Source: Candidatus Omnitrophota bacterium
Lineage (GTDB): Bacteria > Omnitrophota > Gorgyraeia > Gygaellales > Profunditerraquicolaceae
NCBI GenBank assembly: GCA_028717245.1
Contig: JAQUOD010000002.1
Span: 12,772 to 76,771 of the forward strand
Length of the DNA: 64,000 nucleotides
Direction: 5' to 3'
Part shown: piece after piece, positions 1 through 64,000 of the stretch
How the letters are laid out: the number at the start of each line of letters is the position of its first letter
Numbering within the stretch: position 1 is the first letter of the stretch
The notes under the pieces: generated by a model
Told to the model about the DNA's origin: nothing
The model's input: the letters and a program-made list of their open reading frames with translations, nothing else
Databases searched by the model: none
Translations under genes and position numbers: made by a program

Positions 1-28
1 AGATTATTATAGTGAAGTCAATTTATAG

Positions 29-346
29 GTGGCTCATGGAGGGATTATCGTGAGATCTGCTAAAGACAAGAAATTAATCAAAAACTTCCTGAAGAAATAT
101 CCTTTCCTGAAGAAAATGTGGCAGGAAAGAGAGGAGGTTTATGGTATAGCCTATGAAAAAGAACTCGGGATAGAAAAGAAATACAATAAAATCGCCAAAA
201 AAGCAGGCCTTAAAAGCGTTAACTTTGCTTACAGCGATTATTGCTTTGGTATAGACGTTAATGACATTAGGTCCTACGGTCAATGCCTAAAGAAAGGCCG
301 TATACTTTTGCATGAGCCTGATTTAATGGATGAAATTGGCCGTTAG
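29..346 (+). CDS. hypothetical Lys-rich protein, GTG start, no recognisable domain
   Basis: ORF track; in-frame stop at 26-28 directly upstream; 105 aa. Confidence 0.35.
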   Translation: MAHGGIIVRSAKDKKLIKNFLKKYPFLKKMWQEREEVYGIAYEKELGIEKKYNKIAKKAGLKSVNFAYSDYCFGIDVNDIRSYGQCLKKGRILLHEPDLMDEIGR

Positions 347-573
347 TTTAGATATCGGGCATTTATCGGGTTTTAAGTAGCAAATTTTCACGTCTTAGCT
401 GGACAATGGAGTTTCGCTTGGCTTTAGCGGGCAGGTAGCATACAACCTTGAAGGTTCTGTTTATTAACCAGTTCGGGCAGCCGATGTTGACAACTATCCG
501 AAACCCCGGGAAGTTTGATTATATAAAAGATTGCTGGAGTTTTAGTTCTTAGAGCGCTATAGTTTAAGGAAGA

Positions 574-1161
574 ATGAATAACCATAAAAATGTTTACATA
601 ATAGCCGGGCCTAATGGTTCAGGCAAGACTACATTTGCAAGAGAGTTTTTGCCCAACTATGCAAAATGTCCGAATTTCGTCAACGCTGATCTTATTGCGC
701 AAGGATTATCTCCATTTTCACCACAGCAGGTAGCGATTAAAGCCGGAAAGCTTGTTTTACAACAAGTAAGAGAATTTATGGACAGGAATATTGATTTTGG
801 CTTTGAAACTACTCTTGCAGGCAAAAGCTATTTAAGGCATTTTCGGAAGTTAAAAGAAAAAGGATACAGGCTTCATCTTTTCTTTCTATGGATACCGAGT
901 TCTAATCTAGCCATAGCTCGTATTAAAGATAGAGTCGCCGAAGGCGGGCATGATGTACCAAACGAGGATGTAAAAAGGCGATTTGAGAGAAGCATCGTTA
1001 ATTTCTTCAAGATATATCGTCCGTTACTAAATACATGGTTATTGTTTGATAATTCAGAGAAAAAACCCCGACTGATTGCGAAGAAGGATAATTCACATAT
1101 TGATGTCCGGAATGACATTTTGTTTCAGAAGATATTAAATAAAGCAGGAGCTAACTTATGA
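574..1161 (+). CDS. zeta-toxin/AAA_33-like P-loop NTPase (putative toxin-type kinase)
   Basis: Walker A GPNGSGKTT at N-terminus, ~195 aa, zeta-toxin-like size; stop overlaps next ORF as ATGA. Confidence 0.55.
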   Translation: MNNHKNVYIIAGPNGSGKTTFAREFLPNYAKCPNFVNADLIAQGLSPFSPQQVAIKAGKLVLQQVREFMDRNIDFGFETTLAGKSYLRHFRKLKEKGYRLHLFFLWIPSSNLAIARIKDRVAEGGHDVPNEDVKRRFERSIVNFFKIYRPLLNTWLLFDNSEKKPRLIAKKDNSHIDVRNDILFQKILNKAGANL

Positions 1162-1301
1162 GAAAACGACTAACATTGCATGAGAAAGCTGAACTTGCCA
1201 TGAAAGAAGCGGTGAAGAAGGTAGTAGCGCAACATAAAAAAGATGGCCGTCCGCTTGCGGTATGGGAGAATGGTAAGGTAAAAAAGATAGAAGCAAATTG
1301 A
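1158..1301 (+). CDS. small basic protein (47 aa) translationally coupled to the NTPase; possible cognate antitoxin/partner
   Basis: ATG at 1158 overlapping TGA of upstream gene (ATGA); translated MRKRLTLHEKAELAMKEAVKK...GRPLAVWENGKVKKIEAN; below ORF-track size cut-off. Confidence 0.3.
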   Translation: MRKRLTLHEKAELAMKEAVKKVVAQHKKDGRPLAVWENGKVKKIEAN

Positions 1302-1361
1302 GGCTCAGGCGAACCATGAGCATGTTTCGGTAGGATGAACCTCGCTACTTAAGGAGCGTTT

Positions 1362-1688
1362 ATGAGTATAGAGAGATTAAAATGCTATGATTGCGGTTGT
1401 CATCTTAAACGCAAGAAAGCCATAGAACGTTCCGTTATGGATGAACTTGGGAATAATGTTTTTCGCATATTCTGTAGTAGTTGTGCAAAAAAGCGAGGTT
1501 TATCCAAAATAAATGAAAATAAAACAATAAAGATTCTAAAATCAGTTGTCAGATTAGCTATAGTTATTATTCCGGTTATTTTCTGGCGTTGGTTTGAGAA
1601 TGATACTCGTGGCTGGGGAGGCGGTATACTTACAGTCGGAGCACTGGTTATAATCTTTTTGTTCATGTTATACGATGGCTTAAAATGA
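1362..1688 (+). CDS. zinc-ribbon (CxxC..CxxC) protein with C-terminal transmembrane helices
   Basis: CYDCGC...CSSC motif then two hydrophobic segments; ORF track. Confidence 0.45.
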   Translation: MSIERLKCYDCGCHLKRKKAIERSVMDELGNNVFRIFCSSCAKKRGLSKINENKTIKILKSVVRLAIVIIPVIFWRWFENDTRGWGGGILTVGALVIIFLFMLYDGLK

Positions 1689-1953
1689 GCTCTTGGTTTT
1701 TGGTTGTCATTTAGGTTGTCAATTGGTTGTTGATTAGGTTGATGATTTTAAGCTGGACAGCCGCCCAAATAGATAAAACCGCCTTTACCCCGGTGGACAG
1801 TCATTTTGATAATCAACTGGTAATATTGATGTTGTGGGGTGCGGTGGGAGACAACTCTGGGTAGCCACTTAGACGTCTTATTGTGCGGTTGAATTACGGA
1901 AAGTTTGTTATTTGAGCTTTAAGGGCGGTTAAAACAAATATATAAAATTTTTC

Positions 1954-1982
1954 TTGCAATACTTGTATAACAATGTTATACT
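1954..1982 (+). promoter_or_regulatory. sigma70-like promoter (TTGCAA-17-TATACT) containing operator palindrome GTATAACAATGTTATAC for the RelBE-type operon
   Basis: -35/-10 spacing 17 nt; perfect 7-bp inverted repeat 1964-1980; AAGGAGG RBS at 1991. Confidence 0.45.
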
Positions 1983-2006
1983 TATATTGTAAGGAGGAAT
2001 GAATAG

Positions 2007-2225
2007 ATGACTATATTAAAAGCCTTTCGTTTACCGGTTGGGTTGGTAAATAGGCTGTCTAGCCTGGCAAAAGCCACGCACCGCAGCGAAAAATTTTATG
2101 TTGCTGAGGCCTTAGCCCATTATTTGGAGGATTACGCCGATGCGCAAATTGCCAAAGACCGCTTTAACGACCCCAAATCAAAAATTATCACTGGCACAGA
2201 GCTAAGGAAACAGCTTGGTGTATAA
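2007..2225 (+). CDS. ribbon-helix-helix antitoxin (RelB/ParD/CopG family)
   Basis: 72 aa; N-terminal RHH-like KAFRLPVGLVNRL; stop overlaps toxin start. Confidence 0.7.
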   Translation: MTILKAFRLPVGLVNRLSSLAKATHRSEKFYVAEALAHYLEDYADAQIAKDRFNDPKSKIITGTELRKQLGV

Positions 2226-2475
2226 AGTCGCCTATCTTGATTCGGTTGAAGAAGACCTTAAGGGGCTCGATAGGCCTACGGTTAAAAAGATTCTTGCCCG
2301 TATTGAAACTTATCTTGCGCAAGACCCTAAAGGATTGGGAAAACCATTAAAAGGGGAGTTTCAGGGATACTGGCGATACCGCTGGGGGGATTACCGCGTT
2401 ATCTACAGAATAGCGGAACGTGAGATTTTAATTATTATCTTACGTATTAGCCATAGAAAAGAAGTTTATACTTAG
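2215..2475 (+). CDS. type II toxin RelE/ParE family
   Basis: 86 aa; ...RYRWGDYRVIYRI...ILRISHRKEVY signature; TTG start overlapping antitoxin stop. Confidence 0.75.
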   Translation: MVYKVAYLDSVEEDLKGLDRPTVKKILARIETYLAQDPKGLGKPLKGEFQGYWRYRWGDYRVIYRIAEREILIIILRISHRKEVYT

Positions 2476-2610
2476 TTTCTTAAATTTGCCCGGTTAAAAG
2501 ACGGATTTTCACATGTCGCTTGAAGTCTTGGGTCATTTTTAGCCTGTTTCCAAGCCATAAAAGCGCGCAGTCAGACGTCAATCCGGGTAGCCCAATAAGA
2601 GAAATATAAT

Positions 2611-2691
2611 GCGCGGGTGGTGGAATGGCAGACACGCTACTTTGAGGGGGTAGTGGGGCAACCCGTGAGAGTTCAAGTCTCTCCCCGCGCA
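2611..2691 (+). tRNA. tRNA-Leu (anticodon GAG), long variable arm, CCA not encoded
   Basis: Acceptor GCGCGGG/CCCGCGC, anticodon loop TTGAGGG, T-arm GAGAG-TTCAAGT-CTCTC, type II variable arm. Confidence 0.8.
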
Positions 2692-2719
2692 CTAAATTAT
2701 AGGGATTAACCCCAAAAAT

Positions 2720-2762
2720 AAACCCGCTATATTATGTACCACTGATAGCGGGTTTATTTTTT
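2720..2762. terminator. bidirectional rho-independent terminator (AAACCCGCTAT...ATAGCGGGTTT flanked by A/T runs)
   Basis: 11-bp stem; T-run on plus strand after tRNA-Leu; A-run on the other side serves minus-strand GGDEF gene. Confidence 0.6.
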
Positions 2763-2772
2763 AAAATCCCTT

Positions 2773-3705
2773 CTATTTACGCTTATCTTTTACGTAGTTA
2801 CTCCTCTCCAAACTCTTGGCATAGGATTTTAATTCCGCGCCGATCTCGCCTATCTGAGCCACGTGCTCTATCTTGCGGGATTCGTTTGTGACTACCCCGA
2901 TAGATATGGATACCAAAGGCATTTTTTCTTCTTTTCCCCGCCGGTCGTGGCCGATGATATAACCATTCTTCCTGTCCTTTTCATTATAGAAGGAGGGGGC
3001 TGTCTTTTCAAAATCAGCGATTATCCTTTTACAGAGGTTATCCGCGGTATCAGGCGTAGTAACGATTACAAAATCATCGCCGCCTATATGGCCGATGAAA
3101 TCGTCAGGGTGGCCGAGGTCATGCGTCGCCTGTATTAATATGCGCGCGGTCTGGCGGATTACCTCGTCGCCATGCTCAAAGCCGTAAGTGTCGTTATATG
3201 TCTTAAACTTGTCTAAGTCCAGGTAGCAGACAGCGAAGGGGGCCTTGTTTTCTATGCGGCGGGAAAGTTCATTGAGTATGGAGACATTACCCGGCAGGCG
3301 CGTTAGAGGATTTGCCTCCAGGTCTATTTCCGTGCGCCTTAATACCATATGAATACGGGCTAAGAGTTCTTTAGGCTCAAAAGGCTTGACGATATAATCA
3401 TCCGCGCCGGCGTTAATACCGCCTACCTTGTCGTCTATTTCGCCTTTGCCGGTGACCATGATGATGGGCAAATGCCGTAAAAGTATATCTTTTTTGACTT
3501 CTGCGCAGACCTGGCGGCCGTTCATCTTAGGCATATTGTAATCAAGCAGGACAAGATCCAGCGGTTTAGACCTGATGATGCGCATGGCCTCTTCCCCATC
3601 TTTGGCCTTTAAGATTTCGTAATTCTCCTCGGAGAGGGTGATCTCCAGTACATCCAGGATATCGGGGTCATCATCCGCAAGTAATACTTTCGGTTTAGGC
3701 ACCAA
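2773..3705 (-). CDS. response regulator, REC + GGDEF diguanylate cyclase domain (motif variant GGDDF)
   Basis: N-terminal LLADDD...DYNMP receiver; C-terminal GGDEF-family domain with HIGGDDF. Confidence 0.85.
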   Translation of the reverse strand: MVPKPKVLLADDDPDILDVLEITLSEENYEILKAKDGEEAMRIIRSKPLDLVLLDYNMPKMNGRQVCAEVKKDILLRHLPIIMVTGKGEIDDKVGGINAGADDYIVKPFEPKELLARIHMVLRRTEIDLEANPLTRLPGNVSILNELSRRIENKAPFAVCYLDLDKFKTYNDTYGFEHGDEVIRQTARILIQATHDLGHPDDFIGHIGGDDFVIVTTPDTADNLCKRIIADFEKTAPSFYNEKDRKNGYIIGHDRRGKEEKMPLVSISIGVVTNESRKIEHVAQIGEIGAELKSYAKSLERSNYVKDKRK

Positions 3706-3711
3706 GCCTCC

Positions 3712-5205
3712 TTATGCTAACGGCAGGGTAAAGCTAAAAGTGCTTCCTTTACCCGCTTTACTTTCTACCCAAATCTTTCCATTATGCGCTTCAATAATAT
3801 GCTTTACCAGAGACAGCCCTAACCCCGTGCCTTTGACCTGTTGGTTTATGGCATTATCTACACGGTAAAATTCCTCGAATAACTTAGGAAGCGCATCTTC
3901 AGGTATGCCTACTCCCGTATCGGATATATCCACCTGCACCATTTTATCTTTAGTGTATGCCTTGACGGTTATCCTTCCGTTATCAGGAGTAAATTTGACT
4001 GCATTACTCAGGAGGTTGATGAATACGCGCTCTATCTGGTCGTGGTCCGCCAAAACAAGGGGCAGGCCTTTCTGCACGTCCTGGGTGAGCTTGATATTTT
4101 TATTTTTAGATTGTATTGAGACCAGATCAGAGGCAGCGGCAAGGATGTCTTTTAAGTCCTGCCCCTGCATCTTCATTACTATCCTGCCGGATTCAATGCG
4201 GGCAATATCCAAAAGGTCATTGACCATGTGCACCAGCTCGTCGCTGTGGCGGTTGATTTTTTCCAGGCGTTCTTTCGCCTCGCTAGGCAAATGCCCCAGC
4301 TTTTCAGCGATAAGTATAGCCGCGTAGCCCTTGATAGAAGTGAGGGGGGTCCTTAATTCGTGCGAGACGCTGGAGATAAAATCATTTTTGCGTTTGCTCA
4401 CCTTTTTTATCGCCTCCATAGCCAAAGTCAATTCGCGCGTCCTTTCCTCTACTTTTTTCTCCAGTTCCTGCTGCGCGTTCCAGGTCTTTTCAAATAAACG
4501 GGCGTTTTCCAGCGCCTGGCCGATTTGATTGCTCAAGATGGTAATTAATTCTTCGTCTCCTTCGTTGACGGAGACGTCTGTATTCTCCGTACCCACAAGC
4601 AAGAACCCCTTATTTGCCTCTTTGGCCAGGATAGGCGCTATTACAAAGGAGTCCACCTTAAAGGCCTCGTTTATTTTTTGCCCAAAGGCAATATCTTTAG
4701 ATAACGAGACAGAGGAGAATGCCCTTTCTTTTTTTATCAAATCCAGGTAATTATCTTTATCGGAGTTCACCGTCTGTTGGATTGCCCCGATTTCATCTGC
4801 CGCGTAACCGATATTCAGGCGCAGGGTGAATTTATTTTCTTTTTCGTCCCACAATAAGCCGCAGGCCTTTTCAAAGCCCAATTCCTCAAAAGAAGTCTTC
4901 TCGATGCGCATAAAGATCTGGCTTTCTTCTAGGGTGGTGCTGATTGTCCGGGACAGCCTCTGCAGGGCGTAAAGGCCGGTTATTTTTTTATCCAGTTCTT
5001 CCTGGGCTTTGTTGAGTTCCATATCCGTGCGCACAACCAGCTTAGCCTGCTCGTCCATTTCTTCCAGGGATTTCTTCAGCTGGCCCACAATTATCTGCAG
5101 TTGCTTGACCTTTTCTGTCTTCAGGAAGACGGCGATAACGAGAGAAACAATAGCCAGCAAACCTGCCAGCACGAATATGTTTAAGAAGAGGCCCGGGTTA
5201 TCCAT
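3712..5205 (-). CDS. sensor histidine kinase (TM, GAF-like, HisKA, HATPase_c)
   Basis: SHELRTPL H-box, N/G1/G2 boxes, N-terminal TM helix. Confidence 0.85.
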
Positions 5206-5212
5206 TTTTTCT

Positions 5213-6418
5213 CTAGCCCCCGACGTTTAGAATAGCAATAGCCTGATTATGAAAATATGCCTGGCCCTGGTAACGGATTGCCCTTAAGGGCGCCTGTTCG
5301 CCGTAAGTATAGAGGCCGATTACAGGCGTGTTTTTGCCGAAACCTTCCTTAATGATTTCCAGTTCTAAGGGCGCATCCCTTCTTAATAACATATACCTGG
5401 AGGCCGAGTTAAAGACCAGGATAAAATTTTTTATACCACTCTTCTCCATAGGGCTGGATGAGAGTTTTTTGGCTTCTTCTACTGCCTTTCGGGTCGCAGC
5501 CAGGCAGGATTCTTTTGTGCCGATCATTAATTTTATGGAGCTGCCTTCGGTGATATTGCCCTGCAGGCGCAATGACCCGCTATCGCCTATAGAAAGGACG
5601 TTCCTTAAGATACACTCTTCTTCCTGGGGCATGTCTATGCCTATCGGATAGAGCATGGAGATACGTTTTATTTCCTGGCGTAGCTCGGCTATATTCTTTG
5701 CCAGGTATTCTTCATAGAGCATAGCTGCCGGCCGTTCGTCTATTTCATAAATGATATTGCCTTCTGATTTAGTGACGGTATGGGGTTTACCCAGGCCTTT
5801 CCAGCCATGCCTTAAGCCTAAGCCAAAATTTAATTTTCCGCCCCAGAGTATCCCTGCTGCGGCGTCACTGAGGAGCTCCCGGTTGAAATACAAATAGGTC
5901 TTTAAGAAACGCATATCATCCGAGGCAGAAGCGCCTACTAAGGGTAAACTCCTGCCTAATCTTTCCTGCATTCCGCAGAGCAGCCCGGAACAGTCATCTA
6001 TTAAACCGTCGGAAAAAACTACGCCGAAGCACCTGCGCACATTACGGAAACCATATCCTAATTGTTCGCCCAGTTCCCTCCCGGCATTCAGGGAGCCCTT
6101 TGTTTTTATATCCCTGACGCAGGCAGTGTTAAAATAGACGTTGTCGGAGAAACTTAAAAGCATGATTACCAGGCCGTGTTTAAATATGCCCTGATTAGAA
6201 ATTATGGCTGCGCTGCTACAGCCTAAAAGCGGCACCTCCCCTAAAGAAATACTCAGGGCTTTTAATAAATTAACAGAAGAGAAATTTATAGAGCTGAATA
6301 CAATGGCTAAGTCGATTTTTTCGCTGGCCAGATTATAAGTAGCTGATCTCAGGGCTTCTTTAACGGCGAGGGCAGGGTTCTTTTCTGTGCTTAAGCCCAC
6401 GCCTACATTCATTCCCAT
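5213..6418 (-). CDS. FIST (FIST_N + FIST_C) sensory domain protein, first gene of FIST-HK-RR operon
   Basis: 401 aa, FIST-like architecture; tightly linked to the HK. Confidence 0.6.
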
Positions 6419-6473
6419 AGAATAAATTTATTGACTTGCCAAAACTCTTAAATTACAATAAAGACAAATTTAC

Positions 6474-6548
6474 GGCCCCATCGTCTAGCCCGGTCTAGGA
6501 CGCTTGGTTCTCAGCCAATAAACAGGGGTTCAAATCCCCTTGGGGCTA
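6474..6548 (+). tRNA. tRNA-Glu (anticodon CUC), CCA not encoded
   Basis: Close to canonical bacterial tRNA-Glu (TCGTCTAG D-region, AGGGGTTCAAATCCCCT T-arm); anticodon loop TTCTCAG. Confidence 0.8.
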
Positions 6549-6699
6549 AGTATTATTCACCTCGGTTCCCCGCCTACGCACCTTGAATTTACTTCGTAAA
6601 ACGCTATGGTGTGCTTCGGCGGGTCCGCCGTAGCCCATCAAAGCCAAGAATGTAATCTACCAAAGAGCGAAGGCGGAAAATCCGGTTGGGGCTATTACG

Positions 6700-7965
6700 T
6701 TAAAAAGCAGATTCTTCTATTCCTTCTATTCTTACCGCAGCATTATCTTTAAGCTCGCCGCGCGTTTCCATAACCACAAAATCCCCGGACTTCAGGCCTT
6801 TGGTAACCTGGACATAGTCGCTGGTCATATAGCCGGTATTTACGCGCCGCAACTCTACAATCCCTGTTTGTGAGCCATCCTCAGGCCTTGTTGTTGATTC
6901 CTGGGGTATAACCGGAAGCAAGGTCTTACCTTTTTCAGAGGGTATAAGGCTGGTTACAGGAATAATCAAGGCATTCTTTAATTCAATGATGAGTATTTCC
7001 GCCCGGCTGAACATCCCCGGGAATAAGAGGCCGTTTGGGTTAGGGACTTTGATTTTGGCAGTAAGGGTCCGGCTTTTACCTTCTACCACAGGGAATATGC
7101 TGTCTACCCTTCCTTCAAAGGTAACATCGGGATTAGCGTCAACATAAACCTTGGCTTTTTGGCCTAATTTTATTTTATTGATGTCCCGCTCTACCACCCC
7201 TACTTCTACAAAGACCTCGCTGATTTCCAAGAGCGAACCGATTTTATCCTGGGGCGTGACAAATTCCCCTTCTTCTTTTTCGCGGGGCCCCATCACGCCG
7301 TCGGTATTGGCATAAAGCAGGGTTTTATTCAGTTCGTTTTCCGCTAATTCGGTTTCGCTTTTTGTGGTTTCCAATTGAAACCCGGCGCTCTTGCACTCTA
7401 AAGTTACCTCTTCCAGTTTTGATTTAATGATTGCCCCTGCTTCATAGAGTTTTTTCTGCACCTCTAATTTTTTCTGGATGGAGTTATAAGCTGCTTCGGC
7501 TGCGTTAAATTTATTTTTGGCATAGGCGAGCCGTAACTGCGCGTCCTTAGGGTCTAATGAGGCAATGAGGCCGCCTTTTTTGATTTTTTCTCCTTCCCGG
7601 AAATAAATTTTTTCTATTACGCCGTTAACCTCAAACTTAAGCCCGATCTCGGTCTTGCCTTTGACCGTGCCCATCACGGGCAGGGTATCCTGAAAATCGG
7701 CACTCCTTACTTCAAATACCCTTACCGGGATAGGCCCGGTTTCAGCGGGCGGATTTGGGGGGATATCTTTTTCAGCCGCCTTCTCTAAAGGAGTTATTTC
7801 TTTTTTAGGCGCCGCCTCCGGTTGGGTTTGTTTCTGAGTTACCGTCGGGACCGCGGCCTTTTCCTTGGATAACTTAGCGCCGGTCTTTAACATGCCCCAG
7901 CCGATAAAGACAATCCAGAAGAGGAGGAATGCGGTAATTAAGATATGCGTCTTTTGGAGATTCAT
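6700..7965 (-). CDS. RND efflux periplasmic adaptor (membrane fusion protein, HlyD-like)
   Basis: N-terminal TM, coiled-coil, biotinyl/beta-barrel adaptor regions; overlaps RND gene by 4 bp. Confidence 0.85.
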   Translation of the reverse strand: MNLQKTHILITAFLLFWIVFIGWGMLKTGAKLSKEKAAVPTVTQKQTQPEAAPKKEITPLEKAAEKDIPPNPPAETGPIPVRVFEVRSADFQDTLPVMGTVKGKTEIGLKFEVNGVIEKIYFREGEKIKKGGLIASLDPKDAQLRLAYAKNKFNAAEAAYNSIQKKLEVQKKLYEAGAIIKSKLEEVTLECKSAGFQLETTKSETELAENELNKTLLYANTDGVMGPREKEEGEFVTPQDKIGSLLEISEVFVEVGVVERDINKIKLGQKAKVYVDANPDVTFEGRVDSIFPVVEGKSRTLTAKIKVPNPNGLLFPGMFSRAEILIIELKNALIIPVTSLIPSEKGKTLLPVIPQESTTRPEDGSQTGIVELRRVNTGYMTSDYVQVTKGLKSGDFVVMETRGELKDNAAVRIEGIEESAF

Positions 7966-10900
7966 AATACCTCCCTAATTAATTGCAGGTCTTTAAATGC
8001 CAGATAAATACAAGGGATGACAAATAAGGTTAAAAATGTAGATAGCGTTAATCCTCCGATTACCGTGATTGCCAAAGGCGACCAGAGGCTGGAAGACTCG
8101 CTTTTATCTAAGGCCATAGGTATGAGCCCCAGTATGGTAGTCAGGGAGGTCATCATGATGGGCCTTAGCCTGTCATATGAGGCAATAACCATTGCCTCCT
8201 GGATGCCTTTTTTTGTGGGGTAATCAACAGGATGTTTGCGCCTTAAGAAGTTAACCCGGTCAACCAAAACAATCGCATTATTTACTACGATGCCGCCTAA
8301 CATAATCGCCCCGATGAGGACGCCGGTGCCGACGGGGATATCAGCCAGCCTTAAGGCAATGACTGCTCCTATTGCCGCCAAAGGCACGGTCATCAGGATA
8401 ATAAAGGGCTGGCTGAAAGATTCAAAGAGGCTGGCCAGGATCATATATACCAGGATTAAACTTAAAATAAGCGCGAAGCCAAGTTCCCTTTGATTGCGTA
8501 TCATTTTATCATAATTACCGCCAAATTGCCAAAAATAATCGTTGGGGAATTTTGATTCCTTTAATGCCTCCTTTACTTTATCCGCTGCCGTGCCCAGGGC
8601 TAGCCCGCCGGTATTGGCGCTCACCTGAACCATACGGGCTTTATTTTTTCTCCAGATTTCACTCGGGCCTATGCCGCTTTTTAAATCGGCCACCTGCGAT
8701 AAATATATCTGCTCTCCTTTATAATTGATTAAACCGATCCTGCGCAGGTCTTCGAAATTCCTGCGGTATTTTTCTTCAAGGCGCACAATGGTTTCGGTTT
8801 CTTCTCCCTCTGTTTTATCTTTCCCGCCGTAACGCGTGGCGACTAACCCCCGCATATAGGTATGCAAAGCCAGGGCGATATCTTCCACGGACATACCGGA
8901 CATCGCCGCCTGCCTTTTATTAATATTTAAATGCATCTCAGGCCTGCCTTCGCGCATCCTTATTTTGGTATCCGTAAAATCAGGGATAGACTGCATCCTC
9001 TGGGCGGTCTCTACTGCCAGGCCCTTCAGGACGTCATAATCATAACCGTAGAGCTCGATAAGTATTTCTTTGGTGCCGATCTCTTCGGATTCTTCATAAT
9101 AGATGAAGGCCGGGTCTAAATTATCCGTAAAGGGGCGCAGCTCATTAATAATCTGGGCAGTAGGTTTTTTTCTTTTGCTCAAAGGGAGGAGTTCCACATA
9201 AATTTTACTTGACCAAGGCTCCACCTTACTGGTCGCGTTTTTTATCTGAGGCAAGCCAGAGATATATTTTTCTACCTGGGCAACAACTTTATCCGATATC
9301 TCTAATTTTGTCCCCGTCGGCAGTTCAATAAATATGGTAAACTTATTCTGCTCGGCAATACCGATAAACTCCTTCTCTAATTTTTTATATTCCCGCAAGG
9401 CATATAGAGAGCCTAAAATGACGAGGAGGATTATAATATAGCGTAGAGAAAGGCAGACAGAGACGGCCTTTTTATAAAAAGTTTCAAATTTTCCGGCCAC
9501 AAAAAGCGGCAGGGGCTGGGCAGCCGGAATTTTTGTTTGAGATGTAAGGGCATCTTCAGTCTGCGCGGCGGGAACTTTTATTTTCAACCTGGCTGCCAGC
9601 ATCGGCACTAAGGTTAAGGCCGCTAAAAGCGAAGCCAGCAGCGAATAAGTAATGGTCAGGGCAATGCCGCTATAAAGCATCCGGATTTCAGGATTGATGA
9701 ACACCAGCGGCAGGAATATGATGATAGTAGTGAAGGTAGAAGCAGTGATGGCCAGAAACATTTCATCCGCGCCGCTTATCGCCAGTTCCTTCACTGTTTC
9801 CTTTGCCTTATTTTCCAGAAATATCTGCGCTAATTTGTCCTTGTCATTCAATAAGGCATCCCTTTTTTTCAGGATATTATCCAGAACGACAATAGCGCAG
9901 TCTACCAGCATCCCTACGCCCAAAGCCAGGCCGCTTAAGGTCATCACATTTAAGGTGAGCTTGCTGAAAAACATGAGCGAGAAAGTGCACAGGATGGAGA
10001 GGGGGATGCTTACGGCGATAATGAGATTGATGTTTAGGCTCCTTAAGAAGACAAAGAGAATTAAAAATGCAAGCACCGCGCCGATACCTAAGGAGCGTTG
10101 GACCTGATTTACTGCCTGCTGGATAGTCTCTGCTTGATTAAAAGTAGGGGTTACGTTTATGTCCTTCTCCAGGATCGGCCTTAATTTTTTTAGCTCTTTA
10201 TTTATTAAGTTTGATATCTTGACCGTGTTTGCCGTAGACTCCTTCTGCACATAAATAGAGACTACCGGCTGGGCGTTTAGCCTGGCGTAGGCTACCGGCT
10301 CTAAATAAGAATCTTTGATTTCGGCGACATCCCTTAACCGGACCACCGAACCCTCTTTTGTGGTAGCAATGGCTAAATCCCTGATTTCATCTAAGTTTTG
10401 GAATTCTCCGATAGTCCGGACTAAGTATTTATCCTTTACCCGTTTTATTTCACCCGCCAATAGGTTGGCATTATTAATATTAATGGTATCTACTACCCGG
10501 TTTATCGCCAGGCCGTAGGCCTGGAGCTTATACTGGTCTACTTCCACCAGTATTTTTCTTTCCCTTCCGCCGGCTACCTCAGCCCGGGCAACCCCTTCGA
10601 TACGCTGGATGCGGTCTTTTATCTTTTCATCGACAATCTTGCGTAATTCCTCCGGCGAGCGGATATCGCTGGTTACCGCCAGGATCATAATCGGCACATC
10701 CATATATTCGTATTTTGCGATTATGGGTTTTTCGATTTCCGGCGGCAATTTGTTTCTGATGCGGTTGAACTTCTCGCGCACCTCCAGGGCGGCAAAGTCC
10801 ATATTTGTGCCGGGCTCGAATTCCAGGATAACCGTGGCATTGCCTTCTTTGGAGATGGAGAGGGTATTTTTCAGGTGGGAGACGCTGCTGACTGCTTCTT

Positions 10901-11105
10901 CCGTCGGTATGGCGATACGCCTTTCTACTTCAGAGGCGGGGATTCCTCCGCGCACATCAATATTGATAGTAATGTCGCCGAATGAGGTATTCGGCATCAT
11001 CTCCACGGGAAGCAGCCGCAAGGCGATTATGCCGATTAGGGCTACGGCAATAAAAAACATGGATACTGCAGTCGGCCTTCTTACGGATAAACTAGGCAGG
11101 CTCAT
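7962..11105 (-). CDS. RND efflux permease (AcrB/MdtC-like), 1047 aa
   Basis: MSLPSLSVRRPTAV start, 12-TM RND topology. Confidence 0.9.
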   Translation of the reverse strand: MSLPSLSVRRPTAVSMFFIAVALIGIIALRLLPVEMMPNTSFGDITINIDVRGGIPASEVERRIAIPTEEAVSSVSHLKNTLSISKEGNATVILEFEPGTNMDFAALEVREKFNRIRNKLPPEIEKPIIAKYEYMDVPIMILAVTSDIRSPEELRKIVDEKIKDRIQRIEGVARAEVAGGRERKILVEVDQYKLQAYGLAINRVVDTININNANLLAGEIKRVKDKYLVRTIGEFQNLDEIRDLAIATTKEGSVVRLRDVAEIKDSYLEPVAYARLNAQPVVSIYVQKESTANTVKISNLINKELKKLRPILEKDINVTPTFNQAETIQQAVNQVQRSLGIGAVLAFLILFVFLRSLNINLIIAVSIPLSILCTFSLMFFSKLTLNVMTLSGLALGVGMLVDCAIVVLDNILKKRDALLNDKDKLAQIFLENKAKETVKELAISGADEMFLAITASTFTTIIIFLPLVFINPEIRMLYSGIALTITYSLLASLLAALTLVPMLAARLKIKVPAAQTEDALTSQTKIPAAQPLPLFVAGKFETFYKKAVSVCLSLRYIIILLVILGSLYALREYKKLEKEFIGIAEQNKFTIFIELPTGTKLEISDKVVAQVEKYISGLPQIKNATSKVEPWSSKIYVELLPLSKRKKPTAQIINELRPFTDNLDPAFIYYEESEEIGTKEILIELYGYDYDVLKGLAVETAQRMQSIPDFTDTKIRMREGRPEMHLNINKRQAAMSGMSVEDIALALHTYMRGLVATRYGGKDKTEGEETETIVRLEEKYRRNFEDLRRIGLINYKGEQIYLSQVADLKSGIGPSEIWRKNKARMVQVSANTGGLALGTAADKVKEALKESKFPNDYFWQFGGNYDKMIRNQRELGFALILSLILVYMILASLFESFSQPFIILMTVPLAAIGAVIALRLADIPVGTGVLIGAIMLGGIVVNNAIVLVDRVNFLRRKHPVDYPTKKGIQEAMVIASYDRLRPIMMTSLTTILGLIPMALDKSESSSLWSPLAITVIGGLTLSTFLTLFVIPCIYLAFKDLQLIREVL

Positions 11106-14100
11106 ATTAATTCATACCATCTTCCCGGCCCCAGCGGCCCCCGGGCTTTAATCAGGCCGTTATCTGCCAACTCTTTTAAATCCCTGGCGGCAGTGGGCAC
11201 GGAGACTTTAAACATCCGCGCGTATTCCTTACGGGTGATTTTCTTAATCTCTTTTAGTTTTATCAAGAGTTCTTGCTGGCGCACGTTTAATTCCCGTTTC
11301 TCAAGGGGAATCTTGGCTTGAGGTTCTACGGCTTCCTCGGGAATTGGCAGAGCAATAGGTTTAATCACCGCAGGCATAGCGGGCGCGGGTAATTTTATTT
11401 CTAAACTGGGCCGGGGGGGAGGAATAATCGGTTCGGGTTCAGGTTTAATTTCTTCGCGCGCAATCTTTATTTCTGGCAGTGGCGGCGGGGTCTCAAAATA
11501 GCCATGCGCCATAAGATATAAAGCCGGGATAAAAACCAGGGTCAAGAATGTCGCTGAAGTTAATCCGCCCATTACGGTAATGGCCAGAGGCGCTTGTAGT
11601 TCTGCGCCTTCTCCGATACCCAGCGCTAATGGCAAGAGCCCTAAGATGGTGGTCAGCGAGGTCATCAGAATCGGCCGCAGCCGATTTTTGCTTGCTTCTA
11701 CCACGGCATCATAAGCAGAATACCCTTGTTTTCTTAAAACATTCACCAAATCAATTAAGACAATGCCGTTATTGACGGCAATCCCGCCTAACATAATAAT
11801 GCCTAAATAGGCCACTGAACTTAAAGGCGTGCGGGTAATAGATAGGGCAAAAGCAACACCGATAAGCGAGAGGGGTATAGTGAACATAATTAAAAAAGGC
11901 TGCCATAAAGACTCAAACTCCCCGGCCATAATCATATAGACTAAAATAAAAGCCAAGGCCATGGCAAAGGCCAGGCTATGGAACGATTCCTTCATCCTCT
12001 GCTGCTCGCCGACTAATTCCAGAGAATAATCTTTAGATACCTTGGCGCCCGCAGAACGGATGATTTTATTTATTTCATTGATTATCTGATTAAAATTGCG
12101 GCCGTAAGTATTGGCGGTTAGGATTATATTCCTTTGCTGGTCAACCCGTTTTATTTCCGTGGGCCCTTTGCCTTTAGTTAAATAAGCCACATCAGATAAG
12201 GAGACATCCATCCCCAATGGCGAGTGAATTAAAAGCCTCCTTAAATTACCTAAGTCACTCCTGTCTTCGGGCCTCAGGCGCACGCGGATATCCACATCCT
12301 CCTGCCCTTGTTTTTCCTTAAACTTAGTAGCCACATAACCCTTGAGGGCGACCTGCGCAGTGACGGCGATATCGCGCACAGAAAGGCCGTAGAGCGAGGC
12401 CTTATCCTTAAGGACATGCAGTTTTGTTTCCGGGCTGGGAGCGGGCATATTACTTTTTATTCCGTAAACGCCGCTAATCTTACTCATTTTAGATTGCAAA
12501 GAGGAGGAGATTTCTATTAATTTATTCAGGTCCGCGCCTTTTATCTCGACGGCAATAGGCGCTCCCTGCTCTAAGGCAGTGCCAAAAGAAGTCTCCTGGG
12601 CAACATATTCTATTTCCGCACCTTCTAAATCCTGTTTTTCCAGCTTATTTTTTAGATACTGGATGACTTCATCGGTGGAGCGCAGGGTATTGAACGCCCG
12701 GGATTTCTTTTTAAGATTCACCATAATCTGGGCCTGATGGCTGCCTAAGGTTTGCAGGGAAGTTGTTTCTGCGGAAGTCCTTTCTGCGCTGGAGCCGATA
12801 TTTACGGTTACATCTTTAGTTTCCGGAAGTTTTAGCAATGAGCCTTCAATTTTTTTTACCACGCTGTCGGTTATCTCTAAGCGCGTGCCCGGGGCGAGCT
12901 CTACTTTAATAATAAATTGACGTTGGTCAACGCGGGGGAGAAACTGCCTTTGCGTCCAGAAGAGGATGACGAACATACTGATAAAAAAAAGCAGAAGGAC
13001 TATGCCGATGACTTTCCCCTTTTGGTGAAGCATGTTAGCGATGAATTTTCCGTAAGCAGATTGCAGGCGCTGGAATTTTTCCTGTATCAGTTTGGTTTTA
13101 TCAACGAGGGCTGTTTCCAGGGATTGTAGCAGCGCCAGAGATTGGGATTTTCTGCGCCGGCCCAAAGAAATTAATACCGGCACTAAAGACAGCGCCACAA
13201 TGATGGAGACGATGAGGGAAAAAGTAATGGTCAGGGAGAGCTGTTTAAAAATCTGGCCCACAACCCCCAGCACAAAAGCAAAAGGTAAGAATACTGCCAC
13301 GGTAGTCAGGGTTGAGCCGATGATGGGGCCGACCATCTCCTGCGTCCCGTCAATACAGGCCTGTATGGGATTCTTCTGCATTTGGCGGTGCCGGAAGATA
13401 TTCTCGATGACCACAATAGAGTTATCCACAAGCATGCCTACTCCCAGAGCCAGCCCGCCTAAGGACATCATATTCAGGTTAATGTTGCTGAAATACATCA
13501 GGCAGAAGGTAGCCATGATAGAAATAGGTATAGAGAAGGTGATGACGCCGGAAGACTTGAATTCCCAGAGGAAAAAGAAGAGCACTAGAAATGCCAGGAA
13601 CGCTCCTTGCACAGCGGCATCGCGCACATTGCTGATCGCCTCCTGGATAAACTGCGATTGGTCATAGGTCACCTGGATCTTTATGCCCTGGGGTAATTTT
13701 TCAGCCAGTAACTTTTGAATTTCTTTTTTTACCCCCTTGACTACATTCAGGGTATTGGTCCCGGATTGTTTTCTGATGACTAAGGATACGCTGTCTTTTC
13801 CGTTATAGCGGGAGATGCTGGTTTTTTCTTTGATGGTGTCTTCTACCTTGGCGATGTCCTTAAGATAGACCAGGCGCCGGCCTTGTTTTTCCTTCTTTTC
13901 TTTTTCTTCCTGCGTCTTGGCTTCTTCTTCGGGCAGGTCCAGGGCAGTAGGGGTCTCCTGGATTTCCGTTACCTTTTGATATTCGCCCATGGTGCGGATA
14001 AGGTATTCATAAAAACTTTCTTTGATGGTCCCCGCCGGATAATTGATGTTTGCCGCCCTGAGGCTATCCACGACGGAGACTATGGGTATCTGCGAAGCGC

Positions 14101-14677
14101 GCAGGCGCGGCTGGTCAATCTCTACCAGGATTTCGCGTTCGTCTCCTCCGGTAATGGTGGCTGAAGCCACGCCTTCTGTTTTTTCAATGGAGTCCTTGAT
14201 ATATTTGCGGCAGATTTCGCGTAACTCTAAAGGAGGCAGGCCCCCGGTAACTGCCAGGTTCATAATCGGCAGGTCAAAAGGGTTATACTTCATGACAATG
14301 GGTTCCTGGGATTCGCGGGGGAGTTTTTCTTTTACCAGGTCTATTTTTTCGCGCACGTTTAAGGCGGCGAAATCCATATTCGTGCCCCAGTTGAATTCCG
14401 CCATCACCAGCGACAGGCCTTCTTTAGAAATGGAGCTTATCCTTTTGACATTATTGACCGTGCCGACAGCTTCCTCAATACTTTTGGTAATCAGGCTTTC
14501 AATTTCTTCGGGAGCGGCATTTTCATAGGCAGTAACTACGGTGATCTGCGGATAGGTGATAGAGGGGAAGAGCTCCTGGGGAAGCCTGCCCCAGGAGATA
14601 AAGCCTAAAAGCACGATGGCCGTAAAAATCATGATGGTGGTAATGGGCCGGTTTACGGAGAGCTTAGGGATATTCAT
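11102..14677 (-). CDS. RND efflux permease (AcrB/MdtB-like) with ~150-aa C-terminal Pro-rich linker + winged-HTH-like tail
   Basis: MNIPKLSVNRPITT RND core; C-terminus ...ITRKEYARMFKVSVPTAARDLKELADNGLIKARGPLGPGRWYELI resembles Fic/DeoR-type wHTH. Confidence 0.85.
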   Translation of the reverse strand: MNIPKLSVNRPITTIMIFTAIVLLGFISWGRLPQELFPSITYPQITVVTAYENAAPEEIESLITKSIEEAVGTVNNVKRISSISKEGLSLVMAEFNWGTNMDFAALNVREKIDLVKEKLPRESQEPIVMKYNPFDLPIMNLAVTGGLPPLELREICRKYIKDSIEKTEGVASATITGGDEREILVEIDQPRLRASQIPIVSVVDSLRAANINYPAGTIKESFYEYLIRTMGEYQKVTEIQETPTALDLPEEEAKTQEEKEKKEKQGRRLVYLKDIAKVEDTIKEKTSISRYNGKDSVSLVIRKQSGTNTLNVVKGVKKEIQKLLAEKLPQGIKIQVTYDQSQFIQEAISNVRDAAVQGAFLAFLVLFFFLWEFKSSGVITFSIPISIMATFCLMYFSNINLNMMSLGGLALGVGMLVDNSIVVIENIFRHRQMQKNPIQACIDGTQEMVGPIIGSTLTTVAVFLPFAFVLGVVGQIFKQLSLTITFSLIVSIIVALSLVPVLISLGRRRKSQSLALLQSLETALVDKTKLIQEKFQRLQSAYGKFIANMLHQKGKVIGIVLLLFFISMFVILFWTQRQFLPRVDQRQFIIKVELAPGTRLEITDSVVKKIEGSLLKLPETKDVTVNIGSSAERTSAETTSLQTLGSHQAQIMVNLKKKSRAFNTLRSTDEVIQYLKNKLEKQDLEGAEIEYVAQETSFGTALEQGAPIAVEIKGADLNKLIEISSSLQSKMSKISGVYGIKSNMPAPSPETKLHVLKDKASLYGLSVRDIAVTAQVALKGYVATKFKEKQGQEDVDIRVRLRPEDRSDLGNLRRLLIHSPLGMDVSLSDVAYLTKGKGPTEIKRVDQQRNIILTANTYGRNFNQIINEINKIIRSAGAKVSKDYSLELVGEQQRMKESFHSLAFAMALAFILVYMIMAGEFESLWQPFLIMFTIPLSLIGVAFALSITRTPLSSVAYLGIIMLGGIAVNNGIVLIDLVNVLRKQGYSAYDAVVEASKNRLRPILMTSLTTILGLLPLALGIGEGAELQAPLAITVMGGLTSATFLTLVFIPALYLMAHGYFETPPPLPEIKIAREEIKPEPEPIIPPPRPSLEIKLPAPAMPAVIKPIALPIPEEAVEPQAKIPLEKRELNVRQQELLIKLKEIKKITRKEYARMFKVSVPTAARDLKELADNGLIKARGPLGPGRWYELI

Positions 14678-15894
14678 AGTTCTTTAATCCATTTCAGGTA
14701 TGTATCTAAAGAACATACTGAGGCGTCTTTTGTTAACAGCCCATCCTCATCGCTCAGGCAAATTATTTTACCGGGCTTGACAGCCAACTTTGAGAATATC
14801 TTTTTAAATCTTTCTATGGGTTTAGCCATATTGGTGTTTGGGGATTTGCTCATTTTAATTTCTAAGGGAAAAAGTTGCATATTTTTTTCTATAATAAGGT
14901 CCACTTCCACGTCGTTATGCGTGCGTAGGTAAAATATATTCGGTCTCCTGCCTTGGTTAAAAAAACATTTTATTGTCTCCTGAATTATATAGTTTTCAAA
15001 AAGCGCCCCGGCCATTGGCCCGTTTAAGAGATGTCTGCTATCCCTTATGCCGGTTAGATAACAGACTATGCCGGAATCTAAAAAATATACTTTTGGGGCC
15101 TTGGTTATGCGTTTGCCCAAATTCCTGTAATATGGGTTTAAGAGATATATCAGGTGGCTTGCTTCTAAAACAGAAATCCATTTTTTGATTGTATTTATGG
15201 AAACCCCTAATTCCGTGGCCAGACTATTGAGGTTTAGGACTTGAGAGCAGCGCGTTGCCAATAACTGCAGGAATTTATGGAATTCCCTGAGGCTGCCTAT
15301 CATATAAGTAGAGCGCACGTCTCTTTCTAAGTATGTCTCAAGATAACTGCCATACCAGGTTTCGAAATCTATCTTTGGGCGTACGCTTATTTCAGGAAAG
15401 GAGCCGCGCAGGCACGCATCGGTAAAAAACTGTTGCGGGCTGCTTATCTTTTCTCTCTGCGCGGGCATATGCCCTTTTTCTTCTTTACTAAAAGGTAATA
15501 AGGTTAAAAGAGCGATCCTACCAGCCAAAGTATCCCCTAAATTTTTAATCAGATTAAATTGCTGTGAACCCGTGAGGATAAAGCGCCCCCGTTTATTGCG
15601 GTTGCGGTCTATAGCTATTTTTAAGTAAGATAATATTTCAGGGACATATTGTATCTCGTCGAATACCACGGGCTCGCGGATATTATCCAGGAATAATCGC
15701 GGGTCCAATACAGCTTTTTGACGAGTTAAGGGGTCATCCAGAGAAATAAAGTGGTGGGTCCTTGCAAATAACTTCTTAAGGAGCGTGGATTTTCCTGACT
15801 GCCGTGGGCCGGTTATACCGATTGCGGGGAATTGCTTGGCGATAGCCTTAAGCGATGGCTCTATCTGCCGGTGTACATAAATATCTTTAGCCAT
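14674..15894 (-). CDS. AAA family ATPase (AAA_14 + DUF4143-like)
   Basis: Walker A GPRQSGKST; stop overlaps start of RND gene. Confidence 0.75.
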   Translation of the reverse strand: MAKDIYVHRQIEPSLKAIAKQFPAIGITGPRQSGKSTLLKKLFARTHHFISLDDPLTRQKAVLDPRLFLDNIREPVVFDEIQYVPEILSYLKIAIDRNRNKRGRFILTGSQQFNLIKNLGDTLAGRIALLTLLPFSKEEKGHMPAQREKISSPQQFFTDACLRGSFPEISVRPKIDFETWYGSYLETYLERDVRSTYMIGSLREFHKFLQLLATRCSQVLNLNSLATELGVSINTIKKWISVLEASHLIYLLNPYYRNLGKRITKAPKVYFLDSGIVCYLTGIRDSRHLLNGPMAGALFENYIIQETIKCFFNQGRRPNIFYLRTHNDVEVDLIIEKNMQLFPLEIKMSKSPNTNMAKPIERFKKIFSKLAVKPGKIICLSDEDGLLTKDASVCSLDTYLKWIKEL

Positions 15895-15987
15895 AGCTGT
15901 TTATATAACATATCTTGGATTCATTGTCAAGACAATTTTGCATTTATAATGCAAATTTGTCTTATAGAATTTATTTTGTGATAAAAA

Positions 15988-16063
15988 GGGCGGCTTCTAT
16001 CTTGAGAGGGGGACACTGTCTTGATTAGGTGGGAAACTGTCTGTGATAAAGGGGACGGTTCTA
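15988..16063. repeat. REP-like element, left flank of transposase: ~56-bp unit plus 18-bp terminal repeat ATAAAGGGGACGGTTCTA
   Basis: 18-mer reverse-complemented at 16797-16814; the 56-bp unit recurs in direct orientation at 16836-16892. Confidence 0.65.
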
Positions 16064-16064
16064 A

Positions 16065-16739
16065 TTATTTACCTTTTGGTGGCCTGCCCCTGTCTTCTCT
16101 CCTGTTTTTTATATTATAATATGCCTGCAGTTTATTGATAAAAGCTTGACTGCCGATATAAAGCCTTTTCTCGAGCATACCCGGATTTATTATACTGTTA
16201 TCTACAACAAAATCAACATATTGCTTTTGTCTCGATGTGGCGGAATCAGATAAACCCAGATAGGCCGGGCTCGGGGTAATGAGCGTGTCGGGCTTGCCTT
16301 TTGCATAGAAATTATAGCTGGAAAAGGGATAGTCGCCAGGATGGCTGACAATACCAACTCTCACCGGGTTCAGTTCAATATATTTTCCGCATTGAAGCAG
16401 ATACGAATCCAACTCAATAATATTGCTCTTAAACCTATCCTGCCAAAAGTGCCCAAAATATCCGTAACGTTTTCGGTAATAATGGAAATAGGTTAAGTTT
16501 ACCTGTTTCATGAATCTCGATACCTTGCTTTCAAGGTTAAGGCGCAGGATGATATGCAGGTGGTTATCCATCAGACAGTAGTGCAGGATATCTATTCTAT
16601 TTTCATCCTTTATTTCCTCTAGCAGTGCATAGTATCTTAATTTGTCGTTATCGCTATGAAAAACATTATTCCTGTTGTTGCCTCTACATATAACATGCAT
16701 GGCTGCATTGATTAAGGTTATCCTTTTATACCGCGGCAT
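16065..16739 (-). CDS. Y1 HUH transposase, IS200/IS605-TnpA or REP-associated tyrosine transposase (RAYT)-like
   Basis: HUH motif NHLHIIL, downstream Tyr-containing YIELNPVR; GAAGGAGG RBS; flanked by inverted REP-like repeats. Confidence 0.75.
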   Translation of the reverse strand: MPRYKRITLINAAMHVICRGNNRNNVFHSDNDKLRYYALLEEIKDENRIDILHYCLMDNHLHIILRLNLESKVSRFMKQVNLTYFHYYRKRYGYFGHFWQDRFKSNIIELDSYLLQCGKYIELNPVRVGIVSHPGDYPFSSYNFYAKGKPDTLITPSPAYLGLSDSATSRQKQYVDFVVDNSIINPGMLEKRLYIGSQAFINKLQAYYNIKNRREDRGRPPKGK

Positions 16740-16796
16740 AAAAAATCCTCCTTCTACTATAATTGACGTAAAAGGAGGGAGAATCTAACTAAAAAA

Positions 16797-16892
16797 TAGA
16801 ACCGTCCCCTTTATTGCCCTTTATTGCCGCATTTAGGGCAGCTTCTATCTTAAGTTGAAGGGTACTGTCTTGATTGAATGGAAAGTGTCTAG
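16797..16892. repeat. REP-like element, right flank of transposase (inverted 18-mer TAGAACCGTCCCCTTTAT + direct 56-bp unit)
   Basis: see left flank; contains GGAAAGTGTCT motif also at 16031 and 17720. Confidence 0.65.
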
Positions 16893-16899
16893 GGGGTAT

Positions 16900-17613
16900 T
16901 TAAAAATTAAATTTTTTAAGGAACTTAGGAATTTCAGAGTCAACTACATTGCCAAAAAAATTTTTAAGTGTTTCTTGATCCACGAGGGTTAATTCTAAAA
17001 ATGATTTCTGCCATCGAGAAAATTTTATATCTTTCCACCACCACCAAGCCCTGTCAAAAACAATTTTCTGCGTAGCCGTATCTACCAAAGTAAAATTTGA
17101 TATAAAATACGCTTTCGCATACCACATCATTAAAAAAGTCTGTACTACAAACCCATATCCATTTACGTGTGTGTACGTATTTCCGAAAATGTTCTCACTC
17201 GGTGATATAATGATAAGTGCGTCGATTCCTTCTGCTTTTAGATTTTGTATATGAGACCTTAGGCGTTCTAGTGATTGTTTAGGGTTTGATTTATATCCGA
17301 AATTCCCCCGCAAACCTTTTCTTAAATCAGGCCTGATTACTGCATTGAGTCCAGAATGATGTTTTAAATATGTAGCTATTGATTCTTCTATTTTTCTATC
17401 CATTCCAAAAGTAGAAAAATCTTCTTCAAATTGGTCATTATTAAATACTGTTGTTCCTATTTTAACGCCATTAAAATTATCACCCATAATAGAAACAACT
17501 GCAATATTATTAATTGATTGCTTATATTCCGATTTAATAGGCTGACCAAGCGTAACACAACCAGATAAAAAGCAAACGAGGCAAAATATAAGAGAATATC
17601 TATTCATAATCAA
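16900..17613 (-). CDS. lipoprotein (signal peptide + lipobox LSGC), AT-rich
   Basis: MIMNRYSLIFCLVCFLSGC N-terminus; AT-rich relative to flanks. Confidence 0.5.
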   Translation of the reverse strand: MIMNRYSLIFCLVCFLSGCVTLGQPIKSEYKQSINNIAVVSIMGDNFNGVKIGTTVFNNDQFEEDFSTFGMDRKIEESIATYLKHHSGLNAVIRPDLRKGLRGNFGYKSNPKQSLERLRSHIQNLKAEGIDALIIISPSENIFGNTYTHVNGYGFVVQTFLMMWYAKAYFISNFTLVDTATQKIVFDRAWWWWKDIKFSRWQKSFLELTLVDQETLKNFFGNVVDSEIPKFLKKFNF

Positions 17614-17627
17614 GTTATTTGAGTAAA

Positions 17628-17746
17628 TAGGGACAGCTGTCCCTATTAGGATTGTATGGGAAAGCGTCTGGTTTATGCTAAATAAAACAAGACGAGATAT
17701 TTTATTTTCATGTTAGAACGGAAAGTGTCTAGTTTACTGGTTTATG
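17628..17746. repeat. REP-like palindrome TAGGGACAGCTGTCCCTA plus GGAAAG(C/T)GTCT and GGTTTA micro-repeats
   Basis: perfect 18-bp palindrome 17628-17645; motif shared with 16031, 16881, 28606-28680. Confidence 0.55.
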
Positions 17747-17791
17747 TAGTTTATAGTGGTTTAGGTTTAATGGTTTAGTTTACTCGAATCG

Positions 17792-18250
17792 CTATTCTGT
17801 GAATGTATATGTCCAATATTTAATATCTATTTGGGTAATAATGCCGTTTACAAAAGTAATTTTGACCATTCTACCATCTCTTGTGACTGAACCATATACC
17901 CAAATTTCTTTATTATTCTTTCTATCAAATTCCTTAACATCAGGCATTGCTATTATTGCAACCTGTTCATTTGTCATGCCCTTGCAAACCGAGTAATTAC
18001 GGATTGCATTTACTATAGTCTGTTCTAATTCACGATGGTTATTTAAATAATTATTGATGCGCGTATCGATAAGTTTATAATCTACGGCACCTTTATTACC
18101 GAATATTACCTCTTTAACAGGAGGATAGCCACGATAGACAGTAATATAAATAGGCTCTGAATTTAAATTTCTAATGTCTTTAATATATGCGCACCCATTT
18201 AACAATAATATTGCTATTGCATAAATAATAATCAATTGTTTATTATTCAT
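17792..18250 (-). CDS. small lipoprotein (lipobox LNGC) immediately downstream of RHS toxin gene; candidate immunity protein
   Basis: MNNKQLIIIYAIAILLLNGC; AT-rich; toxin-then-immunity gene order. Confidence 0.45.
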   Translation of the reverse strand: MNNKQLIIIYAIAILLLNGCAYIKDIRNLNSEPIYITVYRGYPPVKEVIFGNKGAVDYKLIDTRINNYLNNHRELEQTIVNAIRNYSVCKGMTNEQVAIIAMPDVKEFDRKNNKEIWVYGSVTRDGRMVKITFVNGIITQIDIKYWTYTFTE

Positions 18251-18350
18251 TCCAATTCTTTTAATGAGAAGTAGTTACTTCTCACAATGCCCTCTTTAAA
18301 TTAATAAAATTGTAGAGGCAATAATGAGAATTTTATATGTTAACCCGTCA

Positions 18351-21300
18351 TTAATAAGTTTTATAACCGTGGTAATACTCTAACGTTAAAGCGCCTAATA
18401 TTCCATAAATAGGGGCTGTCAACGGATTGAAGGTTGTAAACATCCCTGCGGAATCAGCCAAATGTGGCGGAACCCAATGAAGAGTAGCCCCAATATCACT
18501 AAATACACTTTGGGCAGTACCTTTTGAATAAAAAGCACTAACTAAATCAAAGTGCCCACCAATATTATTGCCTTGGAGCATCTTGGCTGCTCCTAAAGCA
18601 GTAAGTGTCATCTCACTATGAAGTCTATAGGTGGTTCCAGGATGTCCCAGCATATATTGTGCCAATTGACGGGAAGCCAAACTATTCTTAAATAACAGTT
18701 GCATGCCTCCGCGAATAATATCTGCTGCAACTCCTCTGGATTGGGTATAAATAACTCTACTGCCTGTTTCATTAGCAACCCGTAACGCTTTTTCTGGGGT
18801 GGTCCCTACCCCTTTACCTCGGACAGCCGGATTTCTAACTCCACCTTCCGGATCTTGAATACTAAGCGGATCATGAAAATAACTATTTATTCCTGTTCCA
18901 ACCACTGTCCCAGCAATGCCTCCCACCAGACCACCGGCAAAGCTATCCCAACTGTTAGTAGCACCGGCTACAAATGCTCCGGTTGCCAGCATCCCGACTA
19001 CAAAAGGGGTTCCGATGTTATAAGCTCCCCACCCGCCAAAAGCCCCTAAGGCGCCTCCAATGCCTGCGCCAATCAGGGCGCCTCTCCAGCCGCCTTCCAG
19101 GCCGCCGGTAACTGCACCTCCGGTCATCCCTCCCCAGAAACCCGCAACTGCCCAGGGTAAGCCAGCGCCAGCAGTAACTACAGCTACTACTGCTCCTACA
19201 AATGCCCCGACAATACTCTTCCAAAAGCTTTTCCAGGACCAGTGCCCTGTGGGGTCAATAGCGTTAATAGGATTATTGTTGCAGTAGGAATAACGGTTTA
19301 GTTCCTGGGGGTTATAGGGACGGGCAACCAAGGTATCCGCACTGATAAACCTCCCCACCTGTGGGTCATAATACCGAGCCCCGTAGAAGTAGAGGCCGGT
19401 TGCATCCAGCTCCTTGCCGTTGAACTTGTATTTAGCAGTATCGCTTCCCTGAACCTTAGCAACTCCTCCGTAAGGCTTATAGCTATTGGTCTGGGTGGCT
19501 TTACCTTGACTGTCGCTGATGACGCTGCTTGAGCCGAGATGATCACTGTGGTAGTAATTAGTCGTTAGTCGTTGGCCGTTAGTCGTTAGTGTGCAGACCC
19601 TGTTTGACCCGGCAAAGATGTGTTTGCGGGTTGTGCCGTCGGAATCTATTTCAAAGAGCGAGCCGATGTAGGTGGTCGTTAGTCGCTGGTCGTTAGTCGT
19701 TAGTGTCTTAACGACACGGCCGCCATCGCCATCGTATACGAACGAGGTAATTATACCGCTCTCATTTACCTGGGTCAAGCGGTTCTCAGCGTCATATTGG
19801 TATTGTTCGCTTCCCTTAGAGATTAAATTGCCGTTGGCGTCATAACTAATAACTGTATTGCCGAATTGAGTAGGCGCATGGGGCCTTGCGCCGTATTGGT
19901 AGCCTATGCCTTCCTTCTCTAAAAGGTTACCAATTGAATCATACCTATAATTCAGCGTCCCGTATTCACCGCTTGCCTTAATCAATCTGTCTAAATCATC
20001 ATATTGGAAAGCCTGTGTAGTGTCTTTTACCTTGTCTTCTATTTTAATGATATTGCCTGAATTATCATAGGTATAGCGCAGCTCCTGCAGGACTTCGTTA
20101 TTATTTTGATTCAGAGTGACGATGAGTGAGATTTGCGAGGTATTGGGGAGATAGCGGTAGTAAGTGGTGGTGCCATTGCCGTATTCTATCTTTAAAGTTT
20201 GGCCTGATGCGGCATAATCTATATTTTTTACAAAGACCGTAGAGTCCGTCTGGCTGTAAACCTTCTTGAGCTGGCCTGCTTTATTGTATTCATAGCTGAT
20301 TATTTCCCCGTCAGGATATTTCAGGGAAGTTAATCTGTCTAAAACATCGTAGGTGCGCTCAACGAGATATTGCTGTTCAGGGACAGTCCCCTTGGTTTCA
20401 ATTGAGTTAGATATCTGCGGGGACAGTCCCTTCACTGACTTGATTTCTCTGCCTAAGTTGTCATAGAAGAATTCGGTGGAGCCGGATTGGTCAATGACCT
20501 TGGAGAGCCGGCCGATAGAGTTTTCTTTTGTTAAATCATCGTAGGTATAGGCGGCTAAGGCCTCAGTAACAGCCCCCTGGCTGGGGATGAGCCCCTGTTT
20601 ACGCGTAAGGCGGTTTAGGGCGTCGTATTCAAAAGTAAGGATTTGGCCTTTGGCATCGGTTTGTTTGATTAAATTTCCCACAGCGTCGTATTCATAAGTC
20701 CAGGTTCCCATATCAGGGTCTTGCATTTTTATTTTCCTGCCTAAAGAATCATAAAAGATTTGGCTGGTATTTTTCTGGTTATCCACTACTTTTATCAGGC
20801 TATCCAAAGCATTGTATTCGTAATGGGTGGTATAAACTTCTGCTGCGTTGTATTCTTTTACCTCCACAATCCTGGCATAGGCATCAAAATATTCTTCTTT
20901 TTTATGGTTATTCTCGTCTATATAGGTAACTTTCCAGTCAGAGTAAATAGTTTGGGCATATGTCCCTTCGGGTTTGGTTATTTTAATTAATCTTCCCTTG
21001 GGGTCATAATCAAATTCAAACTTAGCTAAAGCAGTTAAATCGCTCGTATCAGGTTTATCGTTTACTTCAAAAGTATAATAAGCATTATATTTTTCTCGGA
21101 CATTCCCGCGGCTATCAAAGGTTACCCTGCCTGAAACTATTTGACGGGCTTTTTGAATTTGCGGGTCATCTTCTGCCGGAGATTTTATCTGCATAAGCCT
21201 GCCTAAACCGTCGTAAAAAGAGTAGGAGGTAAGATAGTTATTATTCTCGGCTTTTACCTTTTTGGTAACGCGATAAGGCAGGTTAGATAAATCATAATCG

Positions 21301-24300
21301 TAGATAACGCCGGGTGAGTCTTGCGTATCATTAGGGCCAATGGCTTTTATTAGGCGGTAGAGACTATCATAGACATAGGTTGTAGTTTGATTATTCAAGT
21401 CAGTAGTGGTCAGCACCAGGCCGCTTTTTAAATCAAAGGTCTTCTTGACGGTCTGGCCTAAAACATTGGTTGCCTTAATCGGATAGGTATAAGTCTGGGT
21501 ATCGTATTCCGTAGTAGTTGTCCTTCCCAAGGCATCAGTAGTTGAAATAAGGTTACCGTAAGAATCGTAAGTAAAAGTTGTGGCTAAGTATTTTTCCTCA
21601 CTGGTTAAAGGATTAAACAGCCAGGCCTCTTCTTTGGTAAGCAGGCCCTTAGCCGGAGCCTGGTTAATATCAGTTGTATTATCATAATAGAAGCGTTTTT
21701 CAGAAACTTTTTGTTGGTTGTATAAAAGAGAAGTGCGCTTAGGAAGCGCAATTGCCCAGTCAGAAGTGTTATAAGCATATTCGGTAGTTTGCGTCTTATC
21801 GTCTTCAATGATATCCACGTCACCATAATATATAACCTTGGTAGTATTGCCGTAATTATCATATTCAAATTCTGTGCGGGCATGTTTATAGCTTGCGTCA
21901 CCGTCATAGGTAAAATTATCGGCTGAGGAAAGATAGACAAAATAAACGCCCGGGTAAATTTCCGTATGCTGCCAGACATTTTCTATCTTAGAGTATAAGT
22001 TTCCGTCTTTATTTTTAAATTCCTGTTCATAGAGGCGGCCTTTATAGATGTTGTCCTGCTTAAAATAACTTTCTGTATAATTACCGTCGGCATCGCTGAC
22101 CTTGACATAGCTAAAGCCGCGGAACTCCCGCTCTTTTGGCTCAAAATAACCGTCTTTATAAAAATAAGTTGTAGGATAGGAATTGCCCTGGTTGTCTTCC
22201 AGGGTGAGCCTTGAGACAAGCTGCAGGCTAAAAGGGAGCTTACCGGTTTTATTGGGATAATAATTTTCATATTGAGTAGAAGAGGTATATTCAATTTTAG
22301 CCTTTGCGCCTAAGCCATTTGCGACTTCTACTAAAAGGTCGGCAGGTCCGGATAAATTTAGATAGGTCTTTTTATAACCGTCTTTGGCAATACAGATATC
22401 CATTAAACCATCCCCGTTTAAATCGGTTAAATAACGGGCCTGGTCGCGGCCCTGGCTATCCACAAAATCTCCGTCTGTAATATTAAAGGAGTCGTCTCTC
22501 CTCCAGCCTGAGCCAGTGTTTAAGTAAGTGGCGCGGTAACCGTCTTTAGCAATTAGCAAATCATTCAGGCCGTCTGCGTTTATATCTATCAGCACCCTTC
22601 CCTGGTTAACGCCGTTTTCGGTAAAATTACCGTCGGGAAGATTAAAGGCGTCATTCCTCACCCAGCCCGAGCCGGTATTAAGATAAGTAGCCTTATAGCC
22701 GTCAGCCGCGACTAAAAAGTCAGCTAAACCGTCGCCGTTGACATCCGCTAAGCGCCTTCCATTATCGCCTGATGCCGTAACATAATAACCGTCAGGCGAA
22801 TTCCAGCGCGCATCTTGCTGCCAGCCGCTTCCGGTATTAATATAAGTGGTGGTTGTCCGGGATATCACGTCAAGCGGCCGATAACTCCAATGTATCTCGT
22901 CAACGGCAATGGATAAGTCATTCAAGCCGTCGCCATTAAGGTCAGCGAATCTTATCCCGCCGTCTATGTGGTTACCATAAACAAAATATCCTTCAGGTAA
23001 ATTCCAGCTCGTATCTTTAAACCATTGAGGGTCAATGTTGTCAAGGTACTGAAAGGAGTAAGCATCTTTATATTGCCCGCCTGAACCCAGATACGGGTCC
23101 CAGAGCGCAGCTGCTAATAATTCGGGCATGCCGTCGCCGGTTAAATCTACGAGCCTGCGCCCGTCATCCCAGGTATTATAGATAAAATAACCCAAAGGTA
23201 CCGGCCACCAGTTGGGCTGCGAACTAAAACCCTGCGTGGAATTAAGATATGTAGCTTTTAACCACTGGCGGTCTGTTGATTCGTTGGGGTCGTAACGGGA
23301 GACAATAAAGTCATATAAACCATCGCCGTTTAAATCATAAAGCCCCCTGCCCTGGTTTTGTTCGGATTTGATAAAATCTCCGTCGGGGATATGCCACTGC
23401 GGCTGGTCGCCAGACCAAGCGCCGGAATTAGAACGATAGGAAAAAGTCAAAGGAGGCTGTGCGGTTTGGCCGTCAGAGCCATATTCGGTTACCTTGGTTA
23501 AGAGGCTCCTTGAGGTGGAAGGGCTTTGGGTATATTCAAGGCCGTATCTGCGTACCAGGTTATTATCAAAAGAGACCTCAATACTCTTTAGCCGTTTAAG
23601 CAGTTTTATTGGTTCGCCGGTAATATAGCTTAAAGATGTATCCGGCCTGGGTTCATAGGCGAAAGTAACTTTATAGCTTGCCGCAAGCTGAGTCTGCGCG
23701 TTTGCAGTATAGGAGATATTCAAAGGATAAAGGGTATTCTCTTCTTTAGAGTAACTGATGGTTAGATAATTACCTTCTAAATCCATCACCTTATCCAATG
23801 CCCAGGAAAAAATGCCTTTTGAGGTCGTGATGCGCGAGTTATCCGTCGAGCCGAAGAAATATTTTATTCCCTGCTTATCAGTTGTCTGCCAGGAAGCGCC
23901 GTCATAAACATATTTTATGAAACTGCCTTCAATTTCAGCCCTGTATTCATTATTGCCTGTGCTTATCAGTTCCTGGCTTTGGGCAATAAAGGCATCAGAG
24001 GAATTATAATCAGGAACGCCGCCTTTAGTAGAACGGTAAATACTGCCCAAATCTAAATCCCAGCCTTTTCCGGCTAATCCGTTGCCTTTAAGACTGCTGT
24101 AGGAGAGCGCTAAGTGCGGCTCTATCCCGTTTCTGCCTGCCGGAGTTTGTACCGGGATAGAGAATGTTGCCTGCCCGGTTAAAAGGTCAACGCCCAAATT
24201 TTCCAGCCCGTTTGAACTTTTGGGAACATCAGGGGAAGCGGTATCCGCAGAGACCGGCTCTTGATAATCCTCTTCGCTTAATTCATCCGATAATTCCGTA

Positions 24301-26411
24301 GGTATAGGGCTTTTAGAAAAAGATTGGACCACTTTAAAAGTCATTACCGCGCTCCAGTTGCTTTCCCCCTCGGTTTTTACTACCTTTACGCGCGCATAGT
24401 AATTCCCCGCCGTATCTAATTCGCTTAATTCGAGGGAATTAGAAGCCGATTCATAAGCTTTGGGGTTTTTAAAGTCAGCATCGGTAGAGATTTCTACTTT
24501 GTAATTTGTCGCCCCTGCTATTGCACTCCAATTTATCTTAGTAGTGCTTTGGAGCAGAGTATCATTAACCGCTTCTAATACGGGCGCGGTTATTGCAGGA
24601 GGAATAGGCGCAGGAGGAGTAGGCGGGTTGGGTGTTGGTGGTGGTGGGGTTGGGGGAATACCGCCTCCGCTACCACCAGAACCAGAAGTAGGTTGTTTGG
24701 GAGGAGGCGGCGGATTAACAACGTTAACGCTTAACTCACCCGTAGATGGATCCCGATTAATTTCTATGGTATTGCCGGTAGCAGGGTCTTTGTAGCTTTT
24801 ATCAGTCTCGCCGGGAGCTAAATCTATCTGGATTCCTTTAACTATTGCCCTTGCGCTGCCATCAGGATAAGCAGCGCGTGTGATAGTATCACCATTTACA
24901 TCCTTGGTAGAAGTATAGCCTAACCCTTTATTATTGCTGTAGGTAATATTGCCATTAGCGTCTATTTTAGTCTCGCTACGATAATCATCAGGGCCAACTG
25001 TTGTTTTTGTAATGCTGCCGTCGGGATGAGAGGTTGTTGTGGCCACGCTTCCGTCATCGCCATATGTTATCGTCGGCGTAGCGGTGCTACCACCGCTATT
25101 ACTGTTTACGCTCCTCTGTCCGCCTGTGGATGATATAGCTGGGGGTGTTGTTTGCGTTCCGCTTCCGTTAGAATTAACAATGGTAGTGGAATAACCACCA
25201 TTGCTATCGTAAGTGTTAGTTACGGTAGTGCCGGCTAAGGAACCGCCACTGCTTGCCGGATGATTATCCACAGTACTTGTAACCGCACCACCCGGGCTTG
25301 CATAGGTGATAGTCCTGGTGCTACCATCAGCATAGGTAGCAACGCCGGTATTGCCATTTCTCACAAGAGTTATGCCTCCGTTTGCCGCACCTGCGCCAAA
25401 AAGAGTTGTTGTCTCGCCATCCGAACCCCAAATTCCTTGCGTTTGACTGACGCTTAAGGCCTGGCCAATACCTGCCTCGGTGGTCAGGGCATATCCTATC
25501 CATTGGGCAGTGAATTCAGCTAATGATACGGTTTTTGTGATACTGTTATCTATATAGGTAATGCCTTCAACATCAATTCCGGTCACTACTACATAGTGGC
25601 CAAGGCCATTTCCTAAGTCTAAATGGGCAATTGCCGGTTGATTTAGATTTTTGAGGTCAGTAAGGGAGAGTTGGCTGGCGTAAAGATCCAAACCATATTC
25701 TTTGGCTACTTGCTGGATTCCATAGAGAGAGGTCTGGCCGTCTTGAGTATATAAGGCCAAGCTTTTAGCCAATATAGCGGAGTTGACATTAGACAAGAGT
25801 TGGGAGAGTGCGTAGACTGCGCAGTTCGGGATTGGAGGGCCGTGGTTATAAAGGTCAGCTTGGTACGTATTTATAACTGCTTTCTGTTCTTCGGGTTGAA
25901 TTCGTACGCTTTGGTTATTTTGGGGCTTTATGGCAGTGTCCTTATTTACCTGGCCATAAACTGGTATAGAATTTCCCTTTAGGCCCGCTACTAATTTGTC
26001 TTTTATGGGTTGAGGCTGGGTTTGCGGTGCAGGTGCGGATTGACTGGTGGCATCTATTGGTTTTACGGGTGTTTCTACGAAAACCGTATTATTTAAGTTA
26101 ACCGTTTGTTTGGCAGGTTTAAAGGATTGGGAATACGAAGCTGGCATAACGCCGGGATTATCATTCAAACAAGACGATATTTCCTCTGCATGCGCTAGGG
26201 GGACTATAAAAGAGGCTATTCCTTGGTAAATATTCCATAAAAAATCCCCCAATTTCGGTTGGGGGATTTGCGGGTAGCTAGTTTGCTCGGTTTGCGGCAG
26301 AGATATATGGTAGTCTGCTCTGGCTGCCCAGGTGACCTCGGAAAATAAAAACACTCCGGAAATAGTCAGGGCAACAATTTTTAACCACAATCTTTGACGT
26401 AAAGGATTCAT
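18351..26411 (-). CDS. giant RHS/Tc-toxin-like polymorphic toxin (~2686 aa): signal/TM, C39-like peptidase domain, Pro-rich linker, FN3, SpvB/TcaC N-terminal domain, FG-GAP/VCBS repeats, YD-repeat RHS shell, ...DPTGHW core end, Gly-rich hydrophobic + variable C-terminal toxin domain
   Basis: ORF track 18351..26435 starts at TTG; the ATG at 26411 (MNPLRQRLW) has a AAAGGGGA RBS; motifs NCAVYAL/GHYVVV (C39-like), DLNGDGL x6, many YD repeats, RYYDPQVGRFISADT...NPINAIDPTGHW. Confidence 0.85.
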   Translation of the reverse strand: MNPLRQRLWLKIVALTISGVFLFSEVTWAARADYHISLPQTEQTSYPQIPQPKLGDFLWNIYQGIASFIVPLAHAEEISSCLNDNPGVMPASYSQSFKPAKQTVNLNNTVFVETPVKPIDATSQSAPAPQTQPQPIKDKLVAGLKGNSIPVYGQVNKDTAIKPQNNQSVRIQPEEQKAVINTYQADLYNHGPPIPNCAVYALSQLLSNVNSAILAKSLALYTQDGQTSLYGIQQVAKEYGLDLYASQLSLTDLKNLNQPAIAHLDLGNGLGHYVVVTGIDVEGITYIDNSITKTVSLAEFTAQWIGYALTTEAGIGQALSVSQTQGIWGSDGETTTLFGAGAANGGITLVRNGNTGVATYADGSTRTITYASPGGAVTSTVDNHPASSGGSLAGTTVTNTYDSNGGYSTTIVNSNGSGTQTTPPAISSTGGQRSVNSNSGGSTATPTITYGDDGSVATTTSHPDGSITKTTVGPDDYRSETKIDANGNITYSNNKGLGYTSTKDVNGDTITRAAYPDGSARAIVKGIQIDLAPGETDKSYKDPATGNTIEINRDPSTGELSVNVVNPPPPPKQPTSGSGGSGGGIPPTPPPPTPNPPTPPAPIPPAITAPVLEAVNDTLLQSTTKINWSAIAGATNYKVEISTDADFKNPKAYESASNSLELSELDTAGNYYARVKVVKTEGESNWSAVMTFKVVQSFSKSPIPTELSDELSEEDYQEPVSADTASPDVPKSSNGLENLGVDLLTGQATFSIPVQTPAGRNGIEPHLALSYSSLKGNGLAGKGWDLDLGSIYRSTKGGVPDYNSSDAFIAQSQELISTGNNEYRAEIEGSFIKYVYDGASWQTTDKQGIKYFFGSTDNSRITTSKGIFSWALDKVMDLEGNYLTISYSKEENTLYPLNISYTANAQTQLAASYKVTFAYEPRPDTSLSYITGEPIKLLKRLKSIEVSFDNNLVRRYGLEYTQSPSTSRSLLTKVTEYGSDGQTAQPPLTFSYRSNSGAWSGDQPQWHIPDGDFIKSEQNQGRGLYDLNGDGLYDFIVSRYDPNESTDRQWLKATYLNSTQGFSSQPNWWPVPLGYFIYNTWDDGRRLVDLTGDGMPELLAAALWDPYLGSGGQYKDAYSFQYLDNIDPQWFKDTSWNLPEGYFVYGNHIDGGIRFADLNGDGLNDLSIAVDEIHWSYRPLDVISRTTTTYINTGSGWQQDARWNSPDGYYVTASGDNGRRLADVNGDGLADFLVAADGYKATYLNTGSGWVRNDAFNLPDGNFTENGVNQGRVLIDINADGLNDLLIAKDGYRATYLNTGSGWRRDDSFNITDGDFVDSQGRDQARYLTDLNGDGLMDICIAKDGYKKTYLNLSGPADLLVEVANGLGAKAKIEYTSSTQYENYYPNKTGKLPFSLQLVSRLTLEDNQGNSYPTTYFYKDGYFEPKEREFRGFSYVKVSDADGNYTESYFKQDNIYKGRLYEQEFKNKDGNLYSKIENVWQHTEIYPGVYFVYLSSADNFTYDGDASYKHARTEFEYDNYGNTTKVIYYGDVDIIEDDKTQTTEYAYNTSDWAIALPKRTSLLYNQQKVSEKRFYYDNTTDINQAPAKGLLTKEEAWLFNPLTSEEKYLATTFTYDSYGNLISTTDALGRTTTTEYDTQTYTYPIKATNVLGQTVKKTFDLKSGLVLTTTDLNNQTTTYVYDSLYRLIKAIGPNDTQDSPGVIYDYDLSNLPYRVTKKVKAENNNYLTSYSFYDGLGRLMQIKSPAEDDPQIQKARQIVSGRVTFDSRGNVREKYNAYYTFEVNDKPDTSDLTALAKFEFDYDPKGRLIKITKPEGTYAQTIYSDWKVTYIDENNHKKEEYFDAYARIVEVKEYNAAEVYTTHYEYNALDSLIKVVDNQKNTSQIFYDSLGRKIKMQDPDMGTWTYEYDAVGNLIKQTDAKGQILTFEYDALNRLTRKQGLIPSQGAVTEALAAYTYDDLTKENSIGRLSKVIDQSGSTEFFYDNLGREIKSVKGLSPQISNSIETKGTVPEQQYLVERTYDVLDRLTSLKYPDGEIISYEYNKAGQLKKVYSQTDSTVFVKNIDYAASGQTLKIEYGNGTTTYYRYLPNTSQISLIVTLNQNNNEVLQELRYTYDNSGNIIKIEDKVKDTTQAFQYDDLDRLIKASGEYGTLNYRYDSIGNLLEKEGIGYQYGARPHAPTQFGNTVISYDANGNLISKGSEQYQYDAENRLTQVNESGIITSFVYDGDGGRVVKTLTTNDQRLTTTYIGSLFEIDSDGTTRKHIFAGSNRVCTLTTNGQRLTTNYYHSDHLGSSSVISDSQGKATQTNSYKPYGGVAKVQGSDTAKYKFNGKELDATGLYFYGARYYDPQVGRFISADTLVARPYNPQELNRYSYCNNNPINAIDPTGHWSWKSFWKSIVGAFVGAVVAVVTAGAGLPWAVAGFWGGMTGGAVTGGLEGGWRGALIGAGIGGALGAFGGWGAYNIGTPFVVGMLATGAFVAGATNSWDSFAGGLVGGIAGTVVGTGINSYFHDPLSIQDPEGGVRNPAVRGKGVGTTPEKALRVANETGSRVIYTQSRGVAADIIRGGMQLLFKNSLASRQLAQYMLGHPGTTYRLHSEMTLTALGAAKMLQGNNIGGHFDLVSAFYSKGTAQSVFSDIGATLHWVPPHLADSAGMFTTFNPLTAPIYGILGALTLEYYHGYKTY
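25420..26411. repeat. inverted duplication arm 1 (5' ~1 kb of RHS gene), partner at 29291-30300
   Basis: ~85-90% nt identity when reverse-complemented, e.g. AAAATTGTTGCCCTGAC...GGGCAGCCAGAGCAGACTACC. Confidence 0.7.
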
Positions 26412-26464
26412 TTTGCTTGAGTCCCCTTTCGTCAATATAATTAAAACTCAAATAACTAATATAA

Positions 26465-26493
26465 AATATAACATATAAAAAGTAAGATGTCAA
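26465..26493 (-). promoter_or_regulatory. near-consensus sigma70 promoter for the RHS gene (TTGACA-17-TATATT)
   Basis: read on minus strand; ~55-nt leader to ATG 26411. Confidence 0.5.
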
Positions 26494-26597
26494 GGAAAGC
26501 GCTTTTTTATTTTATGTTTATTTTTGTGAAGGGAGAGTTCTATTGTAACTTCTTTAATTACAGCGTGTTATATAGAAACGGTCTGGATTGGGGAGGT

Positions 26598-28415
26598 TTA
26601 GATTTTAAGGCTATAACCCGTGGCTTTTTTGAGGCTGGCGAGAGAGGTTTGGTAATTACCCAGCGCCTGGATATATTTTGCCTGCGACTCCGAAAGATTA
26701 TACAGGGATTCCATCGCGCTAGAGAGGTTGGCTTCACCGACCATGGAACGGATCTTAATCACGTCTGTTTCATTGCGCCGGAATTTCATCTCCATCTCCG
26801 CGGTATTTAATTGCGAGATGGCCTTTTGGTAGTTAAAAAATGCCTCCTGGACCTCAAGGGTCACGGCCTTGGTAGTTTCATTAAAGTCGCTCAGGGAACG
26901 CCAGAGGTCTATCTCTGATTTTTTCTTATCCGATACGCGCTTAAGGTTATCCAGGACGCTGAAGTCCGCGCTGACCATTTGATACTTGCTGGGCTCGGCC
27001 TCGCCAAAGCGCGCCCTCTGTTTCTGGGCATTATAAGAAGTGCTGAAGGTGCTGCCTCCCCAGGGCTTGGTTAGCTTTACCCCGGCGAACCAGTTGTCCG
27101 TGTCTTCCCAGGGAGTATTGATATAATGCCCTTTGTAATACCCGTAAGAAGAGGTTAGGTCTATGCTGAAGGAATTTACGTCGCTGCGCTTCATCTTTTG
27201 GCTGTAGTCATTAAACTTTACCAGGAGCTCGCTTAAACGGATTTCCGGATGGTTAACCAGGGCCATCTCCGTGCAGGTAGATAATTCTAACTTTGTTTTT
27301 TTTGGCGCTGATAATCGCGGGGGCATAATATTGCCCAGTTCCTTGGTATTCAATACCTGCTTTAAGGTTAATTCCGCGTTCAAAACGTCTTGTTTTATGT
27401 TATCGGCCTGGAATTGTATTTGGTCAAACCAGGAACGCGCGCTATTTACTTCCAGGGGGATGACCATATCCGCCTGGCCTAATTTCTCTATTTTTCCCAG
27501 GGTCTCTTTCGCTTCCTCAAGAAGCGCCTCCTTGAGCCGCAGGTGCATCTTGGCCACGGCTAAATTATAATAGGCGGTTTCGGCCTTCTGCATCAATTCA
27601 AACTTAATGCGGTCATAATTTTTTTTGGTGATTTCCAAATCTACCCCTGCCTGCCTTACCGCATTCACTAATTGTCCTCCGCGAAAGAGCGGCTGGGTCA
27701 CTTCTACCGCAGGTTCCCATTCTTCGTAATCTACTTTATAGACATCGCCGTCTGTTTTATAGCCTGATATTTTTAGGGTAGGAAAGAGGTTGCGCTGGTT
27801 TTCCAGGATTTTAAACTGGGCCAATTCAATTTCCTGGCGCGCCACCTTAAGGGGCGGGTTGTTTTTTATGGCCAGGTCAACGAAATTATAGAGCGCCGGG
27901 TCAAGTTCCGCAGCGGCCCCTTTAAAATCTTCAGCCGACGTTTGCTTTTCTTCAACCGTTTCAGATAATCTTATAGGCTGCGTTAAATATGCCTGTTGTA
28001 AGGTCGGCATCTCTTGCGGTTCGCTCGGCTCTAAGGATTTATCCTGTTCGTAACTTATCGGCACAACCATCTCCAGTTCTTCCTTATTATAACCTTGGGG
28101 CAGGGGATAGGGGCTGGCGTCTTTTACGGCTAAGAGCGCCCCGGCATCCAGCAAGGGATAACCCGATGATTCCGCGATATTAATTTCTTTTATCCGGCCA
28201 CCCTGGTCCAGGGTGAACCTTACCTTTACCATGCCTTCCCAGCCTTTGGTTTGTGCCTCTTGCGGATAGACAAAACAAGCGCTTATTTTTTGCTGTATTG
28301 AGCTGATGTATTCGGGATTTAATAAAGCGGCCCGGGAGTAAGCGGGGTAGAGCAGGAGGAAGTTTATAAGAGCTATTATTCGGTATATTTTAACTATTTT
28401 ATGATCTATCTCCAT
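26598..28415 (-). CDS. outer membrane efflux protein (TolC-like) with N-terminal TonB_C-like domain
   Basis: TonB C-terminal signature ...GMVKVRFTLDQGGRIKEINIAESSGYPLLDAGALLAV...; then OEP/TolC-type repeats. Confidence 0.75.
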   Translation of the reverse strand: MEIDHKIVKIYRIIALINFLLLYPAYSRAALLNPEYISSIQQKISACFVYPQEAQTKGWEGMVKVRFTLDQGGRIKEINIAESSGYPLLDAGALLAVKDASPYPLPQGYNKEELEMVVPISYEQDKSLEPSEPQEMPTLQQAYLTQPIRLSETVEEKQTSAEDFKGAAAELDPALYNFVDLAIKNNPPLKVARQEIELAQFKILENQRNLFPTLKISGYKTDGDVYKVDYEEWEPAVEVTQPLFRGGQLVNAVRQAGVDLEITKKNYDRIKFELMQKAETAYYNLAVAKMHLRLKEALLEEAKETLGKIEKLGQADMVIPLEVNSARSWFDQIQFQADNIKQDVLNAELTLKQVLNTKELGNIMPPRLSAPKKTKLELSTCTEMALVNHPEIRLSELLVKFNDYSQKMKRSDVNSFSIDLTSSYGYYKGHYINTPWEDTDNWFAGVKLTKPWGGSTFSTSYNAQKQRARFGEAEPSKYQMVSADFSVLDNLKRVSDKKKSEIDLWRSLSDFNETTKAVTLEVQEAFFNYQKAISQLNTAEMEMKFRRNETDVIKIRSMVGEANLSSAMESLYNLSESQAKYIQALGNYQTSLASLKKATGYSLKI

Positions 28416-28427
28416 ATTATGATATTA

Positions 28428-28600
28428 TGATACGCTTAATATATAGGTAAAACATCAATTAAGAGTTGACTATGAATTTGGCTAAATTATAATGAATAAA
28501 TTTCCTTTTGTCAAGAGATTTTTGATACGCTATTGATACGCTATTATAAATAACGTAAAATCAAAGAGTTATCTTAGGTGATACTGTTGATGATACGATA
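28428..28600. repeat. four copies of GATACG(C/A)T direct repeat in the divergent control region (putative regulator binding sites)
   Basis: copies at 28429, 28524, 28535 (tandem, 11-bp phase) and 28592. Confidence 0.4.
28486..28514 (-). promoter_or_regulatory. consensus sigma70 promoter for the OMP gene (TTGACA-17-TATAAT)
   Basis: read on minus strand. Confidence 0.5.
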
Positions 28601-28605
28601 GCCAT

Positions 28606-28680
28606 TAGGGACGGTTCTCAATTACGGTTAAAATTGTCCCTTTTGGGGACAGTTTTATAGTTGACTGAGAACCGTCCCTA
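28606..28680. repeat. REP-like nested palindrome TAGGGACGGTTCTCA ... TGAGAACCGTCCCTA with inner GTCCC/GGGAC hairpin
   Basis: 15-bp perfect inverted repeats 28606-28620 / 28666-28680; same core as repeats flanking the transposase. Confidence 0.65.
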
Positions 28681-28699
28681 TTTTGGGGTACTTTCTACC

Positions 28700-28728
28700 T
28701 TGACGCGCCGAGGATTTTATGTTATATT
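28700..28728 (+). promoter_or_regulatory. sigma70 promoter TTGACG-17-TATATT giving leaderless transcript of ORF 28735
   Basis: -10 ends 6 nt before ATG; shares upstream CTTTCTACCTTGAC with the promoter at 29072. Confidence 0.45.
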
Positions 28729-28734
28729 CTTAAC

Positions 28735-29061
28735 ATGCGTTGTAAGATCTGTCAAAATGAGTTTAAACCTAATAAATACCGGCCTCAACAGCAGGTTTGT
28801 TCTCAACCGGAATGCCAAAAGCAGAGGCAGCTTCAGAATGAAAGGGGATGGCGGCTGAAAAACCCCGATTATTTCAAGTCTTTAGGGCAAGAAGCGTTCT
28901 GGCGGGAAAAACGCTCTCAATACCGTAGATTATGGAAGAAAAAACACAAAAAACACCTCAAAGAATATGCCGAAAAGCGCAAAAAAGAGCACCAGGAATA
29001 TATGCGCAAATATATGGCCGGATACCGCGCAACCCAGAATGTTAATAGAGAAAAAAGTTAG
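28735..29061 (+). CDS. small zinc-ribbon protein with highly basic C-terminal half
   Basis: CKICQ..CSQPEC motifs; 108 aa; ORF track. Confidence 0.5.
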   Translation: MRCKICQNEFKPNKYRPQQQVCSQPECQKQRQLQNERGWRLKNPDYFKSLGQEAFWREKRSQYRRLWKKKHKKHLKEYAEKRKKEHQEYMRKYMAGYRATQNVNREKS

Positions 29062-29071
29062 TTTTTCTACC

Positions 29072-29100
29072 TTGACAAACACCTATCCATTCAGTATACT
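29072..29100 (+). promoter_or_regulatory. consensus sigma70 promoter TTGACA-17-TATACT upstream of riboswitch leader of the giant gene
   Basis: exact -35, 17-nt spacer, TATACT -10. Confidence 0.55.
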
Positions 29101-29163
29101 TTAGATGTAAGTTAAATTTTTTTCCGCTATTTGTAAGCAGTTTCACAAAGTATTTTTATACCT

Positions 29164-29252
29164 GAGCGATAAAGGCAAACCCGCCGCAAGGCGGGGGCGC
29201 AAAGCCACGGATCCGACGGTAAATTCACTACGGATGGCCGGGTTACCGAAAT
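29164..29252 (+). ncRNA. c-di-GMP-I (GEMM-like) riboswitch aptamer
   Basis: GGCAAACC + GNRA(GCAA)-capped hairpin CCGCC/GGCGG + GCGCAAAGCC + second hairpin + GGGTTACCGA, matching hallmark GEMM elements in order and spacing. Confidence 0.65.
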
Positions 29253-29277
29253 AAGGTAACTCGGCTTTTTTATTAAA
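29240..29277 (+). terminator. riboswitch expression platform: hairpin GGTTACC-gaaataa-GGTAAC followed by CTTTTTTATT, 14 nt upstream of the TTG start
   Basis: 5' arm GGTTACC is also the 3' end of the aptamer, giving mutually exclusive structures. Confidence 0.55.
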
Positions 29278-29290
29278 AAGCGAGGCTAAA

Positions 29291-30300
29291 TTGAGTAACT
29301 GGCGAGAAAAAATCTGGTTAAAAATTGTTGCCCTGACCATTGCCGGAGTATTTTTATTTTCCGAAACCACCTGGGCAGCCAGAGCAGACTACCGCGTATC
29401 TATGCCTGAAACCGAGCAAACAAGCTACCCGCAAGTCCCCCAACCGAAATTGGGGGATTTTTTATTGAATATTTATCACGAAATAGCCTCTTTTATAGTC
29501 CCTTCAGCTCAAGCGGCTGAAATAGCGCCTTGCGGTGTAGATAAAGTAACTAAGAATATGCCTGTCTTAAATCCCAATTCTAATTGGCAAAAAGCCAATC
29601 AAACCGTAGTTTTATCAGAAAATAAGGCAATTGATACGGTTGATACAGTTGATACGGTTAAAAATAGCTTAATTGAAGAAACTGGAGATATGAGAGTAGC
29701 TGAAGCTGAGCAGAAGCCGCAAGGAGATGCGCCAGCGCCAACCCCAACGGTTAAGGATTCCGCGCTTCCTGCCCAAGCTCAGCCGCCTCAAGGTTCCGAG
29801 ACTCCCTCTGTCCCCGTAGATTACACTAAGATTAATAATACCAACGATCAAACCGGCTTTATTCCGATTAAACAAGCTCAATTACCTCAAGAAACCGCAG
29901 CGATTACTTTACATAGCAAGGATCCGCCTAAGATGAGCTTCAACTGCGCAGTCTCCGCACTCTCTCAACTCTTGTCAGATGTCAACTCCGCTATATTGGC
30001 TAAAAGCCTGGCCTTATATACTCAAGACGGCCAGACCTCTCTCTATGGAATCCAGCAAGTAGCCAAAGAATATGGTTTGGATCTTTACGCCAGCCAACTC
30101 TCCCTTACTGACCTCAAAAATCTAAATCAACCCGCAATTGCCCATTTAGACTTAGGAAATGGCCTTGGCCACTATGTAGTAGTGACCGGAATTGATGTTG
30201 AAGGCATTACCTATATAGATAACAGTATCACAAAAACCGTATCATTAACTGAATTCACTGCCCAATGGACAGGATATACGCTTACTACCGAGGCAGGTAT
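29291..30300. repeat. inverted duplication arm 2 (5' ~1 kb of giant plus-strand gene)
   Basis: see arm 1; encodes same TM + Pro-rich + C39-like module. Confidence 0.7.
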
Positions 30301-33300
30301 TGGCCAGGCCTTAAACGTTGAGCAGAGCTATAGCATAAAAGGGGCAGTGCCTTCTTTAAGCTATTTTGCCGCACCAGACGGTAATCTATATCAGAGAACC
30401 GGTGTGGGTGAAAATGGCCAGATGCAGAGCGTGCTCTATCATGGCAGCCAGACTTCTTCCTTTGGGTATAAAGGCACAAATTATCAAACCACCATCTCTG
30501 CCAATCAAGGCACAATCACTTATTCCGGCTATTTCCTGGGTGAAGATGGTAACCTGTATAAGATACCTGATAACAATTCCGGTCCAATCCAAGGCAACTT
30601 ATATGAAGGAACCCAGTCCCAGCCTTTTGACTATAAAGGGGCTACCTATCAAACCACCATTTCTGCTAACCAGGGCACCATCACCTACTCCGGTTATTTC
30701 AAAAGCGAAGACGGCAACCTCTATAAGATAACCGGCGCAGATGATGACGGCCAAATCCAGGGTTCCCTTTATGATGGCGAGCAGAATTCTTCCTTTGAAT
30801 ACAAAGGCACTACCTATCAAACCACTATCTCTGCTAACCAAGGCGTAATTATTTATTCCGGTTATTTTAAGGGCGAGGATGAAAACCTCTATAAGATTAC
30901 CGGCACCAGCGATGACGGCCAAATCCAGGGCACGCTCTACGACGGCAGCCAGATAGATTCCTTTGAATATAAAGGCGCTACCTATCAGACCATTATTTCT
31001 GCCAACCAAGGCGCAATTACCTACTCCGGATATTTCAAAGGCGAAGACGAGAATCTCTATAGGATAACCGGCGCAGATGAGGAGGGTAAGATTCAGGGCT
31101 CATTCTATGACGGATTTCGCGTTCTTGAGACCTATACTTATGCGGGGCAAAGCTACCAGATAGAAATGACTGCCACCCAAGGCCAGATTACTTATTCTGG
31201 TTTTTTTGTGGGCAGCGATGGCAACCTCTATCAGGTAACCGGCGCTGACGCCTCTACCGGCAATATCCAGGGCACTCTCTATACCCCTTCTACTGAATTG
31301 AATTGCGCGGTTCAGTCCTTAAGCGTGCTCCTGCCTGATATAGGCTCTGCTACTTTAACCCAGGAACTTCTTCCTTATACGGTTAATGGCCAGACGTCTA
31401 TGTACGGCATCCAGCAGGTCGCCAGCAAATACGGCTTAAACCTTTATGCGGTAGAATTCTCCTTAGAAGAAATCCTGCAATTAGGAGAAGGCGCCATTGC
31501 CCATTTAGTGGTGGGTAGCAATCAGGGCCACTGGGTGGCGATTTATCCAGAAAAAGGTATTTATATTGATAATGGCATAGAGAAATCCCTTGATGCTTCA
31601 GAATTTGCTACTCAATTTAGCGGATATATCCTAACCGTCCAATCGGATATTGGCCTGGCCTTAACAAATGAACAGATGCAGGGCATACAAGGGAGTGAAG
31701 TAGAACACTGGGATTTTAGTACGGATACGCCAGGTCCATATGAATTGGGTGGAGGAGCAGATGAGGGCGGCGTTGATATTACGATAAATGATGATGGCTC
31801 GGCTACTTATACCTATCCTGATGGTAGCTCAAGGGACGCCACATTTGATTCAGATGGTAATCTTACGAGCACTACTGATCATGACAGCGATGGCACTACC
31901 ATAATTAATGTTTATGGTGACGTAGATATTGGTATAGATGGAGACGAAGACGTAGACATTAATATAAACCAAGGGGGCAATGGATATATTGCTGTGGCCG
32001 GCGGCAATGTGGATATTACTATAAATGCCGGCGGCAATTTATCAAGTTTTACTATGACCGGCGGTAATGCAACTATTACTGCAAATGCAGAAGCTACAGG
32101 ATATATCGCAGGAGTAAGCGGCGGCACGCTCAATATCACAGATAACGGAGGGGACACGAGTGATATATATATAAATTCTGATGGTTATACCGGCGGTGTT
32201 ATAACTGTAGACGATAATCCAATTTCACTACCACCAGGCACACCACTATCCTATGAACCCGATTCAGATACTCCTGGGGTGGGTTCTTCTTCTGTAGCAG
32301 GTTATAATTGCGCAGTTTACGCCCTCTTGCAATTCCTCCCAGGTATAGGCCTTACAGCTTTAGCGCAAAAAATCAACGTAGAAAATTATAAATACCAAAT
32401 AGAGGCATTTAACAAAATTATAAGTAGTGAAATTTTCTTTGAAGTAATCATCAGAGTGGCTTCTGATTACGCTTTAGACTTAAACGCGGTTAAACTTACC
32501 TTAGAAGGGCTTCAGCAAATAGCAGAGCCGGCAATCGTCCATTTAGACTTAGGGAATGGCCAGGGCCATTATATAGTGGTTACCCAAACCGCAGATAACA
32601 CAATTACCTACATAGATAATGAGATCATCAAGACTGTATCAGAGGATGATTTTACGGCCCTCTGGACAGGATACGCCTTAATTACTCAACCAAATAATAT
32701 AGGAGAAGTTTTGGCCCTTCAGGAGATACTGAACATAAAAGGCGCTACGGTAACTATCGGAGGCCGTCGTGTTGGCGGCAGTAGTAGTAAAGGCAGCAGT
32801 AATTCAGGCGGCGGTAATACAACTGCTGGAGGCGGCAGCACTACTCAGCCCGCACAATCCCCTTCAATAGTCTCAGGCCCGCCAATGCCGCAAAGTTTAA
32901 AAGAATATCAAGATTTAAATAAAACTTTTCTCAATACCGACAAATATACTTATCAATATGACCGCAGCAAAGATATGCTAACCGTATACGACCATACAGA
33001 CCCCTCTAATGTTACAGCTATTATGGTTTATTATGATGCTACAGTTAGATCTGGGGATAAGCTCGTTGATGCTACTATTACCATAACAGTAGGTGGAGGA
33101 TCTCTTGTTGGCGGTGCCAAACCTACTTCTCCGGTTACGGTTATTGATGAGCCCGGTAAGGGTCCGTGGGTAGTTGATTTAACTGAAGTCTCTGATGGTT
33201 CACGGGTAACATATAATTTTATCGAAGGGACGACAACTACAATAACAGGTTCAGGAGGGCAAGATAATTCAACTATGGTTATAGATGATTGGAAAACAGG

Positions 33301-36300
33301 GCAAAAAACCACGCTTGACTATCAATGGAATCCTAGCCACGGGCAACAGCCTGTTAAGGCAACCGTAGTTAATGGCGGTACTACAATTGAGTACAATTAT
33401 AATATCTGGGGGCAGGTAGAGACGGTGCATACGGTAAATATAGATTCGTTGGGCCATATCGTTACTGATACAACACAGAACCCTAACGGCTTTTTCGTTT
33501 CCGAAGAGCCGCAAACTATTAACGGAATAACTTATAATGTCGCTTTAGATGACGATTACTATGGCCGTAACGCCGGGCAAGTCTTAGAATACAAAAATGA
33601 TAAGGGAGAGAAGTGCACCCAGATTTATGAGACGCTTTATATTGAGGGGAATATATTCACTGCTGTCCCTACTGAGTTTAGCGTAGTAGAGAACGGGATG
33701 TTGAAATATAGGGCAAATGCTACAGATTTTAGTGTGTATAAGGACGCAAGCGGAAATATAAATTTGAAGGTTGGGAAGAAAAACGTATGGGAGCATGTTT
33801 CTCCCTCCAACGACGGCTATCCTGGCTATCCTATTGTATATACTACTGATGCGCAAAATAAAATATTATCCATTGATATGGTTTTTGGGAGTAAGCCCGA
33901 GTTTACCAAAGTTGGCGCACAAGATATCTATACCAGCACAAACGGCTATGTGGTTGTAGAAAATGGTGAAATAAAAGACATAAATATTCTTAAACAAGTT
34001 GCGCAGCCTCAAAAAGATAATGGTGAGGTTTCAGCACCCAGCGTTAACCTCTCAGGCGAGCCGTATTCTGCTCAATGCTTTAGTGATTTTATCGGTGCTG
34101 GAATTTCCGATAAGAAATCTACGCCCACACCAACGCCTTCTCCAACGCCAACACCGACAGCTACACCGGCTCCGGCCCTATCTCCGACTCCAACTATAAC
34201 AGGTGGCGCATCTTCGCCTTCACCTCTTCAGCTAGTTATCGATACTTTTGCAGAAATAATCACTTTGGGAGGAGCTCAGACTCAAACCTATAATAGCAAC
34301 TGCGCGGCAAATGCTTTGAGCGTTGTCTTACCGGAAATAAACCCTTCCCTAAACGGAATAGATACTTATACCCTCTACAACCAACTCACTCCTTACACAG
34401 ACCAGCATAAGCAAACCTCTGAATACGGAATCCAGCAGATAGCTGCTAGCTATGGCGTAAAGCTTGATGCCACCAAAATAGATTATAATGGGCTAAGAAA
34501 TCTGGGGACACCTGCTGTAGCCCACCTTCAGCTTGATGAGGGTCAGGGACATTGGGTTGCGGTTAACCCTGAAAATGGTGTTTACACAGATAACGGCGCG
34601 ATTAATCCTTTAAATTCAGCAGAATTTAGCGAACATTTTGACGGTATTATTTTAGCCTCTACGCCTACCCGAGGCCCTCCGGTGAGTGTTGAAGAAACCC
34701 AAAACATAATGGGTGGTTTTGATTTTGGCAATGTGTTTTCTGGAGTTATTGGTGGAGTTTCCGGAGCAATAGGAGGCTTGATTTCCGGGTATGGCAATGG
34801 AGGAATTACTGGGGCAATTAATGGTGCAATTACCGGATGGCAAGCAGGATATAACGCAGGCAGTTCTACCGGAGTTTTTCAAGCCCCCAGCGCAGGATAT
34901 ACTGCAGGGCAACAATCTACAAACAGCCAACCTGTAACTAATTCAGCTACAATTCCAACTACAATAAATAATGGTTCATCCGGTGGCGTCGGTAGTTTAG
35001 GTTCTCTTCCGATTTTCCTCGCTATTGGTGCGCCTCTAACCATTCCTGCAAATAATCCCCCTCCCGCTGGCGCAGGAACTGGATTTTTAGATGACCCATT
35101 AGGTTGGTTGAATGACAATGCGCTTCAACCAGTGGGTAATTTCCTTACCAGAATCTTTGAACGGCAAGGGGAAGCTATGCTCGTTGAGGCCGAAGCGCAA
35201 ATGGCCGCAGGAAAGGCTATAGGTAATGCTATAGGTGATTACTTCGCTTCGGTGCAAAAATATGAATTGATGCAGCAAGAAAACGAAATATTGATGGCTG
35301 GGTTGATTGCAGACGTATTCACTCCGGATAAAGATTTTGATAAGATTGGGGCTGCGCAGGCGGCTCTAAGCGATGCTGATAAACTCATACAGGAGCACAT
35401 AGAAAATAACGGATATTTTAATACTTATGGAGACTTAGGAAAATATCTTTCAGATTTTATGGCTGACCGCGGTATCCCTGCTAATACCCAAGGGCCGCAG
35501 GACCAATCTGCAGCGCAGAAAGCTCTTGTTGATGCCTTGATAAATAAAGGCGTGGTCGATTTGGAAGAAATAGCAGGAATATCAACCACAGATATAAATA
35601 AATTATCCAAAAAGGACAGGGATACAATAATTGCTTGGGTCGGGGAAAAAGATAGTGAGATTGAAATAAGTAAAATAAATACTTGTTTGGAAGCCATAGG
35701 CATAGGTTTAGATAGTAATGGTAAATATGCGGTTACAGATACAGCTAAACTTCAAGATTCCCTGAGTTATCAAGGTGCGCAATACGTCACAAATTATTTT
35801 CCTTCATTTCTGACTCTCTTTTTGGAACCGACGGACACTGGTTTGGCTGCGCCTGCCAAGATATCCGGCGGAGAAGAAGCAAAAGCTAAATTGGCAGATT
35901 TACTGGGCGGGCTTAATTCCGATATTATAATGGATACAGCAGGTTTAAGCCTTAAAGAAAGAGAAACATACGGGCCTTTATTAAGTCAGTTAAAAGATAG
36001 CCCGGAAAATATTTCTATCAACTCTAAAGATTATATCACGCTTTTAGTTTTGGCGTGTAAATTTGTGGAGGGCGTAGAGGATAAAGCAGGAGTAAAGCCG
36101 GTTAACTCAATTTATACTAACCAGCCTGCGCCGTTGCCTGTGCCCGGGTCTCAGCCAGAGTTCGTCGGCCGAAATTCTTATAGCTGGGAAGTTATTGATA
36201 AAGATAAATTTGAGGCATTCAAAAAGGAAGTCGCTGAGGTTGAGGGATACGAATTCAAACGCAACTCTAACCTCATTAGCTCTTTACCCGAAGATATCAA

Positions 36301-39300
36301 GAAGAGCCTGGGTTTAACCAATGATGAAGGCAGACTTAATATTTTATCTTTTTCCTTAGACCCAGATGGGGCAACTGCTAAAATAAAACAGGCCTTATCT
36401 AAATATTCCGAATATTTTGGTATTAAGGTAGATAATATTGCCGCGCTTGACCTTTCCAGCCTTTACCCGCAATTAAAGGAGGTCAATGATAAGCTTGAGC
36501 TTTATTTAGGACCAACTAGGAAGGACGATGGAACATATATTTATGATTCGGATTCGGCTAAATTAGAAGATTTCCGCGATGTTATTGCCGGTAACCAAGA
36601 AATTAACCGCAGCCTTAGGCTGATTAGCTTTTTATCTGGAGAGGAACCCAAAGGTAATCTTTTAACATTAGCTTTAGACCCGGCAGAGGTAAGCCCCGAG
36701 ATAAAGCAGGCCTTAATTAAATATTTTGGTATTAATGTAGATAATATTGCTGCTGCTGATATTTCCGGCCTTACCCAGAAATTAAAGGATGCCAATGATA
36801 AGCTGGAGCTCTATTCGGGAACAACCATGCAGGCGGATAAAACATATATTTATGATTCGGCTAAATTAGAAGATTTCCGCAATGTTATTGCAGCAAGAGA
36901 AGAAATCAAGCGCACATACAGCCTTATTAACTCTTTATCCGAAGATAAAGATAGCCTTTTGTCCTCAGAGGGTTTAAACCCAGTGGGGGTAACTGCTGAA
37001 GCAAGGCAGCTTTTAGCCAAATACGGTTTTAATAATGTCAGTAATATTGCTGTTGTTGACTTAGCCGATTTAGCCTTAGACCCGGCAGAGGTAACTGCCG
37101 AAATAAAACAGGCTTTAGCCAAGCAGAACATTAATGTAGATAATATTGTTGCGCTTGACCTGCCCAGCCTTACCCGGCAATTAAAGGAAGCCAATGATAA
37201 GTTTGAGACTGATTTAGGGGCAATCAGGCAGGATGATGGGGCATATGTCTTTGATCAGATTAAATTAGAGGATTTTAGGGCGAATTATGAGACTGAAAAA
37301 TGGGCAGAAACCGTAGAATGCATTCAGAAGGCCTCGGTATTATCCACCGCTGTTGGGGTAGCCCTCTTTGAATTTAATGCCGCCAACTATGGCAATGGAA
37401 AGGAAGGCGTATACGAGGCCTATCAGAAAGTTTCTTTATTATCCACCGCTGTTCGGGTAGCCCTCTTTGAATTTAATGCCGCCAACTATGGCAATGGAAA
37501 GGAAGGCGTATACGAGGCCTATCAGAAGGCTTCGGTATTATCCACCGTTGCTCAGGCAGCAGTATCTTTCACGACAGCAGGCCAGCTGATTACTTTTTCT
37601 CAGATACTTGAGCCCCTGGCAACCACGGCTTTTAGAGAAACAACAAGGAAAGCCGTTGAGGATTTTGAGGCAGTAAAACTTTATAGCCAGGCAGTGCAAA
37701 ACGCTTTTATAAGCCAAAGAGGTAGCTTTAGTTATGCCTGGGAGAATTTGAAGTATGTTTTGGCAGGAGCAAACCCAGTAGTAGTTGTGGCGGCTGCCGT
37801 GGCTTTTGTTGCGATAGCAGTAGTACTACATGTTACAGTGCCTTTATTGATTACAGCTGGTTTAACCGGAGCTGGCGCAGGGGCATTTATTTGGAATGAA
37901 CGGGGTCCTGCAAAGAATTGGTCTCTACTGGAACGGATAGGTGCCACCATTGGTGCTGCTGCATTGGTACCTCTAATGGCATTGACTTCTGTGTCTGTGG
38001 CCCCCGCCGCTGCAGCCGCAGCAACTAACATCGCACCTCTTACAACAGCGTTAATGTTAATAAATTCTGGCCTGCAAGTTGCAGCTTGGGGTATACCCAT
38101 AAGATTTGCGATAGCGGCTGCGGAAGGAAGAGAGATAACCTTTGGGGGGTTTGTTAAAGATTTAGGTATAGATTTTGTGATTGGAGTTGCCTTTTTTGGG
38201 GTGCAGAGAATTTTAGGCCTTTTATCTGCTAATTTAAGTTCTACAAGTTGGATAGTACGTTTATTAAAGGTCTTATTTTACCCTACGGGAATCAAAGAGA
38301 TTGCTTTGTCGAGCGTAGCCAGGGGATTGATTGGCGCTGGAGCAGCATATATGTTCTCTCCTATACTCGGAGAAGGCGATTTATGGTCAATAGAGAATCT
38401 TGAGGCTTTTGGTTATACTTTTGCCTTTCTTGCGTTGGCTAATTTTGCTATCTTAGGGATTGACGGTTTATTAGTAGCTAAGGGTTGGGGCGCGCTGCCG
38501 CTTAGAGCTGGTTTACATATCGGCCTTGCCTATGCCAATTTTACTTTTGTCATAAATTCAGCCCAGCACAGCGGGGGTTATACATATGCCCTCGGAGACA
38601 AACTTGCTTTTTATGGTTCACAGTTTGGATGGGGATTTTTAGCCGGTTTTATTGGGGTTTCCATAGCTTCTTTAATAGGGGTAGAGAAGGTAGTCAGGTT
38701 TCTTAAGTCTGCGTTCATCGGCAAGGGGAGATTTTTTACTTGGCCGCTTCTTGGCGAAGGAATAAGCCTTGGCGCAAGTAAGGTGCTTAATCGCGAATGG
38801 AAACCTGGATGGGGAGTTTTAGCAGGATTAGGATTAGTTTTATTAAAGCCGGTGGTTTTCTTATCTCCCGCCACATCCGCCTCTACGCTTATTAAGGTGG
38901 CGAGGTGGTTCTTAGTGGGTGGGGGTAGATTTCTTACTTGGCCGGTTATCAGCGTATTCATCAATAATGCCTTTCTTGGCGGCGACCCAATATTAGCTGG
39001 TTTAATCGGGCTTAATTTGGCTTTCTTGCCGTCATTGGGTAGTAAGGGGTTGCTAAGCTTAAGGCCTGCGGGTTGGATGGCGGCTGTGCGTTCAATTGCC
39101 GGTTGGGCATTTCTGGGAGGAATTAATCGCCTTACATTTAACTATTACTGGGATTTGAATTGGGGCGCTCAGAAAGGCGGTTGGGATGGGTTCTGGGGAT
39201 ATGTCTGGCAAAGAGGCGGTTCTCAGGCATTTATTGAAGGGGCTTATCAGCTCGCAATAGCGCGGCTGGCAATTTTGATAGGCCGCTCCTTATACCCCAA

Positions 39301-42300
39301 GAGCCCTTCTTCTTTTTCTCTGGGATATTTTCTCACCCAAAGCTTACTGGTTATTGGGCCAGCAGTATTTATTCTGGCAGAATTTGTCTGCCTTCCTCTT
39401 TACCCTCCCTTAGCTATGTTAAAGATATCGGGCAACATAGCCAGGACTGAAAAGTTAAAAGGGGATACACTAAACGATATAGAAAAGAAAGAGGCTGAAA
39501 TAAAAGGAACAGGCATAAGCGATGATGAGTTGAAGGCAATGAAGTTAGGGCTCGCTGAAATCGAGATTGGACTTAACGACCTCAAGAACGTTGATTTAAA
39601 GAACTTTAACGATTTAATGAGCCAAAAGTATCTTGATTATTTACGGCCAGATGCTTGGGATATACTGCGTTACCCGGCTATAGGCCTTGCCTTAAATTTC
39701 ACTTGGTTATTAGTGAAGGCCTTGGGTAAGGCTGCAGGAAGCAAGGTATTTGAGGCCAAGGGTTTGGGGGAGGGTTTAAAAATTGGGGCAGAAGAGTCGT
39801 TACTAAAATTGAGAGCTTTAGTGGGAATTGCGGAAGTAGATCCAGAGACTTTAGCGAAACTCACGGAAGTAGGGCGGCTTATTACACAAGTTAAAACAGC
39901 CAGCTCCTTATACCAATTAATGTTTTGGATTCCTTTTGTCCGGCCGGGAATTGAGATAGCCTCGCATGGTTTTAATCTATTTTTTAAATCTGAATTTGGC
40001 CAGGCATGCTTAGGAAAAGGATTAACAGAATTCTTAATAGATACGTTGGGAGAATTTGACCCGGCAAACATAGCTACAGGAAGAAGCCCCCTTACAAATC
40101 AACTTATGCCTGGTATTAATGGTTGGGATGCGTTGTGGAGCGAGGGTATATCTATGGGGGCAAGGGCCCTGGTGAGAGAGGCATTTGCTGATCCTTGGGG
40201 TTCGTTTTACGGCGTATTCTTCTTTATCGGCGGGCCTATGTTAGAGAAGGCCTTAACAAACCTAAAGTTTGCTGATATAGGCAAACAGGTTTATACATTT
40301 GGTAATGTTGCTAAGGGTGTGGAGAATATATTTGGAAAAGACTCTGCTATAACGCGCTATTTTATGGCCCCTGTGGCAGAAGAATGTGTCTTTGAACAAT
40401 TAATATCTCCCTTGACAGGCGCTTTAGCGCTTCCTGTTCTTGTTATTTTTGGCCCTGAGGCTTATATGTGGTTCAAAGAAGGACTTGAGGAGATTGTTTT
40501 TCCAGACGGCAACGTGAGCGGGGTAAATGTTGACAGCGCTTCAATTCTTTATGACCATTTAGGAAGAAGAGTAGGAGAAGATATAGATTCTCGTGGGAAT
40601 CCTATTAAGCAGTCCAGAGTTCTTTATGGCCCCGATGGAAGAATCTTGATCGCTGGGACAGAAGGAGTAAAAGCTCCTTCAGGAAGCGCAAGAGCAATTC
40701 CTGAACCGAGCAAGCCAAGGATTACAGTAAATAGTGCAGGAATAAACAACATAGAAATACCAATTTCCGGAAATGGATACAATCCTTCTGTAATAATAGA
40801 GGATCCTTTGAATCCGTCTTCAGTAATAGTGATTCCTGTTAATATGTTAAGAGCGAATGGTATTGGTACAAGCATAATTCCAGATGGCCCTCCACAACGT
40901 ATCCTGTTACCTCTGCTTGATTATGAGCGGTTTCGTAAGGTGATAGAATCAAGAGAGGCGGAGGAAGTAAATTCTTCGCCCGAGGTATTTGAGTTAGGTT
41001 CCAAATATAATCCAGCCACCAAAGTCCTTGAGCCAGTCCTCATCCCAGTAGAAACAATTCTTTCTGCAGTCCCCTCCCAAAATAGCGAACTAAAACCGAC
41101 CGGTATATTTCTTAATAATGGAAATAAAGAAGGGCCTATTGCCGTAAGAGAAGGCAGTAATGTCGCGCTAAAATCAGATAAATATCTGATTGTCTTTAAT
41201 GAGGTAAGGCCTTCCGGAACAGCCCAAGTCCAGGAAGCAAAAGGATTAATTGGGCAAATCGAGGGAATCATTCGGCGTAACAATGGCGAGCTTGATATTG
41301 ATAAATGGAAAGATCAGCAAACAGCGATAAAAGCACTTTTGAATGAGCGCATAGTTGCCTTAAGGAATGCCGGAGGCAAGACCTTGATTACCGTGGTAGT
41401 TGGTGCTGAGTTAGCAAGAAATGGAAAATACCCAACTATTTTTGTTCTTAATGGCGATGCAACTGTTCCATACACAGAAGGAGGGCCCGCTAACGTAATA
41501 AATGTAGTTTATAAAGATGTTGCCAAAGAACTGGGAGCAACTGATATGGTTAATCTGGATTCTCTAATACAAGCTTATGAAAAGGCGATAAAGGATAATG
41601 ATCCAGCAGGAGCTAAATCCATCGCGGAGCAAATAGAAAGAGCGCTTAGAGACCCTAAAACAATCGTTGTTGTTTCCATAGATGCACGCGGGCATTTACC
41701 TAATAAATTTGATTGGCATAAAGGAATACGGGAAGCCTTAGAATTGAGAAAGGAAGGCTGGAGAATTCTCGATGAGGTAGATGATCTTTTACTCAGAGAG
41801 AACCAATACATTATTTCTCAGGATAGCCTTGTAAAGGATAGCCATATTCTAAGAGACATAGCAAGTAAATCAGAAGAGCTTTTTAAAGATATAAATCTTC
41901 AGGGTGACGAAACAGGCTTGACAGGTAAAGGCCCGCTCATAAGAAAAGCCAAGAGCCAGAGGGAATTTGAGTCTTTAGCAAGGCAAGGCGAAATGGTTTA
42001 CTATCGAGGCCAACCCAGAGGCAACAGCGTTATTGCCGGAGAAGATTTTCTCCTTAGTTGGCCTGTATTCGCACATTATATAGAACAAGGATATGTGCCG
42101 AATTTAGTCTACGATGTTGCCAAGGGAAAGGTTCATGAAATTGGGAGCCTCTCAGGCTTAACCCCTGATAGGGGCAAGGGTGAAATGGTGCCTACGTTTA
42201 AAGGCGGAGAAGCCCAGCCTGATATGCTGTCAGAAAGCCTTGCTTATAAGGTTGCCCAGACACTGAAATATAATTTAACAATAGGTAAAGATAGCCCCTT

Positions 42301-45300
42301 CAAATTAGATAATATAAGGGCCTCTACAAAGACAGTAAGGGAGAATCCAATCCAAGAGATGTTTGAGGGCGGCGGCCCAATTATTGGCCTTTCTGCAACT
42401 AAATCCGGTGCTGAGAAGATAATGCTTGCTAAAACCGGAGCATCTGGAATAGAAGAAATAGGGCTACAAAGCAATATTAGTGAGATGATAGGGGCAAGGG
42501 AGGTGCGAGTGGAGAAAGATACGGGGATTTCGAGATTAATTGATTTAGCCGTTGAAGCCGTTGAAGGCAGAGGGTTAATTGATTTAGCCACCGGAGCCGC
42601 TATCGAAGGCAAGCGAGGCGTTTTAATTGAAATAGATAACCCTACATGTTTAGATAGGGTTTTTAAAGAACTGCAAAATTCAGAGAAGTTAAAAGGAAGG
42701 CAAGTAGATGCCATTAAAGGAGATACGCCAGTTGATAAAATTGATGAATTACGTAAAAAAATAGGGCCGGAAGCACGTATAGTAGTAGCTCTGCCAAGAG
42801 TGGCAAAGCAGTGGAGTTTTAAGGGAAACCTTGATGTGATAATTTATGGAGCTGAGGGTTGGACATGGGATTTCCTTACCCACGGCATAAACAGAAACTG
42901 TAGAGACTCTGGGGCGGTAGGAAACAAGATAGTCATTGTTAATGAGGAAAGATTAAATGAGACCCTTGCCTACTTAAAAGAAAACCTTTCTTTATACAGG
43001 GATTATTCGGATGATGAAGCTAAAGATTTACAAAATTTAGTTAAAAATAAGATAACCGATACAAAAGATATTCTTTCTCTGTCATTAGAAGACAGGCTTC
43101 TTTTAAATGCAGATTTTCTTCAGATTGTGCAAACTTCTTCTTCCCATAAGAGCGCCATTCTTACTATCTTTAGAAATACCAGATCAACCGCGCCATTACA
43201 GAAATTATTTGATGACGCCGGTCTAACTCCCGAGGAAAGAGAGGTTATCGAGGAAGTAAGAACAAAGGAGAGAAGCGGCCTTTATGGTTTAATCCAAAGA
43301 TTAAATGACGAGCCGCTTTCAGGCGTAGAATGGGTAAGGGTAGTTTCGCAACAGAGCTGGGAATCAGCAATAAAGATGTGGGATGACCTTTTGAGTTCTA
43401 AAGGATTAAGTGAAATGACACTGCAGAAGGTTCAGGAACTGAAAGAATTTGCCCAAAGCAGTAAAGAACATGAGAAAAAAGATTTCGGAAAGATACTGCC
43501 TTCTAGATATGGATTAAATCAAGTGCCTGTGAATCACGATTCAGTCTTAGGAGTTGCTAAATATTTAGGGGAGGATATTCTTCCTTCAAGAATTGTTGAC
43601 TTCTTCGCTTCCACACCAACTGCTACTCAAGTAGCAGGATCCGTAGGTGTTAATAAGGCTCCACCCAAGACAGCAGAAGAATTTGTTAACCAATATTTTG
43701 CTAATCTATCCCCTCAAGAAAAATCCGCTGTAAAGGAATATTTAAACGATCCCCAAAATGATTTTGCCCTCGGTAATGGAAACCTGAATACTCGCGGAAG
43801 ATTATTCGCTGCCCTGATAGATAAAATACTTAGTCTGCCCGGAGAAGAAATAGCCAGCCTGCAGGCAATAGGGATAATCCCTGCTAATGCCGGCGGGATT
43901 AAGCTTTCTACAATAGAGACATTCGAATTAGTAAAGGCAATATTTGAAAGTGGATTAGAAGCGGATTTAGATTGGTTAATTTCGGCAGGTAGAGTGATTA
44001 AAGCTTTCGGGAACAATCTTCAGCCGATTACTTTTGAGAAAATAAAAGAGTTACAAAAAGAATTTCCTGCCTTAGCCAGATTCATCTTAGCAAATATTGA
44101 CCAGAGCAAGCCTGAGGGTAAAGAGCTATATCAGAAATGGGATGCCATAGTAACACGTCAGGAGAAGGCAAATAAGAAATATAAGCAAGATATTTCTAAG
44201 CTTAACAACCCATCTTTACCTTCAGCAGTAAGAATTATGATGCTTAAACGTGCCTCTGAAGCTATGGAGAAGGCTTGTATTAGCGTTAAGGAAGCCAGAG
44301 AGATAAACAATGACCTCGGTGTAGTTGCGGCTTTACTTGGCCTGATTAACACACCAAAAGCACTTGATGAATTTAATAAAGCTTATAAAGACTTGGTGGA
44401 GGTACCCAACATAGAAAAGGAAAAAATTGATAATGTTTCGCTTGCTACTTTAGCAAAATTAGTAAACGGCGAAACCAAGCTCGTTGACTTTATTATATCC
44501 ATAGGCAAAGAAGGTCTTTTTGATGCAGCCTGCGATGTAAGGAATGTTCTTGGCGTAATAGAGAAGCTTACAAAAGTAAAAGGGATTTGGAACTGGGGTG
44601 AAAAAATTACTCAAGAAGCGGTGAATAAATATGCTGAAAAATTTACCAAAGGCGATACAAAGAAGGCAGAGGCTGAACTGAAGAAATTAGCCGCTGATTT
44701 AGAAAAAGATATTAAATCTTTGCAAGAGAAATTAAAGGGCTGGAATCCGCAAGAAGGAATTACAATGAAAGTTATCCAGGAGATAGCTAAGATTGATAAT
44801 CTAGATTCGAATGATGCAGATCTGAAGGTAGTTTATATTCTCTTCTTAGGTCTTGCGACTACCGATGAAGAAATTGCAAAGATAAAAAAGAATGCCGAAA
44901 TCGCCGCTTCGCTTAAGGGAATATATCTGGTAATTACGGAGACGGATGGAAGGGTAGAGTTTGTAGATGTTGAGCCAAAAGATGGTAAAGTAAAAATTGG
45001 CGATAAAGAGTTAGGGGTTAAGGAATTCTATCCAATGGAGTCCCTGCCGCTAAATATTTTAAGAAATATAAAGCTTTTCGGCCATATTGCTCAAGGCGAA
45101 ACAATTACTTTGGGTGAAGGAGCCAACCAAATAACACTTACTCCTTACCAAAAAGAAGCTAATTGGAAAGTAGTAGCAGAAGGCGGGAAATTAGATTATC
45201 AAAGATTTGATGCGGGGACTGAATTTGAAGATAAAGCAACAGGTGATATCTGGCAGCCTACTGAACAAGGGTTTAGGATAGTCCAGACTATGGATGGCCT

Positions 45301-48300
45301 TAAAATAGAATATAACGCTGACGGTACAAAAACTATAACAGTAGTTGCGGCCGAAAGGAAGTATGCGGTTTTGAGCGATGGGTTAGTGGTTTACTTAAGC
45401 AATGGCGTATCTTACGTTAGATCTGATAAGGATAATTCACATACGCCCAACTTTAGAAAAGACTTAATTGGCCAGGAGATCGGGACTATAAAGAATGGTG
45501 CTGGAGAACAGATTGGCAGAGTTAAGTTAGAAGCCAATCCTGATAATCCGGATGAACCTTTTACAGTATATATCTATGACCGCGATTATACCTTTACAGG
45601 AAAAGATTCAGAGGGGAAAGAGGTATCTGTTACTACCTCCCAAGGCACAGAGATTAAATATAATCATCAGGGAGAATATGTGAGCCGAGTATTAAATGGT
45701 CTGGAATACAAACGGGACGGAGTAGTAACCGTAGTTGCTGCCGAAGGAGTAGAATTACCATTGCCCGGGATACGTTCACTTATTTTAAATATTCCTGTGG
45801 GTACATCTTTTGTATTCGGTCCTTTCGGCCCTCAATTGCCCGACGGCCAGTATAACCTTAAAGGCGACGGCGGTTCGGTTATAATAGGAGCTATTGATGG
45901 TAAGAAAAATTACACAGTTACGCTTAAAAAGGATGCTAAAGTTGGTTTAATGGAATTCGCTGCAGGATCAAAGGCTAAAATCGAGTTTATGTCTGACGAG
46001 GAAGTAAAGAATATGTTTGGAGATTCTTTAGATAAAGAAAAAACGCAGGCAGCCATCGAATTATCCGGGTTATCATTCCCTCCCCAAGTAACTTTATTAA
46101 AAGGTAGTTATGTTTCTGGCGGTTTACAGGTTGTTGTCCAAGACGATGGCAGCCTAACCGCAAAAGTTATCAGCGAAGGCGGAAACAGATACGCGTTTAT
46201 GCAACAAGAGGTTATTTTGCCTAAGGCAACGCCAGTTAAGGTAGATAGAGCTGGCAATATAACAGGTATTACTCCTGGCCGTTATGAATCTTCAGACAAA
46301 AAAGGCTCAATAGAGCTGGATGAAGATGGAACTTATACCGTAACTTACAGTAAGGAAGTAGATTTAGATTTGACTATTGGGGAAGAGGCTGAGAAAAAAG
46401 ACAAGAAAGAACATCATTTAGGCGGAACAGTTATCCTCTATACCCCTATTCCAGGTGAAGAGGGTAACTTTAGAGTATATGTTTTAAAAGAAGGCGATCA
46501 GCATGATCCAAAATCGCCTGCTAAAGCTCCTGACGTAGTTGCACCAGACGCCAAAGAGTTTTCTTTGGAGGTATTAATAGGTAAGGAAATAAGCCTTAAT
46601 GGTTCAGGAAAGGGCAGAATAGCGAGGAATAACGGGAATAAAGATGTGGCTCAAGTCCTTGATCTAAATAATAAGCCTGTAGCCGAATTAAAATATATTT
46701 CCAATAATGGTGAAGGCGCAGCAGAGATTGTCGTTAATAGTATTGATGGTTTAGGAGAAGGTGCGCTGGAAGAATTAACAAAGAACCTGAAAGAGAGCTT
46801 ACCGGCTCCGTTTAAAGATAACATAACTGTAAGGACAAACAACACTAATAATGGAAATGGAAACGGCTCTGATTCAGCGAAAGGCCCAGAACATTCTAAG
46901 AAAGACAATAAACCCGGTTCACCCGGAATGTTATCTATTGTACCATTTGTCTTTATATCTTCGGCATTCATGACCCCTTATGCCACCGGTCCGCCGATAG
47001 CCGGACTCAATGTTGCTTTATTCGCAAGCATTGCTGTGGTTGTAGCTGTAAGTGTAGTTGTAACAATTGGCTTTATAAAATATATTAAGAATCAAAAAGA
47101 AGGCGCAAAATGGCAGAGTATAATAGAACAGACAATCTGGAATTTGAAGTTGACCATCTCGTGGTTCTTGAGAAAGACGGAAGGATTATGGTCGCTGCTA
47201 AGTCGGATGCTCTCTTCCTTATTGACCAGCACACCGGAGAGGTTTGCGTCCATCAACCCGATGGGTCATGGGAAAAGCTCTGGGGTACTGAAAGCAGAGG
47301 AGTCATCGCCCACACCGTCGCAGCGCGTAATCAAGGGGTCCCAGTCTATCTGCAATAAGGGTAGCGGGCCTTCTTACACCCTCCAATCTCTCGGACAACG
47401 CGTTCCGGCCTTATATCATCCTGATAATAATAAAAATACATTTCACAATATGCCGACTGCGGAGGAAGTTAGATCCTGGGCTAAAACATTAGAAAAGTCT
47501 TATCCGAAGGTTGCGGCTGAGTTATATAGATTAGCAAGACTGCTTAAAAGACTTGAAGAACTCACGGGTGGAGAACCTATTGCCAAAAGGGATAATAAAG
47601 GAGAGTATGAATACCATTCTAAACTGGGTAGAAATAGACAGGAGGCAGAAGCCAAAATTAATGAATTACTTGGAGGAACGGATGCCGCTTTTGTCATTAG
47701 TCAGGTTATAGTTCATGAAAAAGAGGAAGACCATAAAAAAGGAATAACTAGCCAGTTAGCCCAAATAATACATACTATCCGGATAAAAGATATTATAAAG
47801 GCAGCCGATACAGTTAATACGGAGCTGGTTGACCTCTTAGATAAGAGGAGCCCTGATGATAGTAAAGATGATCTTAAAGTCAGGGCTATTATGGCAGTCA
47901 TAATTAGACGCATATTTAGAGTAAACGGCAATAGGGCTATAACCATAGACGAAAATGCGAAAGAAGGCGCTCTATATGATTTAGGAAATATTGGAATAGT
48001 TGATAGGAAGTTGGAAGAGATAAGGGAAATGACAGAGGAATTCTATAAAGGATACGGTAATTATGAGCCAAATTTATTAATACATTTAGCCAATGCTGTA
48101 AAGATAAAAATACAGAACTATGATTGGTATGATGCAGAAGAAATAACAGAGCTCTTGAAAATTAAAGAGCTTGACAACGGAGAAGTTGAAGGTAGACTTA
48201 AAAAACTTGAAGATGGACTCGGCCAGACCAAAGAAGAACTCGGCCAGACCAAAGAAGAACTCGGCCAGACCAAGAAGACGGCCGAAGAGGCCAAAGAGGC

Positions 48301-51300
48301 AGCGAAAGACACTATTAAGATAGAGGATATGCCAGTCCGTAGAGTCCATTGCGTTGTTTCTTTTGTGCGTTCTCTTACTTGGTTAACTTCTATAATGAAA
48401 GATAAAATTATCAGCGCGATAGAAACATCAGATAGAGAATTATCCACTATCTTAAATATCTTTAATACAAAAATAATAGAATTTAAATTAGGATTAGAGA
48501 AAAGATTAGCGGCCTTTGCTGTTGATATAGATAGATTAAGAGAACTCCTGAAAAAGGGTATAACAATATATGCTCTGGAGAAAATAGGAAACGGAGAATA
48601 TCATTTTGTGCAAATAATAAAAATCAATGAAGACGGGACAGTGTCGGTTTTAGATAATGAATCCGAAGATGAAAAAGGCATAGCAGGACGCTCAGATGTG
48701 CGCTTAATAAATCTGGTTAAAATAAAAGGAAAGTTTTTGGTGGTTTCTTATGAAAAGTATAAAGAAGGGCAAGAAGAAGGTGTATTTAAGAAAGAAGAGG
48801 AACTTTCTAAGAAAGAGATAGAGAGTATAAAGGGGAAAGTTAATACACTTTCGCCTAGCAACACCGCGCCCGGCACCAGCACCCCAGGTGGCGAAGTTGC
48901 CCCGGGCGGCGGAAGCGGAGCAGGCGCTGTTGGTGGAAGCAAAGGTTCAGCCACAGGTTCCGGCGCCGCAGGCTTCGGTGGCATAAGCGGTGAAGATTCA
49001 ATATTCGGGGATAGCGGGGTAGTGATTATAGGCGGGGTTGCTTACCCGATACAAGGCGCAGATTTATCAGCATTGATTAACGCTATTTTAGGGACTTTCT
49101 TCGGGGTAGTTAATCCGGGCCAAGGCGCGGCTGGGCTGAATGAGAGCGGCAGCGGCAAAGAAGGGGCTTCTTCAATCCAAGGCCAGGTTTCTTATACCGA
49201 TACCATTGGTAAATATAACGGAGTATCCGCAAGAATTCCTTTTGGCGCAATACCTTTTGGCGCAGGCATACCCGCGGCTCCAGTAGTAATAGTCCTGAAC
49301 GGAGAGGGGAATAATCCTCAAGATAAAGATAGGGCCCAAGTTGCCGTCAGCGAAATACTCAACCAGATTAAGCTCGGTTCAGCGCGGGCAGTGATATTGA
49401 ATGAACAATTCGTAATTTTCGTTTGCCAGGCCCAGTTGAACAAGGCGTCGCCGGCAGGGGCAGGGGTATCCATCATCCTCATTTTTGCCAACATCCAATC
49501 CCTCGCCCAATTATTGGCTGCTTTCTTAAGCGCCAGCCAGAATCCGAACGATAAATCCACTCCCTCAAACGAAGAAAATGATTTAAGGACGCTCATTGAA
49601 GGAATTATAAAAGCCATACTCAAAGATCTTGAGAATAAAGATAAGCTTGAGGATATAATTGTTAAATTAAACGCTGCCCTCGCTTCCCTGATAAATTCCG
49701 GCCTTACTCAAGGCATTTCTAAGATTACGGTTACCGTAGTTCCTGCCTCTTCCAAGACAGCTAATGCCGCGGCAGATATGGTAGCTAACAGCGAAAAAGT
49801 AGCAACAGGCAGCAGGAGAGCACAACCGACAGAGAGAAAAGAAAACGCTTTCACCCCCGAAGAATTAGGCGCTGTTGTAGCAGCGTTATTAAAGGTAATA
49901 AGCTCAAGAGACAATGTTTCTGAAAAAACATTAAGCAAATTAGAGCAGCAGGTTGAGGCGTTAGTTGAGTTGGTAAAGGGTCAATATCAGCTCATCCAGC
50001 CCAGGCCTGAAAACGGCATAAATACGGTTATTATTATTCTCGGTCCTCCTGCCCCTGAACTCCCTCGCGCAACTATGTTTGGAGGAGTAACAGGGGTCAA
50101 TAAAAGGGTCAGAAGTAAAAAAGGAGGATCAAATGTTAAAGTTAAATTTAGAGAATTGGCAGATGGAACTAAAATCATTATATACACAATTTATGGTGGC
50201 AGAATTCGAAAGGTCCAGAAGAATTACCATGGAGGATCTGGGACAGTTAGTACAGGAAGTGAATCTGAGCTACGACGGAATCCTAGGCCACCAAGCAGCG
50301 TAGGCACAACTTTTATACCGGGTTTACTTGGATTTGCTGCTTTACCTTATATAGGGCTTAGTTCTAGCGTAGTAAATTGGCAAACAGGAGCTACAAATTT
50401 AGTAGCGATTGGTTTAATCGCGCTGCTATCTTACGTTGCTTATGATCGTATCATTAGATTATTAAAAGCGGCAGAAGAAGGCGCAATTTATAGGCCTCGC
50501 AGTCCGCCTGCAAGTAATGGCGTAGAATCCTTAATAATCCAGAGTCAAACCGCCTTTATCAATAATCCTTCCTTAATTCAAAACTTAATAGAAGAAATTA
50601 GAAACTTAACCGAGCCGCTTATGCCTCCTACCGTGGCAGGTAGAGTATTTGCGGCTATTGTTGTAATCGGGGGCATGGTGACAGGAGCCCTCCTCCAGGG
50701 ATTGACCCCTCTTGTTGCAGCCCCCGTTACAACTATAATCATAGGAGGTGTAATATGGTTAACTACACTGAACTGGATTTTGACCACATCGTTGAGTTCA
50801 TCCACGACTCTACCGTCTTCGCTGCTGCTAGAGAGAACGGCAATGGCCATATGCGGATTTTCCTTATTAATGAGCTTACCGGCCACGTTTACACCCGTAA
50901 CGGCCGCGCTGATTCTTGGGAGCAGCTTTTTGGCAGCGACCGCGAAACTATTCTCACTCGCCTTAGCGCAGCGCGCAACAACCACACGCCGGTCTACAGG
51001 ATCAACGGAACCAACGGCTCGTTATAACGGAGGTAAGCGAGCCGCTGGTTCTCCATTAATTCCGCCTATTTTGTCATACTACGCTACGCCTTCGCAAGAG
51101 AAATCCGGACATGTAGGGGGAATGAGAACCGGTGGTGGAGTAACTTTACGTTGCAATGACGAATTTACAGTAGTATTGCAGGTTGGTAATACGTTGGTAG
51201 CGATAATAAAAGATAAATTAGGTTTAGGTAGTTACCGTGCAGTCAGAATTGATGGGGATAGCCAACAATTAGGCAGAGAGGTGTCATTTACAGAGAGTAT

Positions 51301-54300
51301 TGAGATAGGTAGAGACGAACAGAGTGGCAGATTTAAATTAGGTTCTCAGATTTCAAGCGTATGGAGTGATACTCAAGTGTCACGTAGGCATACAAGGATA
51401 GCAGTTTTAGATGGCGGTTTTATTGTAGTTCAGGATTTGAATTCTTATCATGGCATATATTATCGTGAGGTTAATAATGGCAGTGGTAATGTAGTTTCAG
51501 CTGATAGCGGCAAACATACTCAAAGTAATAATCGCGTTGAATACAGAAATGGCAATAAAGTTTTAATCGGAGACGTTGTTGGTATTATTGAGGTTAACTA
51601 TGCAGGTAAAAGAGGTATATTTAGAAGAGTTGTATTTGTGAGAGCCGAAGTCGCCCAAAACGTGGCATACGGATTTTATCCGCAGGGTAGCAGTGAAGCT
51701 TACGTTATATTAGAGCCGGATATGAGAACAGAGGGTAGCAGATTAGGCAAGGCCAGCCATGAAGGGAGACACGGGCTTGATTGGATGGAATTTGGTAGCC
51801 AAATGAATGAAATAGACAGAGAATACACCGCGCGCTTAACTACACTGGCAGAGAATCCCGATGACGACGAAGTAAGGGCAAGTTTTGGCAGGCGCATAGC
51901 CGAATATCAACGAAGGTCATTAGACAACCATGCCGAAGCTACACGACGCATTATTACCAATTTCATGGATAGAATAAAAAGATATATTTTTGGAGAACTA
52001 TATTATATACCTGCAGAACAAATTAGAAAGATAGCAAAAGAGTTACTCGAGGAATTTTATCAAGGTCATTTCGGATATATACCTAATTATCCTATGATTG
52101 GTAGACAGTCCATTACCTCTCCTAAAATTCAACATCTCTCTTCCCGCACCACCCTGCCTTTTATGGGTTTGGCGGCAGTGGGGCTTGTTCTGTCAATCCT
52201 CTCTGGCAATCTAGCACTGGTAGTGATTTCAGGTATCTATCTTGCCTGGAAGATATGCCAGCTATTCCATAAGGGCGAGTTTGATCCAAAAACAGGCAAG
52301 ATAGTTTATACAGACGCAAGCCTTGCTGCCGAAGCCCATGAACAAACCCATAAGTTACTGTGGAATTTCGGTATTAAAAATAGATTTATCTCTGAGGCTT
52401 TAGCCCAGTTGTTAGATTTACTAGTAGGAGCGGGAAGGCTTATTGGGCGTGCTTATGAGCGCGGCGCTGGTCTATGCCTAAAAGGACCAGAACAATTATT
52501 GCGAATACTGAAACAATTATTGCGGCCGTTAATGCCATATCATTCACCTCGCTCTTCTTTCTTGGGTGGGCTGACAGTTATTGCAAGGGTAATTAATAGA
52601 ACTAAAGCAATGCCCAGGGCTGTTCTAATGGTTGCAGAGAATTTAACAAAGAATTCGGATGCCAGCATAGCAGCAAAAAGAATGCTGGAGAGATTAAGGC
52701 ATATTCTAAATATCCCTTCTCTGCGGCCGTTATTTAGAAATCCGTTCTCTACCATCACAAAATCTATATCACACCTTACAAATCCTGTCAAGGGAATTCT
52801 ACCCCAGCCGCAATCCACGCAGCTTAACGTAGGGCTACGAGCCGGGTTAATCGCAGCCTCCCTTGCGGCTGCAACAACTCCTCAGGAGGATCAAAAAGTA
52901 GACGAGGAATCTATAATCCGTTCTGCTAACGAATTCTTCTTAGGAGCAGTAAGGCGGATTAAGGAAAAGACCGGCATAGATGGAGAATTTACGCCCCCAG
53001 AAATAATTTTTGTTGGTCGATTAACTAAAGAACAGGATTACCGGCTCAAAACACTTGAGAGTAGGGAATTGTCCGGAAAGCTAAGCCAGGAAGAGCTGGA
53101 AGAGAAACAAAAGTTGGAAAGTAATTTGAGGAATAGTTCGGAAGCTAACTACGATAAACAAAAGAACCAAATAAGGTTACTTAAGGGAAAAGTTATCCGG
53201 CAGGGAGCGTATCGCCATGAGGAATTACATGCAATCAGGCACCAATTTATTTTACAACGGTTCGGAGTTATTGAAGTGAATGAAGGCTATAGCATGCTGG
53301 ATCGGTACCTGAGTAGTATTTGTAAAGTAGAAATAGAAGGGAAAAAGGTAAAAGTGATTCCTGCGTATATGATTGAATTCTTCGCGCTATTAGATGAGAT
53401 GATTTCAAAAGAACTTGGCTTAGCCAATGGAGAAGATACGCGAGAACTAAGTTTGCGAGGATTAAGAGAGGCAGCTGAATATTTCAAGGGCGGTTTTGAT
53501 ACAAAGTTTTATGAAATATTAGAGTTGGGCGAACAAGTAATTGGGGTGCTTGAGGATATCGCTCGGCAAGATAAAGGAATTGACGAAAAAATTCAGGAAG
53601 CAAAGAATGCCCTTGCGCAATATGCGGATAAGGTTAGGGAATTAGGGAAGAGTATACTAAAGAACCAAGCCTATCTAAAACTACTTTGTCTAAAAACAGA
53701 CCCGGAGAAGTACGTTGGCTTATTACGTGATTTTTTTGAGATTATGGTGTCATTGTCTAAAACTTATGATAAAGCATTGCTTGAGAATGGAAGTTTAGGC
53801 GTTGAATTCACGTCCTTAAAGAAAGATGTCGCTGTATATAAGGAATACATAGAAGAGAATTTTGATTTTGATAGAGATACGTTAATATTAAATGGTAATG
53901 ATTCTGTGGCGCCCTATCTAGCGACTAAAATATTTATTACAGAAAAATACGAAGAAATAAGGAAGAATTGGGAAAAGATTTTTGTAATGGACGCTACAGA
54001 GGTAGAAGAGGTTTACTTTAAAGATGTTTTTAAAGCAATGGAGCAGATAGCGGAAGATTATGAGAGGAATATTATAAAAAGAGACGTAAGTGTGGATATT
54101 TCTAAAGAGGACATAGAACAAACTCAGGCCCTCTCCCTACGCACCACCCTGCCTTTTGTGGGTTTGGCGGCAGTGGGGCTTGTTCTGTCAATCCTCTCTG
54201 GCAATCTAGCGCTGGCAGTGATTTCAGGAATTTATCTTGTTTGGAAGATATACCAGTTGACCTGTAAAGGTGAATTTGACAATTACATAGGCAAGATAAA

Positions 54301-57300
54301 GAGCGCTGAAGGCCTTGGAGGGAAAATCCACGAGCAGACTCATAAGTTACTGTGGAATCTCGGCGTTAAGAATAGATTCGTCTCTGAGGTTTTGGCTCAG
54401 CTGTTAGATCTACCGGTAGGAATAATCGGGTTGGCTGGCAAGATGATTAGCGGGCGTGCTTGCGAGATTGGCGCTGTTGGACGTTTGACGCGCGTTTCGG
54501 AAGCATTAAGGATAGAGGCTTTTAAAATCAGGCAGTTCATAATAAGGCGTATTTTATTACGGAAACCAATAACACAAATGAAAGGTTATTTTGGCCAGGC
54601 GCGGCCGGATTCTTATGAAAAGGACGTACCGGAAATAATAGTAGGAGCCCCTGGCGAAAAACCGGTAAAATTAGAAGAAACGGAATTATCTAAAATAGAA
54701 AGAAAAACTACTTTTATTACCGAAGGAGTAGCTAGTTGTTCAGTTATAATTTATATAGCACAGACGCCAACCGGTTTATTTGCGTACCCTTTACATACAG
54801 TTATCTGGAACGATAGTAGGTTCCAGGAAATAAATAAGACAATTATTTCTAAGTTTAATTTAAAAGGAGCAGGAAAGATACGGGCTATAGTTATCCCAGG
54901 CCCTGTAGCCACTTTTAAGAATTGGAATCTGCAAGAGATTTTTGGAGATAAGGTTGATTGTTATGTAATACCTGAACTGTTATTGAGGATACCCAAGATA
55001 GAACACAGAAGGGTAAGGATTAGTTTTGGAAGCAAAAAATTAAGAATAGATGTGTGGGATTATAAAGATCGTCTTAAGGGGCCTTGGATGCCACGGAGGC
55101 CTTCGAGAAAGAATGTATTCTATTATTCCATAACCCCAGCCCAGCCAACCCCAGCCCGGCCGCGGCAGAAAACAGGGCTGTCCTCAATTTTATTTAATCC
55201 TATAAGTATCTTCGGTATTCCTGTAAAGATGCAATGGGCTTATCCTGTTATGTTGGCAATAATTATTATTGCTGTGGGAGCGACGCCTATTGGTTATTTA
55301 AATGGAGTATTGTTAGGATTGGGCTTAACTGCCTCGATTTTATTGCATGAGCTTGCACATTCGATGGTAGCCAATAAATACCAAAAGAATAGCTTGAAAG
55401 ATATTAGATTTACCGCCTTCGGCGCGCAAGCTAATATAAAAATAAATGGTAACATCAACATGTGGGAACAACTCAAAATACACTTTGCTGGGGCAATAAT
55501 GAATTTTGCCTTAGCCGGGTTATTGGTTGGCCTGAATGCCTTATACCCTAATGCTTATATTTTGGGTAGTTTAGGCTTAGTTAATGCAATATTAGGCGTA
55601 TATAACCTACTGCCGGTATTCCCGCTGGATGGCGGCATGATATTGTTGACAATTGCTAATAAATTTATGGATTCCAAGAAAGCCGCTTATTTAGCCGTTT
55701 ATGTAGCAAAGGGATTCGCAGTGGCAATGGCGCTGGCTGGTTTGGTAAGCCTACTATTTGGATTTTACCCCTTTGGCACATTAGTCTTTCTTGGCCTGTA
55801 TGTTTGGTATGCGGCAGGCAAAGAAGATAATTTTGAAGAAATTTATTCAATTGAAATTAGCAGCCCCGATAATTTTGAAATAAAGAAACAAAGGGAGGTT
55901 CCGGAGTATATAGGATCATTAGCGGAACACATGATAGCTCTGTATTTTTCTCCATCAAAGGTAGCCCGTATTAGCGAATTATTGAATATACTGAAAGAAG
56001 GAAGCTTTGAGCGAGGGGAACCCTATCTAATAAAAGGAGATTTTAGAGACGAAGATATAAGAGAATTATTAGATACTGCTATGAAAGAGAAAGCCATAGA
56101 GATAGGGTTGGTTAAAGCAGTTATTGCTGATGTAGAGGTTAGTTTTTGTGTGTTTGGAGGAAAAGAAGGCGTAAATTACCATAAACTTCTGGATATATTA
56201 GGCAAAATAAAAACTGGGCTAAGGCTGAGAGTCCACAATCATTATGGTAAGCAATTTTTACCGAGCGGGCCTGATTGTCCGCCTCTTACGGAGTATGCCT
56301 TCAGGCTATATACCTACTCAGAGATAGGTTTTATTGAATATGGTAGAGGCGGGGATAATGCGCTTATTAGAGAAAGCTTTAAAGATAAAGCAGGTGAAAA
56401 CTTGATTGTTTCGTGGGTACAGGGCAACAGAAGATTCCTCAAGATTATTCCTAACTCATCCGGTATTCTATTATGCAACGATTATCAGCCAAAAGATGTT
56501 TACAAAATAATCACGCCAATATTAAAGGAGAAGATAAAAGAAGGAGCTTCAAGAATAGCCTTCATAGAATCTCGCGGTGCGTGGGTAGAATGCGATGCAT
56601 CTGCCCAAGAATATTCTCGGCTTAATTCGTCTTATCCGGATTGCCCTATTTCAGGTTTACCTACCCAGCCGCAAGCTACTAAGGAGTCCACCGCCGCGCC
56701 AGCCCCAGCCCAGCCGCAGCGGGGAATGGAACCAGTTGCCGCCAATCAAAAGAATGATAATCAGATACGCATAATTCCGTTAGAGTCGGTTAAACATATA
56801 CCTTCTGTTACGGGCAAGCTGCCGGTTGTGCTTGAGACCGACAGTATGATTTTTGTGACTTATGATTATGAAATAACTACCGCAGCTTCCGAGCGGCCGA
56901 TACTGCAAACAAAAGCGGCAGGCCCTTGTATAGTTTTAATACTATATGATAAGGTAAATAAAGTAGGGCTTCTCGCTCATCGTTATAAATCTCCTGCCAG
57001 CGAAGAGATAGGGCAAATGCTTGTTGATTTGGAAAAATCCGGAGCGGATAAAAAGAATTTAACATTCACAATCCTCGGGGGTTGGAGCGGTTCAGATGAT
57101 CCGGGAAGTAACAGGCCTTTAAAAGAAGGGCTCAGGGATATGCTTCTTCAAAAAGGAATAGGTTTGGGCGAAATTGAATGGAATCCTACCTTTAGCCGTT
57201 CAGTTGCATTTGATACCAGAACAGGCAAGACCTACGATTTAGTGGCGGAATGGGAATTGTTCAGATGTCCTTCAAAATATATAGATGTCCTCCCGAATAA

Positions 57301-60300
57301 GATTGATTTTGAAAGTCTAATTAGAGGCGCAGAAGTCAAGCCAGCAGTCTCAGCCGCCCAGACGCTGCGGGGAAAAACAAGCCTTATAGGCAAAGTCTTG
57401 CGGAGAATTTTGCGGGCAGCGCAGATAGCGTTGGCAATAATCGTCTTATTTGTTATCTTTGCCCAGCCGGTTGCAGCAGCGGCAGAGGCAGTTGTTGTAG
57501 GCAACAGCACAGCGTCGGTAGCGGCATTTTCACTCTCAGCAGCTGTACCTTATATAGGTATAGCCATTGAGGTAATGCTTCTAGGAGTAATGGTTGTTTT
57601 GGGGGTGTTTCGCCATTACCGTATGCGCGAACAATACTGGGGAGCGATTAGAACATTATTCGTGTTTTTAATCTCAGGAGTTATTCTTGCTGGGCCGGTT
57701 TTGGCGCTTGCTGCATTCTCAATCCTTCCTCCTGTAAGTACAAGCCTAACCGTAGGGATAGGTATTGGGATAGGAGTAGTGAATGTAGTTTCATTTATTA
57801 TACTTATACTTAGAATCTATAGCGGAATAAGGGTTTTCTCCCGGGACAACCCCTGGTATGAGGATGTTATGGTTACAGGAGCAGCATTGATATGGGGGCC
57901 AATAGCAGGTTTCTTATATTTACTGAAAAAGATAACTGATGCCATACAAGTCAGAAAAGAAGCAGCGCAGAAAGATAATAAAAAGCTCAATGAAGAAATA
58001 AAAGGAATAAACGCTGACCTTAAATCTGCCGCTAGAGCATTTAGAAAAATGAAGGTAGTAGGGGATGAGGAAAGATTCAAGGAGGTATGCGGCTCCTTTG
58101 ACGCCGCCTATGACCGTGGCTGTGCGATACCGGCAGAAAATAGGCCTCACTCTATGGCGGAAGCCTTAAAGGAAGCATCTGATGCGCGCGAAGAAGCCCG
58201 GAAGAGGATAGAGCAGGATAAAGCTAAAAAAGAAGCCAAGCAGCCAACAGTAACCCAAAAGACTACCCAACAGGCTAATCAGCCAAAAAGAGCCATTGAT
58301 ATTTATAGAATTATTGCCGGTATATTTACTATCAGTGGAGCAGTTTCCTTGTCTGCGGCCCTCTATCTACTAATAGTAGGAATAAGATTACTCGTTACAG
58401 GAGACTATGCTAGCACGGTATCGCCTTACATTAACATAGTATTTTTCGTTTTTAGCGTCAGCGTAGTTATAACCTTAGGTTCTCTATATTATTTGTTTTT
58501 TAAAGAAAAGCTGGCTAAACAAGCCAAGCAGGCAAAAGAAAACGAGCGTCAGGCAGAGAAAGACAAGGCTTATAAGCAGGCCAGGAGAGCAGTAGCAAAA
58601 TTATCCAGATTAGATGATATGGGAGAGTTCTACACAAGGCTAAAAGCCATAGAGGATAAATATGGCATTACATTCATTGTTGAAGATCCAGCTTTACAGA
58701 AGGCAGGCGCTCAGGTTAGAAAGAATCAAGCTGCCAAAGAGGCTAGAGAAGAGCGGGCTAAGAAGCAAACCCAAAAGACAGATAGCGAGACCGAAGAAGC
58801 CAAACAGAAGGCCGCTTCTTTTGTTAAGAAACTTGCCGAAGCCGTTAAAGCTAATAATAAAGCCAAGGCCGATAAGAAGGCTGCCGAAGAAGCAGCCAAG
58901 AAAAAGGCCAAGGCAGCAAAGGCTGGGAAAGAAGCTAAAGCGTGGAGTTATGATACTCTACACCCCATGATGAAGAGTCTTATTGAATCGCACTTAGAAG
59001 TTTTATCTTCTCGGTCCGACATAAATTCTTTAGAAAAGCAGAGGGCGGAGACAGAAAACGAAATAACGGATAACACCAATAAAGGTTACTTAAATAAAAA
59101 AGAGAGCGAACACTATCAGAAGAAGCTCCGCAAGGCCTATTCATCCCGCGCGCAGCAATTAATAAAAAAGAGAATCAAAGCCGAGATTGTTTCAAGAAAA
59201 CCAAAGGATGAATTAGAGAGAATCCATAGCGAAATCGTTGGCGTAATTAATAGTCTTTCCTTAGACGAGAAAGACAAAGCAAAGTTAAAAGGAGAAGCAG
59301 ATAATAAATTAAAAGTAATCCAGGAAAAGCAGGTTAAGCAGCAAGCTAAGAACAAACCCAGCGCCGCTCCGGCAAAAACAGGATTAGGGGCGTGGATTAA
59401 ACAGAAGGCCGAGAAGCTTACCGAAGCCGCAAAGAAGGCATGGGATAAAGTCAGGGCAGGAAAGGCCCAGAAGGCTTATGATAAGCGAGAAAACAAGCGC
59501 AATGCAGAAATCAAAAAATATAACCGGCGGATCGGCCCGGCGCTTAAGAAAATGGCCTCTGCTAAGACAGTTGAAGCTGTGCGTAAGGCAGAGGCTGATG
59601 TTATTGCCTTGGATAATCAGTACCCGTGTTTTAACAAAGAAGATAGGGCCGCCCATATTAAATCCCACCGTGACCAGGCAAATTCTATAATAGATAATAT
59701 TAATACAGAAAATACCAAGAAGGCTCAAGAGAAATTAGAACAGAAACAAGCACGCCAGGCAGGAAAAGACCAGAAGGCTGCTGATAATAAAGCCAAGAAA
59801 GAGGAAGAGAAGAAATTAAAAGCTGAAGCTAAACTCAAAAAGGACGCAGAGAAAAAAGCGCAGGCAGCAGCAGATAAATCCAAAACAGCAGCCAAGAGTA
59901 AACCAGTAGCCCAAGAAAATTCCGAAAGAGGGCCTCCAGTTGCAACAGAAGATAAGCCAATAACCCCAGCTCCCAGCGCACCTGCTGAAAAAGAAACAAC
60001 TCCAGCCAGCGTTGAGAGCGATCTTCTCCGCGATCCCATAAATGCCCTCCTTTTGATTTTAGTAGTTTATGGTTTCTACGGCCTTGTGGCGCTTCCTTTA
60101 GCATTGATTTCTCCTGATATTTATCTTGCCGCCCTGCTTGGCGGATTAGAGCTCGCTGTGGGTGGGTGGCTTCTTATGTTATGGATATTTAGAGGCAAGC
60201 CCGCTAAAGCTGAAGTCACAGCAGCACCAGTAATCCCAGCAGCACCAGCAGCCCCAGTAGTATCAGAGGAAAAAGTTCCTGAGGCACCCGCCACAGTTAA

Positions 60301-63300
60301 ACCCGCAGAACCCAAAGAAACTCCTCAACCTCCTCAAACCGGAACTTCCTACGGTTATCCTTATGGGTATGGCGACGGTGCTAGTCAGATACCTCAAGAA
60401 GATTTAAAAGATATACAGAAAACTACAGAAGACCTGAAGAAAAAATTAGATGAAGTTCAAGAAGGAGAACAAACCGAACAAGAGATTAAAAAGCGCGTAG
60501 AAGAATTTATTGAGAACAAAATCTCACCAGAGCCAAGAGAAGCAGTAAGAGCTGAAATCATGAGAAGGTTGGTTGATTTAGCTGCTACCAACGAAACCCT
60601 CCGCAAGGTTTTAGTTGGAATGTTCTTCGGTGTTGAATACCCAACCCCAATTAAAAACGTATTGTTTATCCATACTGCATTAGATGGTATGGGTGATGAG
60701 ATGATAGCCGCTAGTTTATTGATGGCTCTAATGATAGCTTATCCCGATGCAAAGGTTACTATTGCTTCGGACCGCCCCTTCCGTTACAACCAGAAGAGAG
60801 TTAGGGTTGTTTCTCTGCAGCGAATTAGCAGGTATAGAGCAACCGGTTTAAATAGAGAAGACCTGGGCGATGCGGTAAGCGTTATGCCGGAGAATGAAGA
60901 AAAAATAGATTCACTAGCACAGAAGGATTGGGATGTGGTTCTCTGCTCCAGAGAATTGACTATAGGTAAAAAAGAAAACATTCCGGAATTTAAAAAGGCA
61001 AAGGTTCTGGTTGTGCTTCCTGAATGGCCGGACAGAAATGTCTTGGCCAGAGTCAGGACCCATGACGGCGCCTGGTACCCCATCGCAGGCCATGGGAATC
61101 AGTATGAGATATGCCTGAGTGTAGCCCGGCTTTTAGGCATAGATGTCAGGGCCAGCGAACCAGAGCTTTTTATATCCAGAGAATCAAAAGAATATGCATA
61201 TGTTGCCCGGAGGGTAAACGAAATGAGGGTATCTGGCGCAAATAAACCCGTATTGTTCATTAGTTTGTTTGGAAGTACCGCTCCACTTAAGGGTTTCCTA
61301 GATATGAATAAATTAGCTCGGGTAGTAGAATACATCCGAGATTTAGGCTTCGTTCTCGTTGTTGATACCAGTCATGGCAATAAGATTGGAGATAAAGAGA
61401 TGAATGCCTTTAGGTTAGCTATTAAGAATTGGGATGCTATCTATATTATCCAGGATATAGAAAATGATTATAGAGTAGCCCTTTTAGAATATTTCATATA
61501 TTTTGCAGATGGCGCAGTAACTGTTGACTGCGGCCAAATGCATACGTTCCATGCATTGGGTAAGAATAAGCCTTTATTAGCCCTGTTTAGCAAGAAGATG
61601 TATTTTAATAAATCCGCATGGTTCCCGGCTTATGCAAATTCTTTAATTCAACAGGCAATCGAATATGAAGGTACATTCGATGAGTTGACAGAGAGAAATA
61701 TCCAGCAAATAGCTATTATCAAAGATTTAATTCTTAATCATCCTAAATATGTAATTGATTCTCAAAAAGCAGGGGCACCTGTATTTGCCAATCATGAAAG
61801 CTTTAAAGCCAAGATTAAAGAGACAATCTCTGATTTATTGTTGATATATTTGCGGGAGAAAAGGTTGGATTGCGACAAGGTAGATTCCTTAGCCCGTATC
61901 ATAGCTGCAAACCCAGAATATTCTGAGTATGCCTCTAAGGCATTATTTAAAGATTTAGTCGAACCATTGATGGATAGCTTCTTGTTAGAAGGCAGGAAAG
62001 CTTATATAGAAATATTCACCGGAATAATTATGTATCTGCGTAAATACCCACAGGCAAAGATTATCGATGAATATCTGAACAGGATGGCAGTAGAAAATGC
62101 CGAACAGATGATACAACGAGTGAATAGGCTGATGCAGACGAGGCCTTTTGCTCCAAGCCGCAAAAATAGGATTAAAAAGGCCTTTGTGTTCTCCCGCATC
62201 ACTATTGGCGCAGATGTAGCTATAACAGGTATAGTGCTTGAGCGCATAAAAGAGGAATTCCCGGATGCAGAGATTTATTTCGTAGCTCCTGCTAAACAGG
62301 CTCAGCTATTCGGCGCTGATTCAAGGATTAAGATAATGGAGCTTCCTTTCCAGCGCCAGGGAGGGATGCTTGCCCGCTTGGAAAGCTGGATAGATTTAGT
62401 GAAACTTATCCAGGCCAACACCGCCGGGCTCAAGGACGATGAATATTTAATCGTGGACCCAGATAGCCGTATACCTCAATTGGGTATTATGCCTCTGCCG
62501 GTAAGGTTAGAGAATTACTTGTTCTTTAATAGCGGTGCCAGGGAAGACGAAATAAGAAACGGCGTGTTGACGGTTGGCGAGGCGACAAACCGCTGGTTAG
62601 ATGAAGTATTCGGCAAAAGAGAAAAGCCCATCTATCCAAAGGTTTGGATTAGGGCGCAGGATAAAGGATTTGCGGATAAAGTATTCAGCCACAAGAGGCT
62701 GCAAGGTAAATTCGTTGTAACTATAAATTTAGGTTTTGGCGGCAACGGCAATAAACGTATTAGCCCTGAATTTGAAGCAGGATTGATTTTAAGATTGATA
62801 GAGCAGGGTTCGACGGTTATCCTGGATAAAGGCTTTGGCCCCGAGGAGAGCGAACAGATAGACGCGATTATTAAATATATACAGGACCACGGAAAGACTT
62901 CGGCCTATGTTAAAAACGATACAGATACGATAAATGCATTTTTGAACGTAGGCGATTTTGATTTGGTTGTATTTGAAGGTAACATCGGTGAACTTACAAG
63001 CTTAATCTCAAGAAGCGGCTATTATGTCGGCTATGATTCGCAAGGCCAACACGTAGCCGCTTCTTTATCTATACCGGAAACCGTAATCTTTGCCGGATAT
63101 ATCAGCGATGTCTTTAGGCAGAGATGGCATCCTTACGGCGCAGGAGAAATAAAGGTTATAGCGGTTGATGCTCAGAACATTGATAAAAAGGATATTGATG
63201 AAGATAAGATAATTGCTTCCGTTGCAGCAGATGTAAAGGCTAAGATGCAGGAGGCGGCAAAAGCAGCAGAAGAGAAGGCTAAACAGGAAGAGCCTGCGCC

Positions 63301-64000
63301 TCAGGCAGAAGCCCAAGAGACTAAGAGTTGGGCTGAATGGAAAAAAGTTTTTGCGCAGGAAGAGAATGCCGAGATTATTGATGATAATAGTGGATACGCT
63401 CCAGAGCAGGTTATTAACCGCGAAGAAGCAGAAGCGGGATGGAATAAATGCGCTGCCGTATTACATCGTCCGGAAGAGCAGCCAGTCGAGCCAGAAACTA
63501 CAACTCCCGCTCCGGCTGCGAATAATGAAGCGCCAAAGCCAGCAGTTCAGACTGCGCCGGATTTAAGTGATGAGAAGATATTTGGGCCAGTTAAGGTAAA
63601 TGGGAAACCTGCGGATATCTGCGTAGTAATAAATGACCAAATCGTGGATGCTGATAACGAAGCGGATATCTCCAGGGCAATGGCTCGCGAACCAGTGGGC
63701 AGCCATAAAGAAGTAGAGGTCCAGATAGGGCAGCCAGTAATTATATCTATACCTTTATCTTTATCTAACATTACTGAAGAACAAGCCAAGGCTATTCAGG
63801 TTAAAGTTCCTTTTATTGGGCCCACATTAGCAAGTGAGACAATTGAACTTACGGCTGACTTTGTTTCTTTGCAAGGTTCCGAGGCTTTATACCATTGCGA
63901 AATTACTCCTAAACATCCAGGTCAATACTACTTCTTTGTAAAAATTTCTAATGACGGCAAAAATTGGTTTTTTGACTCGCACGCCGGGTATTTTAGGTTT
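29291..64000 (+). CDS. giant stop-free ORF (>11,570 codons, 3' partial; continues past window) encoding a multi-domain membrane/secreted mega-protein or polyprotein
   Basis: Frame 2 read codon by codon from TTG 29291 (SD GAGG 5 nt upstream; stop TAA at 29252 just before) with no TAA/TAG/TGA to 64000; N-terminus homologous to the RHS giant; domains listed in the summary and findings; internal module starts ATG 47450 and ATG 51122 (AGGGGGA RBS). Confidence 0.7.
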   Translation, partial: MSNWREKIWLKIVALTIAGVFLFSETTWAARADYRVSMPETEQTSYPQVPQPKLGDFLLNIYHEIASFIVPSAQAAEIAPCGVDKVTKNMPVLNPNSNWQKANQTVVLSENKAIDTVDTVDTVKNSLIEETGDMRVAEAEQKPQGDAPAPTPTVKDSALPAQAQPPQGSETPSVPVDYTKINNTNDQTGFIPIKQAQLPQETAAITLHSKDPPKMSFNCAVSALSQLLSDVNSAILAKSLALYTQDGQTSLYGIQQVAKEYGLDLYASQLSLTDLKNLNQPAIAHLDLGNGLGHYVVVTGIDVEGITYIDNSITKTVSLTEFTAQWTGYTLTTEAGIGQALNVEQSYSIKGAVPSLSYFAAPDGNLYQRTGVGENGQMQSVLYHGSQTSSFGYKGTNYQTTISANQGTITYSGYFLGEDGNLYKIPDNNSGPIQGNLYEGTQSQPFDYKGATYQTTISANQGTITYSGYFKSEDGNLYKITGADDDGQIQGSLYDGEQNSSFEYKGTTYQTTISANQGVIIYSGYFKGEDENLYKITGTSDDGQIQGTLYDGSQIDSFEYKGATYQTIISANQGAITYSGYFKGEDENLYRITGADEEGKIQGSFYDGFRVLETYTYAGQSYQIEMTATQGQITYSGFFVGSDGNLYQVTGADASTGNIQGTLYTPSTELNCAVQSLSVLLPDIGSATLTQELLPYTVNGQTSMYGIQQVASKYGLNLYAVEFSLEEILQLGEGAIAHLVVGSNQGHWVAIYPEKGIYIDNGIEKSLDASEFATQFSGYILTVQSDIGLALTNEQMQGIQGSEVEHWDFSTDTPGPYELGGGADEGGVDITINDDGSATYTYPDGSSRDATFDSDGNLTSTTDHDSDGTTIINVYGDVDIGIDGDEDVDININQGGNGYIAVAGGNVDITINAGGNLSSFTMTGGNATITANAEATGYIAGVSGGTLNITDNGGDTSDIYINSDGYTGGVITVDDNPISLPPGTPLSYEPDSDTPGVGSSSVAGYNCAVYALLQFLPGIGLTALAQKINVENYKYQIEAFNKIISSEIFFEVIIRVASDYALDLNAVKLTLEGLQQIAEPAIVHLDLGNGQGHYIVVTQTADNTITYIDNEIIKTVSEDDFTALWTGYALITQPNNIGEVLALQEILNIKGATVTIGGRRVGGSSSKGSSNSGGGNTTAGGGSTTQPAQSPSIVSGPPMPQSLKEYQDLNKTFLNTDKYTYQYDRSKDMLTVYDHTDPSNVTAIMVYYDATVRSGDKLVDATITITVGGGSLVGGAKPTSPVTVIDEPGKGPWVVDLTEVSDGSRVTYNFIEGTTTTITGSGGQDNSTMVIDDWKTGQKTTLDYQWNPSHGQQPVKATVVNGGTTIEYNYNIWGQVETVHTVNIDSLGHIVTDTTQNPNGFFVSEEPQTINGITYNVALDDDYYGRNAGQVLEYKNDKGEKCTQIYETLYIEGNIFTAVPTEFSVVENGMLKYRANATDFSVYKDASGNINLKVGKKNVWEHVSPSNDGYPGYPIVYTTDAQNKILSIDMVFGSKPEFTKVGAQDIYTSTNGYVVVENGEIKDINILKQVAQPQKDNGEVSAPSVNLSGEPYSAQCFSDFIGAGISDKKSTPTPTPSPTPTPTATPAPALSPTPTITGGASSPSPLQLVIDTFAEIITLGGAQTQTYNSNCAANALSVVLPEINPSLNGIDTYTLYNQLTPYTDQHKQTSEYGIQQIAASYGVKLDATKIDYNGLRNLGTPAVAHLQLDEGQGHWVAVNPENGVYTDNGAINPLNSAEFSEHFDGIILASTPTRGPPVSVEETQNIMGGFDFGNVFSGVIGGVSGAIGGLISGYGNGGITGAINGAITGWQAGYNAGSSTGVFQAPSAGYTAGQQSTNSQPVTNSATIPTTINNGSSGGVGSLGSLPIFLAIGAPLTIPANNPPPAGAGTGFLDDPLGWLNDNALQPVGNFLTRIFERQGEAMLVEAEAQMAAGKAIGNAIGDYFASVQKYELMQQENEILMAGLIADVFTPDKDFDKIGAAQAALSDADKLIQEHIENNGYFNTYGDLGKYLSDFMADRGIPANTQGPQDQSAAQKALVDALINKGVVDLEEIAGISTTDINKLSKKDRDTIIAWVGEKDSEIEISKINTCLEAIGIGLDSNGKYAVTDTAKLQDSLSYQGAQYVTNYFPSFLTLFLEPTDTGLAAPAKISGGEEAKAKLADLLGGLNSDIIMDTAGLSLKERETYGPLLSQLKDSPENISINSKDYITLLVLACKFVEGVEDKAGVKPVNSIYTNQPAPLPVPGSQPEFVGRNSYSWEVIDKDKFEAFKKEVAEVEGYEFKRNSNLISSLPEDIKKSLGLTNDEGRLNILSFSLDPDGATAKIKQALSKYSEYFGIKVDNIAALDLSSLYPQLKEVNDKLELYLGPTRKDDGTYIYDSDSAKLEDFRDVIAGNQEINRSLRLISFLSGEEPKGNLLTLALDPAEVSPEIKQALIKYFGINVDNIAAADISGLTQKLKDANDKLELYSGTTMQADKTYIYDSAKLEDFRNVIAAREEIKRTYSLINSLSEDKDSLLSSEGLNPVGVTAEARQLLAKYGFNNVSNIAVVDLADLALDPAEVTAEIKQALAKQNINVDNIVALDLPSLTRQLKEANDKFETDLGAIRQDDGAYVFDQIKLEDFRANYETEKWAETVECIQKASVLSTAVGVALFEFNAANYGNGKEGVYEAYQKVSLLSTAVRVALFEFNAANYGNGKEGVYEAYQKASVLSTVAQAAVSFTTAGQLITFSQILEPLATTAFRETTRKAVEDFEAVKLYSQAVQNAFISQRGSFSYAWENLKYVLAGANPVVVVAAAVAFVAIAVVLHVTVPLLITAGLTGAGAGAFIWNERGPAKNWSLLERIGATIGAAALVPLMALTSVSVAPAAAAAATNIAPLTTALMLINSGLQVAAWGIPIRFAIAAAEGREITFGGFVKDLGIDFVIGVAFFGVQRILGLLSANLSSTSWIVRLLKVLFYPTGIKEIALSSVARGLIGAGAAYMFSPILGEGDLWSIENLEAFGYTFAFLALANFAILGIDGLLVAKGWGALPLRAGLHIGLAYANFTFVINSAQHSGGYTYALGDKLAFYGSQFGWGFLAGFIGVSIASLIGVEKVVRFLKSAFIGKGRFFTWPLLGEGISLGASKVLNREWKPGWGVLAGLGLVLLKPVVFLSPATSASTLIKVARWFLVGGGRFLTWPVISVFINNAFLGGDPILAGLIGLNLAFLPSLGSKGLLSLRPAGWMAAVRSIAGWAFLGGINRLTFNYYWDLNWGAQKGGWDGFWGYVWQRGGSQAFIEGAYQLAIARLAILIGRSLYPKSPSSFSLGYFLTQSLLVIGPAVFILAEFVCLPLYPPLAMLKISGNIARTEKLKGDTLNDIEKKEAEIKGTGISDDELKAMKLGLAEIEIGLNDLKNVDLKNFNDLMSQKYLDYLRPDAWDILRYPAIGLALNFTWLLVKALGKAAGSKVFEAKGLGEGLKIGAEESLLKLRALVGIAEVDPETLAKLTEVGRLITQVKTASSLYQLMFWIPFVRPGIEIASHGFNLFFKSEFGQACLGKGLTEFLIDTLGEFDPANIATGRSPLTNQLMPGINGWDALWSEGISMGARALVREAFADPWGSFYGVFFFIGGPMLEKALTNLKFADIGKQVYTFGNVAKGVENIFGKDSAITRYFMAPVAEECVFEQLISPLTGALALPVLVIFGPEAYMWFKEGLEEIVFPDGNVSGVNVDSASILYDHLGRRVGEDIDSRGNPIKQSRVLYGPDGRILIAGTEGVKAPSGSARAIPEPSKPRITVNSAGINNIEIPISGNGYNPSVIIEDPLNPSSVIVIPVNMLRANGIGTSIIPDGPPQRILLPLLDYERFRKVIESREAEEVNSSPEVFELGSKYNPATKVLEPVLIPVETILSAVPSQNSELKPTGIFLNNGNKEGPIAVREGSNVALKSDKYLIVFNEVRPSGTAQVQEAKGLIGQIEGIIRRNNGELDIDKWKDQQTAIKALLNERIVALRNAGGKTLITVVVGAELARNGKYPTIFVLNGDATVPYTEGGPANVINVVYKDVAKELGATDMVNLDSLIQAYEKAIKDNDPAGAKSIAEQIERALRDPKTIVVVSIDARGHLPNKFDWHKGIREALELRKEGWRILDEVDDLLLRENQYIISQDSLVKDSHILRDIASKSEELFKDINLQGDETGLTGKGPLIRKAKSQREFESLARQGEMVYYRGQPRGNSVIAGEDFLLSWPVFAHYIEQGYVPNLVYDVAKGKVHEIGSLSGLTPDRGKGEMVPTFKGGEAQPDMLSESLAYKVAQTLKYNLTIGKDSPFKLDNIRASTKTVRENPIQEMFEGGGPIIGLSATKSGAEKIMLAKTGASGIEEIGLQSNISEMIGAREVRVEKDTGISRLIDLAVEAVEGRGLIDLATGAAIEGKRGVLIEIDNPTCLDRVFKELQNSEKLKGRQVDAIKGDTPVDKIDELRKKIGPEARIVVALPRVAKQWSFKGNLDVIIYGAEGWTWDFLTHGINRNCRDSGAVGNKIVIVNEERLNETLAYLKENLSLYRDYSDDEAKDLQNLVKNKITDTKDILSLSLEDRLLLNADFLQIVQTSSSHKSAILTIFRNTRSTAPLQKLFDDAGLTPEEREVIEEVRTKERSGLYGLIQRLNDEPLSGVEWVRVVSQQSWESAIKMWDDLLSSKGLSEMTLQKVQELKEFAQSSKEHEKKDFGKILPSRYGLNQVPVNHDSVLGVAKYLGEDILPSRIVDFFASTPTATQVAGSVGVNKAPPKTAEEFVNQYFANLSPQEKSAVKEYLNDPQNDFALGNGNLNTRGRLFAALIDKILSLPGEEIASLQAIGIIPANAGGIKLSTIETFELVKAIFESGLEADLDWLISAGRVIKAFGNNLQPITFEKIKELQKEFPALARFILANIDQSKPEGKELYQKWDAIVTRQEKANKKYKQDISKLNNPSLPSAVRIMMLKRASEAMEKACISVKEAREINNDLGVVAALLGLINTPKALDEFNKAYKDLVEVPNIEKEKIDNVSLATLAKLVNGETKLVDFIISIGKEGLFDAACDVRNVLGVIEKLTKVKGIWNWGEKITQEAVNKYAEKFTKGDTKKAEAELKKLAADLEKDIKSLQEKLKGWNPQEGITMKVIQEIAKIDNLDSNDADLKVVYILFLGLATTDEEIAKIKKNAEIAASLKGIYLVITETDGRVEFVDVEPKDGKVKIGDKELGVKEFYPMESLPLNILRNIKLFGHIAQGETITLGEGANQITLTPYQKEANWKVVAEGGKLDYQRFDAGTEFEDKATGDIWQPTEQGFRIVQTMDGLKIEYNADGTKTITVVAAERKYAVLSDGLVVYLSNGVSYVRSDKDNSHTPNFRKDLIGQEIGTIKNGAGEQIGRVKLEANPDNPDEPFTVYIYDRDYTFTGKDSEGKEVSVTTSQGTEIKYNHQGEYVSRVLNGLEYKRDGVVTVVAAEGVELPLPGIRSLILNIPVGTSFVFGPFGPQLPDGQYNLKGDGGSVIIGAIDGKKNYTVTLKKDAKVGLMEFAAGSKAKIEFMSDEEVKNMFGDSLDKEKTQAAIELSGLSFPPQVTLLKGSYVSGGLQVVVQDDGSLTAKVISEGGNRYAFMQQEVILPKATPVKVDRAGNITGITPGRYESSDKKGSIELDEDGTYTVTYSKEVDLDLTIGEEAEKKDKKEHHLGGTVILYTPIPGEEGNFRVYVLKEGDQHDPKSPAKAPDVVAPDAKEFSLEVLIGKEISLNGSGKGRIARNNGNKDVAQVLDLNNKPVAELKYISNNGEGAAEIVVNSIDGLGEGALEELTKNLKESLPAPFKDNITVRTNNTNNGNGNGSDSAKGPEHSKKDNKPGSPGMLSIVPFVFISSAFMTPYATGPPIAGLNVALFASIAVVVAVSVVVTIGFIKYIKNQKEGAKWQSIIEQTIWNLKLTISWFLRKTEGLWSLLSRMLSSLLTSTPERFASINPMGHGKSSGVLKAEESSPTPSQRVIKGSQSICNKGSGPSYTLQSLGQRVPALYHPDNNKNTFHNMPTAEEVRSWAKTLEKSYPKVAAELYRLARLLKRLEELTGGEPIAKRDNKGEYEYHSKLGRNRQEAEAKINELLGGTDAAFVISQVIVHEKEEDHKKGITSQLAQIIHTIRIKDIIKAADTVNTELVDLLDKRSPDDSKDDLKVRAIMAVIIRRIFRVNGNRAITIDENAKEGALYDLGNIGIVDRKLEEIREMTEEFYKGYGNYEPNLLIHLANAVKIKIQNYDWYDAEEITELLKIKELDNGEVEGRLKKLEDGLGQTKEELGQTKEELGQTKKTAEEAKEAAKDTIKIEDMPVRRVHCVVSFVRSLTWLTSIMKDKIISAIETSDRELSTILNIFNTKIIEFKLGLEKRLAAFAVDIDRLRELLKKGITIYALEKIGNGEYHFVQIIKINEDGTVSVLDNESEDEKGIAGRSDVRLINLVKIKGKFLVVSYEKYKEGQEEGVFKKEEELSKKEIESIKGKVNTLSPSNTAPGTSTPGGEVAPGGGSGAGAVGGSKGSATGSGAAGFGGISGEDSIFGDSGVVIIGGVAYPIQGADLSALINAILGTFFGVVNPGQGAAGLNESGSGKEGASSIQGQVSYTDTIGKYNGVSARIPFGAIPFGAGIPAAPVVIVLNGEGNNPQDKDRAQVAVSEILNQIKLGSARAVILNEQFVIFVCQAQLNKASPAGAGVSIILIFANIQSLAQLLAAFLSASQNPNDKSTPSNEENDLRTLIEGIIKAILKDLENKDKLEDIIVKLNAALASLINSGLTQGISKITVTVVPASSKTANAAADMVANSEKVATGSRRAQPTERKENAFTPEELGAVVAALLKVISSRDNVSEKTLSKLEQQVEALVELVKGQYQLIQPRPENGINTVIIILGPPAPELPRATMFGGVTGVNKRVRSKKGGSNVKVKFRELADGTKIIIYTIYGGRIRKVQKNYHGGSGTVSTGSESELRRNPRPPSSVGTTFIPGLLGFAALPYIGLSSSVVNWQTGATNLVAIGLIALLSYVAYDRIIRLLKAAEEGAIYRPRSPPASNGVESLIIQSQTAFINNPSLIQNLIEEIRNLTEPLMPPTVAGRVFAAIVVIGGMVTGALLQGLTPLVAAPVTTIIIGGVIWLTTLNWILTTSLSSSTTLPSSLLLERTAMAICGFSLLMSLPATFTPVTAALILGSSFLAATAKLFSLALAQRATTTRRSTGSTEPTARYNGGKRAAGSPLIPPILSYYATPSQEKSGHVGGMRTGGGVTLRCNDEFTVVLQVGNTLVAIIKDKLGLGSYRAVRIDGDSQQLGREVSFTESIEIGRDEQSGRFKLGSQISSVWSDTQVSRRHTRIAVLDGGFIVVQDLNSYHGIYYREVNNGSGNVVSADSGKHTQSNNRVEYRNGNKVLIGDVVGIIEVNYAGKRGIFRRVVFVRAEVAQNVAYGFYPQGSSEAYVILEPDMRTEGSRLGKASHEGRHGLDWMEFGSQMNEIDREYTARLTTLAENPDDDEVRASFGRRIAEYQRRSLDNHAEATRRIITNFMDRIKRYIFGELYYIPAEQIRKIAKELLEEFYQGHFGYIPNYPMIGRQSITSPKIQHLSSRTTLPFMGLAAVGLVLSILSGNLALVVISGIYLAWKICQLFHKGEFDPKTGKIVYTDASLAAEAHEQTHKLLWNFGIKNRFISEALAQLLDLLVGAGRLIGRAYERGAGLCLKGPEQLLRILKQLLRPLMPYHSPRSSFLGGLTVIARVINRTKAMPRAVLMVAENLTKNSDASIAAKRMLERLRHILNIPSLRPLFRNPFSTITKSISHLTNPVKGILPQPQSTQLNVGLRAGLIAASLAAATTPQEDQKVDEESIIRSANEFFLGAVRRIKEKTGIDGEFTPPEIIFVGRLTKEQDYRLKTLESRELSGKLSQEELEEKQKLESNLRNSSEANYDKQKNQIRLLKGKVIRQGAYRHEELHAIRHQFILQRFGVIEVNEGYSMLDRYLSSICKVEIEGKKVKVIPAYMIEFFALLDEMISKELGLANGEDTRELSLRGLREAAEYFKGGFDTKFYEILELGEQVIGVLEDIARQDKGIDEKIQEAKNALAQYADKVRELGKSILKNQAYLKLLCLKTDPEKYVGLLRDFFEIMVSLSKTYDKALLENGSLGVEFTSLKKDVAVYKEYIEENFDFDRDTLILNGNDSVAPYLATKIFITEKYEEIRKNWEKIFVMDATEVEEVYFKDVFKAMEQIAEDYERNIIKRDVSVDISKEDIEQTQALSLRTTLPFVGLAAVGLVLSILSGNLALAVISGIYLVWKIYQLTCKGEFDNYIGKIKSAEGLGGKIHEQTHKLLWNLGVKNRFVSEVLAQLLDLPVGIIGLAGKMISGRACEIGAVGRLTRVSEALRIEAFKIRQFIIRRILLRKPITQMKGYFGQARPDSYEKDVPEIIVGAPGEKPVKLEETELSKIERKTTFITEGVASCSVIIYIAQTPTGLFAYPLHTVIWNDSRFQEINKTIISKFNLKGAGKIRAIVIPGPVATFKNWNLQEIFGDKVDCYVIPELLLRIPKIEHRRVRISFGSKKLRIDVWDYKDRLKGPWMPRRPSRKNVFYYSITPAQPTPARPRQKTGLSSILFNPISIFGIPVKMQWAYPVMLAIIIIAVGATPIGYLNGVLLGLGLTASILLHELAHSMVANKYQKNSLKDIRFTAFGAQANIKINGNINMWEQLKIHFAGAIMNFALAGLLVGLNALYPNAYILGSLGLVNAILGVYNLLPVFPLDGGMILLTIANKFMDSKKAAYLAVYVAKGFAVAMALAGLVSLLFGFYPFGTLVFLGLYVWYAAGKEDNFEEIYSIEISSPDNFEIKKQREVPEYIGSLAEHMIALYFSPSKVARISELLNILKEGSFERGEPYLIKGDFRDEDIRELLDTAMKEKAIEIGLVKAVIADVEVSFCVFGGKEGVNYHKLLDILGKIKTGLRLRVHNHYGKQFLPSGPDCPPLTEYAFRLYTYSEIGFIEYGRGGDNALIRESFKDKAGENLIVSWVQGNRRFLKIIPNSSGILLCNDYQPKDVYKIITPILKEKIKEGASRIAFIESRGAWVECDASAQEYSRLNSSYPDCPISGLPTQPQATKESTAAPAPAQPQRGMEPVAANQKNDNQIRIIPLESVKHIPSVTGKLPVVLETDSMIFVTYDYEITTAASERPILQTKAAGPCIVLILYDKVNKVGLLAHRYKSPASEEIGQMLVDLEKSGADKKNLTFTILGGWSGSDDPGSNRPLKEGLRDMLLQKGIGLGEIEWNPTFSRSVAFDTRTGKTYDLVAEWELFRCPSKYIDVLPNKIDFESLIRGAEVKPAVSAAQTLRGKTSLIGKVLRRILRAAQIALAIIVLFVIFAQPVAAAAEAVVVGNSTASVAAFSLSAAVPYIGIAIEVMLLGVMVVLGVFRHYRMREQYWGAIRTLFVFLISGVILAGPVLALAAFSILPPVSTSLTVGIGIGIGVVNVVSFIILILRIYSGIRVFSRDNPWYEDVMVTGAALIWGPIAGFLYLLKKITDAIQVRKEAAQKDNKKLNEEIKGINADLKSAARAFRKMKVVGDEERFKEVCGSFDAAYDRGCAIPAENRPHSMAEALKEASDAREEARKRIEQDKAKKEAKQPTVTQKTTQQANQPKRAIDIYRIIAGIFTISGAVSLSAALYLLIVGIRLLVTGDYASTVSPYINIVFFVFSVSVVITLGSLYYLFFKEKLAKQAKQAKENERQAEKDKAYKQARRAVAKLSRLDDMGEFYTRLKAIEDKYGITFIVEDPALQKAGAQVRKNQAAKEAREERAKKQTQKTDSETEEAKQKAASFVKKLAEAVKANNKAKADKKAAEEAAKKKAKAAKAGKEAKAWSYDTLHPMMKSLIESHLEVLSSRSDINSLEKQRAETENEITDNTNKGYLNKKESEHYQKKLRKAYSSRAQQLIKKRIKAEIVSRKPKDELERIHSEIVGVINSLSLDEKDKAKLKGEADNKLKVIQEKQVKQQAKNKPSAAPAKTGLGAWIKQKAEKLTEAAKKAWDKVRAGKAQKAYDKRENKRNAEIKKYNRRIGPALKKMASAKTVEAVRKAEADVIALDNQYPCFNKEDRAAHIKSHRDQANSIIDNINTENTKKAQEKLEQKQARQAGKDQKAADNKAKKEEEKKLKAEAKLKKDAEKKAQAAADKSKTAAKSKPVAQENSERGPPVATEDKPITPAPSAPAEKETTPASVESDLLRDPINALLLILVVYGFYGLVALPLALISPDIYLAALLGGLELAVGGWLLMLWIFRGKPAKAEVTAAPVIPAAPAAPVVSEEKVPEAPATVKPAEPKETPQPPQTGTSYGYPYGYGDGASQIPQEDLKDIQKTTEDLKKKLDEVQEGEQTEQEIKKRVEEFIENKISPEPREAVRAEIMRRLVDLAATNETLRKVLVGMFFGVEYPTPIKNVLFIHTALDGMGDEMIAASLLMALMIAYPDAKVTIASDRPFRYNQKRVRVVSLQRISRYRATGLNREDLGDAVSVMPENEEKIDSLAQKDWDVVLCSRELTIGKKENIPEFKKAKVLVVLPEWPDRNVLARVRTHDGAWYPIAGHGNQYEICLSVARLLGIDVRASEPELFISRESKEYAYVARRVNEMRVSGANKPVLFISLFGSTAPLKGFLDMNKLARVVEYIRDLGFVLVVDTSHGNKIGDKEMNAFRLAIKNWDAIYIIQDIENDYRVALLEYFIYFADGAVTVDCGQMHTFHALGKNKPLLALFSKKMYFNKSAWFPAYANSLIQQAIEYEGTFDELTERNIQQIAIIKDLILNHPKYVIDSQKAGAPVFANHESFKAKIKETISDLLLIYLREKRLDCDKVDSLARIIAANPEYSEYASKALFKDLVEPLMDSFLLEGRKAYIEIFTGIIMYLRKYPQAKIIDEYLNRMAVENAEQMIQRVNRLMQTRPFAPSRKNRIKKAFVFSRITIGADVAITGIVLERIKEEFPDAEIYFVAPAKQAQLFGADSRIKIMELPFQRQGGMLARLESWIDLVKLIQANTAGLKDDEYLIVDPDSRIPQLGIMPLPVRLENYLFFNSGAREDEIRNGVLTVGEATNRWLDEVFGKREKPIYPKVWIRAQDKGFADKVFSHKRLQGKFVVTINLGFGGNGNKRISPEFEAGLILRLIEQGSTVILDKGFGPEESEQIDAIIKYIQDHGKTSAYVKNDTDTINAFLNVGDFDLVVFEGNIGELTSLISRSGYYVGYDSQGQHVAASLSIPETVIFAGYISDVFRQRWHPYGAGEIKVIAVDAQNIDKKDIDEDKIIASVAADVKAKMQEAAKAAEEKAKQEEPAPQAEAQETKSWAEWKKVFAQEENAEIIDDNSGYAPEQVINREEAEAGWNKCAAVLHRPEEQPVEPETTTPAPAANNEAPKPAVQTAPDLSDEKIFGPVKVNGKPADICVVINDQIVDADNEADISRAMAREPVGSHKEVEVQIGQPVIISIPLSLSNITEEQAKAIQVKVPFIGPTLASETIELTADFVSLQGSEALYHCEITPKHPGQYYFFVKISNDGKNWFFDSHAGYFRF
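30437..31284 (+). repeat. 5 tandem ~168-bp coding repeats (56-aa units Y.G.Q..F.YKG.TYQTTISANQG.ITYSGYF.GEDGNLYKITG..D.G.IQG.L)
   Basis: read directly from translation; lies between C39-like domains 1 and 2. Confidence 0.8.
37331..37560 (+). repeat. 2.3 tandem near-identical 99-bp coding repeats (ASVLSTAVGVALFEFNAANYGNGKEGVYEAYQK)
   Basis: units 37331-37429 and 37430-37528 differ at a handful of positions. Confidence 0.85.
47110..47358 (+). CDS. small protein 'a' (82 aa), paralog of ORF 50755; embedded in -1 frame of the giant ORF; candidate immunity/accessory protein
   Basis: AGAAGG RBS; conserved FLI(D/N)..TG.V....SWE(K/Q)L(W/F)G...AARN..PVY with synonymous codon differences vs paralog; follows C-terminal TM helix of module A. 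Confidence 0.6.
   Translation: MAEYNRTDNLEFEVDHLVVLEKDGRIMVAAKSDALFLIDQHTGEVCVHQPDGSWEKLWGTESRGVIAHTVAARNQGVPVYLQ
48218..48280 (+). repeat. 3 tandem 21-bp repeats CTCGGCCAGACCAAAGAAGAA (LGQTKEE x3)
   Basis: perfect x2 then truncated copy. Confidence 0.8.
50755..51027 (+). CDS. small protein 'b' (90 aa), paralog of ORF 47110; embedded in -1 frame of the giant ORF
   Basis: AGGAGGTG RBS 5 nt upstream; GC-rich; conserved with 'a'; follows C-terminal TM helices of module B. Confidence 0.6.
   Translation: MVNYTELDFDHIVEFIHDSTVFAAARENGNGHMRIFLINELTGHVYTRNGRADSWEQLFGSDRETILTRLSAARNNHTPVYRINGTNGSL
51122..51640 (+). other. FHA (forkhead-associated) domain at start of module C of the giant ORF
   Basis: ...GREVSFTESIEIGRDEQSG...SDTQVSRRHTRIAVLDGGFIVVQDLNSYHGIYY... 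classic FHA signature; ATG 51122 with AGGGGGA RBS. Confidence 0.65.
55230..55800 (+). other. M50 site-2-protease (S2P/SpoIVFB-like) intramembrane metalloprotease domain inside giant ORF
   Basis: HELAH (HExxH) in TM helix and NLLPVFPLDGG (LDG) motif ~90 aa downstream, multiple TM segments. Confidence 0.7.
60640..61640 (+). other. glycosyltransferase family 9 (heptosyltransferase-fold) domain 1 inside giant ORF
   Basis: N-terminal VLFIHTALDGMGDEMIAASLL..YPDAKVTI, mid KPVLFISLFGST...LGFVLVVDTSHG, C-terminal FADGAVTVDCGQMHTFHALGKNKPLLALF. Confidence 0.55.
62170..63150 (+). other. glycosyltransferase family 9-like domain 2 inside giant ORF
   Basis: KKAFVFSRITIGADVAITGIVLERIKEEFPDAEIYFVAP..., KFVVTINLGFGGNGNKRISPEFEAG..., SGYYVGYDSQGQHVAASLSIPETVIFAG. 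Confidence 0.55.

Follow-up and report, generated by a model that had tools for sequence, protein, structure and literature searches.

A 2,686-residue protein encoded on the reverse strand of the 64,000-nucleotide stretch of DNA analysed here (the window) is, on balance, probably an RHS cocoon toxin that is exported by Sec and built as a TcB-TcC fusion, with a membrane-acting glycine zipper, an esterase tip, the lipoprotein lip1 as its immunity protein and an N-terminal module shared with a neighbouring giant gene. After autoproteolysis its cargo would stay inside the shell. On delivery the zipper would insert in the target membrane and position or translocate the tip, which would have lipase or esterase activity towards the cell envelope from its extracytoplasmic side, and the producer would be protected by the exported partner, here lip1. 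A preliminary description had proposed an RHS/Tc-like toxin with a variable C-terminal tip, and this is confirmed: judged by sequence, the architecture belongs to the known RHS/Tc toxin type, relatives carry exchanged tips and the tip is predicted to fold independently (AF2 pLDDT 83).

The toxin gene and its TcB-type body

The frame is free of stop codons over 18354-26447 and the open reading frame called from a TTG occupies 18351-26435; the ATG at 26411, with AAAGGGGA directly 5' to it, is the likelier start. The product from this ATG matches NCBI MDD4980038.1, from a Candidatus Omnitrophica MAG, exactly. The gene apparently has its own sigma70-like 5' promoter, a candidate being recognised by eye at about 26460-26492 (TTGACA, a spacer of about 16 nt and a -10 of TATATT/TTATAT type).

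From N- to C-terminus the protein comprises a signal peptide, a C39-like peptidase, fn3, SpvB/TcB-N, an FG-GAP propeller, TcdB_midN, a YD shell, the Rhs core and DPTGHW (Table 1). The Pfam and NCBIfam domains thus bear out the earlier claim that SpvB, FG-GAP and a YD-repeat shell ending in DPTGHW are combined in one gene. Matches among PDB sequences are to Rhs, TcdB2-TccC3, Tse5, YenC2 and teneurin-like proteins. The Rhs_assc_core match (NCBIfam) spans residues 2319-2398 and profile positions 1-76 of 76; its sequence, ...GRFISAD...NNPINAIDPTGH/W, places DPTGHW at residue 2394 (TTG-start numbering). The core aligns residue for residue with that of TccC3, GRFISAD...IDPTGH pairing with GRWLSSD...LDPDGL, and both Asp residues match. 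Its two predicted catalytic aspartates and the DPTGH/W cleavage motif are intact.

Table 1. Features of the toxin locus. Residue positions of Pfam and NCBIfam domains of the toxin are numbered from the TTG start.
Feature	Position	Strand	Basis
RHS/TcB-TcC-type toxin gene	18351-26411	-	ORF list, Pfam, NCBIfam, NCBI MDD4980038.1
Conserved 80-aa leader	26172-26411	-	Inverted repeat vs giant gene
C39-like papain-fold peptidase domain	25476-25826	-	Pfam; alignment to ComA peptidase
Low-complexity Thr/Gly/Ser/Asn-rich region and poly-Pro linker	about 24567-25424	-	N-terminal of fn3; sequence
fn3-like domain	24336-24548	-	Pfam, residues 630-700, 20.7 bits, below cut-off 25
SpvB / TcB N-terminal domain	23670-24179	-	Pfam, residues 753-922, E=1.4e-26
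FG-GAP / FG-GAP_3 repeats (TcB beta-propeller)	22392-22748	-	Pfam, residues 1230-1348
TcdB_toxin_midN	22041-22442	-	Pfam, residues 1332-1465, E=8.8e-24
YD/RHS-repeat shell	19482-22040	-	Pfam RHS_repeat E=8e-35; NCBIfam
Rhs-associated core, predicted aspartyl autoprotease plug	19242-19481	-	NCBIfam Rhs_assc_core; TccC3 alignment
Glycine-zipper hydrophobic module, about 120 aa	18891-19238	-	Ends in ATNSWDSFAGG
Toxin tip, predicted minimal alpha/beta-hydrolase-like domain	18354-18890	-	Alignment, AF2 model, Foldseek, profile searches
lip1, 152-aa lipoprotein (LLNGC)	17792-18250	-	Lipobox
lip2, 235-aa lipoprotein (FLSGC), rare family	16900-17607	-	Lipobox
RAYT-like Y1 (HUH) transposase	16065-16739	-	Pfam Y1_Tnp E=1.6e-18
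REP-like repeats bracketing RAYT	15977-16892		Direct and inverted repeats
TonB_C and TolC-like (OEP) outer-membrane protein gene	26598-28415	-	Pfam, NCBIfam
5' end of giant gene, leader and C39 module	29292-30318	+	TTG start 29292; inverted-repeat match

A conserved zipper and an exchanged tip

The hydrophobic stretch after the cleavage site is 122 aa long and 27% Gly and contains five charged residues and 16 GxxxG motifs, a number reached by one of 2000 shuffled sequences (8.4±2.2); it gives weak matches to Gly-zipper Pfam models. In a search with the cargo, 17 matches span zipper and tip; another 23 follow the zipper alone, at 50-63% identity from query residue 1 to about 125, and lose similarity beyond it. 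Behind SWDSFAGG the tips fall in at least five clusters, including TNT, DUF4329 and DUF7689. We therefore read the cargo, from these comparisons, as two parts, a zipper of about 120 aa that is kept while a tip of about 180 aa is exchanged. A role as mere linker was rejected for the zipper because the module is conserved in relatives with swapped tips. TNT is an NAD+ glycohydrolase family acting in the cytoplasm, and its presence behind the same zipper means that the role of the zipper could be translocation rather than anchoring.

The tip had been described as about 250 aa of unknown fold. Instead, the folded part after the zipper is about 175-186 aa and is predicted from Foldseek, AF2 and profile searches to be a minimal alpha/beta-hydrolase with a Ser-Asp-His signature as its putative triad. 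Ser2599 (in LHSEM), Asp2653 and His2681 are invariant, as are GxGTT and RxG motifs, and at tip positions H-S-E, D153 and H181 are unchanged across 18 sequences; the invariance of Ser, Asp and His indicates selection on catalysis. In the AF2 model (pTM 0.80) the Ser lies between strand 94-98 and helix 100-111, and the C-terminal helix with His2681 has a pLDDT of about 50. In the Foldseek search, suggested earlier as a check of the region after DPTGHW, the top PDB matches of the tip are predominantly alpha/beta-hydrolases, and hmmsearch with the tip profile against PDB sequences found cutinase and class-3 lipases with Ser and Asp both aligned (E=0.06-0.3); all matches to named hydrolases are sub-threshold (Foldseek best E=0.013, hmmsearch E≥0.06). 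The tip has no match in NCBIfam, nor in Pfam even at E≤10. The tip profile retrieves about 105 protein clusters. Nearly all of the 40 examined are located 50-180 aa C-terminal to an RHS DPxG motif, and nearly all have a canonical [AG]HS[EQ]G elbow, where distant family members also show weak matches to Tle3, DUF900, Lipase_2 and Ser_hydrolase. The elbow of the window tip, L-H-S-E-M, has neither of the two small residues that mark the canonical G/A-x-S-x-G.

Could the zipper itself be the toxin, a membrane-depolarising pore former comparable to Tse5, EsxX and Cdz bacteriocins, with the hydrolase accessory? Its GxxxG and Gly content, near absence of charge, Pfam matches and strong conservation across relatives would agree with this, membrane-depolarising glycine-zipper toxins are documented and pore-forming C-termini are known in Rhs proteins (Tse5; PMC9637101, PMC10684867). 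We nevertheless think it unlikely. The module precedes at least five unrelated tips, including the enzymatic TNT NADase, a pattern expected of a delivery module, the role demonstrated for the N-terminal zipper of Tde1 (PMC10240207). A zipper toxin also predicts immunity conserved with the zipper, whereas the downstream partners (see below) vary along with the tip, and each is a soluble exported protein or a lipoprotein where Tsi5 is an integral membrane protein. The invariant Ser, Asp and His of the tip likewise argue against it.

Exported partners downstream of the tip

Both downstream lipoproteins had been put forward as immunity proteins, a proposal that is credible for lip1 only. As stated in that proposal their genes are AT-rich (32-34% GC compared with 40-55% in the flanks), and they prove to be rare accessory genes rather than housekeeping ones. 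In each of the eight sequenced loci, six of them non-redundant, the gene directly downstream of the tip codes for an exported protein, and its start codon usually overlaps the preceding stop codon. This partner is lip1 in the window, L001 and L002, a signal-peptide protein of 291-295 aa in L003, L007 and L009, a 199-aa lipoprotein in L018 and a 132-aa BamE-like lipoprotein in L006. Locus L019, from an independent metagenome, has the closest relative of the tip with downstream context (76% identical), directly followed by a truncated lip1 homologue whose start lies within the 3'-terminal part of the tip gene (over the lipobox region 22/32 residues are identical by hand count; BLAST 14/18, E=2e-8). 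On the strength of the exported partners at all eight loci and the L019 homologue, lip1 is the best candidate for cognate immunity, a credible role that rests on one truncated syntenic homologue. Weak signals in three weak independent tests suggest that lip1 is BamE/OsmE-like; its structure prediction has a pLDDT of 39. Homologues of lip2 occur in other cassette islands without this tip, and by this distribution lip2 appears to be a separate cassette, not linked to the window tip; it is possibly an orphan immunity gene or an accessory one.

The partner is not fixed, since the tip of L009, the closest full-length relative (77% tip identity), is paired with an unrelated 295-aa protein whose family is absent from the window. 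This pairing, the distribution of lip2, a GC content unlike that of the toxin gene and the REP-like copies after each lipoprotein gene would all suit lipoproteins that are accessory or orphan cassettes moving with RAYT/REP, without an immunity function; the toxin would then be directed at non-kin prey or hosts (e.g. archaea), the closed cocoon alone protecting the producer, and Omnitrophota are proposed to be predators or parasites. We consider this improbable given that, in an independent sample, a lip1 homologue begins within the closest tip gene, and that directly adjacent exported partners, with codons usually overlapping, are a hallmark of toxin-immunity pairs.

An N-terminal module shared with a giant gene

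The C39-like domain, earlier called unusual, is so among RHS proteins, but it is found beyond the toxin, being part of an Omnitrophota giant-protein module. Leader residues 1-29 resemble a Sec signal peptide (MNPLRQRLWLKIVALTISGVFLFSEVTWA followed by AR) and a second hydrophobic motif, IASFIVPLAHAEEI, comes after it; the leader is common to the giant gene, P0151 and P0152. Peptidase_C39 matches residues 204-320 in TTG-start numbering (57 bits, cut-off 22), and Cys197, His272 and Asp288 line up with the catalytic residues of ComA peptidase; the oxyanion Gln, looked for in the same comparison, was not found. Inverted repeats link the toxin and giant genes over the leader (26170-26414 and 29288-29532, 84% identity) and the C39 domain (25450-25826 and 29942-30318, 97% nucleotide identity over 377 nt). 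The giant frame, open from TTG 29292, extends past position 64000, which gives it a length of 11,570 codons or more.

By sequence, the toxin's C39 module is copied from, or common to, the neighbouring giant gene and corresponds to the one known from the N-termini of Omnitrophota giant proteins, West-Roberts et al. (2023, bioRxiv 10.1101/2023.11.21.568195) reporting C39 domains near their signal peptides. We infer that the N-terminal 330 aa (leader and C39-like Cys/His peptidase) are an export/processing module of giant surface proteins, not a toxin part, and that the toxin shares them through recent recombination with the adjacent gene. With this module in common, toxin and giant protein probably use one export route, possibly via the TonB_C/TolC-like protein encoded between them, a candidate export partner. 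The shared module and locus, the attachment and cell-wall degradation proposed for giant proteins, the teneurin-like PDB matches and the lack of a TcA or T6SS adaptor in the window might also indicate a surface attachment or cell-wall-degrading factor, with a teneurin-like RHS scaffold and an esterase processing prey surface polymers, but this is quite improbable because the intact autoprotease core and cleavage motif, a cassette-like exchange of tips that comes with orphan copies and a paired gene downstream, and TNT and other toxin tips at the same position in relatives are defining of polymorphic toxins, not scaffolds.

Comparison with known systems

The Tc BC subunits (Photorhabdus TcdB2-TccC3; Yersinia YenB/YenC2) share the SpvB domain, FG-GAP propeller, TcdB_midN, YD shell, two-Asp core and DPxG motif, and the fusion of B and C into a single chain is a further common feature. 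The window toxin differs in having a Sec signal, an N-terminal extension of 740 aa (leader, C39, low-complexity region, fn3), a cargo of glycine zipper and predicted hydrolase, and a downstream exported partner; TcA, PAAR and VgrG genes were not found in the 64-kb window. In TccC3 and TccC5 the cargo is an ADP-ribosyltransferase.

In Rhs polymorphic toxins, too, tips are exchangeable and a protective gene lies next to the toxin gene. Pseudomonas aeruginosa Tse5/RhsP1 (PMC9637101, PMC10684867) resembles the window toxin in its Rhs shell, autoproteolytic core and hydrophobic, membrane-active C-terminal segment. The window toxin differs in having no PAAR, VgrG or T6SS link, a predicted enzymatic domain after the hydrophobic segment and a lipoprotein as immunity candidate where Tsi5 is an integral membrane protein. 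The best functional analogue of the zipper would be that of the Agrobacterium tumefaciens T6SS DNase Tde1, whose GxxxG repeats, similarly N-terminal to an enzymatic domain, make the target membrane permeable and are required for delivery (PMC10240207). Tde1 is non-Rhs and its zipper short, whereas the window module, of about 120 aa, sits right behind the Rhs cleavage motif and is retained in front of many different tips.

T6SS Tle phospholipases have periplasmic Tli immunity, and exported partners are likewise found in the window family. With Tle and Tox-ABhydrolase-1/2/3 (Zhang et al. 2012, PMC3482391), the latter compared by description, this family has in common a predicted alpha/beta-hydrolase at the end of a polymorphic toxin and an elbow of GxSxG type. 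The window tip is much smaller, matches no Pfam or NCBIfam model and belongs to a subgroup with the atypical LHSEM elbow. 'Archaeovorin'-type giants (10.1101/2023.11.21.568195 and 10.64898/2026.06.07.730766) likewise have an N-terminal signal peptide and then C39; the window toxin differs from Omnitrophota giants in its length and RHS toxin body. Searched by term, the former paper mentions RHS only as a structural comparison, and no mention was found in the latter.

RAYT, repeats and mosaicism

The RAYT/REP cluster reported beside the lipoprotein genes is real. The RAYT scores 68.5 bits against NCBIfam REP_Tyr_transpos, below the cut-off of 80, and is flanked by a direct repeat of about 55 nt (15987-16035 and 16835-16892) and an inverted repeat, AAAGGGGACGGTTCTA (16048-16063 and 16797-16812). 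A further partial REP-like copy (17703-17732) follows lip1, outside the bracketing region. RAYT recurs beside RHS tip cassettes in L003, L006, L009, L016 and L017, and L011 has a short possible remnant, seen by eye. Identity between the toxin and the L009 RHS protein is 37% in the shell, 61% in the last 440 aa and 77% in the tip, a pattern we take as mosaicism. Lip2 and RAYT would form the cassette-shuffling periphery of the locus, outside the toxin-immunity pair; in the relatives L003 and L017 there are orphan arrays of tip and immunity genes.

Architecture of the toxin gene

The frame encoding the toxin is free of stops from 18354 to 26447 on the minus strand. The automatic ORF call begins at a TTG at 26435, but an ATG at 26411 with a good ribosome-binding site gives a 2,686-aa product identical to NCBI MDD4980038.1, a 'SpvB/TcaC N-terminal domain-containing protein' from a Candidatus Omnitrophica MAG (271,845-bp contig). 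Pfam and NCBIfam place in it, from the N-terminus, a signal peptide, Peptidase_C39, a Thr/Gly/Ser-rich region with a poly-Pro linker, fn3 (sub-threshold in Pfam), SpvB, FG-GAP and FG-GAP_3, TcdB_toxin_midN, RHS repeats and a full-length Rhs-associated core. Parts of TcB type (SpvB N-domain, β-propeller, TcdB_midN) are present alongside a shell of TcC type, with TcdB2-TccC3 matched in the PDB at E=4e-33. The YD/RHS shell itself is clear from Pfam RHS_repeat (E=8.3e-35, six stretches) and TIGR01643 (E=3e-30). Matches among PDB sequences reach 2e-36 for Rhs proteins and comprise Rhs effectors, Tc BC subunits, Tse5, YenC2 and teneurin-like proteins.

The Rhs-associated core (TIGR03696) scores 85 bits against a cut-off of 32.5 and is covered over positions 1-76 of 76. 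When compared with TcdB2-TccC3, both Asp residues align (GRFISAD...NNPINAIDPTGH in the toxin, GRWLSSD...NNPVTLLDPDGL in TccC3), the SAD and IDPTGH of the toxin corresponding to SSD and LDPDGL. With the two catalytic Asp residues and the PxxxxDPxG motif present, autocleavage is predicted. Given the domain order, the core aligned at both Asp residues and the PDB matches, the architecture in the preliminary description, SpvB/TcaC-N followed by FG-GAP/VCBS repeats and a YD-repeat RHS shell, is correct. Judged by its sequence, the locus is real and well formed, an Rhs/Tc-like polymorphic toxin locus of which architecture, autoprotease motif, modular cargo, catalytic signature and exported partners can all be read directly.

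The RHS cocoon toxins of Proteobacteria, which are delivered by T6SS or TcA, are well understood. Here the same cocoon is seen in a phylum that is little known and probably predatory or epibiotic; its front end differs and its cargo is modular. Pfam detected no family of TcA type in the long ORFs of the window that were submitted to it, nor in residues 1-10,000 of the giant ORF, which begins upstream of the toxin gene. A T6SS or Tc-complex effector was considered and dropped, as PAAR, VgrG and TcA were not found in the ORFs scanned. The main interest of the locus lies in a reusable glycine zipper, an unclassified family of mini-hydrolase tips, whose partners are exported, and a module shared with the giant gene.

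Features of the locus, and RAYT (Y1 transposase) genes or fragments near RHS tips in related loci
Feature	Source	Positions	Strand	Details
Zeta-toxin/AAA_33 kinase-like gene	window	574-1161	+	
Signalling cluster	window	2773-6418	-	response regulator with GGDEF, GAF histidine kinase, FIST protein
RAYT	window	16065-16739		
lip2	window	16900-17607	-	lipobox FLSGC
lip1	window	17792-18250	-	lipobox LLNGC; 100 bp downstream of toxin gene
Toxin gene	window	18351-26411	-	2,686 aa
TonB_C/TolC-like protein gene	window	26598-28415	-	N-terminal TonB C-terminal-type domain (residues 49-123), TolC-like OEP repeats
108-aa ORF	window	28735-29061	+	very basic; Cys-x2-Cys ... Cys-x4-Cys; between TolC-like gene and riboswitch
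c-di-GMP-I-GGC riboswitch aptamer (RF03167)	window	29165-29251	+	Rfam 73.9 bits (gathering score 59), E=2.9e-16
Giant gene, open frame	window	29255 to past window end	+	at least 11,582 codons
Giant gene	window	29292 (TTG) to beyond 64000	+	at least 11,570 codons
Inverted repeat	window	25450-25826 / 29942-30318		377 nt, 97% identity, in frame in both genes
Inverted repeat	window	26170-26414 / 29288-29532		245 nt, 84% identity, in frame in both genes
RAYT	L003	1728-1991		
RAYT	L006	1404-1994		
RAYT	L009	7980-8534		
RAYT	L011	1307-1453		short possible remnant, by eye
RAYT	L016	3869-4558		
RAYT	L017	8529-9119		

A reusable glycine zipper

The 122-aa stretch after DPTGHW is 27% Gly and has five charged residues and 16 GxxxG motifs. 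Composition-preserving shuffles contain 8.4±2.2 such motifs, and one in 2000 reaches 16. The zipper gives weak Gly-zipper Pfam matches, but Pfam and NCBIfam yielded no usable match for the isolated tip and zipper. A search of 5.8 billion proteins with the region from DPTGHW to the end retrieved 40 matches of two classes: 17 extend through zipper and tip to the C-terminus, and the other 23 cover the zipper alone (query residues 1 to ~125, 50-63% identity) before passing into other sequence. A conserved ATNSWDSFAGG motif closes the module, and at least five unrelated tip clusters are seen behind it, so that the C-terminal tip varies among otherwise related proteins; these tips include a TNT NAD+ glycohydrolase-type domain (E=7e-30), DUF4329 and DUF7689. 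Since the Gly-rich stretch is retained while the tips are exchanged, it is a conserved module and not a linker. Named sources of the zipper and tip matches are Omnitrophota, Elusimicrobia and a Planctomycetales MAG. Between the toxin and the RHS protein of a related locus, L009, identity is 37% in the shell and 77% in the tip, a difference compatible with cassette exchange.

By analogy with Tde1 (PMC10240207), the zipper may insert into or translocate across a membrane. Were it a general membrane-entry device, it would be a defined, widely reused 'pre-toxin' element for the polymorphic-toxin toolkit, and would explain how one carrier serves tips with different sites of action. Alternatively, the zipper might itself be the pore-forming toxin, as in Tse5, which is among the PDB matches of the protein. 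The Tse5 immunity protein is an integral membrane protein (PMC9637101, PMC10684867), whereas the partners read beside the present tip family are lipoproteins or signal-peptide proteins that differ between loci (see below), and the zipper is followed by tips of several unrelated kinds. In the favoured reading the zipper is a putative entry device and the tip the candidate toxic domain.

Two related loci show Hint elements near these regions. The RHS ORF of L009 (121-6570) contains a Hint/intein-like insert (CFLAGTRVMMADG...YLVHN) at ~5000-5500, shortly before the Rhs core, and in L017 a PT-HINT fragment separates an orphan tip from the main RHS gene.

The tip as a probable α/β-hydrolase

Invariant in 18 aligned tips are GxGTT, RxG, H-S-E, one Asp and one His near the end; the candidate catalytic residues, which follow one another in the order Ser, Asp, His, are Ser2599, Asp2653 and His2681 of the 2,686-aa protein. 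Ser and Asp are also invariant in a 29-sequence alignment, the His in the 18-sequence alignment only. AlphaFold2, run with the 18-sequence alignment, gives a model of pLDDT 83 and pTM 0.80 in which strands and helices alternate and the Ser falls precisely at the junction of strand 94-98 and helix 100-111; confidence is low for the helix that bears the His. The top Foldseek matches in the PDB are mostly α/β-hydrolases (carboxylesterases, cutinases, PETases, antigen 85, lipases and thioesterases), but none is significant (best E=0.013, TM 0.3-0.4), and phmmer against PDB sequences gave no usable match. The 29-sequence profile, searched against PDB sequences, reaches a cutinase at E=0.06 and class-3 lipases at E=0.13, with Ser and Asp both aligned.

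The wider family points in the same direction. Among 1.84 billion cluster representatives the tip profile finds 105 proteins at E≤1e-3, 30 of them at ≤1e-10, and its long matches are proteins with SpvB, FG-GAP, TcdB_midN and RHS. In nearly all of 40 members examined the domain lies 50-180 aa after DPxG[HYF] and has a canonical [AG]HS[EQ]G elbow; the LHSEM of the window tip and its nine closest relatives is unusual against this consensus. Distant members match Tle3, DUF900, Lipase_2, Ser_hydrolase and PE-PPE weakly at the elbow. No single test is significant, yet all point the same way, and the tip is probably a small α/β-hydrolase; the 'unknown fold' assigned to it earlier is not borne out by the Ser/Asp/His signature, the model and the Foldseek matches.

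Tips of α/β-hydrolase type are already a recognized class of polymorphic toxin domain, Tox-ABhydrolase-1/2/3 (PMC3482391). The present family would belong to the same class and may equal one of these families. As it stands, it adds a very small, unclassified lipase-like toxin family of ~105 clusters, almost always RHS-borne; the tip of the window would attack the envelope as a lipase or esterase.

Immunity candidates

The two lipoprotein genes 3' of the toxin gene, lip1 and lip2, sit in DNA of 32-34% GC and had been proposed as immunity genes. Neither resembles a housekeeping gene: the 90% cluster of lip1 has two members, both from Omnitrophota MAGs, and lip2 has just five homologues (52-61% identity). 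The gene directly 3' of the tip was read wherever DNA was available. In L019, whose tip is 76% identical and among the closest that have downstream context, an overlapping downstream gene encodes a partial product ending ...AILLLSGCAYVKHISNLNSEPIY, compared with ...AILLLNGCAYIKDIRNLNSEPIY in lip1 (BLAST E=2e-8); this lip1 homologue, overlapping the 3' end of the tip gene, came to light only when the contig was read. Homologues of lip1 were absent from the results of two concatenated searches, a weak negative because these missed even lip1 itself. Elsewhere the partner is a different protein. L009 (tip 77% identical) has a signal-peptide protein of a 291-295-aa family unrelated to lip1 or lip2, which recurs in L003 and L007 (58-62%); L018 (68%) has a 199-aa lipoprotein, and L006 (43%) a 132-aa lipoprotein that is weakly BamE-like. 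Three weak BamE/OsmE-like signals were also obtained for lip1 (NCBIfam E=0.0017, BLAST E=0.005, hhalign E=6e-4), while AF2 from its single sequence gave pLDDT 39. A diverged membership of lip2 in the 291-295-aa family was rejected, profile comparison showing no similarity of that family to lip1 or lip2.

At all the loci read, then, the downstream partner is an exported protein; it changes from locus to locus, and its gene is in most cases translationally coupled to that of the toxin. This makes lip1 a reasonable candidate for the cognate immunity protein, which would neutralise the tip. A search for related loci with the narrow tip alignment yielded one genome locus and three metagenome loci, too few for statistics on partner co-variation. 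Alternatively, the lipoproteins might be unrelated cargo. The homologues of lip2 belong to different cassette islands, where their neighbours are small unrelated genes and what by eye may be a short remnant of RAYT, and a REP-like copy parts lip2 from lip1; for these reasons lip2 is not a cognate immunity candidate, and the earlier proposal stands for lip1 alone. Consistently exported partners predict an envelope target for the tip. In a rival reading, the protein would be no toxin but a scaffold at the surface or a degradative factor. A partner that is always exported and varies is the pattern expected of a toxin acting outside the cytoplasm.

A module shared with a giant gene

The C39-like domain of the toxin had been described as unusual. 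Peptidase_C39 (PF03412) scores 57 bits against a cut-off of 22, and Cys197, His272 and Asp288 align with the ComA peptidase (8hf6), in which we take the catalytic residues to be Cys17, His96 and the following Asp. The oxyanion-hole Gln expected ~6 residues before the Cys is absent: YNHGPPIPN precedes the Cys, with Gly at -6, and the ComA alignment begins at the Cys. Pfam and NCBIfam find no ABC transmembrane or nucleotide-binding domain in the toxin, in contrast to C39 peptidases that are fused to ABC exporters and act on double-glycine leaders. Its signal peptide is closely followed by C39, which is the arrangement of Omnitrophota giant proteins. Two further Omnitrophota-type proteins, P0151 and P0152, share the conserved first 80 residues, and P0151 also has a C39-like domain; among the other proteins compared, including ~20 long RHS proteins with related tips, the N-terminal module matched these two only, and three long RHS relatives checked with Pfam lack C39.

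The same leader and C39-like domain open the giant protein, which has four N-terminal Peptidase_C39 domains and a Peptidase_M50 near residue ~8,750, with no further Pfam matches in its first 10,000 aa. The gene, which is missing from the automatic ORF call, resembles giant genes reported for Omnitrophota. According to West-Roberts et al. (bioRxiv 10.1101/2023.11.21.568195), full-length giant proteins of this phylum carry C39 domains near signal peptides; a 2026 preprint describes a 24-protein PF03412 architecture cluster and places TonB-domain genes beside giant genes. Term searches of the two papers brought up RHS as a structural comparison only in the former and gave nothing on it in the latter. 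The module is unusual for an Rhs toxin, but it is probably borrowed and phylum-typical, serving for export or processing.

The leader and C39 regions of the two genes form two inverted repeats, which flank the TonB_C/TolC-like gene. If these recombined, 4 kb would be inverted, which would exchange the 5' ends and regulatory regions of the toxin and giant genes; the repeats could thus permit a swap of regulation. Only one of these 5' ends carries a c-di-GMP-type riboswitch, 40 nt upstream of the TTG start of the giant gene; none was found upstream of the toxin gene. A Logan contig, L001, stops inside the repeat with ~24 codons of it left, which is what a real repeat should produce in a short-read assembly.

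In the favoured reading the toxin would leave by the giant-protein route with its cargo encapsulated, to be released after DPTGH. It is tempting, if rather doubtful, to see in the leader, C39 and the TonB_C/TolC-like protein an Omnitrophota-specific export route serving both giants and the RHS cocoon, with cargo entering target membranes through the zipper whatever the tip. If so, an Rhs toxin would be delivered without TcA or T6SS, and a 2.7-kaa toxin with a scorable phenotype would offer a tractable handle on giant-protein secretion. In any case the shared module ties the unexplained biology of the Omnitrophota giants to a protein of workable size.

Surrounding genes and mobile elements

A RAYT/REP cluster had been noted beside the toxin. 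The transposase is clear (Y1_Tnp E=1.6e-18) and bracketed by direct and inverted repeats, but NCBIfam REP_Tyr_transpos (68.5 bits) falls below its cut-off of 80 and the repeats number two to three copies in 64 kb. RAYT genes or fragments lie within a few kb downstream of RHS tip/immunity cassettes at six independent loci including the window, a recurrence that may reflect an association with cassette shuffling, comparable to that of H-rpt elements in the Rhs loci of E. coli. In L003 and L017, classical arrays of orphan tips and immunity genes are seen. Between the toxin gene and RAYT, a scan for promoters and terminators found none above chance.

At the periphery, the RAYT-like transposase is accompanied by an AAA_14/DUF4143 ATPase gene, which adjoins RAYT in L016 too, and beyond lie two AcrB-type genes and an MFP. 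The whole island was considered as an insertion into an RND efflux operon (OEP ... AcrB, AcrB, MFP), with which the gene order is compatible. The signalling cluster, together with the riboswitch, hints at c-di-GMP control in the region. GGGAC palindromes at 28606-28680 (TAGGGACGGTTCTC...GAGAACCGTCCCTA) and ~17627-17640 (GGGACAGCTGTCCC) resemble the repeats flanking RAYT and are possibly the genome's REP family.

Follow-up and report, generated by a model that had tools for sequence, protein, structure and literature searches.

Why should two very large genes on opposite strands, gene A and gene B, begin with closely similar 5' ends arranged as an inverted repeat? An earlier note on the window (the whole 64,000-nt stretch of DNA analyzed here) had described a ~1-kb inverted repeat at 85-90% identity, continuous over ~330 codons. 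The repeat is real, and both of its blocks tie the 5' ends of minus-strand gene A and plus-strand gene B together; however, it is patchy, with two blocks split by a 340-410-nt linker that cannot be aligned as DNA and has only 35% protein identity. It is probable, in our view, that a modular N-terminal head of secreted giant proteins in one Omnitrophota clade is present here as two paralogous copies, the repeat arms, and that the head of B is the ancestral copy; on the same reading, the C39 core has been gene-converted and the C39 domains would cleave their own proteins.

In order, the head consists of a putative Sec-type signal peptide with a second conserved motif, a variable low-complexity linker, a C39 cysteine peptidase, and a double-glycine leader-like motif. 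Block 1, containing the signal peptide and conserved leader, spans 245 nt at 84% identity (226 nt, 86% by blastn). Block 2, containing the C39 peptidase, spans 377 nt at 96.6-97% identity; its core has one mismatch in 239 nt, and perfect stretches of 124 and 114 nt are common to both arms. Alignment of the two N-termini, proposed in the earlier note, gave 60% protein identity overall (357 residues), and the DNA blocks aligned at 84-86% and 96.6%; identity is a mosaic along the head, instead of the uniform near-identity that had been described. Coordinates are listed in Table 1.

Table 1. Features of the locus, with positions in the window
Feature	Position	Strand	Basis or detail
~11.9-kb lineage-specific insertion between OMP gene and first AcrB gene	14678..26597	-	
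Gene A	18351..26411	-	2686 aa from ATG; start ATG 26411 agrees with Logan gene call
Double-glycine leader-like motif past A C39, LSVSQTQGIWGS	25421..25456	-	predicted cut after final Ser
Inverted-repeat arm 2, left copy (A C39 domain from catalytic Cys, NCA)	25450..25826	-	Pfam PF03412
Putative gene-conversion tract in A	25521..25759	-	mismatch positions, permutation and Fisher tests
Linker of A, Pro/Gln/Thr-rich	25827..26169	-	unalignable to B linker
Inverted-repeat arm 1, left copy (A signal peptide and leader)	26170..26414	-	84-86% to 29288-29532; dS 0.28
Promoter-like site between OMP stop and A start	26465..26493	-	TTGACA-17-TATATT, with TG; consensus scan only
Outer-membrane factor (OMP): signal peptide, TonB_C (aa 49-123), TolC-like OEP repeats	26598..28415	-	Pfam and NCBIfam
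Promoter-like site of OMP gene	28486..28514	-	12/12 consensus matches
REP-like palindrome, 75 nt	28606..28680	.	35-nt arms, 80% complementary, 5-nt loop
Conserved 108-aa ORF, CxxC...CxxxxC and basic tail	28735..29061	+	zinc-ribbon-like by inspection
Promoter-like site of B	29072..29100	+	TTGACA-17-TATACT
c-di-GMP-I-GGC riboswitch aptamer (RF03167)	29165..29251	+	73.9 bits vs gathering score 59, E = 1.2e-15
Terminator-like hairpin and T-run, overlapping 3' half of aptamer (expression platform)	29236..29276	+	
Inverted-repeat arm 1, right copy (B signal peptide and leader)	29288..29532	+	repeat alignment
Gene B, giant ORF	29291..64000	+	start TTG 29291, open at window end
Linker of B, with DTVDTVDTV, ending in deviant ITLHSKDPPKMSF junction	29533..29941	+	
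Inverted-repeat arm 2, right copy (B first C39 domain)	29942..30318	+	96.6% to left arm
Putative gene-conversion tract in B	30009..30247	+	mismatch positions, permutation and Fisher tests
Double-glycine leader-like motif past B first C39, LNVEQSYSIKGA	30311..30346	+	predicted cut after final Ala
B second C39 domain and motif LTNEQMQGIQGS	31298..31708	+	P1 codon ends 31696
B third C39 domain and motif LALQEILNIKGA	32303..32755	+	P1 codon ends 32746
B fourth C39 domain and motif VSVEETQNIMGG	34295..34720	+	P1 codon ends 34717

The claim of a shared N-terminal export or processing module held, and the head belongs to a rare conserved family: a leader profile found only 32 matches among 1.84 billion cluster representatives, nearly all of them starting within the first few residues. 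The 28 related loci come from Omnitrophota MAGs, MAGs labelled "uncultured Planctomycetales," and metagenomes. The signal peptide is unusually conserved (WRxxIWLKIVALTIxGVFLFSEVTWAAR) and is followed by the second motif, IYQxIxSFxxPxAxA. The hydrophobic segment, originally taken for a TM helix, resembles a cleavable Sec signal peptide more than a membrane anchor, with a 12-14-residue h-region followed by TWA|A; this call was made by eye, and the segment is missed in a Kyte-Doolittle scan at 1.8.

Gene B encodes at least 11,582 codons stop-to-stop within the window, with the head, four Peptidase_C39 domains (Pfam), ~29 hydrophobic segments from aa ~2830, and a Peptidase_M50 match; the third C39 copy is the source of a 73% inverted repeat with the C39 of A. 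The head of B would be the ancestral one, as part of a conserved cassette that is kept in every related locus with enough flank: the TonB_C-TolC-like OMP gene on one strand, and the 108-aa zinc-ribbon-like ORF, a c-di-GMP-I-type riboswitch, and the leader-bearing giant gene on the other. Using tblastn, we identified the 108-aa ORF in 26 related loci (54-67% identity), always between the OMP gene and the riboswitch; neither Pfam nor NCBIfam gave a match. Most related loci have a c-di-GMP-I-clan riboswitch upstream of the leader gene. In the window, the terminator-like hairpin forms in the ligand-free minimum-energy fold, and the riboswitch probably switches B on when ligand is present. The OMP gene adjoins the leader gene, divergently, in every related locus with enough flank, and an identical protein is named "TonB family protein [Candidatus Omnitrophica bacterium]." Based on this synteny, the OMP is probably an exit or anchoring partner of the giant protein. 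However, in near relatives the OMP gene heads an ordinary-looking RND operon (AcrB, AcrB, MFP).

The REP palindrome that had been reported between the arms is present as a REP-like palindrome. A second conspicuous hairpin (29180-29195) is part of the riboswitch aptamer. The terminal 11-mer of the palindrome, GGGACGGTTCT, also flanks a Y1 transposase gene at 16052 and 16798 (4 matches vs 0.58 expected). Nucleotide similarity to the related loci L032, L033, and L034 ends at 28715.

Gene A is a fused TcB/TcC-RHS toxin. It encodes, in order, the signal peptide and leader, linker, C39, fn3, SpvB, FG-GAP, TcdB_midN, an RHS cocoon, and a C-terminal region past a DPTGHW motif; RHS_repeat, SpvB, TcdB_toxin_midN, and Peptidase_C39 were matched in Pfam. 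The two genes had been described as divergent and flanking the OMP gene. Only the giant gene is divergent from it; the RHS gene lies downstream of the OMP gene in the same orientation. A search of the OMP-A intergenic region found no riboswitch. In L031, L032, and L034, an AcrB gene aligning to window position 14677 comes directly after the OMP stop, and the ~11.9-kb insertion is absent at this site in three of the four nearest relatives. The insertion contains gene A, two lipoprotein-like ORFs, the IS200-type Y1 transposase gene, and an AAA_14/DUF4143 gene. Gene A probably arrived with this insertion between the OMP gene and the RND pump genes, bringing along another member of the head family.

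Giant genes of Omnitrophota with C39 domains at the N-terminus have been published before. Cys, His, and Asp are invariant in all five C39 copies of the window. AlphaFold modelled the C39 of A with a pLDDT of 83, including the motif region with confidence, and the top Foldseek matches of the model were PCAT1, ComA, LahT, and StbD-CT. A motif, LSxxELxxIxG[GAS], follows 18 of the 19 full-length C39 copies with a tail on the contig (the exception being the L004 copy at aa 2972), and sequence conservation ends right past it. As a regular expression, the motif has 22 matches in 82,872 aa; 18 of these lie where a C39 domain ends, and none occurs in the remaining ~9,700 aa of B. The double-glycine leader consensus is documented as LSXXELXXIXGG, and StbD-CT is a C39 domain shown to cut itself in cis at a di-glycine site. 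The recurrence of a leader-like motif after the C39 copies suggests that these domains cleave their own protein and that the motif gives candidate cut sites, an interpretation drawn from sequence. If so, the head predicts where such giant proteins are cut.

We regard it as unlikely that the C39 domains are not self-cutting and instead either process other substrates (as a toxin or prey-surface protease) or are docking modules without catalytic function, like the C39-like domain of HlyB, with the motif as a structural tail. West-Roberts et al. leave both options open, C39-like domains lacking protease activity exist (3zua is among the Foldseek matches), StbD-CT also cuts foreign targets, and upstream of the Cys these copies have no evident counterpart of the oxyanion-hole Gln found in canonical C39 peptidases. 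However, the catalytic residues are kept in every window copy, unlike in HlyB-type domains; the motif matches the substrate leader consensus at -12, -11, -8, -7, -4, -2, and -1; and its position is fixed across divergent C39 copies, whereas the residues past it vary freely.

The recent gene conversion proposed earlier is borne out by silent sites and orthologue comparison for the C39 core, but not for the leader block. The 603 aligned nt contain 46 mismatches, which cluster strongly, and a 239-nt run with ≤1 mismatch occurred in 0 of 100,000 shuffles; dS is 0.28 in the leader block vs 0.095 in the C39 block. The C39 domains of A and B are 96% identical to each other vs 59-69% identical to those of the orthologous giant genes in L032 and L033. 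Likewise, in L012, a second genome with two heads, the C39 domains share 81% nt identity within the genome vs 66-68% across genomes; paralogues are closer than orthologues. The leader paralogues, at 75%, are no closer than the B leader is to its L032 orthologue (75%), so conversion is not supported for this block. An alternative is that the whole head was duplicated once, recently, and never converted afterwards; the low-complexity linker would then have diverged very fast, with the C39 held identical by purifying selection. Low-complexity Pro/Gln linkers are indeed fast-evolving and variable in length, and the lack of any excess similarity between the leader blocks would also fit a single duplication. 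Yet selection at the protein level spares silent differences, and at third codon positions the core has a mismatch in 1 of 79 and the leader block in 15 of 75 (Fisher p = 1e-4). Moreover, divergence at the two ends of the C39 block (5 mismatches in 67 nt, 8 in 72 nt) is close to that of the leader block, which makes the core more recent than the sequence that flanks it. The last 20 residues of the A linker (YQADLYNHGPPIP) match the giant-gene orthologues in L032, L033, and L012, whereas the end of the B linker has no such match, a poor fit to one clean copy event. We therefore find a single duplication quite improbable; the sequence comparisons favor a recent non-reciprocal exchange between the inverted copies as the origin of the C39-core near-identity. 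Two heads are present only in the window and in L012, which is more distant, so independent duplications may have occurred instead of long-term concerted evolution.

An inversion between the repeats, as the earlier note envisaged, is geometrically possible (~4.1 kb between the C39 arms), but we found no sign that it has occurred. Since the arms are inverted and in the same codon phase, with long perfect stretches, any crossover would yield intact chimeric genes with swapped regulation; a functional switch that flips this segment would place the riboswitch promoter and B leader before the toxin body, and the OMP and A leader before the giant body. Such a switch is very unlikely, as no invertase or other site-specific recombinase gene adjoins the arms, the sole transposase is the Y1 enzyme 9 kb off, and the giant body is joined to the riboswitch-side head in the window, as it is in L032 and L033. 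Two independent Logan short-read assemblies, SRR22315508 and SRR22315506, match the window at 100% (25730..30038 and 25730..29203, respectively) and have the same inner arrangement, although they stop at the core and carry no phasing information on inversion.

The contig ends at 25730 and 30038 lie about 30 nt into the identical core, and a de Bruijn graph breaks like this at a true two-copy repeat. That reads of one C39 copy were imposed on the other during assembly or polishing is scarcely credible: although repeats of this size are error-prone in metagenome-assembled genomes, the source of the window, contigs from two separate runs are identical to the inner flanks and break where the core begins, which shows that the repeat is not confined to one assembly. 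In addition, each arm retains edges and flanks of its own, and L012 has the same layout in another genome.

Under the preferred reading of a self-cleaving head, the signal peptide would carry the N-terminus across the inner membrane, and each C39 would bind the leader-like helix right after it and cut past G[GAS]. In A, the cut would release the head from the toxin cocoon; in B, the cuts would yield four pieces from the first ~1,800 residues, along with the body, with the neighbouring OMP as the probable exit or anchoring partner. A point against this reading is that the C39 domains of PCAT transporters act in the cytoplasm, whereas those of the heads would lie outside the inner membrane.

Gene A, the minus-strand Tc/RHS toxin gene, and gene B, the divergent giant open reading frame on the plus strand, carry a real inverted duplication in their 5' parts, which is a mosaic rather than uniform. 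Repeat search, blastn and global alignment of the two N-termini agreed on two inverted blocks, a leader block (84-86% identity) and a C39 block (96.6-97% identity), separated by a linker (343 nt versus 409 nt) that is unalignable as DNA and 35% identical as protein. Over 357 residues, the whole heads (signal peptide and conserved leader, linker, C39 peptidase and a double-glycine leader-like motif) share 60% protein identity. An earlier note had described a duplication of ~1 kb at 85-90% nucleotide identity; the inverted duplication is strong and not due to chance, but the single length and identity give way to the two blocks. Contigs from short-read assemblies of two other sequencing runs, SRR22315508 and SRR22315506, match window positions 25730..30038 and 25730..29203, respectively, with 100% identity, and both break off at the start of the perfectly identical C39 core, which is the behaviour expected of a k-mer assembler at a true repeat.

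Coordinates of features in the window and, where a locus handle is given, in related loci
Feature	Position	Strand	Remark
Gene A	18351..26411	minus	2,686 codons
Gene B	from 29291 (TTG start)	plus	open at base 64000; at least 11,582 codons stop-to-stop
Leader block	26170-26414 and 29288-29532		245 nt
C39 block	25450-25826 and 29942-30318		377 nt
Near-identical core of C39 block	25521-25759 and 30009-30247		239 nt
DTV-rich motif in gene B linker	~29590-29640
Predicted P1 codon ends	A: 25421; B: 30346, 31696, 32746, 34717
OMP, OEP/TolC-like outer-membrane factor with N-terminal TonB_C	26598..28415	minus	co-oriented with gene A and upstream of it
108-aa ORF with CxxC...CxxxxC and Lys/Arg-rich basic tail	28735-29061	plus	26 related loci, 54-67% identity
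c-di-GMP-I-GGC riboswitch aptamer (RF03167)	29165-29251	plus	73.9 bits (gathering threshold 59); model positions 1-80 of 80
Terminator hairpin	29236-29266 (29236-29276 with T-run)	plus	overlaps the aptamer
Riboswitches downstream of OMP in related loci	L004: 5143-5561; L005: 5110-5485; L017: 4105-4197 and 6499-6590
REP-like 75-nt palindrome	28606-28680		end 11-mer GGGACGGTTCT
GGGACGGTTCT at both Y1 transposase flanks	16052-16062 and 16798-16808		inverted orientation
IS200-type Y1_Tnp gene	16065-16739
Insertion between OMP and AcrB (~11.9 kb)	14678-26597		gene A, two lipoprotein-like ORFs, IS200-type Y1 transposase, AAA_14/DUF4143 gene
Lipoprotein-like ORFs downstream of gene A	17792-18250 and 16900-17613		GC 0.30-0.32
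Two leader-plus-C39 heads flanking OMP in locus L012	2-994 and 4823-6487	minus and plus	contig breaks off within the C39 of the copy downstream of OMP

Mismatches between the two heads are clustered, with 1 in the 239 nt of the core, 5 in 67 nt and 8 in 72 nt at the edges of the C39 block, and 32 in 225 nt of the leader block; a run as long as the core arose in 0 of 100,000 permutations. At third codon positions, the core has 1 mismatch in 79, compared with 15 in 75 in the leader block (p = 1e-4). The C39 domains of A and B are 96% identical as proteins, whereas they share only 59-69% with the first C39 domain of the orthologous giant genes of two near relatives (loci L032 and L033). Similarly, the paralogous C39 blocks in locus L012, a more distant relative, share 81% DNA identity within the genome versus 66-68% across genomes. 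The core thus bears the sequence signature of recent non-reciprocal exchange (gene conversion). Recent gene conversion had been proposed for the entire module; the clustered mismatches, silent sites and orthologue comparison bear this out for the C39 core, but not for the leader block, in which A and B are 75% identical, the same level as between B and its L032 orthologue. The last 20 residues of the A linker (YQADLYNHGPPIP) match the giant-gene orthologues, whereas the B counterpart (ITLHSKDPPKMSF) does not; the history therefore includes more than one exchange.

Both arms share one codon phase, and a crossover between them would therefore yield intact chimeras and move the riboswitch-controlled promoter onto the toxin gene. 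Despite this in-phase geometry, the suggestion that the intervening segment inverts was not upheld, and we consider a functional inversion switch via the arms unlikely. Site-specific invertible switches have short inverted repeats and, next to them, a gene for an invertase or tyrosine recombinase; here, the repeats are long coding paralogues, and a Pfam scan of the window identified no recombinase gene adjoining them. There was no sign of alternative junctions in the available contigs, which stop at the core and have no phasing power.

The head belongs to a rare conserved family, in agreement with the earlier proposal of a common N-terminal module for export and processing. A profile of the first ~105 residues, searched against 1.84 billion cluster representatives, matched 32 proteins (20 at E ≤ 1e-10), and the matches begin within the first few residues in nearly all of them. 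The conserved parts of the leader are a signal-peptide-like segment, WRxxIWLKIVALTIxGVFLFSEVTWAAR, and a second motif, IYQxIxSFxxPxAxA. The leader had no Pfam or NCBIfam match, and a word-indexed search with the A head returned one match that has only the leader in common. By inspection, we rejected a type IV pilin-like signal: neither the placement of Gly and Glu nor the relative order of hydrophobic stretch and cleavage site agrees with one. A DTV or NDTVxDTV motif occurs within residues 86-200 in 32 of 47 head members, compared with 36 of 387 background windows (9%). We take this motif to be loosely TonB-box-like, a likeness that is suggestive given the TonB_C domain encoded next door. At the corresponding position, A has only a degenerate NNTVFVETPV. 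The presence of the same head on a Tc/RHS toxin, where gene conversion keeps it alike, suggests that the head is a functional unit independent of its cargo.

Pfam identified Peptidase_C39 (PF03412) in A at 57 bits and in B at 154.8 bits over four stretches (cut-off 22), with the match starting at model position 12. AlphaFold modelled the A unit with a pLDDT of 83 and a pTM of 0.79, and the motif region was also confident; the best Foldseek matches of this model were PCAT1, ComA, LahT and StbD-CT, with a probability of 1.00 to PCAT1, ComA and LahT. Based on the model, the A domain is predicted to adopt the papain-like C39 fold. The catalytic residues C13, H88 and D104 do not vary among the five copies in the window and also occur across related copies, and the spacing between His and Asp is near that of ComA (16 residues). 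An alignment of 21 full-length C39 copies, drawn from the window and related loci, includes 19 with downstream sequence on the contig. In 18 of these 19, the motif L[STA]xx[EQ][LM]xx[ITLV]xG[GAS] follows the domain by 10-20 residues, and conservation ends there. Among 82,872 residues of long open reading frames, the motif pattern matched 22 times, 18 of them at the end of a C39 domain, and it was absent from the remaining ~9,700 residues of B.

This motif agrees with the documented double-glycine leader consensus, LSXXELXXIXGG, in the form LSxxELxxIxG[GAS] with hydrophobic residues at -12, -7 and -4. Its placement differs from that of a classic double-glycine leader at the N-terminus of a short PCAT-exported peptide, as it is internal and directly follows the protease, and Pfam identified no ABC transporter gene in the window. 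From these sequence features, we infer that each C39 would cut after its own motif. Two points count against self-cutting. An oxyanion-hole Gln is not evident, as the aligned copies have no conserved Gln in the 12 residues before NCA and the conserved feature there is [GD]PP; in addition, the C39 domains follow a putative signal peptide, so they are predicted to act outside the cytoplasm. A word-indexed homologue search with the C39-plus-motif unit returned no match.

Beyond its head, gene A contains fn3, SpvB (E = 1.4e-26), FG-GAP, TcdB_toxin_midN (8.8e-24) and RHS repeats (RHS_repeat, 8.3e-35) in addition to Peptidase_C39, according to Pfam, and an AIDPTGHW / DPTGHW motif of the DPxG type precedes a variable C-terminal region, as in RHS/Tc BC components. 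Its domain content identifies A as a fused Tc-toxin B/C-type cocoon; no TcA-like partner was found in the window. After DPTGHW, the C-terminus (18351-19100, minus strand) has a Gly-rich hydrophobic stretch (GAFVGAVVAVVTAGAGLPWAVAGFWGG...) and then ~250 residues without a family match. The C-terminal region is possibly a membrane-active toxin tip, and the two lipoprotein-like open reading frames downstream, which have no Pfam or NCBIfam match, might encode immunity proteins.

In three of the four nearest relatives found (L031, L032 and L034; OMP 64-70% identical), the stop codon of OMP, the outer-membrane protein gene between A and B, is directly followed by an AcrB gene that aligns to window position 14677. 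In the fourth (L033; OMP 71%), a 123-aa open reading frame follows the OMP stop and then the contig ends. The ancestral operon therefore read OMP-AcrB-AcrB-MFP, and this lineage has gained A together with its head. We rejected GC content as a mark of foreign origin for A, as its value of 0.45 lies within the 0.43-0.47 of its neighbours. A second leader-plus-C39 gene is also found downstream of OMP in locus L012 (ORJL010261732.1; OMP 53%). In the window, the AcrB-type RND transporter (11102-14677, minus strand) has a C-terminal HTH_DeoR-like match at aa 1133-1177, and the same faint feature is present in the L031 orthologue. A tRNA gene (6474-6548, plus strand) lies between the MFP gene and a FIST-domain gene, on the opposite strand to both.

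The end 11-mer of the palindrome between the repeats occurs four times against 0.58 expected, and its copies at the flanks of the transposase gene suggest, from sequence, that palindrome and transposase are a REP/RAYT-like pair. This palindrome lies within a stretch that does not align to near relatives. The earlier report of a REP palindrome between the repeats finds a counterpart in this element. The other conspicuous hairpin, GC-rich and at 29180-29195, belongs to the riboswitch aptamer.

Although a first genome scan with OMP alone found nothing, genome and metagenome scans identified 28 related loci. Their sources are MAGs of Omnitrophota, others carrying the label "uncultured Planctomycetales", a single unclassified MAG, and contigs from metagenomes. 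Wherever a locus extends far enough upstream, a TonB_C-OEP gene is encoded there, divergent from the gene with the leader. OMP itself matches PF02321 at 133.8 bits in two stretches (two OEP repeats), and its score of 110 bits against the NCBIfam model type_I_sec_TolC (TIGR01844) is below the cut-off of 225; TolC lacks a TonB_C domain, whereas OMP has one added. An identical protein from an NCBI MAG is annotated as "TonB family protein [Candidatus Omnitrophica bacterium]", whereas exact searches with A and with the AcrB protein gave no identical entry. The OMP family comprises ~89 clusters, almost all with TonB_C and OEP, with named sources nearly always Omnitrophica/Omnitrophota. The 108-aa open reading frame, which is zinc-ribbon-like by inspection and has no Pfam or NCBIfam match, always lies between OMP and the riboswitch in its 26 loci. 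Its ATG is only 7 nt after a -10-like hexamer, and its mRNA may therefore be leaderless.

The riboswitch aptamer sits behind a TTGACA-17-TATACT site, and because the overlapping terminator hairpin dominates the ligand-free fold, the element is predicted to be an ON switch. In most related loci, the leader gene is preceded by a c-di-GMP-I-clan riboswitch; many also have one, sometimes in tandem, on the OMP strand ahead of the gene that follows OMP. Upstream of A, no riboswitch was detected, even at E = 1.

Gene B encodes four C39 domains within its first 1,830 residues and, further on, ~29 hydrophobic segments in a crude hydropathy scan and a Peptidase_M50 match. This match (site-2 protease-like; ~55560-55710, plus strand; residues ~8770-8820) is embedded in the membrane-spanning part. 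Between the first and second C39 (~30350-31250, plus strand; residues ~365-665) there are ~6 tandem repeats of ~50 residues, with a consensus like YKGTxYQTTISANQGxITYSGYFxGEDGNLYKITG, which are also present in the L033 orthologue.

A TonB_C-TolC channel, a small conserved open reading frame and a riboswitch are strictly paired with the head and form a compact cassette, and the placement of a protease before its own substrate signal predicts exact, testable cut sites for giant proteins. These features bear on how bacterial proteins of 10,000 to >100,000 residues are exported and processed. In a joint reading, which we regard as improbable, the head would be a portable self-releasing export tag: in the periplasm, the TonB_C domain of OMP would capture a family-specific signal peptide and leader that includes a DTV-rich, TonB-box-like strand, and C39 would free the cargo at its own double-glycine leader. 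By this undescribed route, controlled by a c-di-GMP-type riboswitch, giant proteins and a Tc/RHS toxin would cross the outer membrane or be placed on it, and in-frame recombination of the arms could swap the cargo under riboswitch control.

C39 heads have already been described on Omnitrophota giant genes. West-Roberts et al. 2023 (bioRxiv 10.1101/2023.11.21.568195) described Omnitrophota giant proteins with an N-terminal C39 near a predicted signal peptide and proposed self-processing, and a second preprint (bioRxiv 10.64898/2026.06.07.730766) defines a PF03412 architecture cluster of such proteins. Both papers state that the cleavage points are unknown, and the paper first describing the giant genes notes that this lack blocked further analysis. 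Gene B resembles these proteins as a giant multi-pass membrane open reading frame with C39 domains near a predicted N-terminal signal peptide, and thereby has the N-terminal C39 and many transmembrane segments of an 'Archaeovorin'. We compared the other 'Archaeovorin' traits of West-Roberts et al. (a type II secretion-like locus upstream, SecA-like domains and pilZ genes downstream). Whereas both papers place a type II secretion-like locus upstream of the giant genes, Pfam identified OMP and an RND operon upstream of B. Within the 11,582 residues of B that the window covers, there is no match to SecA; the 3' end of B and the region downstream lie beyond the window. The available parts of the giant-protein papers describe no conserved leader family, post-C39 motif, pairing with OMP, a zinc-ribbon-like open reading frame and a riboswitch, or Tc/RHS toxin with a common head.

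Two-partner secretion (TpsA/TpsB) and LapA-LapE are analogies only. They, too, have an exported protein of very large size whose N-terminus bears a conserved recognition module, with a dedicated outer-membrane protein that has a periplasmic binding domain encoded next door; however, OMP is TolC-like with TonB_C rather than Omp85/POTRA, and there is no TPS domain or T1SS ABC transporter. From synteny, OMP may be linked to the giant gene. Like c-di-GMP-I riboswitches before large surface or adhesin genes, the element here has an Rfam-scoring aptamer and a terminator-type platform in the 5' leader of a giant envelope gene, but it is a GGC variant and is tied to one gene cassette across a clade. 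To our knowledge, no ligand of this variant has been established to date.

Gene A shares SpvB, FG-GAP, TcdB_midN, RHS repeats, a DPxGxW-type motif and a variable C-terminus with TcB-TcC fusions and RHS polymorphic toxins; we know, non-exhaustively, of no Tc or RHS protein described with an N-terminal head of signal peptide, leader and C39. The tufA and tufB genes of Salmonella are inverted paralogues that undergo gene conversion. As in A and B, these are inverted coding repeats held similar by non-reciprocal recombination, and such repeats can also mediate inversion; in A and B, however, only a ~240-nt patch within one domain is homogenised and the genes are otherwise unrelated.

The PCAT/AMS ABC transporters (ComA, PCAT1 and LahT) have the same Pfam family and fold and the same Cys/His/Asp triad, and the motif identified here matches the leader consensus of their substrates. 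Unlike in these transporters, protease and leader-like motif are on one polypeptide here, with the motif C-terminal to the protease, no ABC transporter domain and no evident oxyanion Gln. The C39 toxins StbD-CT and Cpe1 (bioRxiv 10.64898/2026.05.07.723447; PDB 8ssk) undergo redox-regulated auto-processing in cis, and for StbD-CT, cis self-cleavage of the C39 domain at a di-glycine was shown experimentally (10.64898/2026.05.07.723447). StbD-CT is comparable as a C39 domain of a large secreted polymorphic toxin, and it cleaves the chain it belongs to in cis after a di-glycine. Whereas the StbD site is in a linker that precedes the protease, itself the C-terminal toxin cargo, the predicted site here is C-terminal to the protease, has the full leader consensus, and belongs to a protease in the N-terminal head.

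Follow-up and report, generated by a model that had tools for sequence, protein, structure and literature searches.

The uncultivated Omnitrophota have recently drawn attention for their giant genes, which span from 10,000 to over 100,000 codons. The 64-kb window analysed here, by which the whole stretch of DNA is meant, contains the 5′ part of one such gene, and the locus raises the question of whether transcription of this gene is controlled by an RNA element in its leader and, if so, in response to which ligand and in which direction. A first-pass annotation had proposed a class I c-di-GMP riboswitch for this leader. Covariance model searches, RNA folding and comparisons with homologous loci were here used for the analysis of the complete module from the promoter to the start codon. 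In the reading favoured in the present study, to which a probability of about 85% is assigned, the leader carries a canonical c-di-GMP riboswitch of class I (GEMM-I) that switches transcription ON.

The giant ORF starts at position 29291 of the forward strand and continues to position 64000, the end of the window, with no stop codon, and thus comprises at least 11,570 codons. The encoded protein begins with a segment that resembles a signal peptide or membrane anchor (MSNWREKIWLKIVALTIAGVFLFSETTWAAR). Pfam searches detected four Peptidase_C39 domains, the first of which is located at residues 218-334 after the signal-like N-terminus, together with one Peptidase_M50 domain and weak FHA and DUF3703 matches, and a hydrophobicity scan revealed about 20 strongly hydrophobic segments. 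Judged by these features, the product is a membrane-anchored, multi-pass protein bearing C39 peptidase domains. The best homologs of its N-terminal 800 residues are proteins from Candidatus Omnitrophota MAGs, and the proteins encoded next to it are identical to NCBI entries annotated as Candidatus Omnitrophota or Omnitrophica MAG proteins, so that the DNA derives from an Omnitrophota MAG, contigs of which are present in SRR22315506 and SRR22315508. Published giant proteins of Omnitrophota have C39 domains close to a signal peptide at the N-terminus (West-Roberts et al. 2023 preprint; 10.64898/2026.06.07.730766), and the protein described here fits this class by its Omnitrophota origin, its very long ORF, its N-terminal C39 domain and signal and its many hydrophobic segments. 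A search of the first 11,570 residues for GGDEF, EAL and PilZ domains with regular expressions and Pfam gave no convincing match.

Upstream of the giant gene, a sigma-70-type promoter was identified at 29072-29100 (+), with TTGACA at 29072-29077, a spacer of 17 nt and TATACT at 29095-29100. This promoter matches the consensus at 11 of 12 positions and is the top-scoring site of the region, and the pattern TTGAC[AT]-17-TATACT is kept in 19 of 21 homologous loci at a distance of 56-87 nt 5′ of the aptamer. The promoter is strong and probably constitutive. Its position would place the transcription start near 29107, from which an AT-rich 5′ leader segment extends to 29161 (+) ahead of the aptamer. 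Within this segment, a T-run at 29117-29123 is followed by GCTATTTGTAAGCAG, an imperfect inverted repeat at 29126-29140, and by CAAAGTATTTTT at 29146-29157. The blocks 'T-run / TATTTGTAAATAG / TTT..CAAAGTATTT' were found to be conserved when 19 loci were aligned with MAFFT. The Shine-Dalgarno motif GAGG (29282-29285, +) and the start codon TTG (29291-29293, +) were read directly from the sequence; the start position is kept in the relatives, in which ATG, GTG or TTG serves as the codon. The entire leader, from the putative start near 29107 to the TTG at 29291, has a length of about 184 nt, which agrees with the leader of about 190 nt and the promoter TTGACA-17-TATACT described in the first-pass annotation.

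For the identification of structured RNAs, the whole window was searched with cmscan against Rfam 15 (4227 families, gathering thresholds), which resulted in two matches, a tRNA and a riboswitch. The riboswitch match is full-length, covers positions 29165-29251 (+) with a score of 73.9 bits and an E value of 1.2e-15, and belongs to clan CL00126 (c-di-GMP-I); at this E value, the match to the clan is far beyond chance. The Infernal search that had been suggested along with the original proposal is strongly positive for the c-di-GMP-I clan, and a permissive scan of 29000-29400 returned nothing further of note beside this match. With R1, a covariance model derived from 20 distinct aptamer sequences, the copy in the window scored 89.5 bits, as high as any relative. 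The aptamer segment by itself, corresponding to the stage ahead of synthesis of the terminator 3′ arm, folds into the aptamer structure with -30.4 kcal/mol. The aptamer at 29165-29251 is hence identified by the Rfam clan match, the model R1, folding and covariation.

In the Rfam alignment, the helix P1 is short and consists of two canonical pairs (C29167-G29248 and G29168-C29247), and P1a is formed by 29175-29176 with 29199-29200. The hairpin P1b (29180-29195) has the sequence CCCGCC-GCAA-GGCGGG with a GCAA tetraloop and is followed by the second hairpin P2 (29203-29244), all on the forward strand. The sequence motifs GGCAAACC (29174-29181), GCGCAAAGCC (29197-29206) and GGGTTACCGA (29240-29249), the GCAA-capped hairpin and the second hairpin had all been noticed before and were recovered at or near the places at which they had been noticed. 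When the Rfam-derived structure was imposed on the 20 distinct relatives, 95.5% of the cells were paired, and double changes, that is compensatory changes on both sides of a pair, were found at 8 of the 20 pairs, mostly in the helices P1b and P1a. The observed values were not reached in any of 500 shuffles of this 20-sequence alignment, and slid controls were paired at 29-48%. These compensatory changes indicate that the structure of the aptamer is maintained by purifying selection. The RNA accordingly has the architecture that defines the class, in which P1 closes a pair of neighbouring hairpins (P1a/P1b and P2), and this architecture is supported by covariation.

Comparison with the Vc2 RNA of Vibrio cholerae (RF01051) shows the same arrangement of two hairpins closed by P1, a GNRA tetraloop and the contact residues G20, A47 and C92. 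Moreover, C29198 and G29237 are located at the bulge positions expected for the interhelical C44-G83 pair of Vc2. The RNA in the window differs from Vc2 in having a GCAA rather than a GAAA tetraloop, a short P1 and an intrinsic terminator as expression platform, and its P2 contains no recognisable tetraloop receptor of the 11-nt type, though the first hairpin carries the GCAA tetraloop.

The residues G20, A47 and C92 of Vc2 contact the ligand (PMC4744006, PMC5888326): G20 contacts one guanine of c-di-GMP via its Hoogsteen face (PMC5888326, PMC4744006), and C92 forms a Watson-Crick pair with the other ligand guanine (PMC5888326). After the Vc2 numbers had been mapped by us onto the Rfam columns, their equivalents on the forward strand of the window were G29174, an unpaired G directly 5′ of P1a, A29201, which is unpaired and located just 3′ of P1a, and C29246, an unpaired C directly 5′ of the 3′ strand of P1. 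All three are invariant in the 20 distinct relatives.

The Rfam family with the highest score is RF03167 (c-di-GMP-I-GGC), for which the 73.9 bits compare with a gathering score of 59. RF03167 shares with the RNA described here a similar periphery, which is devoid of the receptor segment of the RF01051 consensus. The GGC and UAU variants were reportedly defined by Weinberg and coworkers in 2017 in PNAS, and we know of no established ligand of the GGC variant. The consensus lines of the conserved core differ at one position, GACGCAAAgCc in RF01051 versus GACGCGAAgCc in RF03167, and the meaning of 'GGC' was deduced from the comparison of these two lines. The window reads GCAAAGCC at this place, so that A29201 fits RF01051 and mismatches the G at the A47 position that defines RF03167. 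Because the variant-defining nucleotide is an A here, the RNA was assigned to the canonical c-di-GMP-I aptamers.

In order to control the label itself, genome loci were collected with the pattern AAAGSCAA...CGSAAAGCCACGGRTC, which fixes A at position 47, and 18 of them were analysed with cmscan. In spite of the fixed A47, 13 of these 18 sequences were labelled RF03167 and 5 were labelled RF01051, and close homologs ahead of the same gene family (L003, L004, L025) received the label RF01051. It follows that the label reflects the competition of a short, narrow model with a longer one and not the genotype of the binding site. The full-length RF01051 score of the window is masked by the clan filter; the copy L002, which has the identical sequence cut at a contig end and was used as a stand-in, reached 37.1 bits against an RF01051 gathering score of 35 with model positions 1-40 alone. 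We argue that the RF03167 label is an artefact of clan competition and that the RNA represents a canonical c-di-GMP-I aptamer. The class I aptamer of the first-pass annotation is thereby upheld by the clan match, by A29201 and by covariation, with the qualification that the top Rfam label is a different one. For other studies, this implies that RF03167 and RF01051 labels given by cmscan are not calls of ligand specificity unless position 47 has been checked.

Membership in three neighbouring families was considered and rejected. For RF03167, the score passes (73.9 versus 59), but the defining G is absent, with A present in the window and in the 20 relatives. RF03168 (c-di-GMP-I-UAU), which to judge from the family name has U at positions 20 and 92, is not matched by G29174 and C29246. 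Membership in GEMM-Ib (c-AMP-GMP) requires A at position 20, where the window has G29174, invariant in the 20 relatives; cGAMP-selective GEMM-Ib RNAs are said to carry this A (G20A) in the work of Kellenberger 2015 and Nelson 2015.

The expression platform was identified by a terminator scan as an intrinsic terminator at 29236-29272 (+), in which GGCCGGGTTACC (29236-29247) pairs with GGTAACTCGGCT (29255-29266) in a stem of 12 bp, followed by the T-run TTTTTT (29267-29272). The alternative hairpin with a T-run before the start codon that the first-pass annotation had described corresponds to this element. The 5′ arm of the terminator consists of the 3′ strand of P2, A91/C92 and the first base of the 3′ strand of P1. 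Since this arm is located within the 3′ strands of P2 and P1, the bound aptamer and the terminator are mutually exclusive, and folding of the alternative structures, also proposed at the outset, revealed precisely such competing pairings. The terminator hairpin alone has a free energy of -20.6 kcal/mol. The minimum-energy fold of the full leader (-56.8 kcal/mol) includes the terminator, and enforcing the aptamer results in -45.3 kcal/mol, i.e. a cost of about 11.5 kcal/mol; these folds are thermodynamic and take no account of co-transcriptional kinetics, on which the direction of control (ON or OFF) in vivo depends. In each of the 21 homologous loci, a corresponding hairpin with a T-run overlaps the aptamer 3′ strand, and the terminator pairing is kept in 97.4% of the cells among 19 sequences, compared with 19-57% in slid controls. 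Covariation of the terminator in these 19 sequences was not significant in the shuffle control, with one double change and mostly one-sided changes; because covariation is weak, the terminator is supported by conservation and energetics. The Shine-Dalgarno motif at 29282-29285 falls outside both the aptamer and the terminator, and a second terminator-like hairpin is located within the giant ORF at 29437-29463.

Taken as a model, these elements would operate as follows, where both the binding of c-di-GMP and the direction of regulation in vivo are what we infer. Transcription from the promoter at 29072-29100 would produce the leader of about 184 nt. When ligand is missing, the 3′ strand of the aptamer (GGCCGGGUUACC) would pair with GGUAACUCGGCU to form the intrinsic terminator, and most transcripts would stop at the U-run near 29272. 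When c-di-GMP is present, it would be bound by G29174, A29201 and C29246, which would hold P2 and P1 closed, so that the 5′ arm of the terminator would be unavailable and transcription would read through into the giant gene (more than 34.7 kb). Expression of the giant gene would then belong to a state of high c-di-GMP, perhaps during attachment or attack.

In order to find out how far this arrangement is conserved, relatives of the giant gene were collected by several routes. On the contigs of three homologs (L003, L004, L005), an aptamer of the c-di-GMP-I clan is located directly 5′ of the homologous gene, labelled RF01051 in two cases and RF03167 in one, and L004 is in addition syntenic with the window in its RND pump genes, a TolC-TonB_C gene and a small ORF. 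A search by RNA pattern led to L043, which like L004 and L005 belongs to a named Omnitrophota MAG and in which the riboswitch precedes an ORF of more than 2,166 codons. When the N-terminal 500 residues of the giant protein were used to search genome contigs, no relative was confirmed, because the protein is too divergent for exact-peptide seeding. For a test independent of the RNA, a degenerate DNA pattern encoding the protein motif W-R-x-K-[IL]-W-x-K-x-V-A was designed by hand, and metagenome contigs were searched with it. This N-terminus pattern gave 34 matches, namely 27 true homologs with a conserved N-terminus and a long ORF and 7 chance matches. With R1, an aptamer was detected directly 5′ of the gene start for 25 of the 27 true homologs and for none of the 7 chance loci. 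In one of the two remaining cases, L148, the 5′ half of the aptamer has been lost and the terminator kept; the other is an additional paralog encoded on the L156 minus strand, which has no aptamer. The module is thus conserved as a whole, with promoter, aptamer, terminator and conserved protein N-terminus co-occurring at 25 of the 27 homologous gene starts.

The related loci frequently contain more than one aptamer. Of 47 aptamer matches, 21 are extra copies, with 1-3 further copies per locus, each of which has its own overlapping terminator. Most of the extra aptamers are positioned 30-65 nt 5′ of a gene whose product has a signal peptide and no Pfam domain, and in L153 and L154 the aptamers occur as tandem pairs, an upstream aptamer being followed by a second one. 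Pfam searches with seven of the adjoining secreted proteins gave no match for six and a weak FlgE_D2 match for one. The distribution of the extra copies is suggestive of a local regulon under the control of c-di-GMP riboswitches.

Within the window, the riboswitch occurs once. A paralog within the window that has the same N-terminal module is not preceded by a riboswitch, which means that riboswitch control is not obligatory for the giant-protein family, and a search for a second aptamer ahead of this paralog and of the TolC-like gene, performed with the speed filters off, gave nothing above 7 bits. The small ORF upstream of the giant gene had no match in Pfam and no sequence match in the PDB. 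Three signalling genes are encoded on the minus strand, a FIST gene (5213-6418), a GAF-histidine kinase gene (3712-5205) and a REC-GGDEF gene (2773-3705) in which the GGDEF motif has the non-canonical form GGDDF. To judge from these predicted domains, signalling proteins with a GGDEF domain are encoded in the genome. The distance between the three genes and the riboswitch is about 23-26 kb, and the intervening DNA contains a tRNA, an RND pump operon, an IS200 transposase gene and a large toxin gene. The first-pass annotation had connected the REC-GGDEF regulator, kinase and FIST sensor with control of the giant gene; the genes are present as described, and the connection is circumstantial in view of the distance, the opposite strand and the GGDDF motif.

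The remaining explanations differ in the ligand, in the direction of control or in whether the aptamer is functional at all. If the Rfam label were taken at face value, the RNA would be a genuine RF03167 GGC variant that senses a ligand other than c-di-GMP; the family does score highest and beats RF01051 in the clan filter, but the mismatch of GCAAAGCC at the single differing core position, the same label on 13 of 18 controls with fixed A and the RF01051 label of the close homologs L003, L004 and L025 make this very improbable. A similarly slight probability is given to a sensor of another cyclic dinucleotide, such as 3′3′-cGAMP as in GEMM-Ib, or to a promiscuous one. GEMM-I scaffolds change specificity by few changes (PMC7266159), and the GGDEF protein encoded in the window has the atypical GGDDF motif. 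Against this stand the G at position 20, invariant in the 20 relatives where GEMM-Ib RNAs reportedly have A, and the equivalents of C92 and A47, which are also canonical.

With c-di-GMP accepted as the ligand, control could still be of the OFF type or mainly translational or Rho-dependent. Such a scheme would be compatible with thermodynamic folds that leave co-transcriptional kinetics aside, with the terminator-like hairpin in the ORF at 29437-29463 and with the complex platforms of some c-di-GMP-I switches (Bc1; PMC11218506). We give it a slim chance at best, since the 5′ arm of the terminator lies wholly in the 3′ strands of P2 and P1 and cannot coexist with the bound aptamer, the Shine-Dalgarno motif is outside both structures and this geometry is kept in 21 of 21 loci. 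The leader could finally be a constitutive attenuator in which the aptamer is a decaying relic, as L148 (without the 5′ half of the aptamer, with the terminator) and the aptamer-less paralogs on the minus strand of L156 and in the window might suggest. This is the least credible explanation, as every conserved core nucleotide is present in the window, the R1 score of 89.5 bits is as high as that of any relative and compensatory changes occur across the 20 sequences. The canonical c-di-GMP riboswitch acting as a transcriptional ON switch is therefore retained as the preferred reading.

Several known systems resemble this locus. In the predator Bdellovibrio bacteriovorus, a massively expressed c-di-GMP riboswitch RNA termed merRNA, after which reportedly no regulated ORF follows, has reportedly been proposed as a sponge for c-di-GMP. 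In both cases, the c-di-GMP-I aptamer belongs to a bacterium that is predatory or depends on a host, and by analogy a strong promoter followed by a terminator at the present locus would yield abundant short riboswitch transcripts like merRNA. Unlike merRNA, the riboswitch at the Omnitrophota locus is directly followed by a conserved ORF. The GEMM-Ib RNAs of Geobacter have the same scaffold (PMC7266159) and are commonly ON switches with terminators ahead of genes for extracellular or surface proteins; they differ by the A at position 20, which is an invariant G in the 20 relatives analysed here. The system most similar in logic is the Bc2 RNA of Bacillus thuringiensis BMB171, a c-di-GMP-I ON switch upstream of cap for which regulation by anti-termination was shown experimentally (PMC4933901). 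Bc2 and the leader described here have in common a class-I aptamer combined with a terminator that is prevented by the ligand, a logic of repression and de-repression and a gene for a large cell-surface protein, as demonstrated for Bc2 (PMC4933901) and as predicted here. The differences are that Bc2 is found in Bacillota ahead of a cell-wall-anchored collagen adhesion protein, whereas the present locus, known from its sequence, belongs to Omnitrophota and has a gene of at least 11,570 codons for a multi-pass membrane protein with C39 and M50 peptidase domains.

The RNA class, the binding site and the ON-switch mechanism are already known and ordinary. The term 'riboswitch' was absent from the papers on Omnitrophota giant genes that were searched, and nothing relevant was found, within the literature searched, on Omnitrophota or Omnitrophica in combination with riboswitches or c-di-GMP. 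Within that literature, the conserved link of a riboswitch to a family of Omnitrophota giant genes appears to be unreported. According to one of the giant-gene papers, PilZ genes are located downstream of Omnitrophota giant genes and GGDEF domains within them, and the finding of a riboswitch fits this association. A conserved ligand-gated switch leads to the testable hypothesis that expression of the giant gene is licensed by high c-di-GMP. The unit of promoter and leader is portable with its length of about 260 nt and could be assayed in vitro or in E. coli, with no need for cultivation of the organism. It is possible, though we consider it doubtful at present, that a dense lineage-specific regulon exists in which near-consensus promoters and ON-type c-di-GMP-I switches gate giant C39-type proteins and the adjoining clusters of secreted proteins. 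If this regulon were real, c-di-GMP might in addition be buffered by the abundant leaders that end at the terminators, as has reportedly been proposed for the merRNA of Bdellovibrio, and c-di-GMP would be the master signal by which host-dependent or predatory nanobacteria commit to a giant surface apparatus.

One to three further c-di-GMP-I aptamers per locus were found in metagenome loci retrieved via the N-terminus of the giant protein (L128, L131, L132, L135, L144, L153, L154 and others), partly as tandem pairs (L154, 8512-8633 and 8703-8819; L153, 528-738 and 923-1069). Every additional aptamer has a terminator overlapping GCCGGGTTRCCGA. The genes downstream of these aptamers encode signal-peptide proteins of ~320-750 aa without Pfam domains, and one such family of secreted proteins begins with ..AEDYPxGYxGPGYREYL...

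For the naming of such aptamers, 18 loci from among L006-L029 and L043 were used as test loci, all of which were picked for an A at the position that defines the variant class. Clan competition in cmscan assigned the label RF03167 ('GGC' variant) to these canonical c-di-GMP-I aptamers in 13 cases. When automated annotation assigns RF03167 or RF01051, the label is therefore unreliable with respect to ligand specificity. Three aptamers of the c-di-GMP-I clan were also observed inside a 1.3-kb stretch of a Deltaproteobacteria MAG (L026, 3775-5109, minus strand), one of them labelled RF03168 (UAU variant, 71 bits) and two RF03167.

Two of the metagenome loci were noted as exceptional, namely L148 and the minus-strand paralog of L156. 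The leader in L148 (on the minus strand, ahead of the gene that starts at rc 3777) is devoid of the first hairpin of the aptamer and retains the terminator; it moreover carries three tandem AAGCCACGGAT-like repeats. The GCCACGG motif is present a second time, within the distal portion of P2, in 8 of the 20 intact relatives. This suggests that the 5′ strand of P2 was duplicated in this lineage.

Downstream of the inferred transcription start and still ahead of the aptamer, the leader of the giant gene contains three blocks (29117-29157, plus strand) whose conservation extends over 19 loci. They consist of a T-run, an inverted repeat that is imperfect (consensus TATTTGTAAATAG, window copy GCTATTTGTAAGCAG) and CAAAGTATTT, and could represent either an operator for a protein or an element of the RNA. 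In L136, L141 and L148 the same stretch comprises an additional hairpin with a T-run. On the other side of the promoter, an ORF of 108 aa (28735-29061, plus strand) ends 10 nt ahead of the -35 box, and its 3′ end including the stop codon (TGTTAACAGAnACAAAAGTTAG) is kept upstream of the promoter in the 19 homologous loci. L001 and L004 likewise have a similar small ORF ahead of the gene. The encoded protein has a zinc-ribbon-like start (CxxC...CxxxC) and a strongly basic, K/R-rich tail, and no matches to it were obtained in Pfam and PDB. It could act at this locus as a nucleic-acid-binding partner.

A hairpin resembling a terminator (CCCCCAACCGAAATTGGGGG, with a T-run behind it) is located ~145 nt inside the coding region of the giant gene (29437-29463, plus strand), where it codes for PQPKLGDFL. 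An identical copy lies within the minus-strand paralog of the window (about 26250-26280); L152 has an equal stem with another loop, and the hairpin is missing from most other homologs. Transcription might be attenuated a second time at this hairpin, or the hairpin might be a coincidence of the coding sequence.

Elsewhere in the window, the REC-GGDEF response regulator (2773-3705, minus strand) carries GGDDF in place of GG(D/E)EF and its Pfam match spans just profile positions 5-118 of 161, and its diguanylate cyclase activity is uncertain. The AcrB-type RND permease (1,191 aa; 11102-14677, minus strand) has a C-terminal extension with an HTH_DeoR match (residues 1133-1177, E 6e-5), a fusion that is unusual among efflux pumps; the same match, faint, was found in the syntenic Omnitrophota locus L004.

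The paralog of 2,694 aa (18351-26435, minus strand; probable start ATG 26412) combines a C39 peptidase domain with SpvB, TcdB_toxin_midN, FG-GAP and RHS repeats. It is preceded by a promoter-like site of its own and the aptamer is absent there; the window itself thereby offers a natural example of a paralog that lacks riboswitch control. Its N-terminal 75 residues are nearly identical to those of the giant protein (MNPLRQRLWLKIVALTISGVFLFSEVTWAARADYHISLPQTEQTSYPQIPQPKLGDFLWNIY), and this common module may serve as a general export or anchoring signal.
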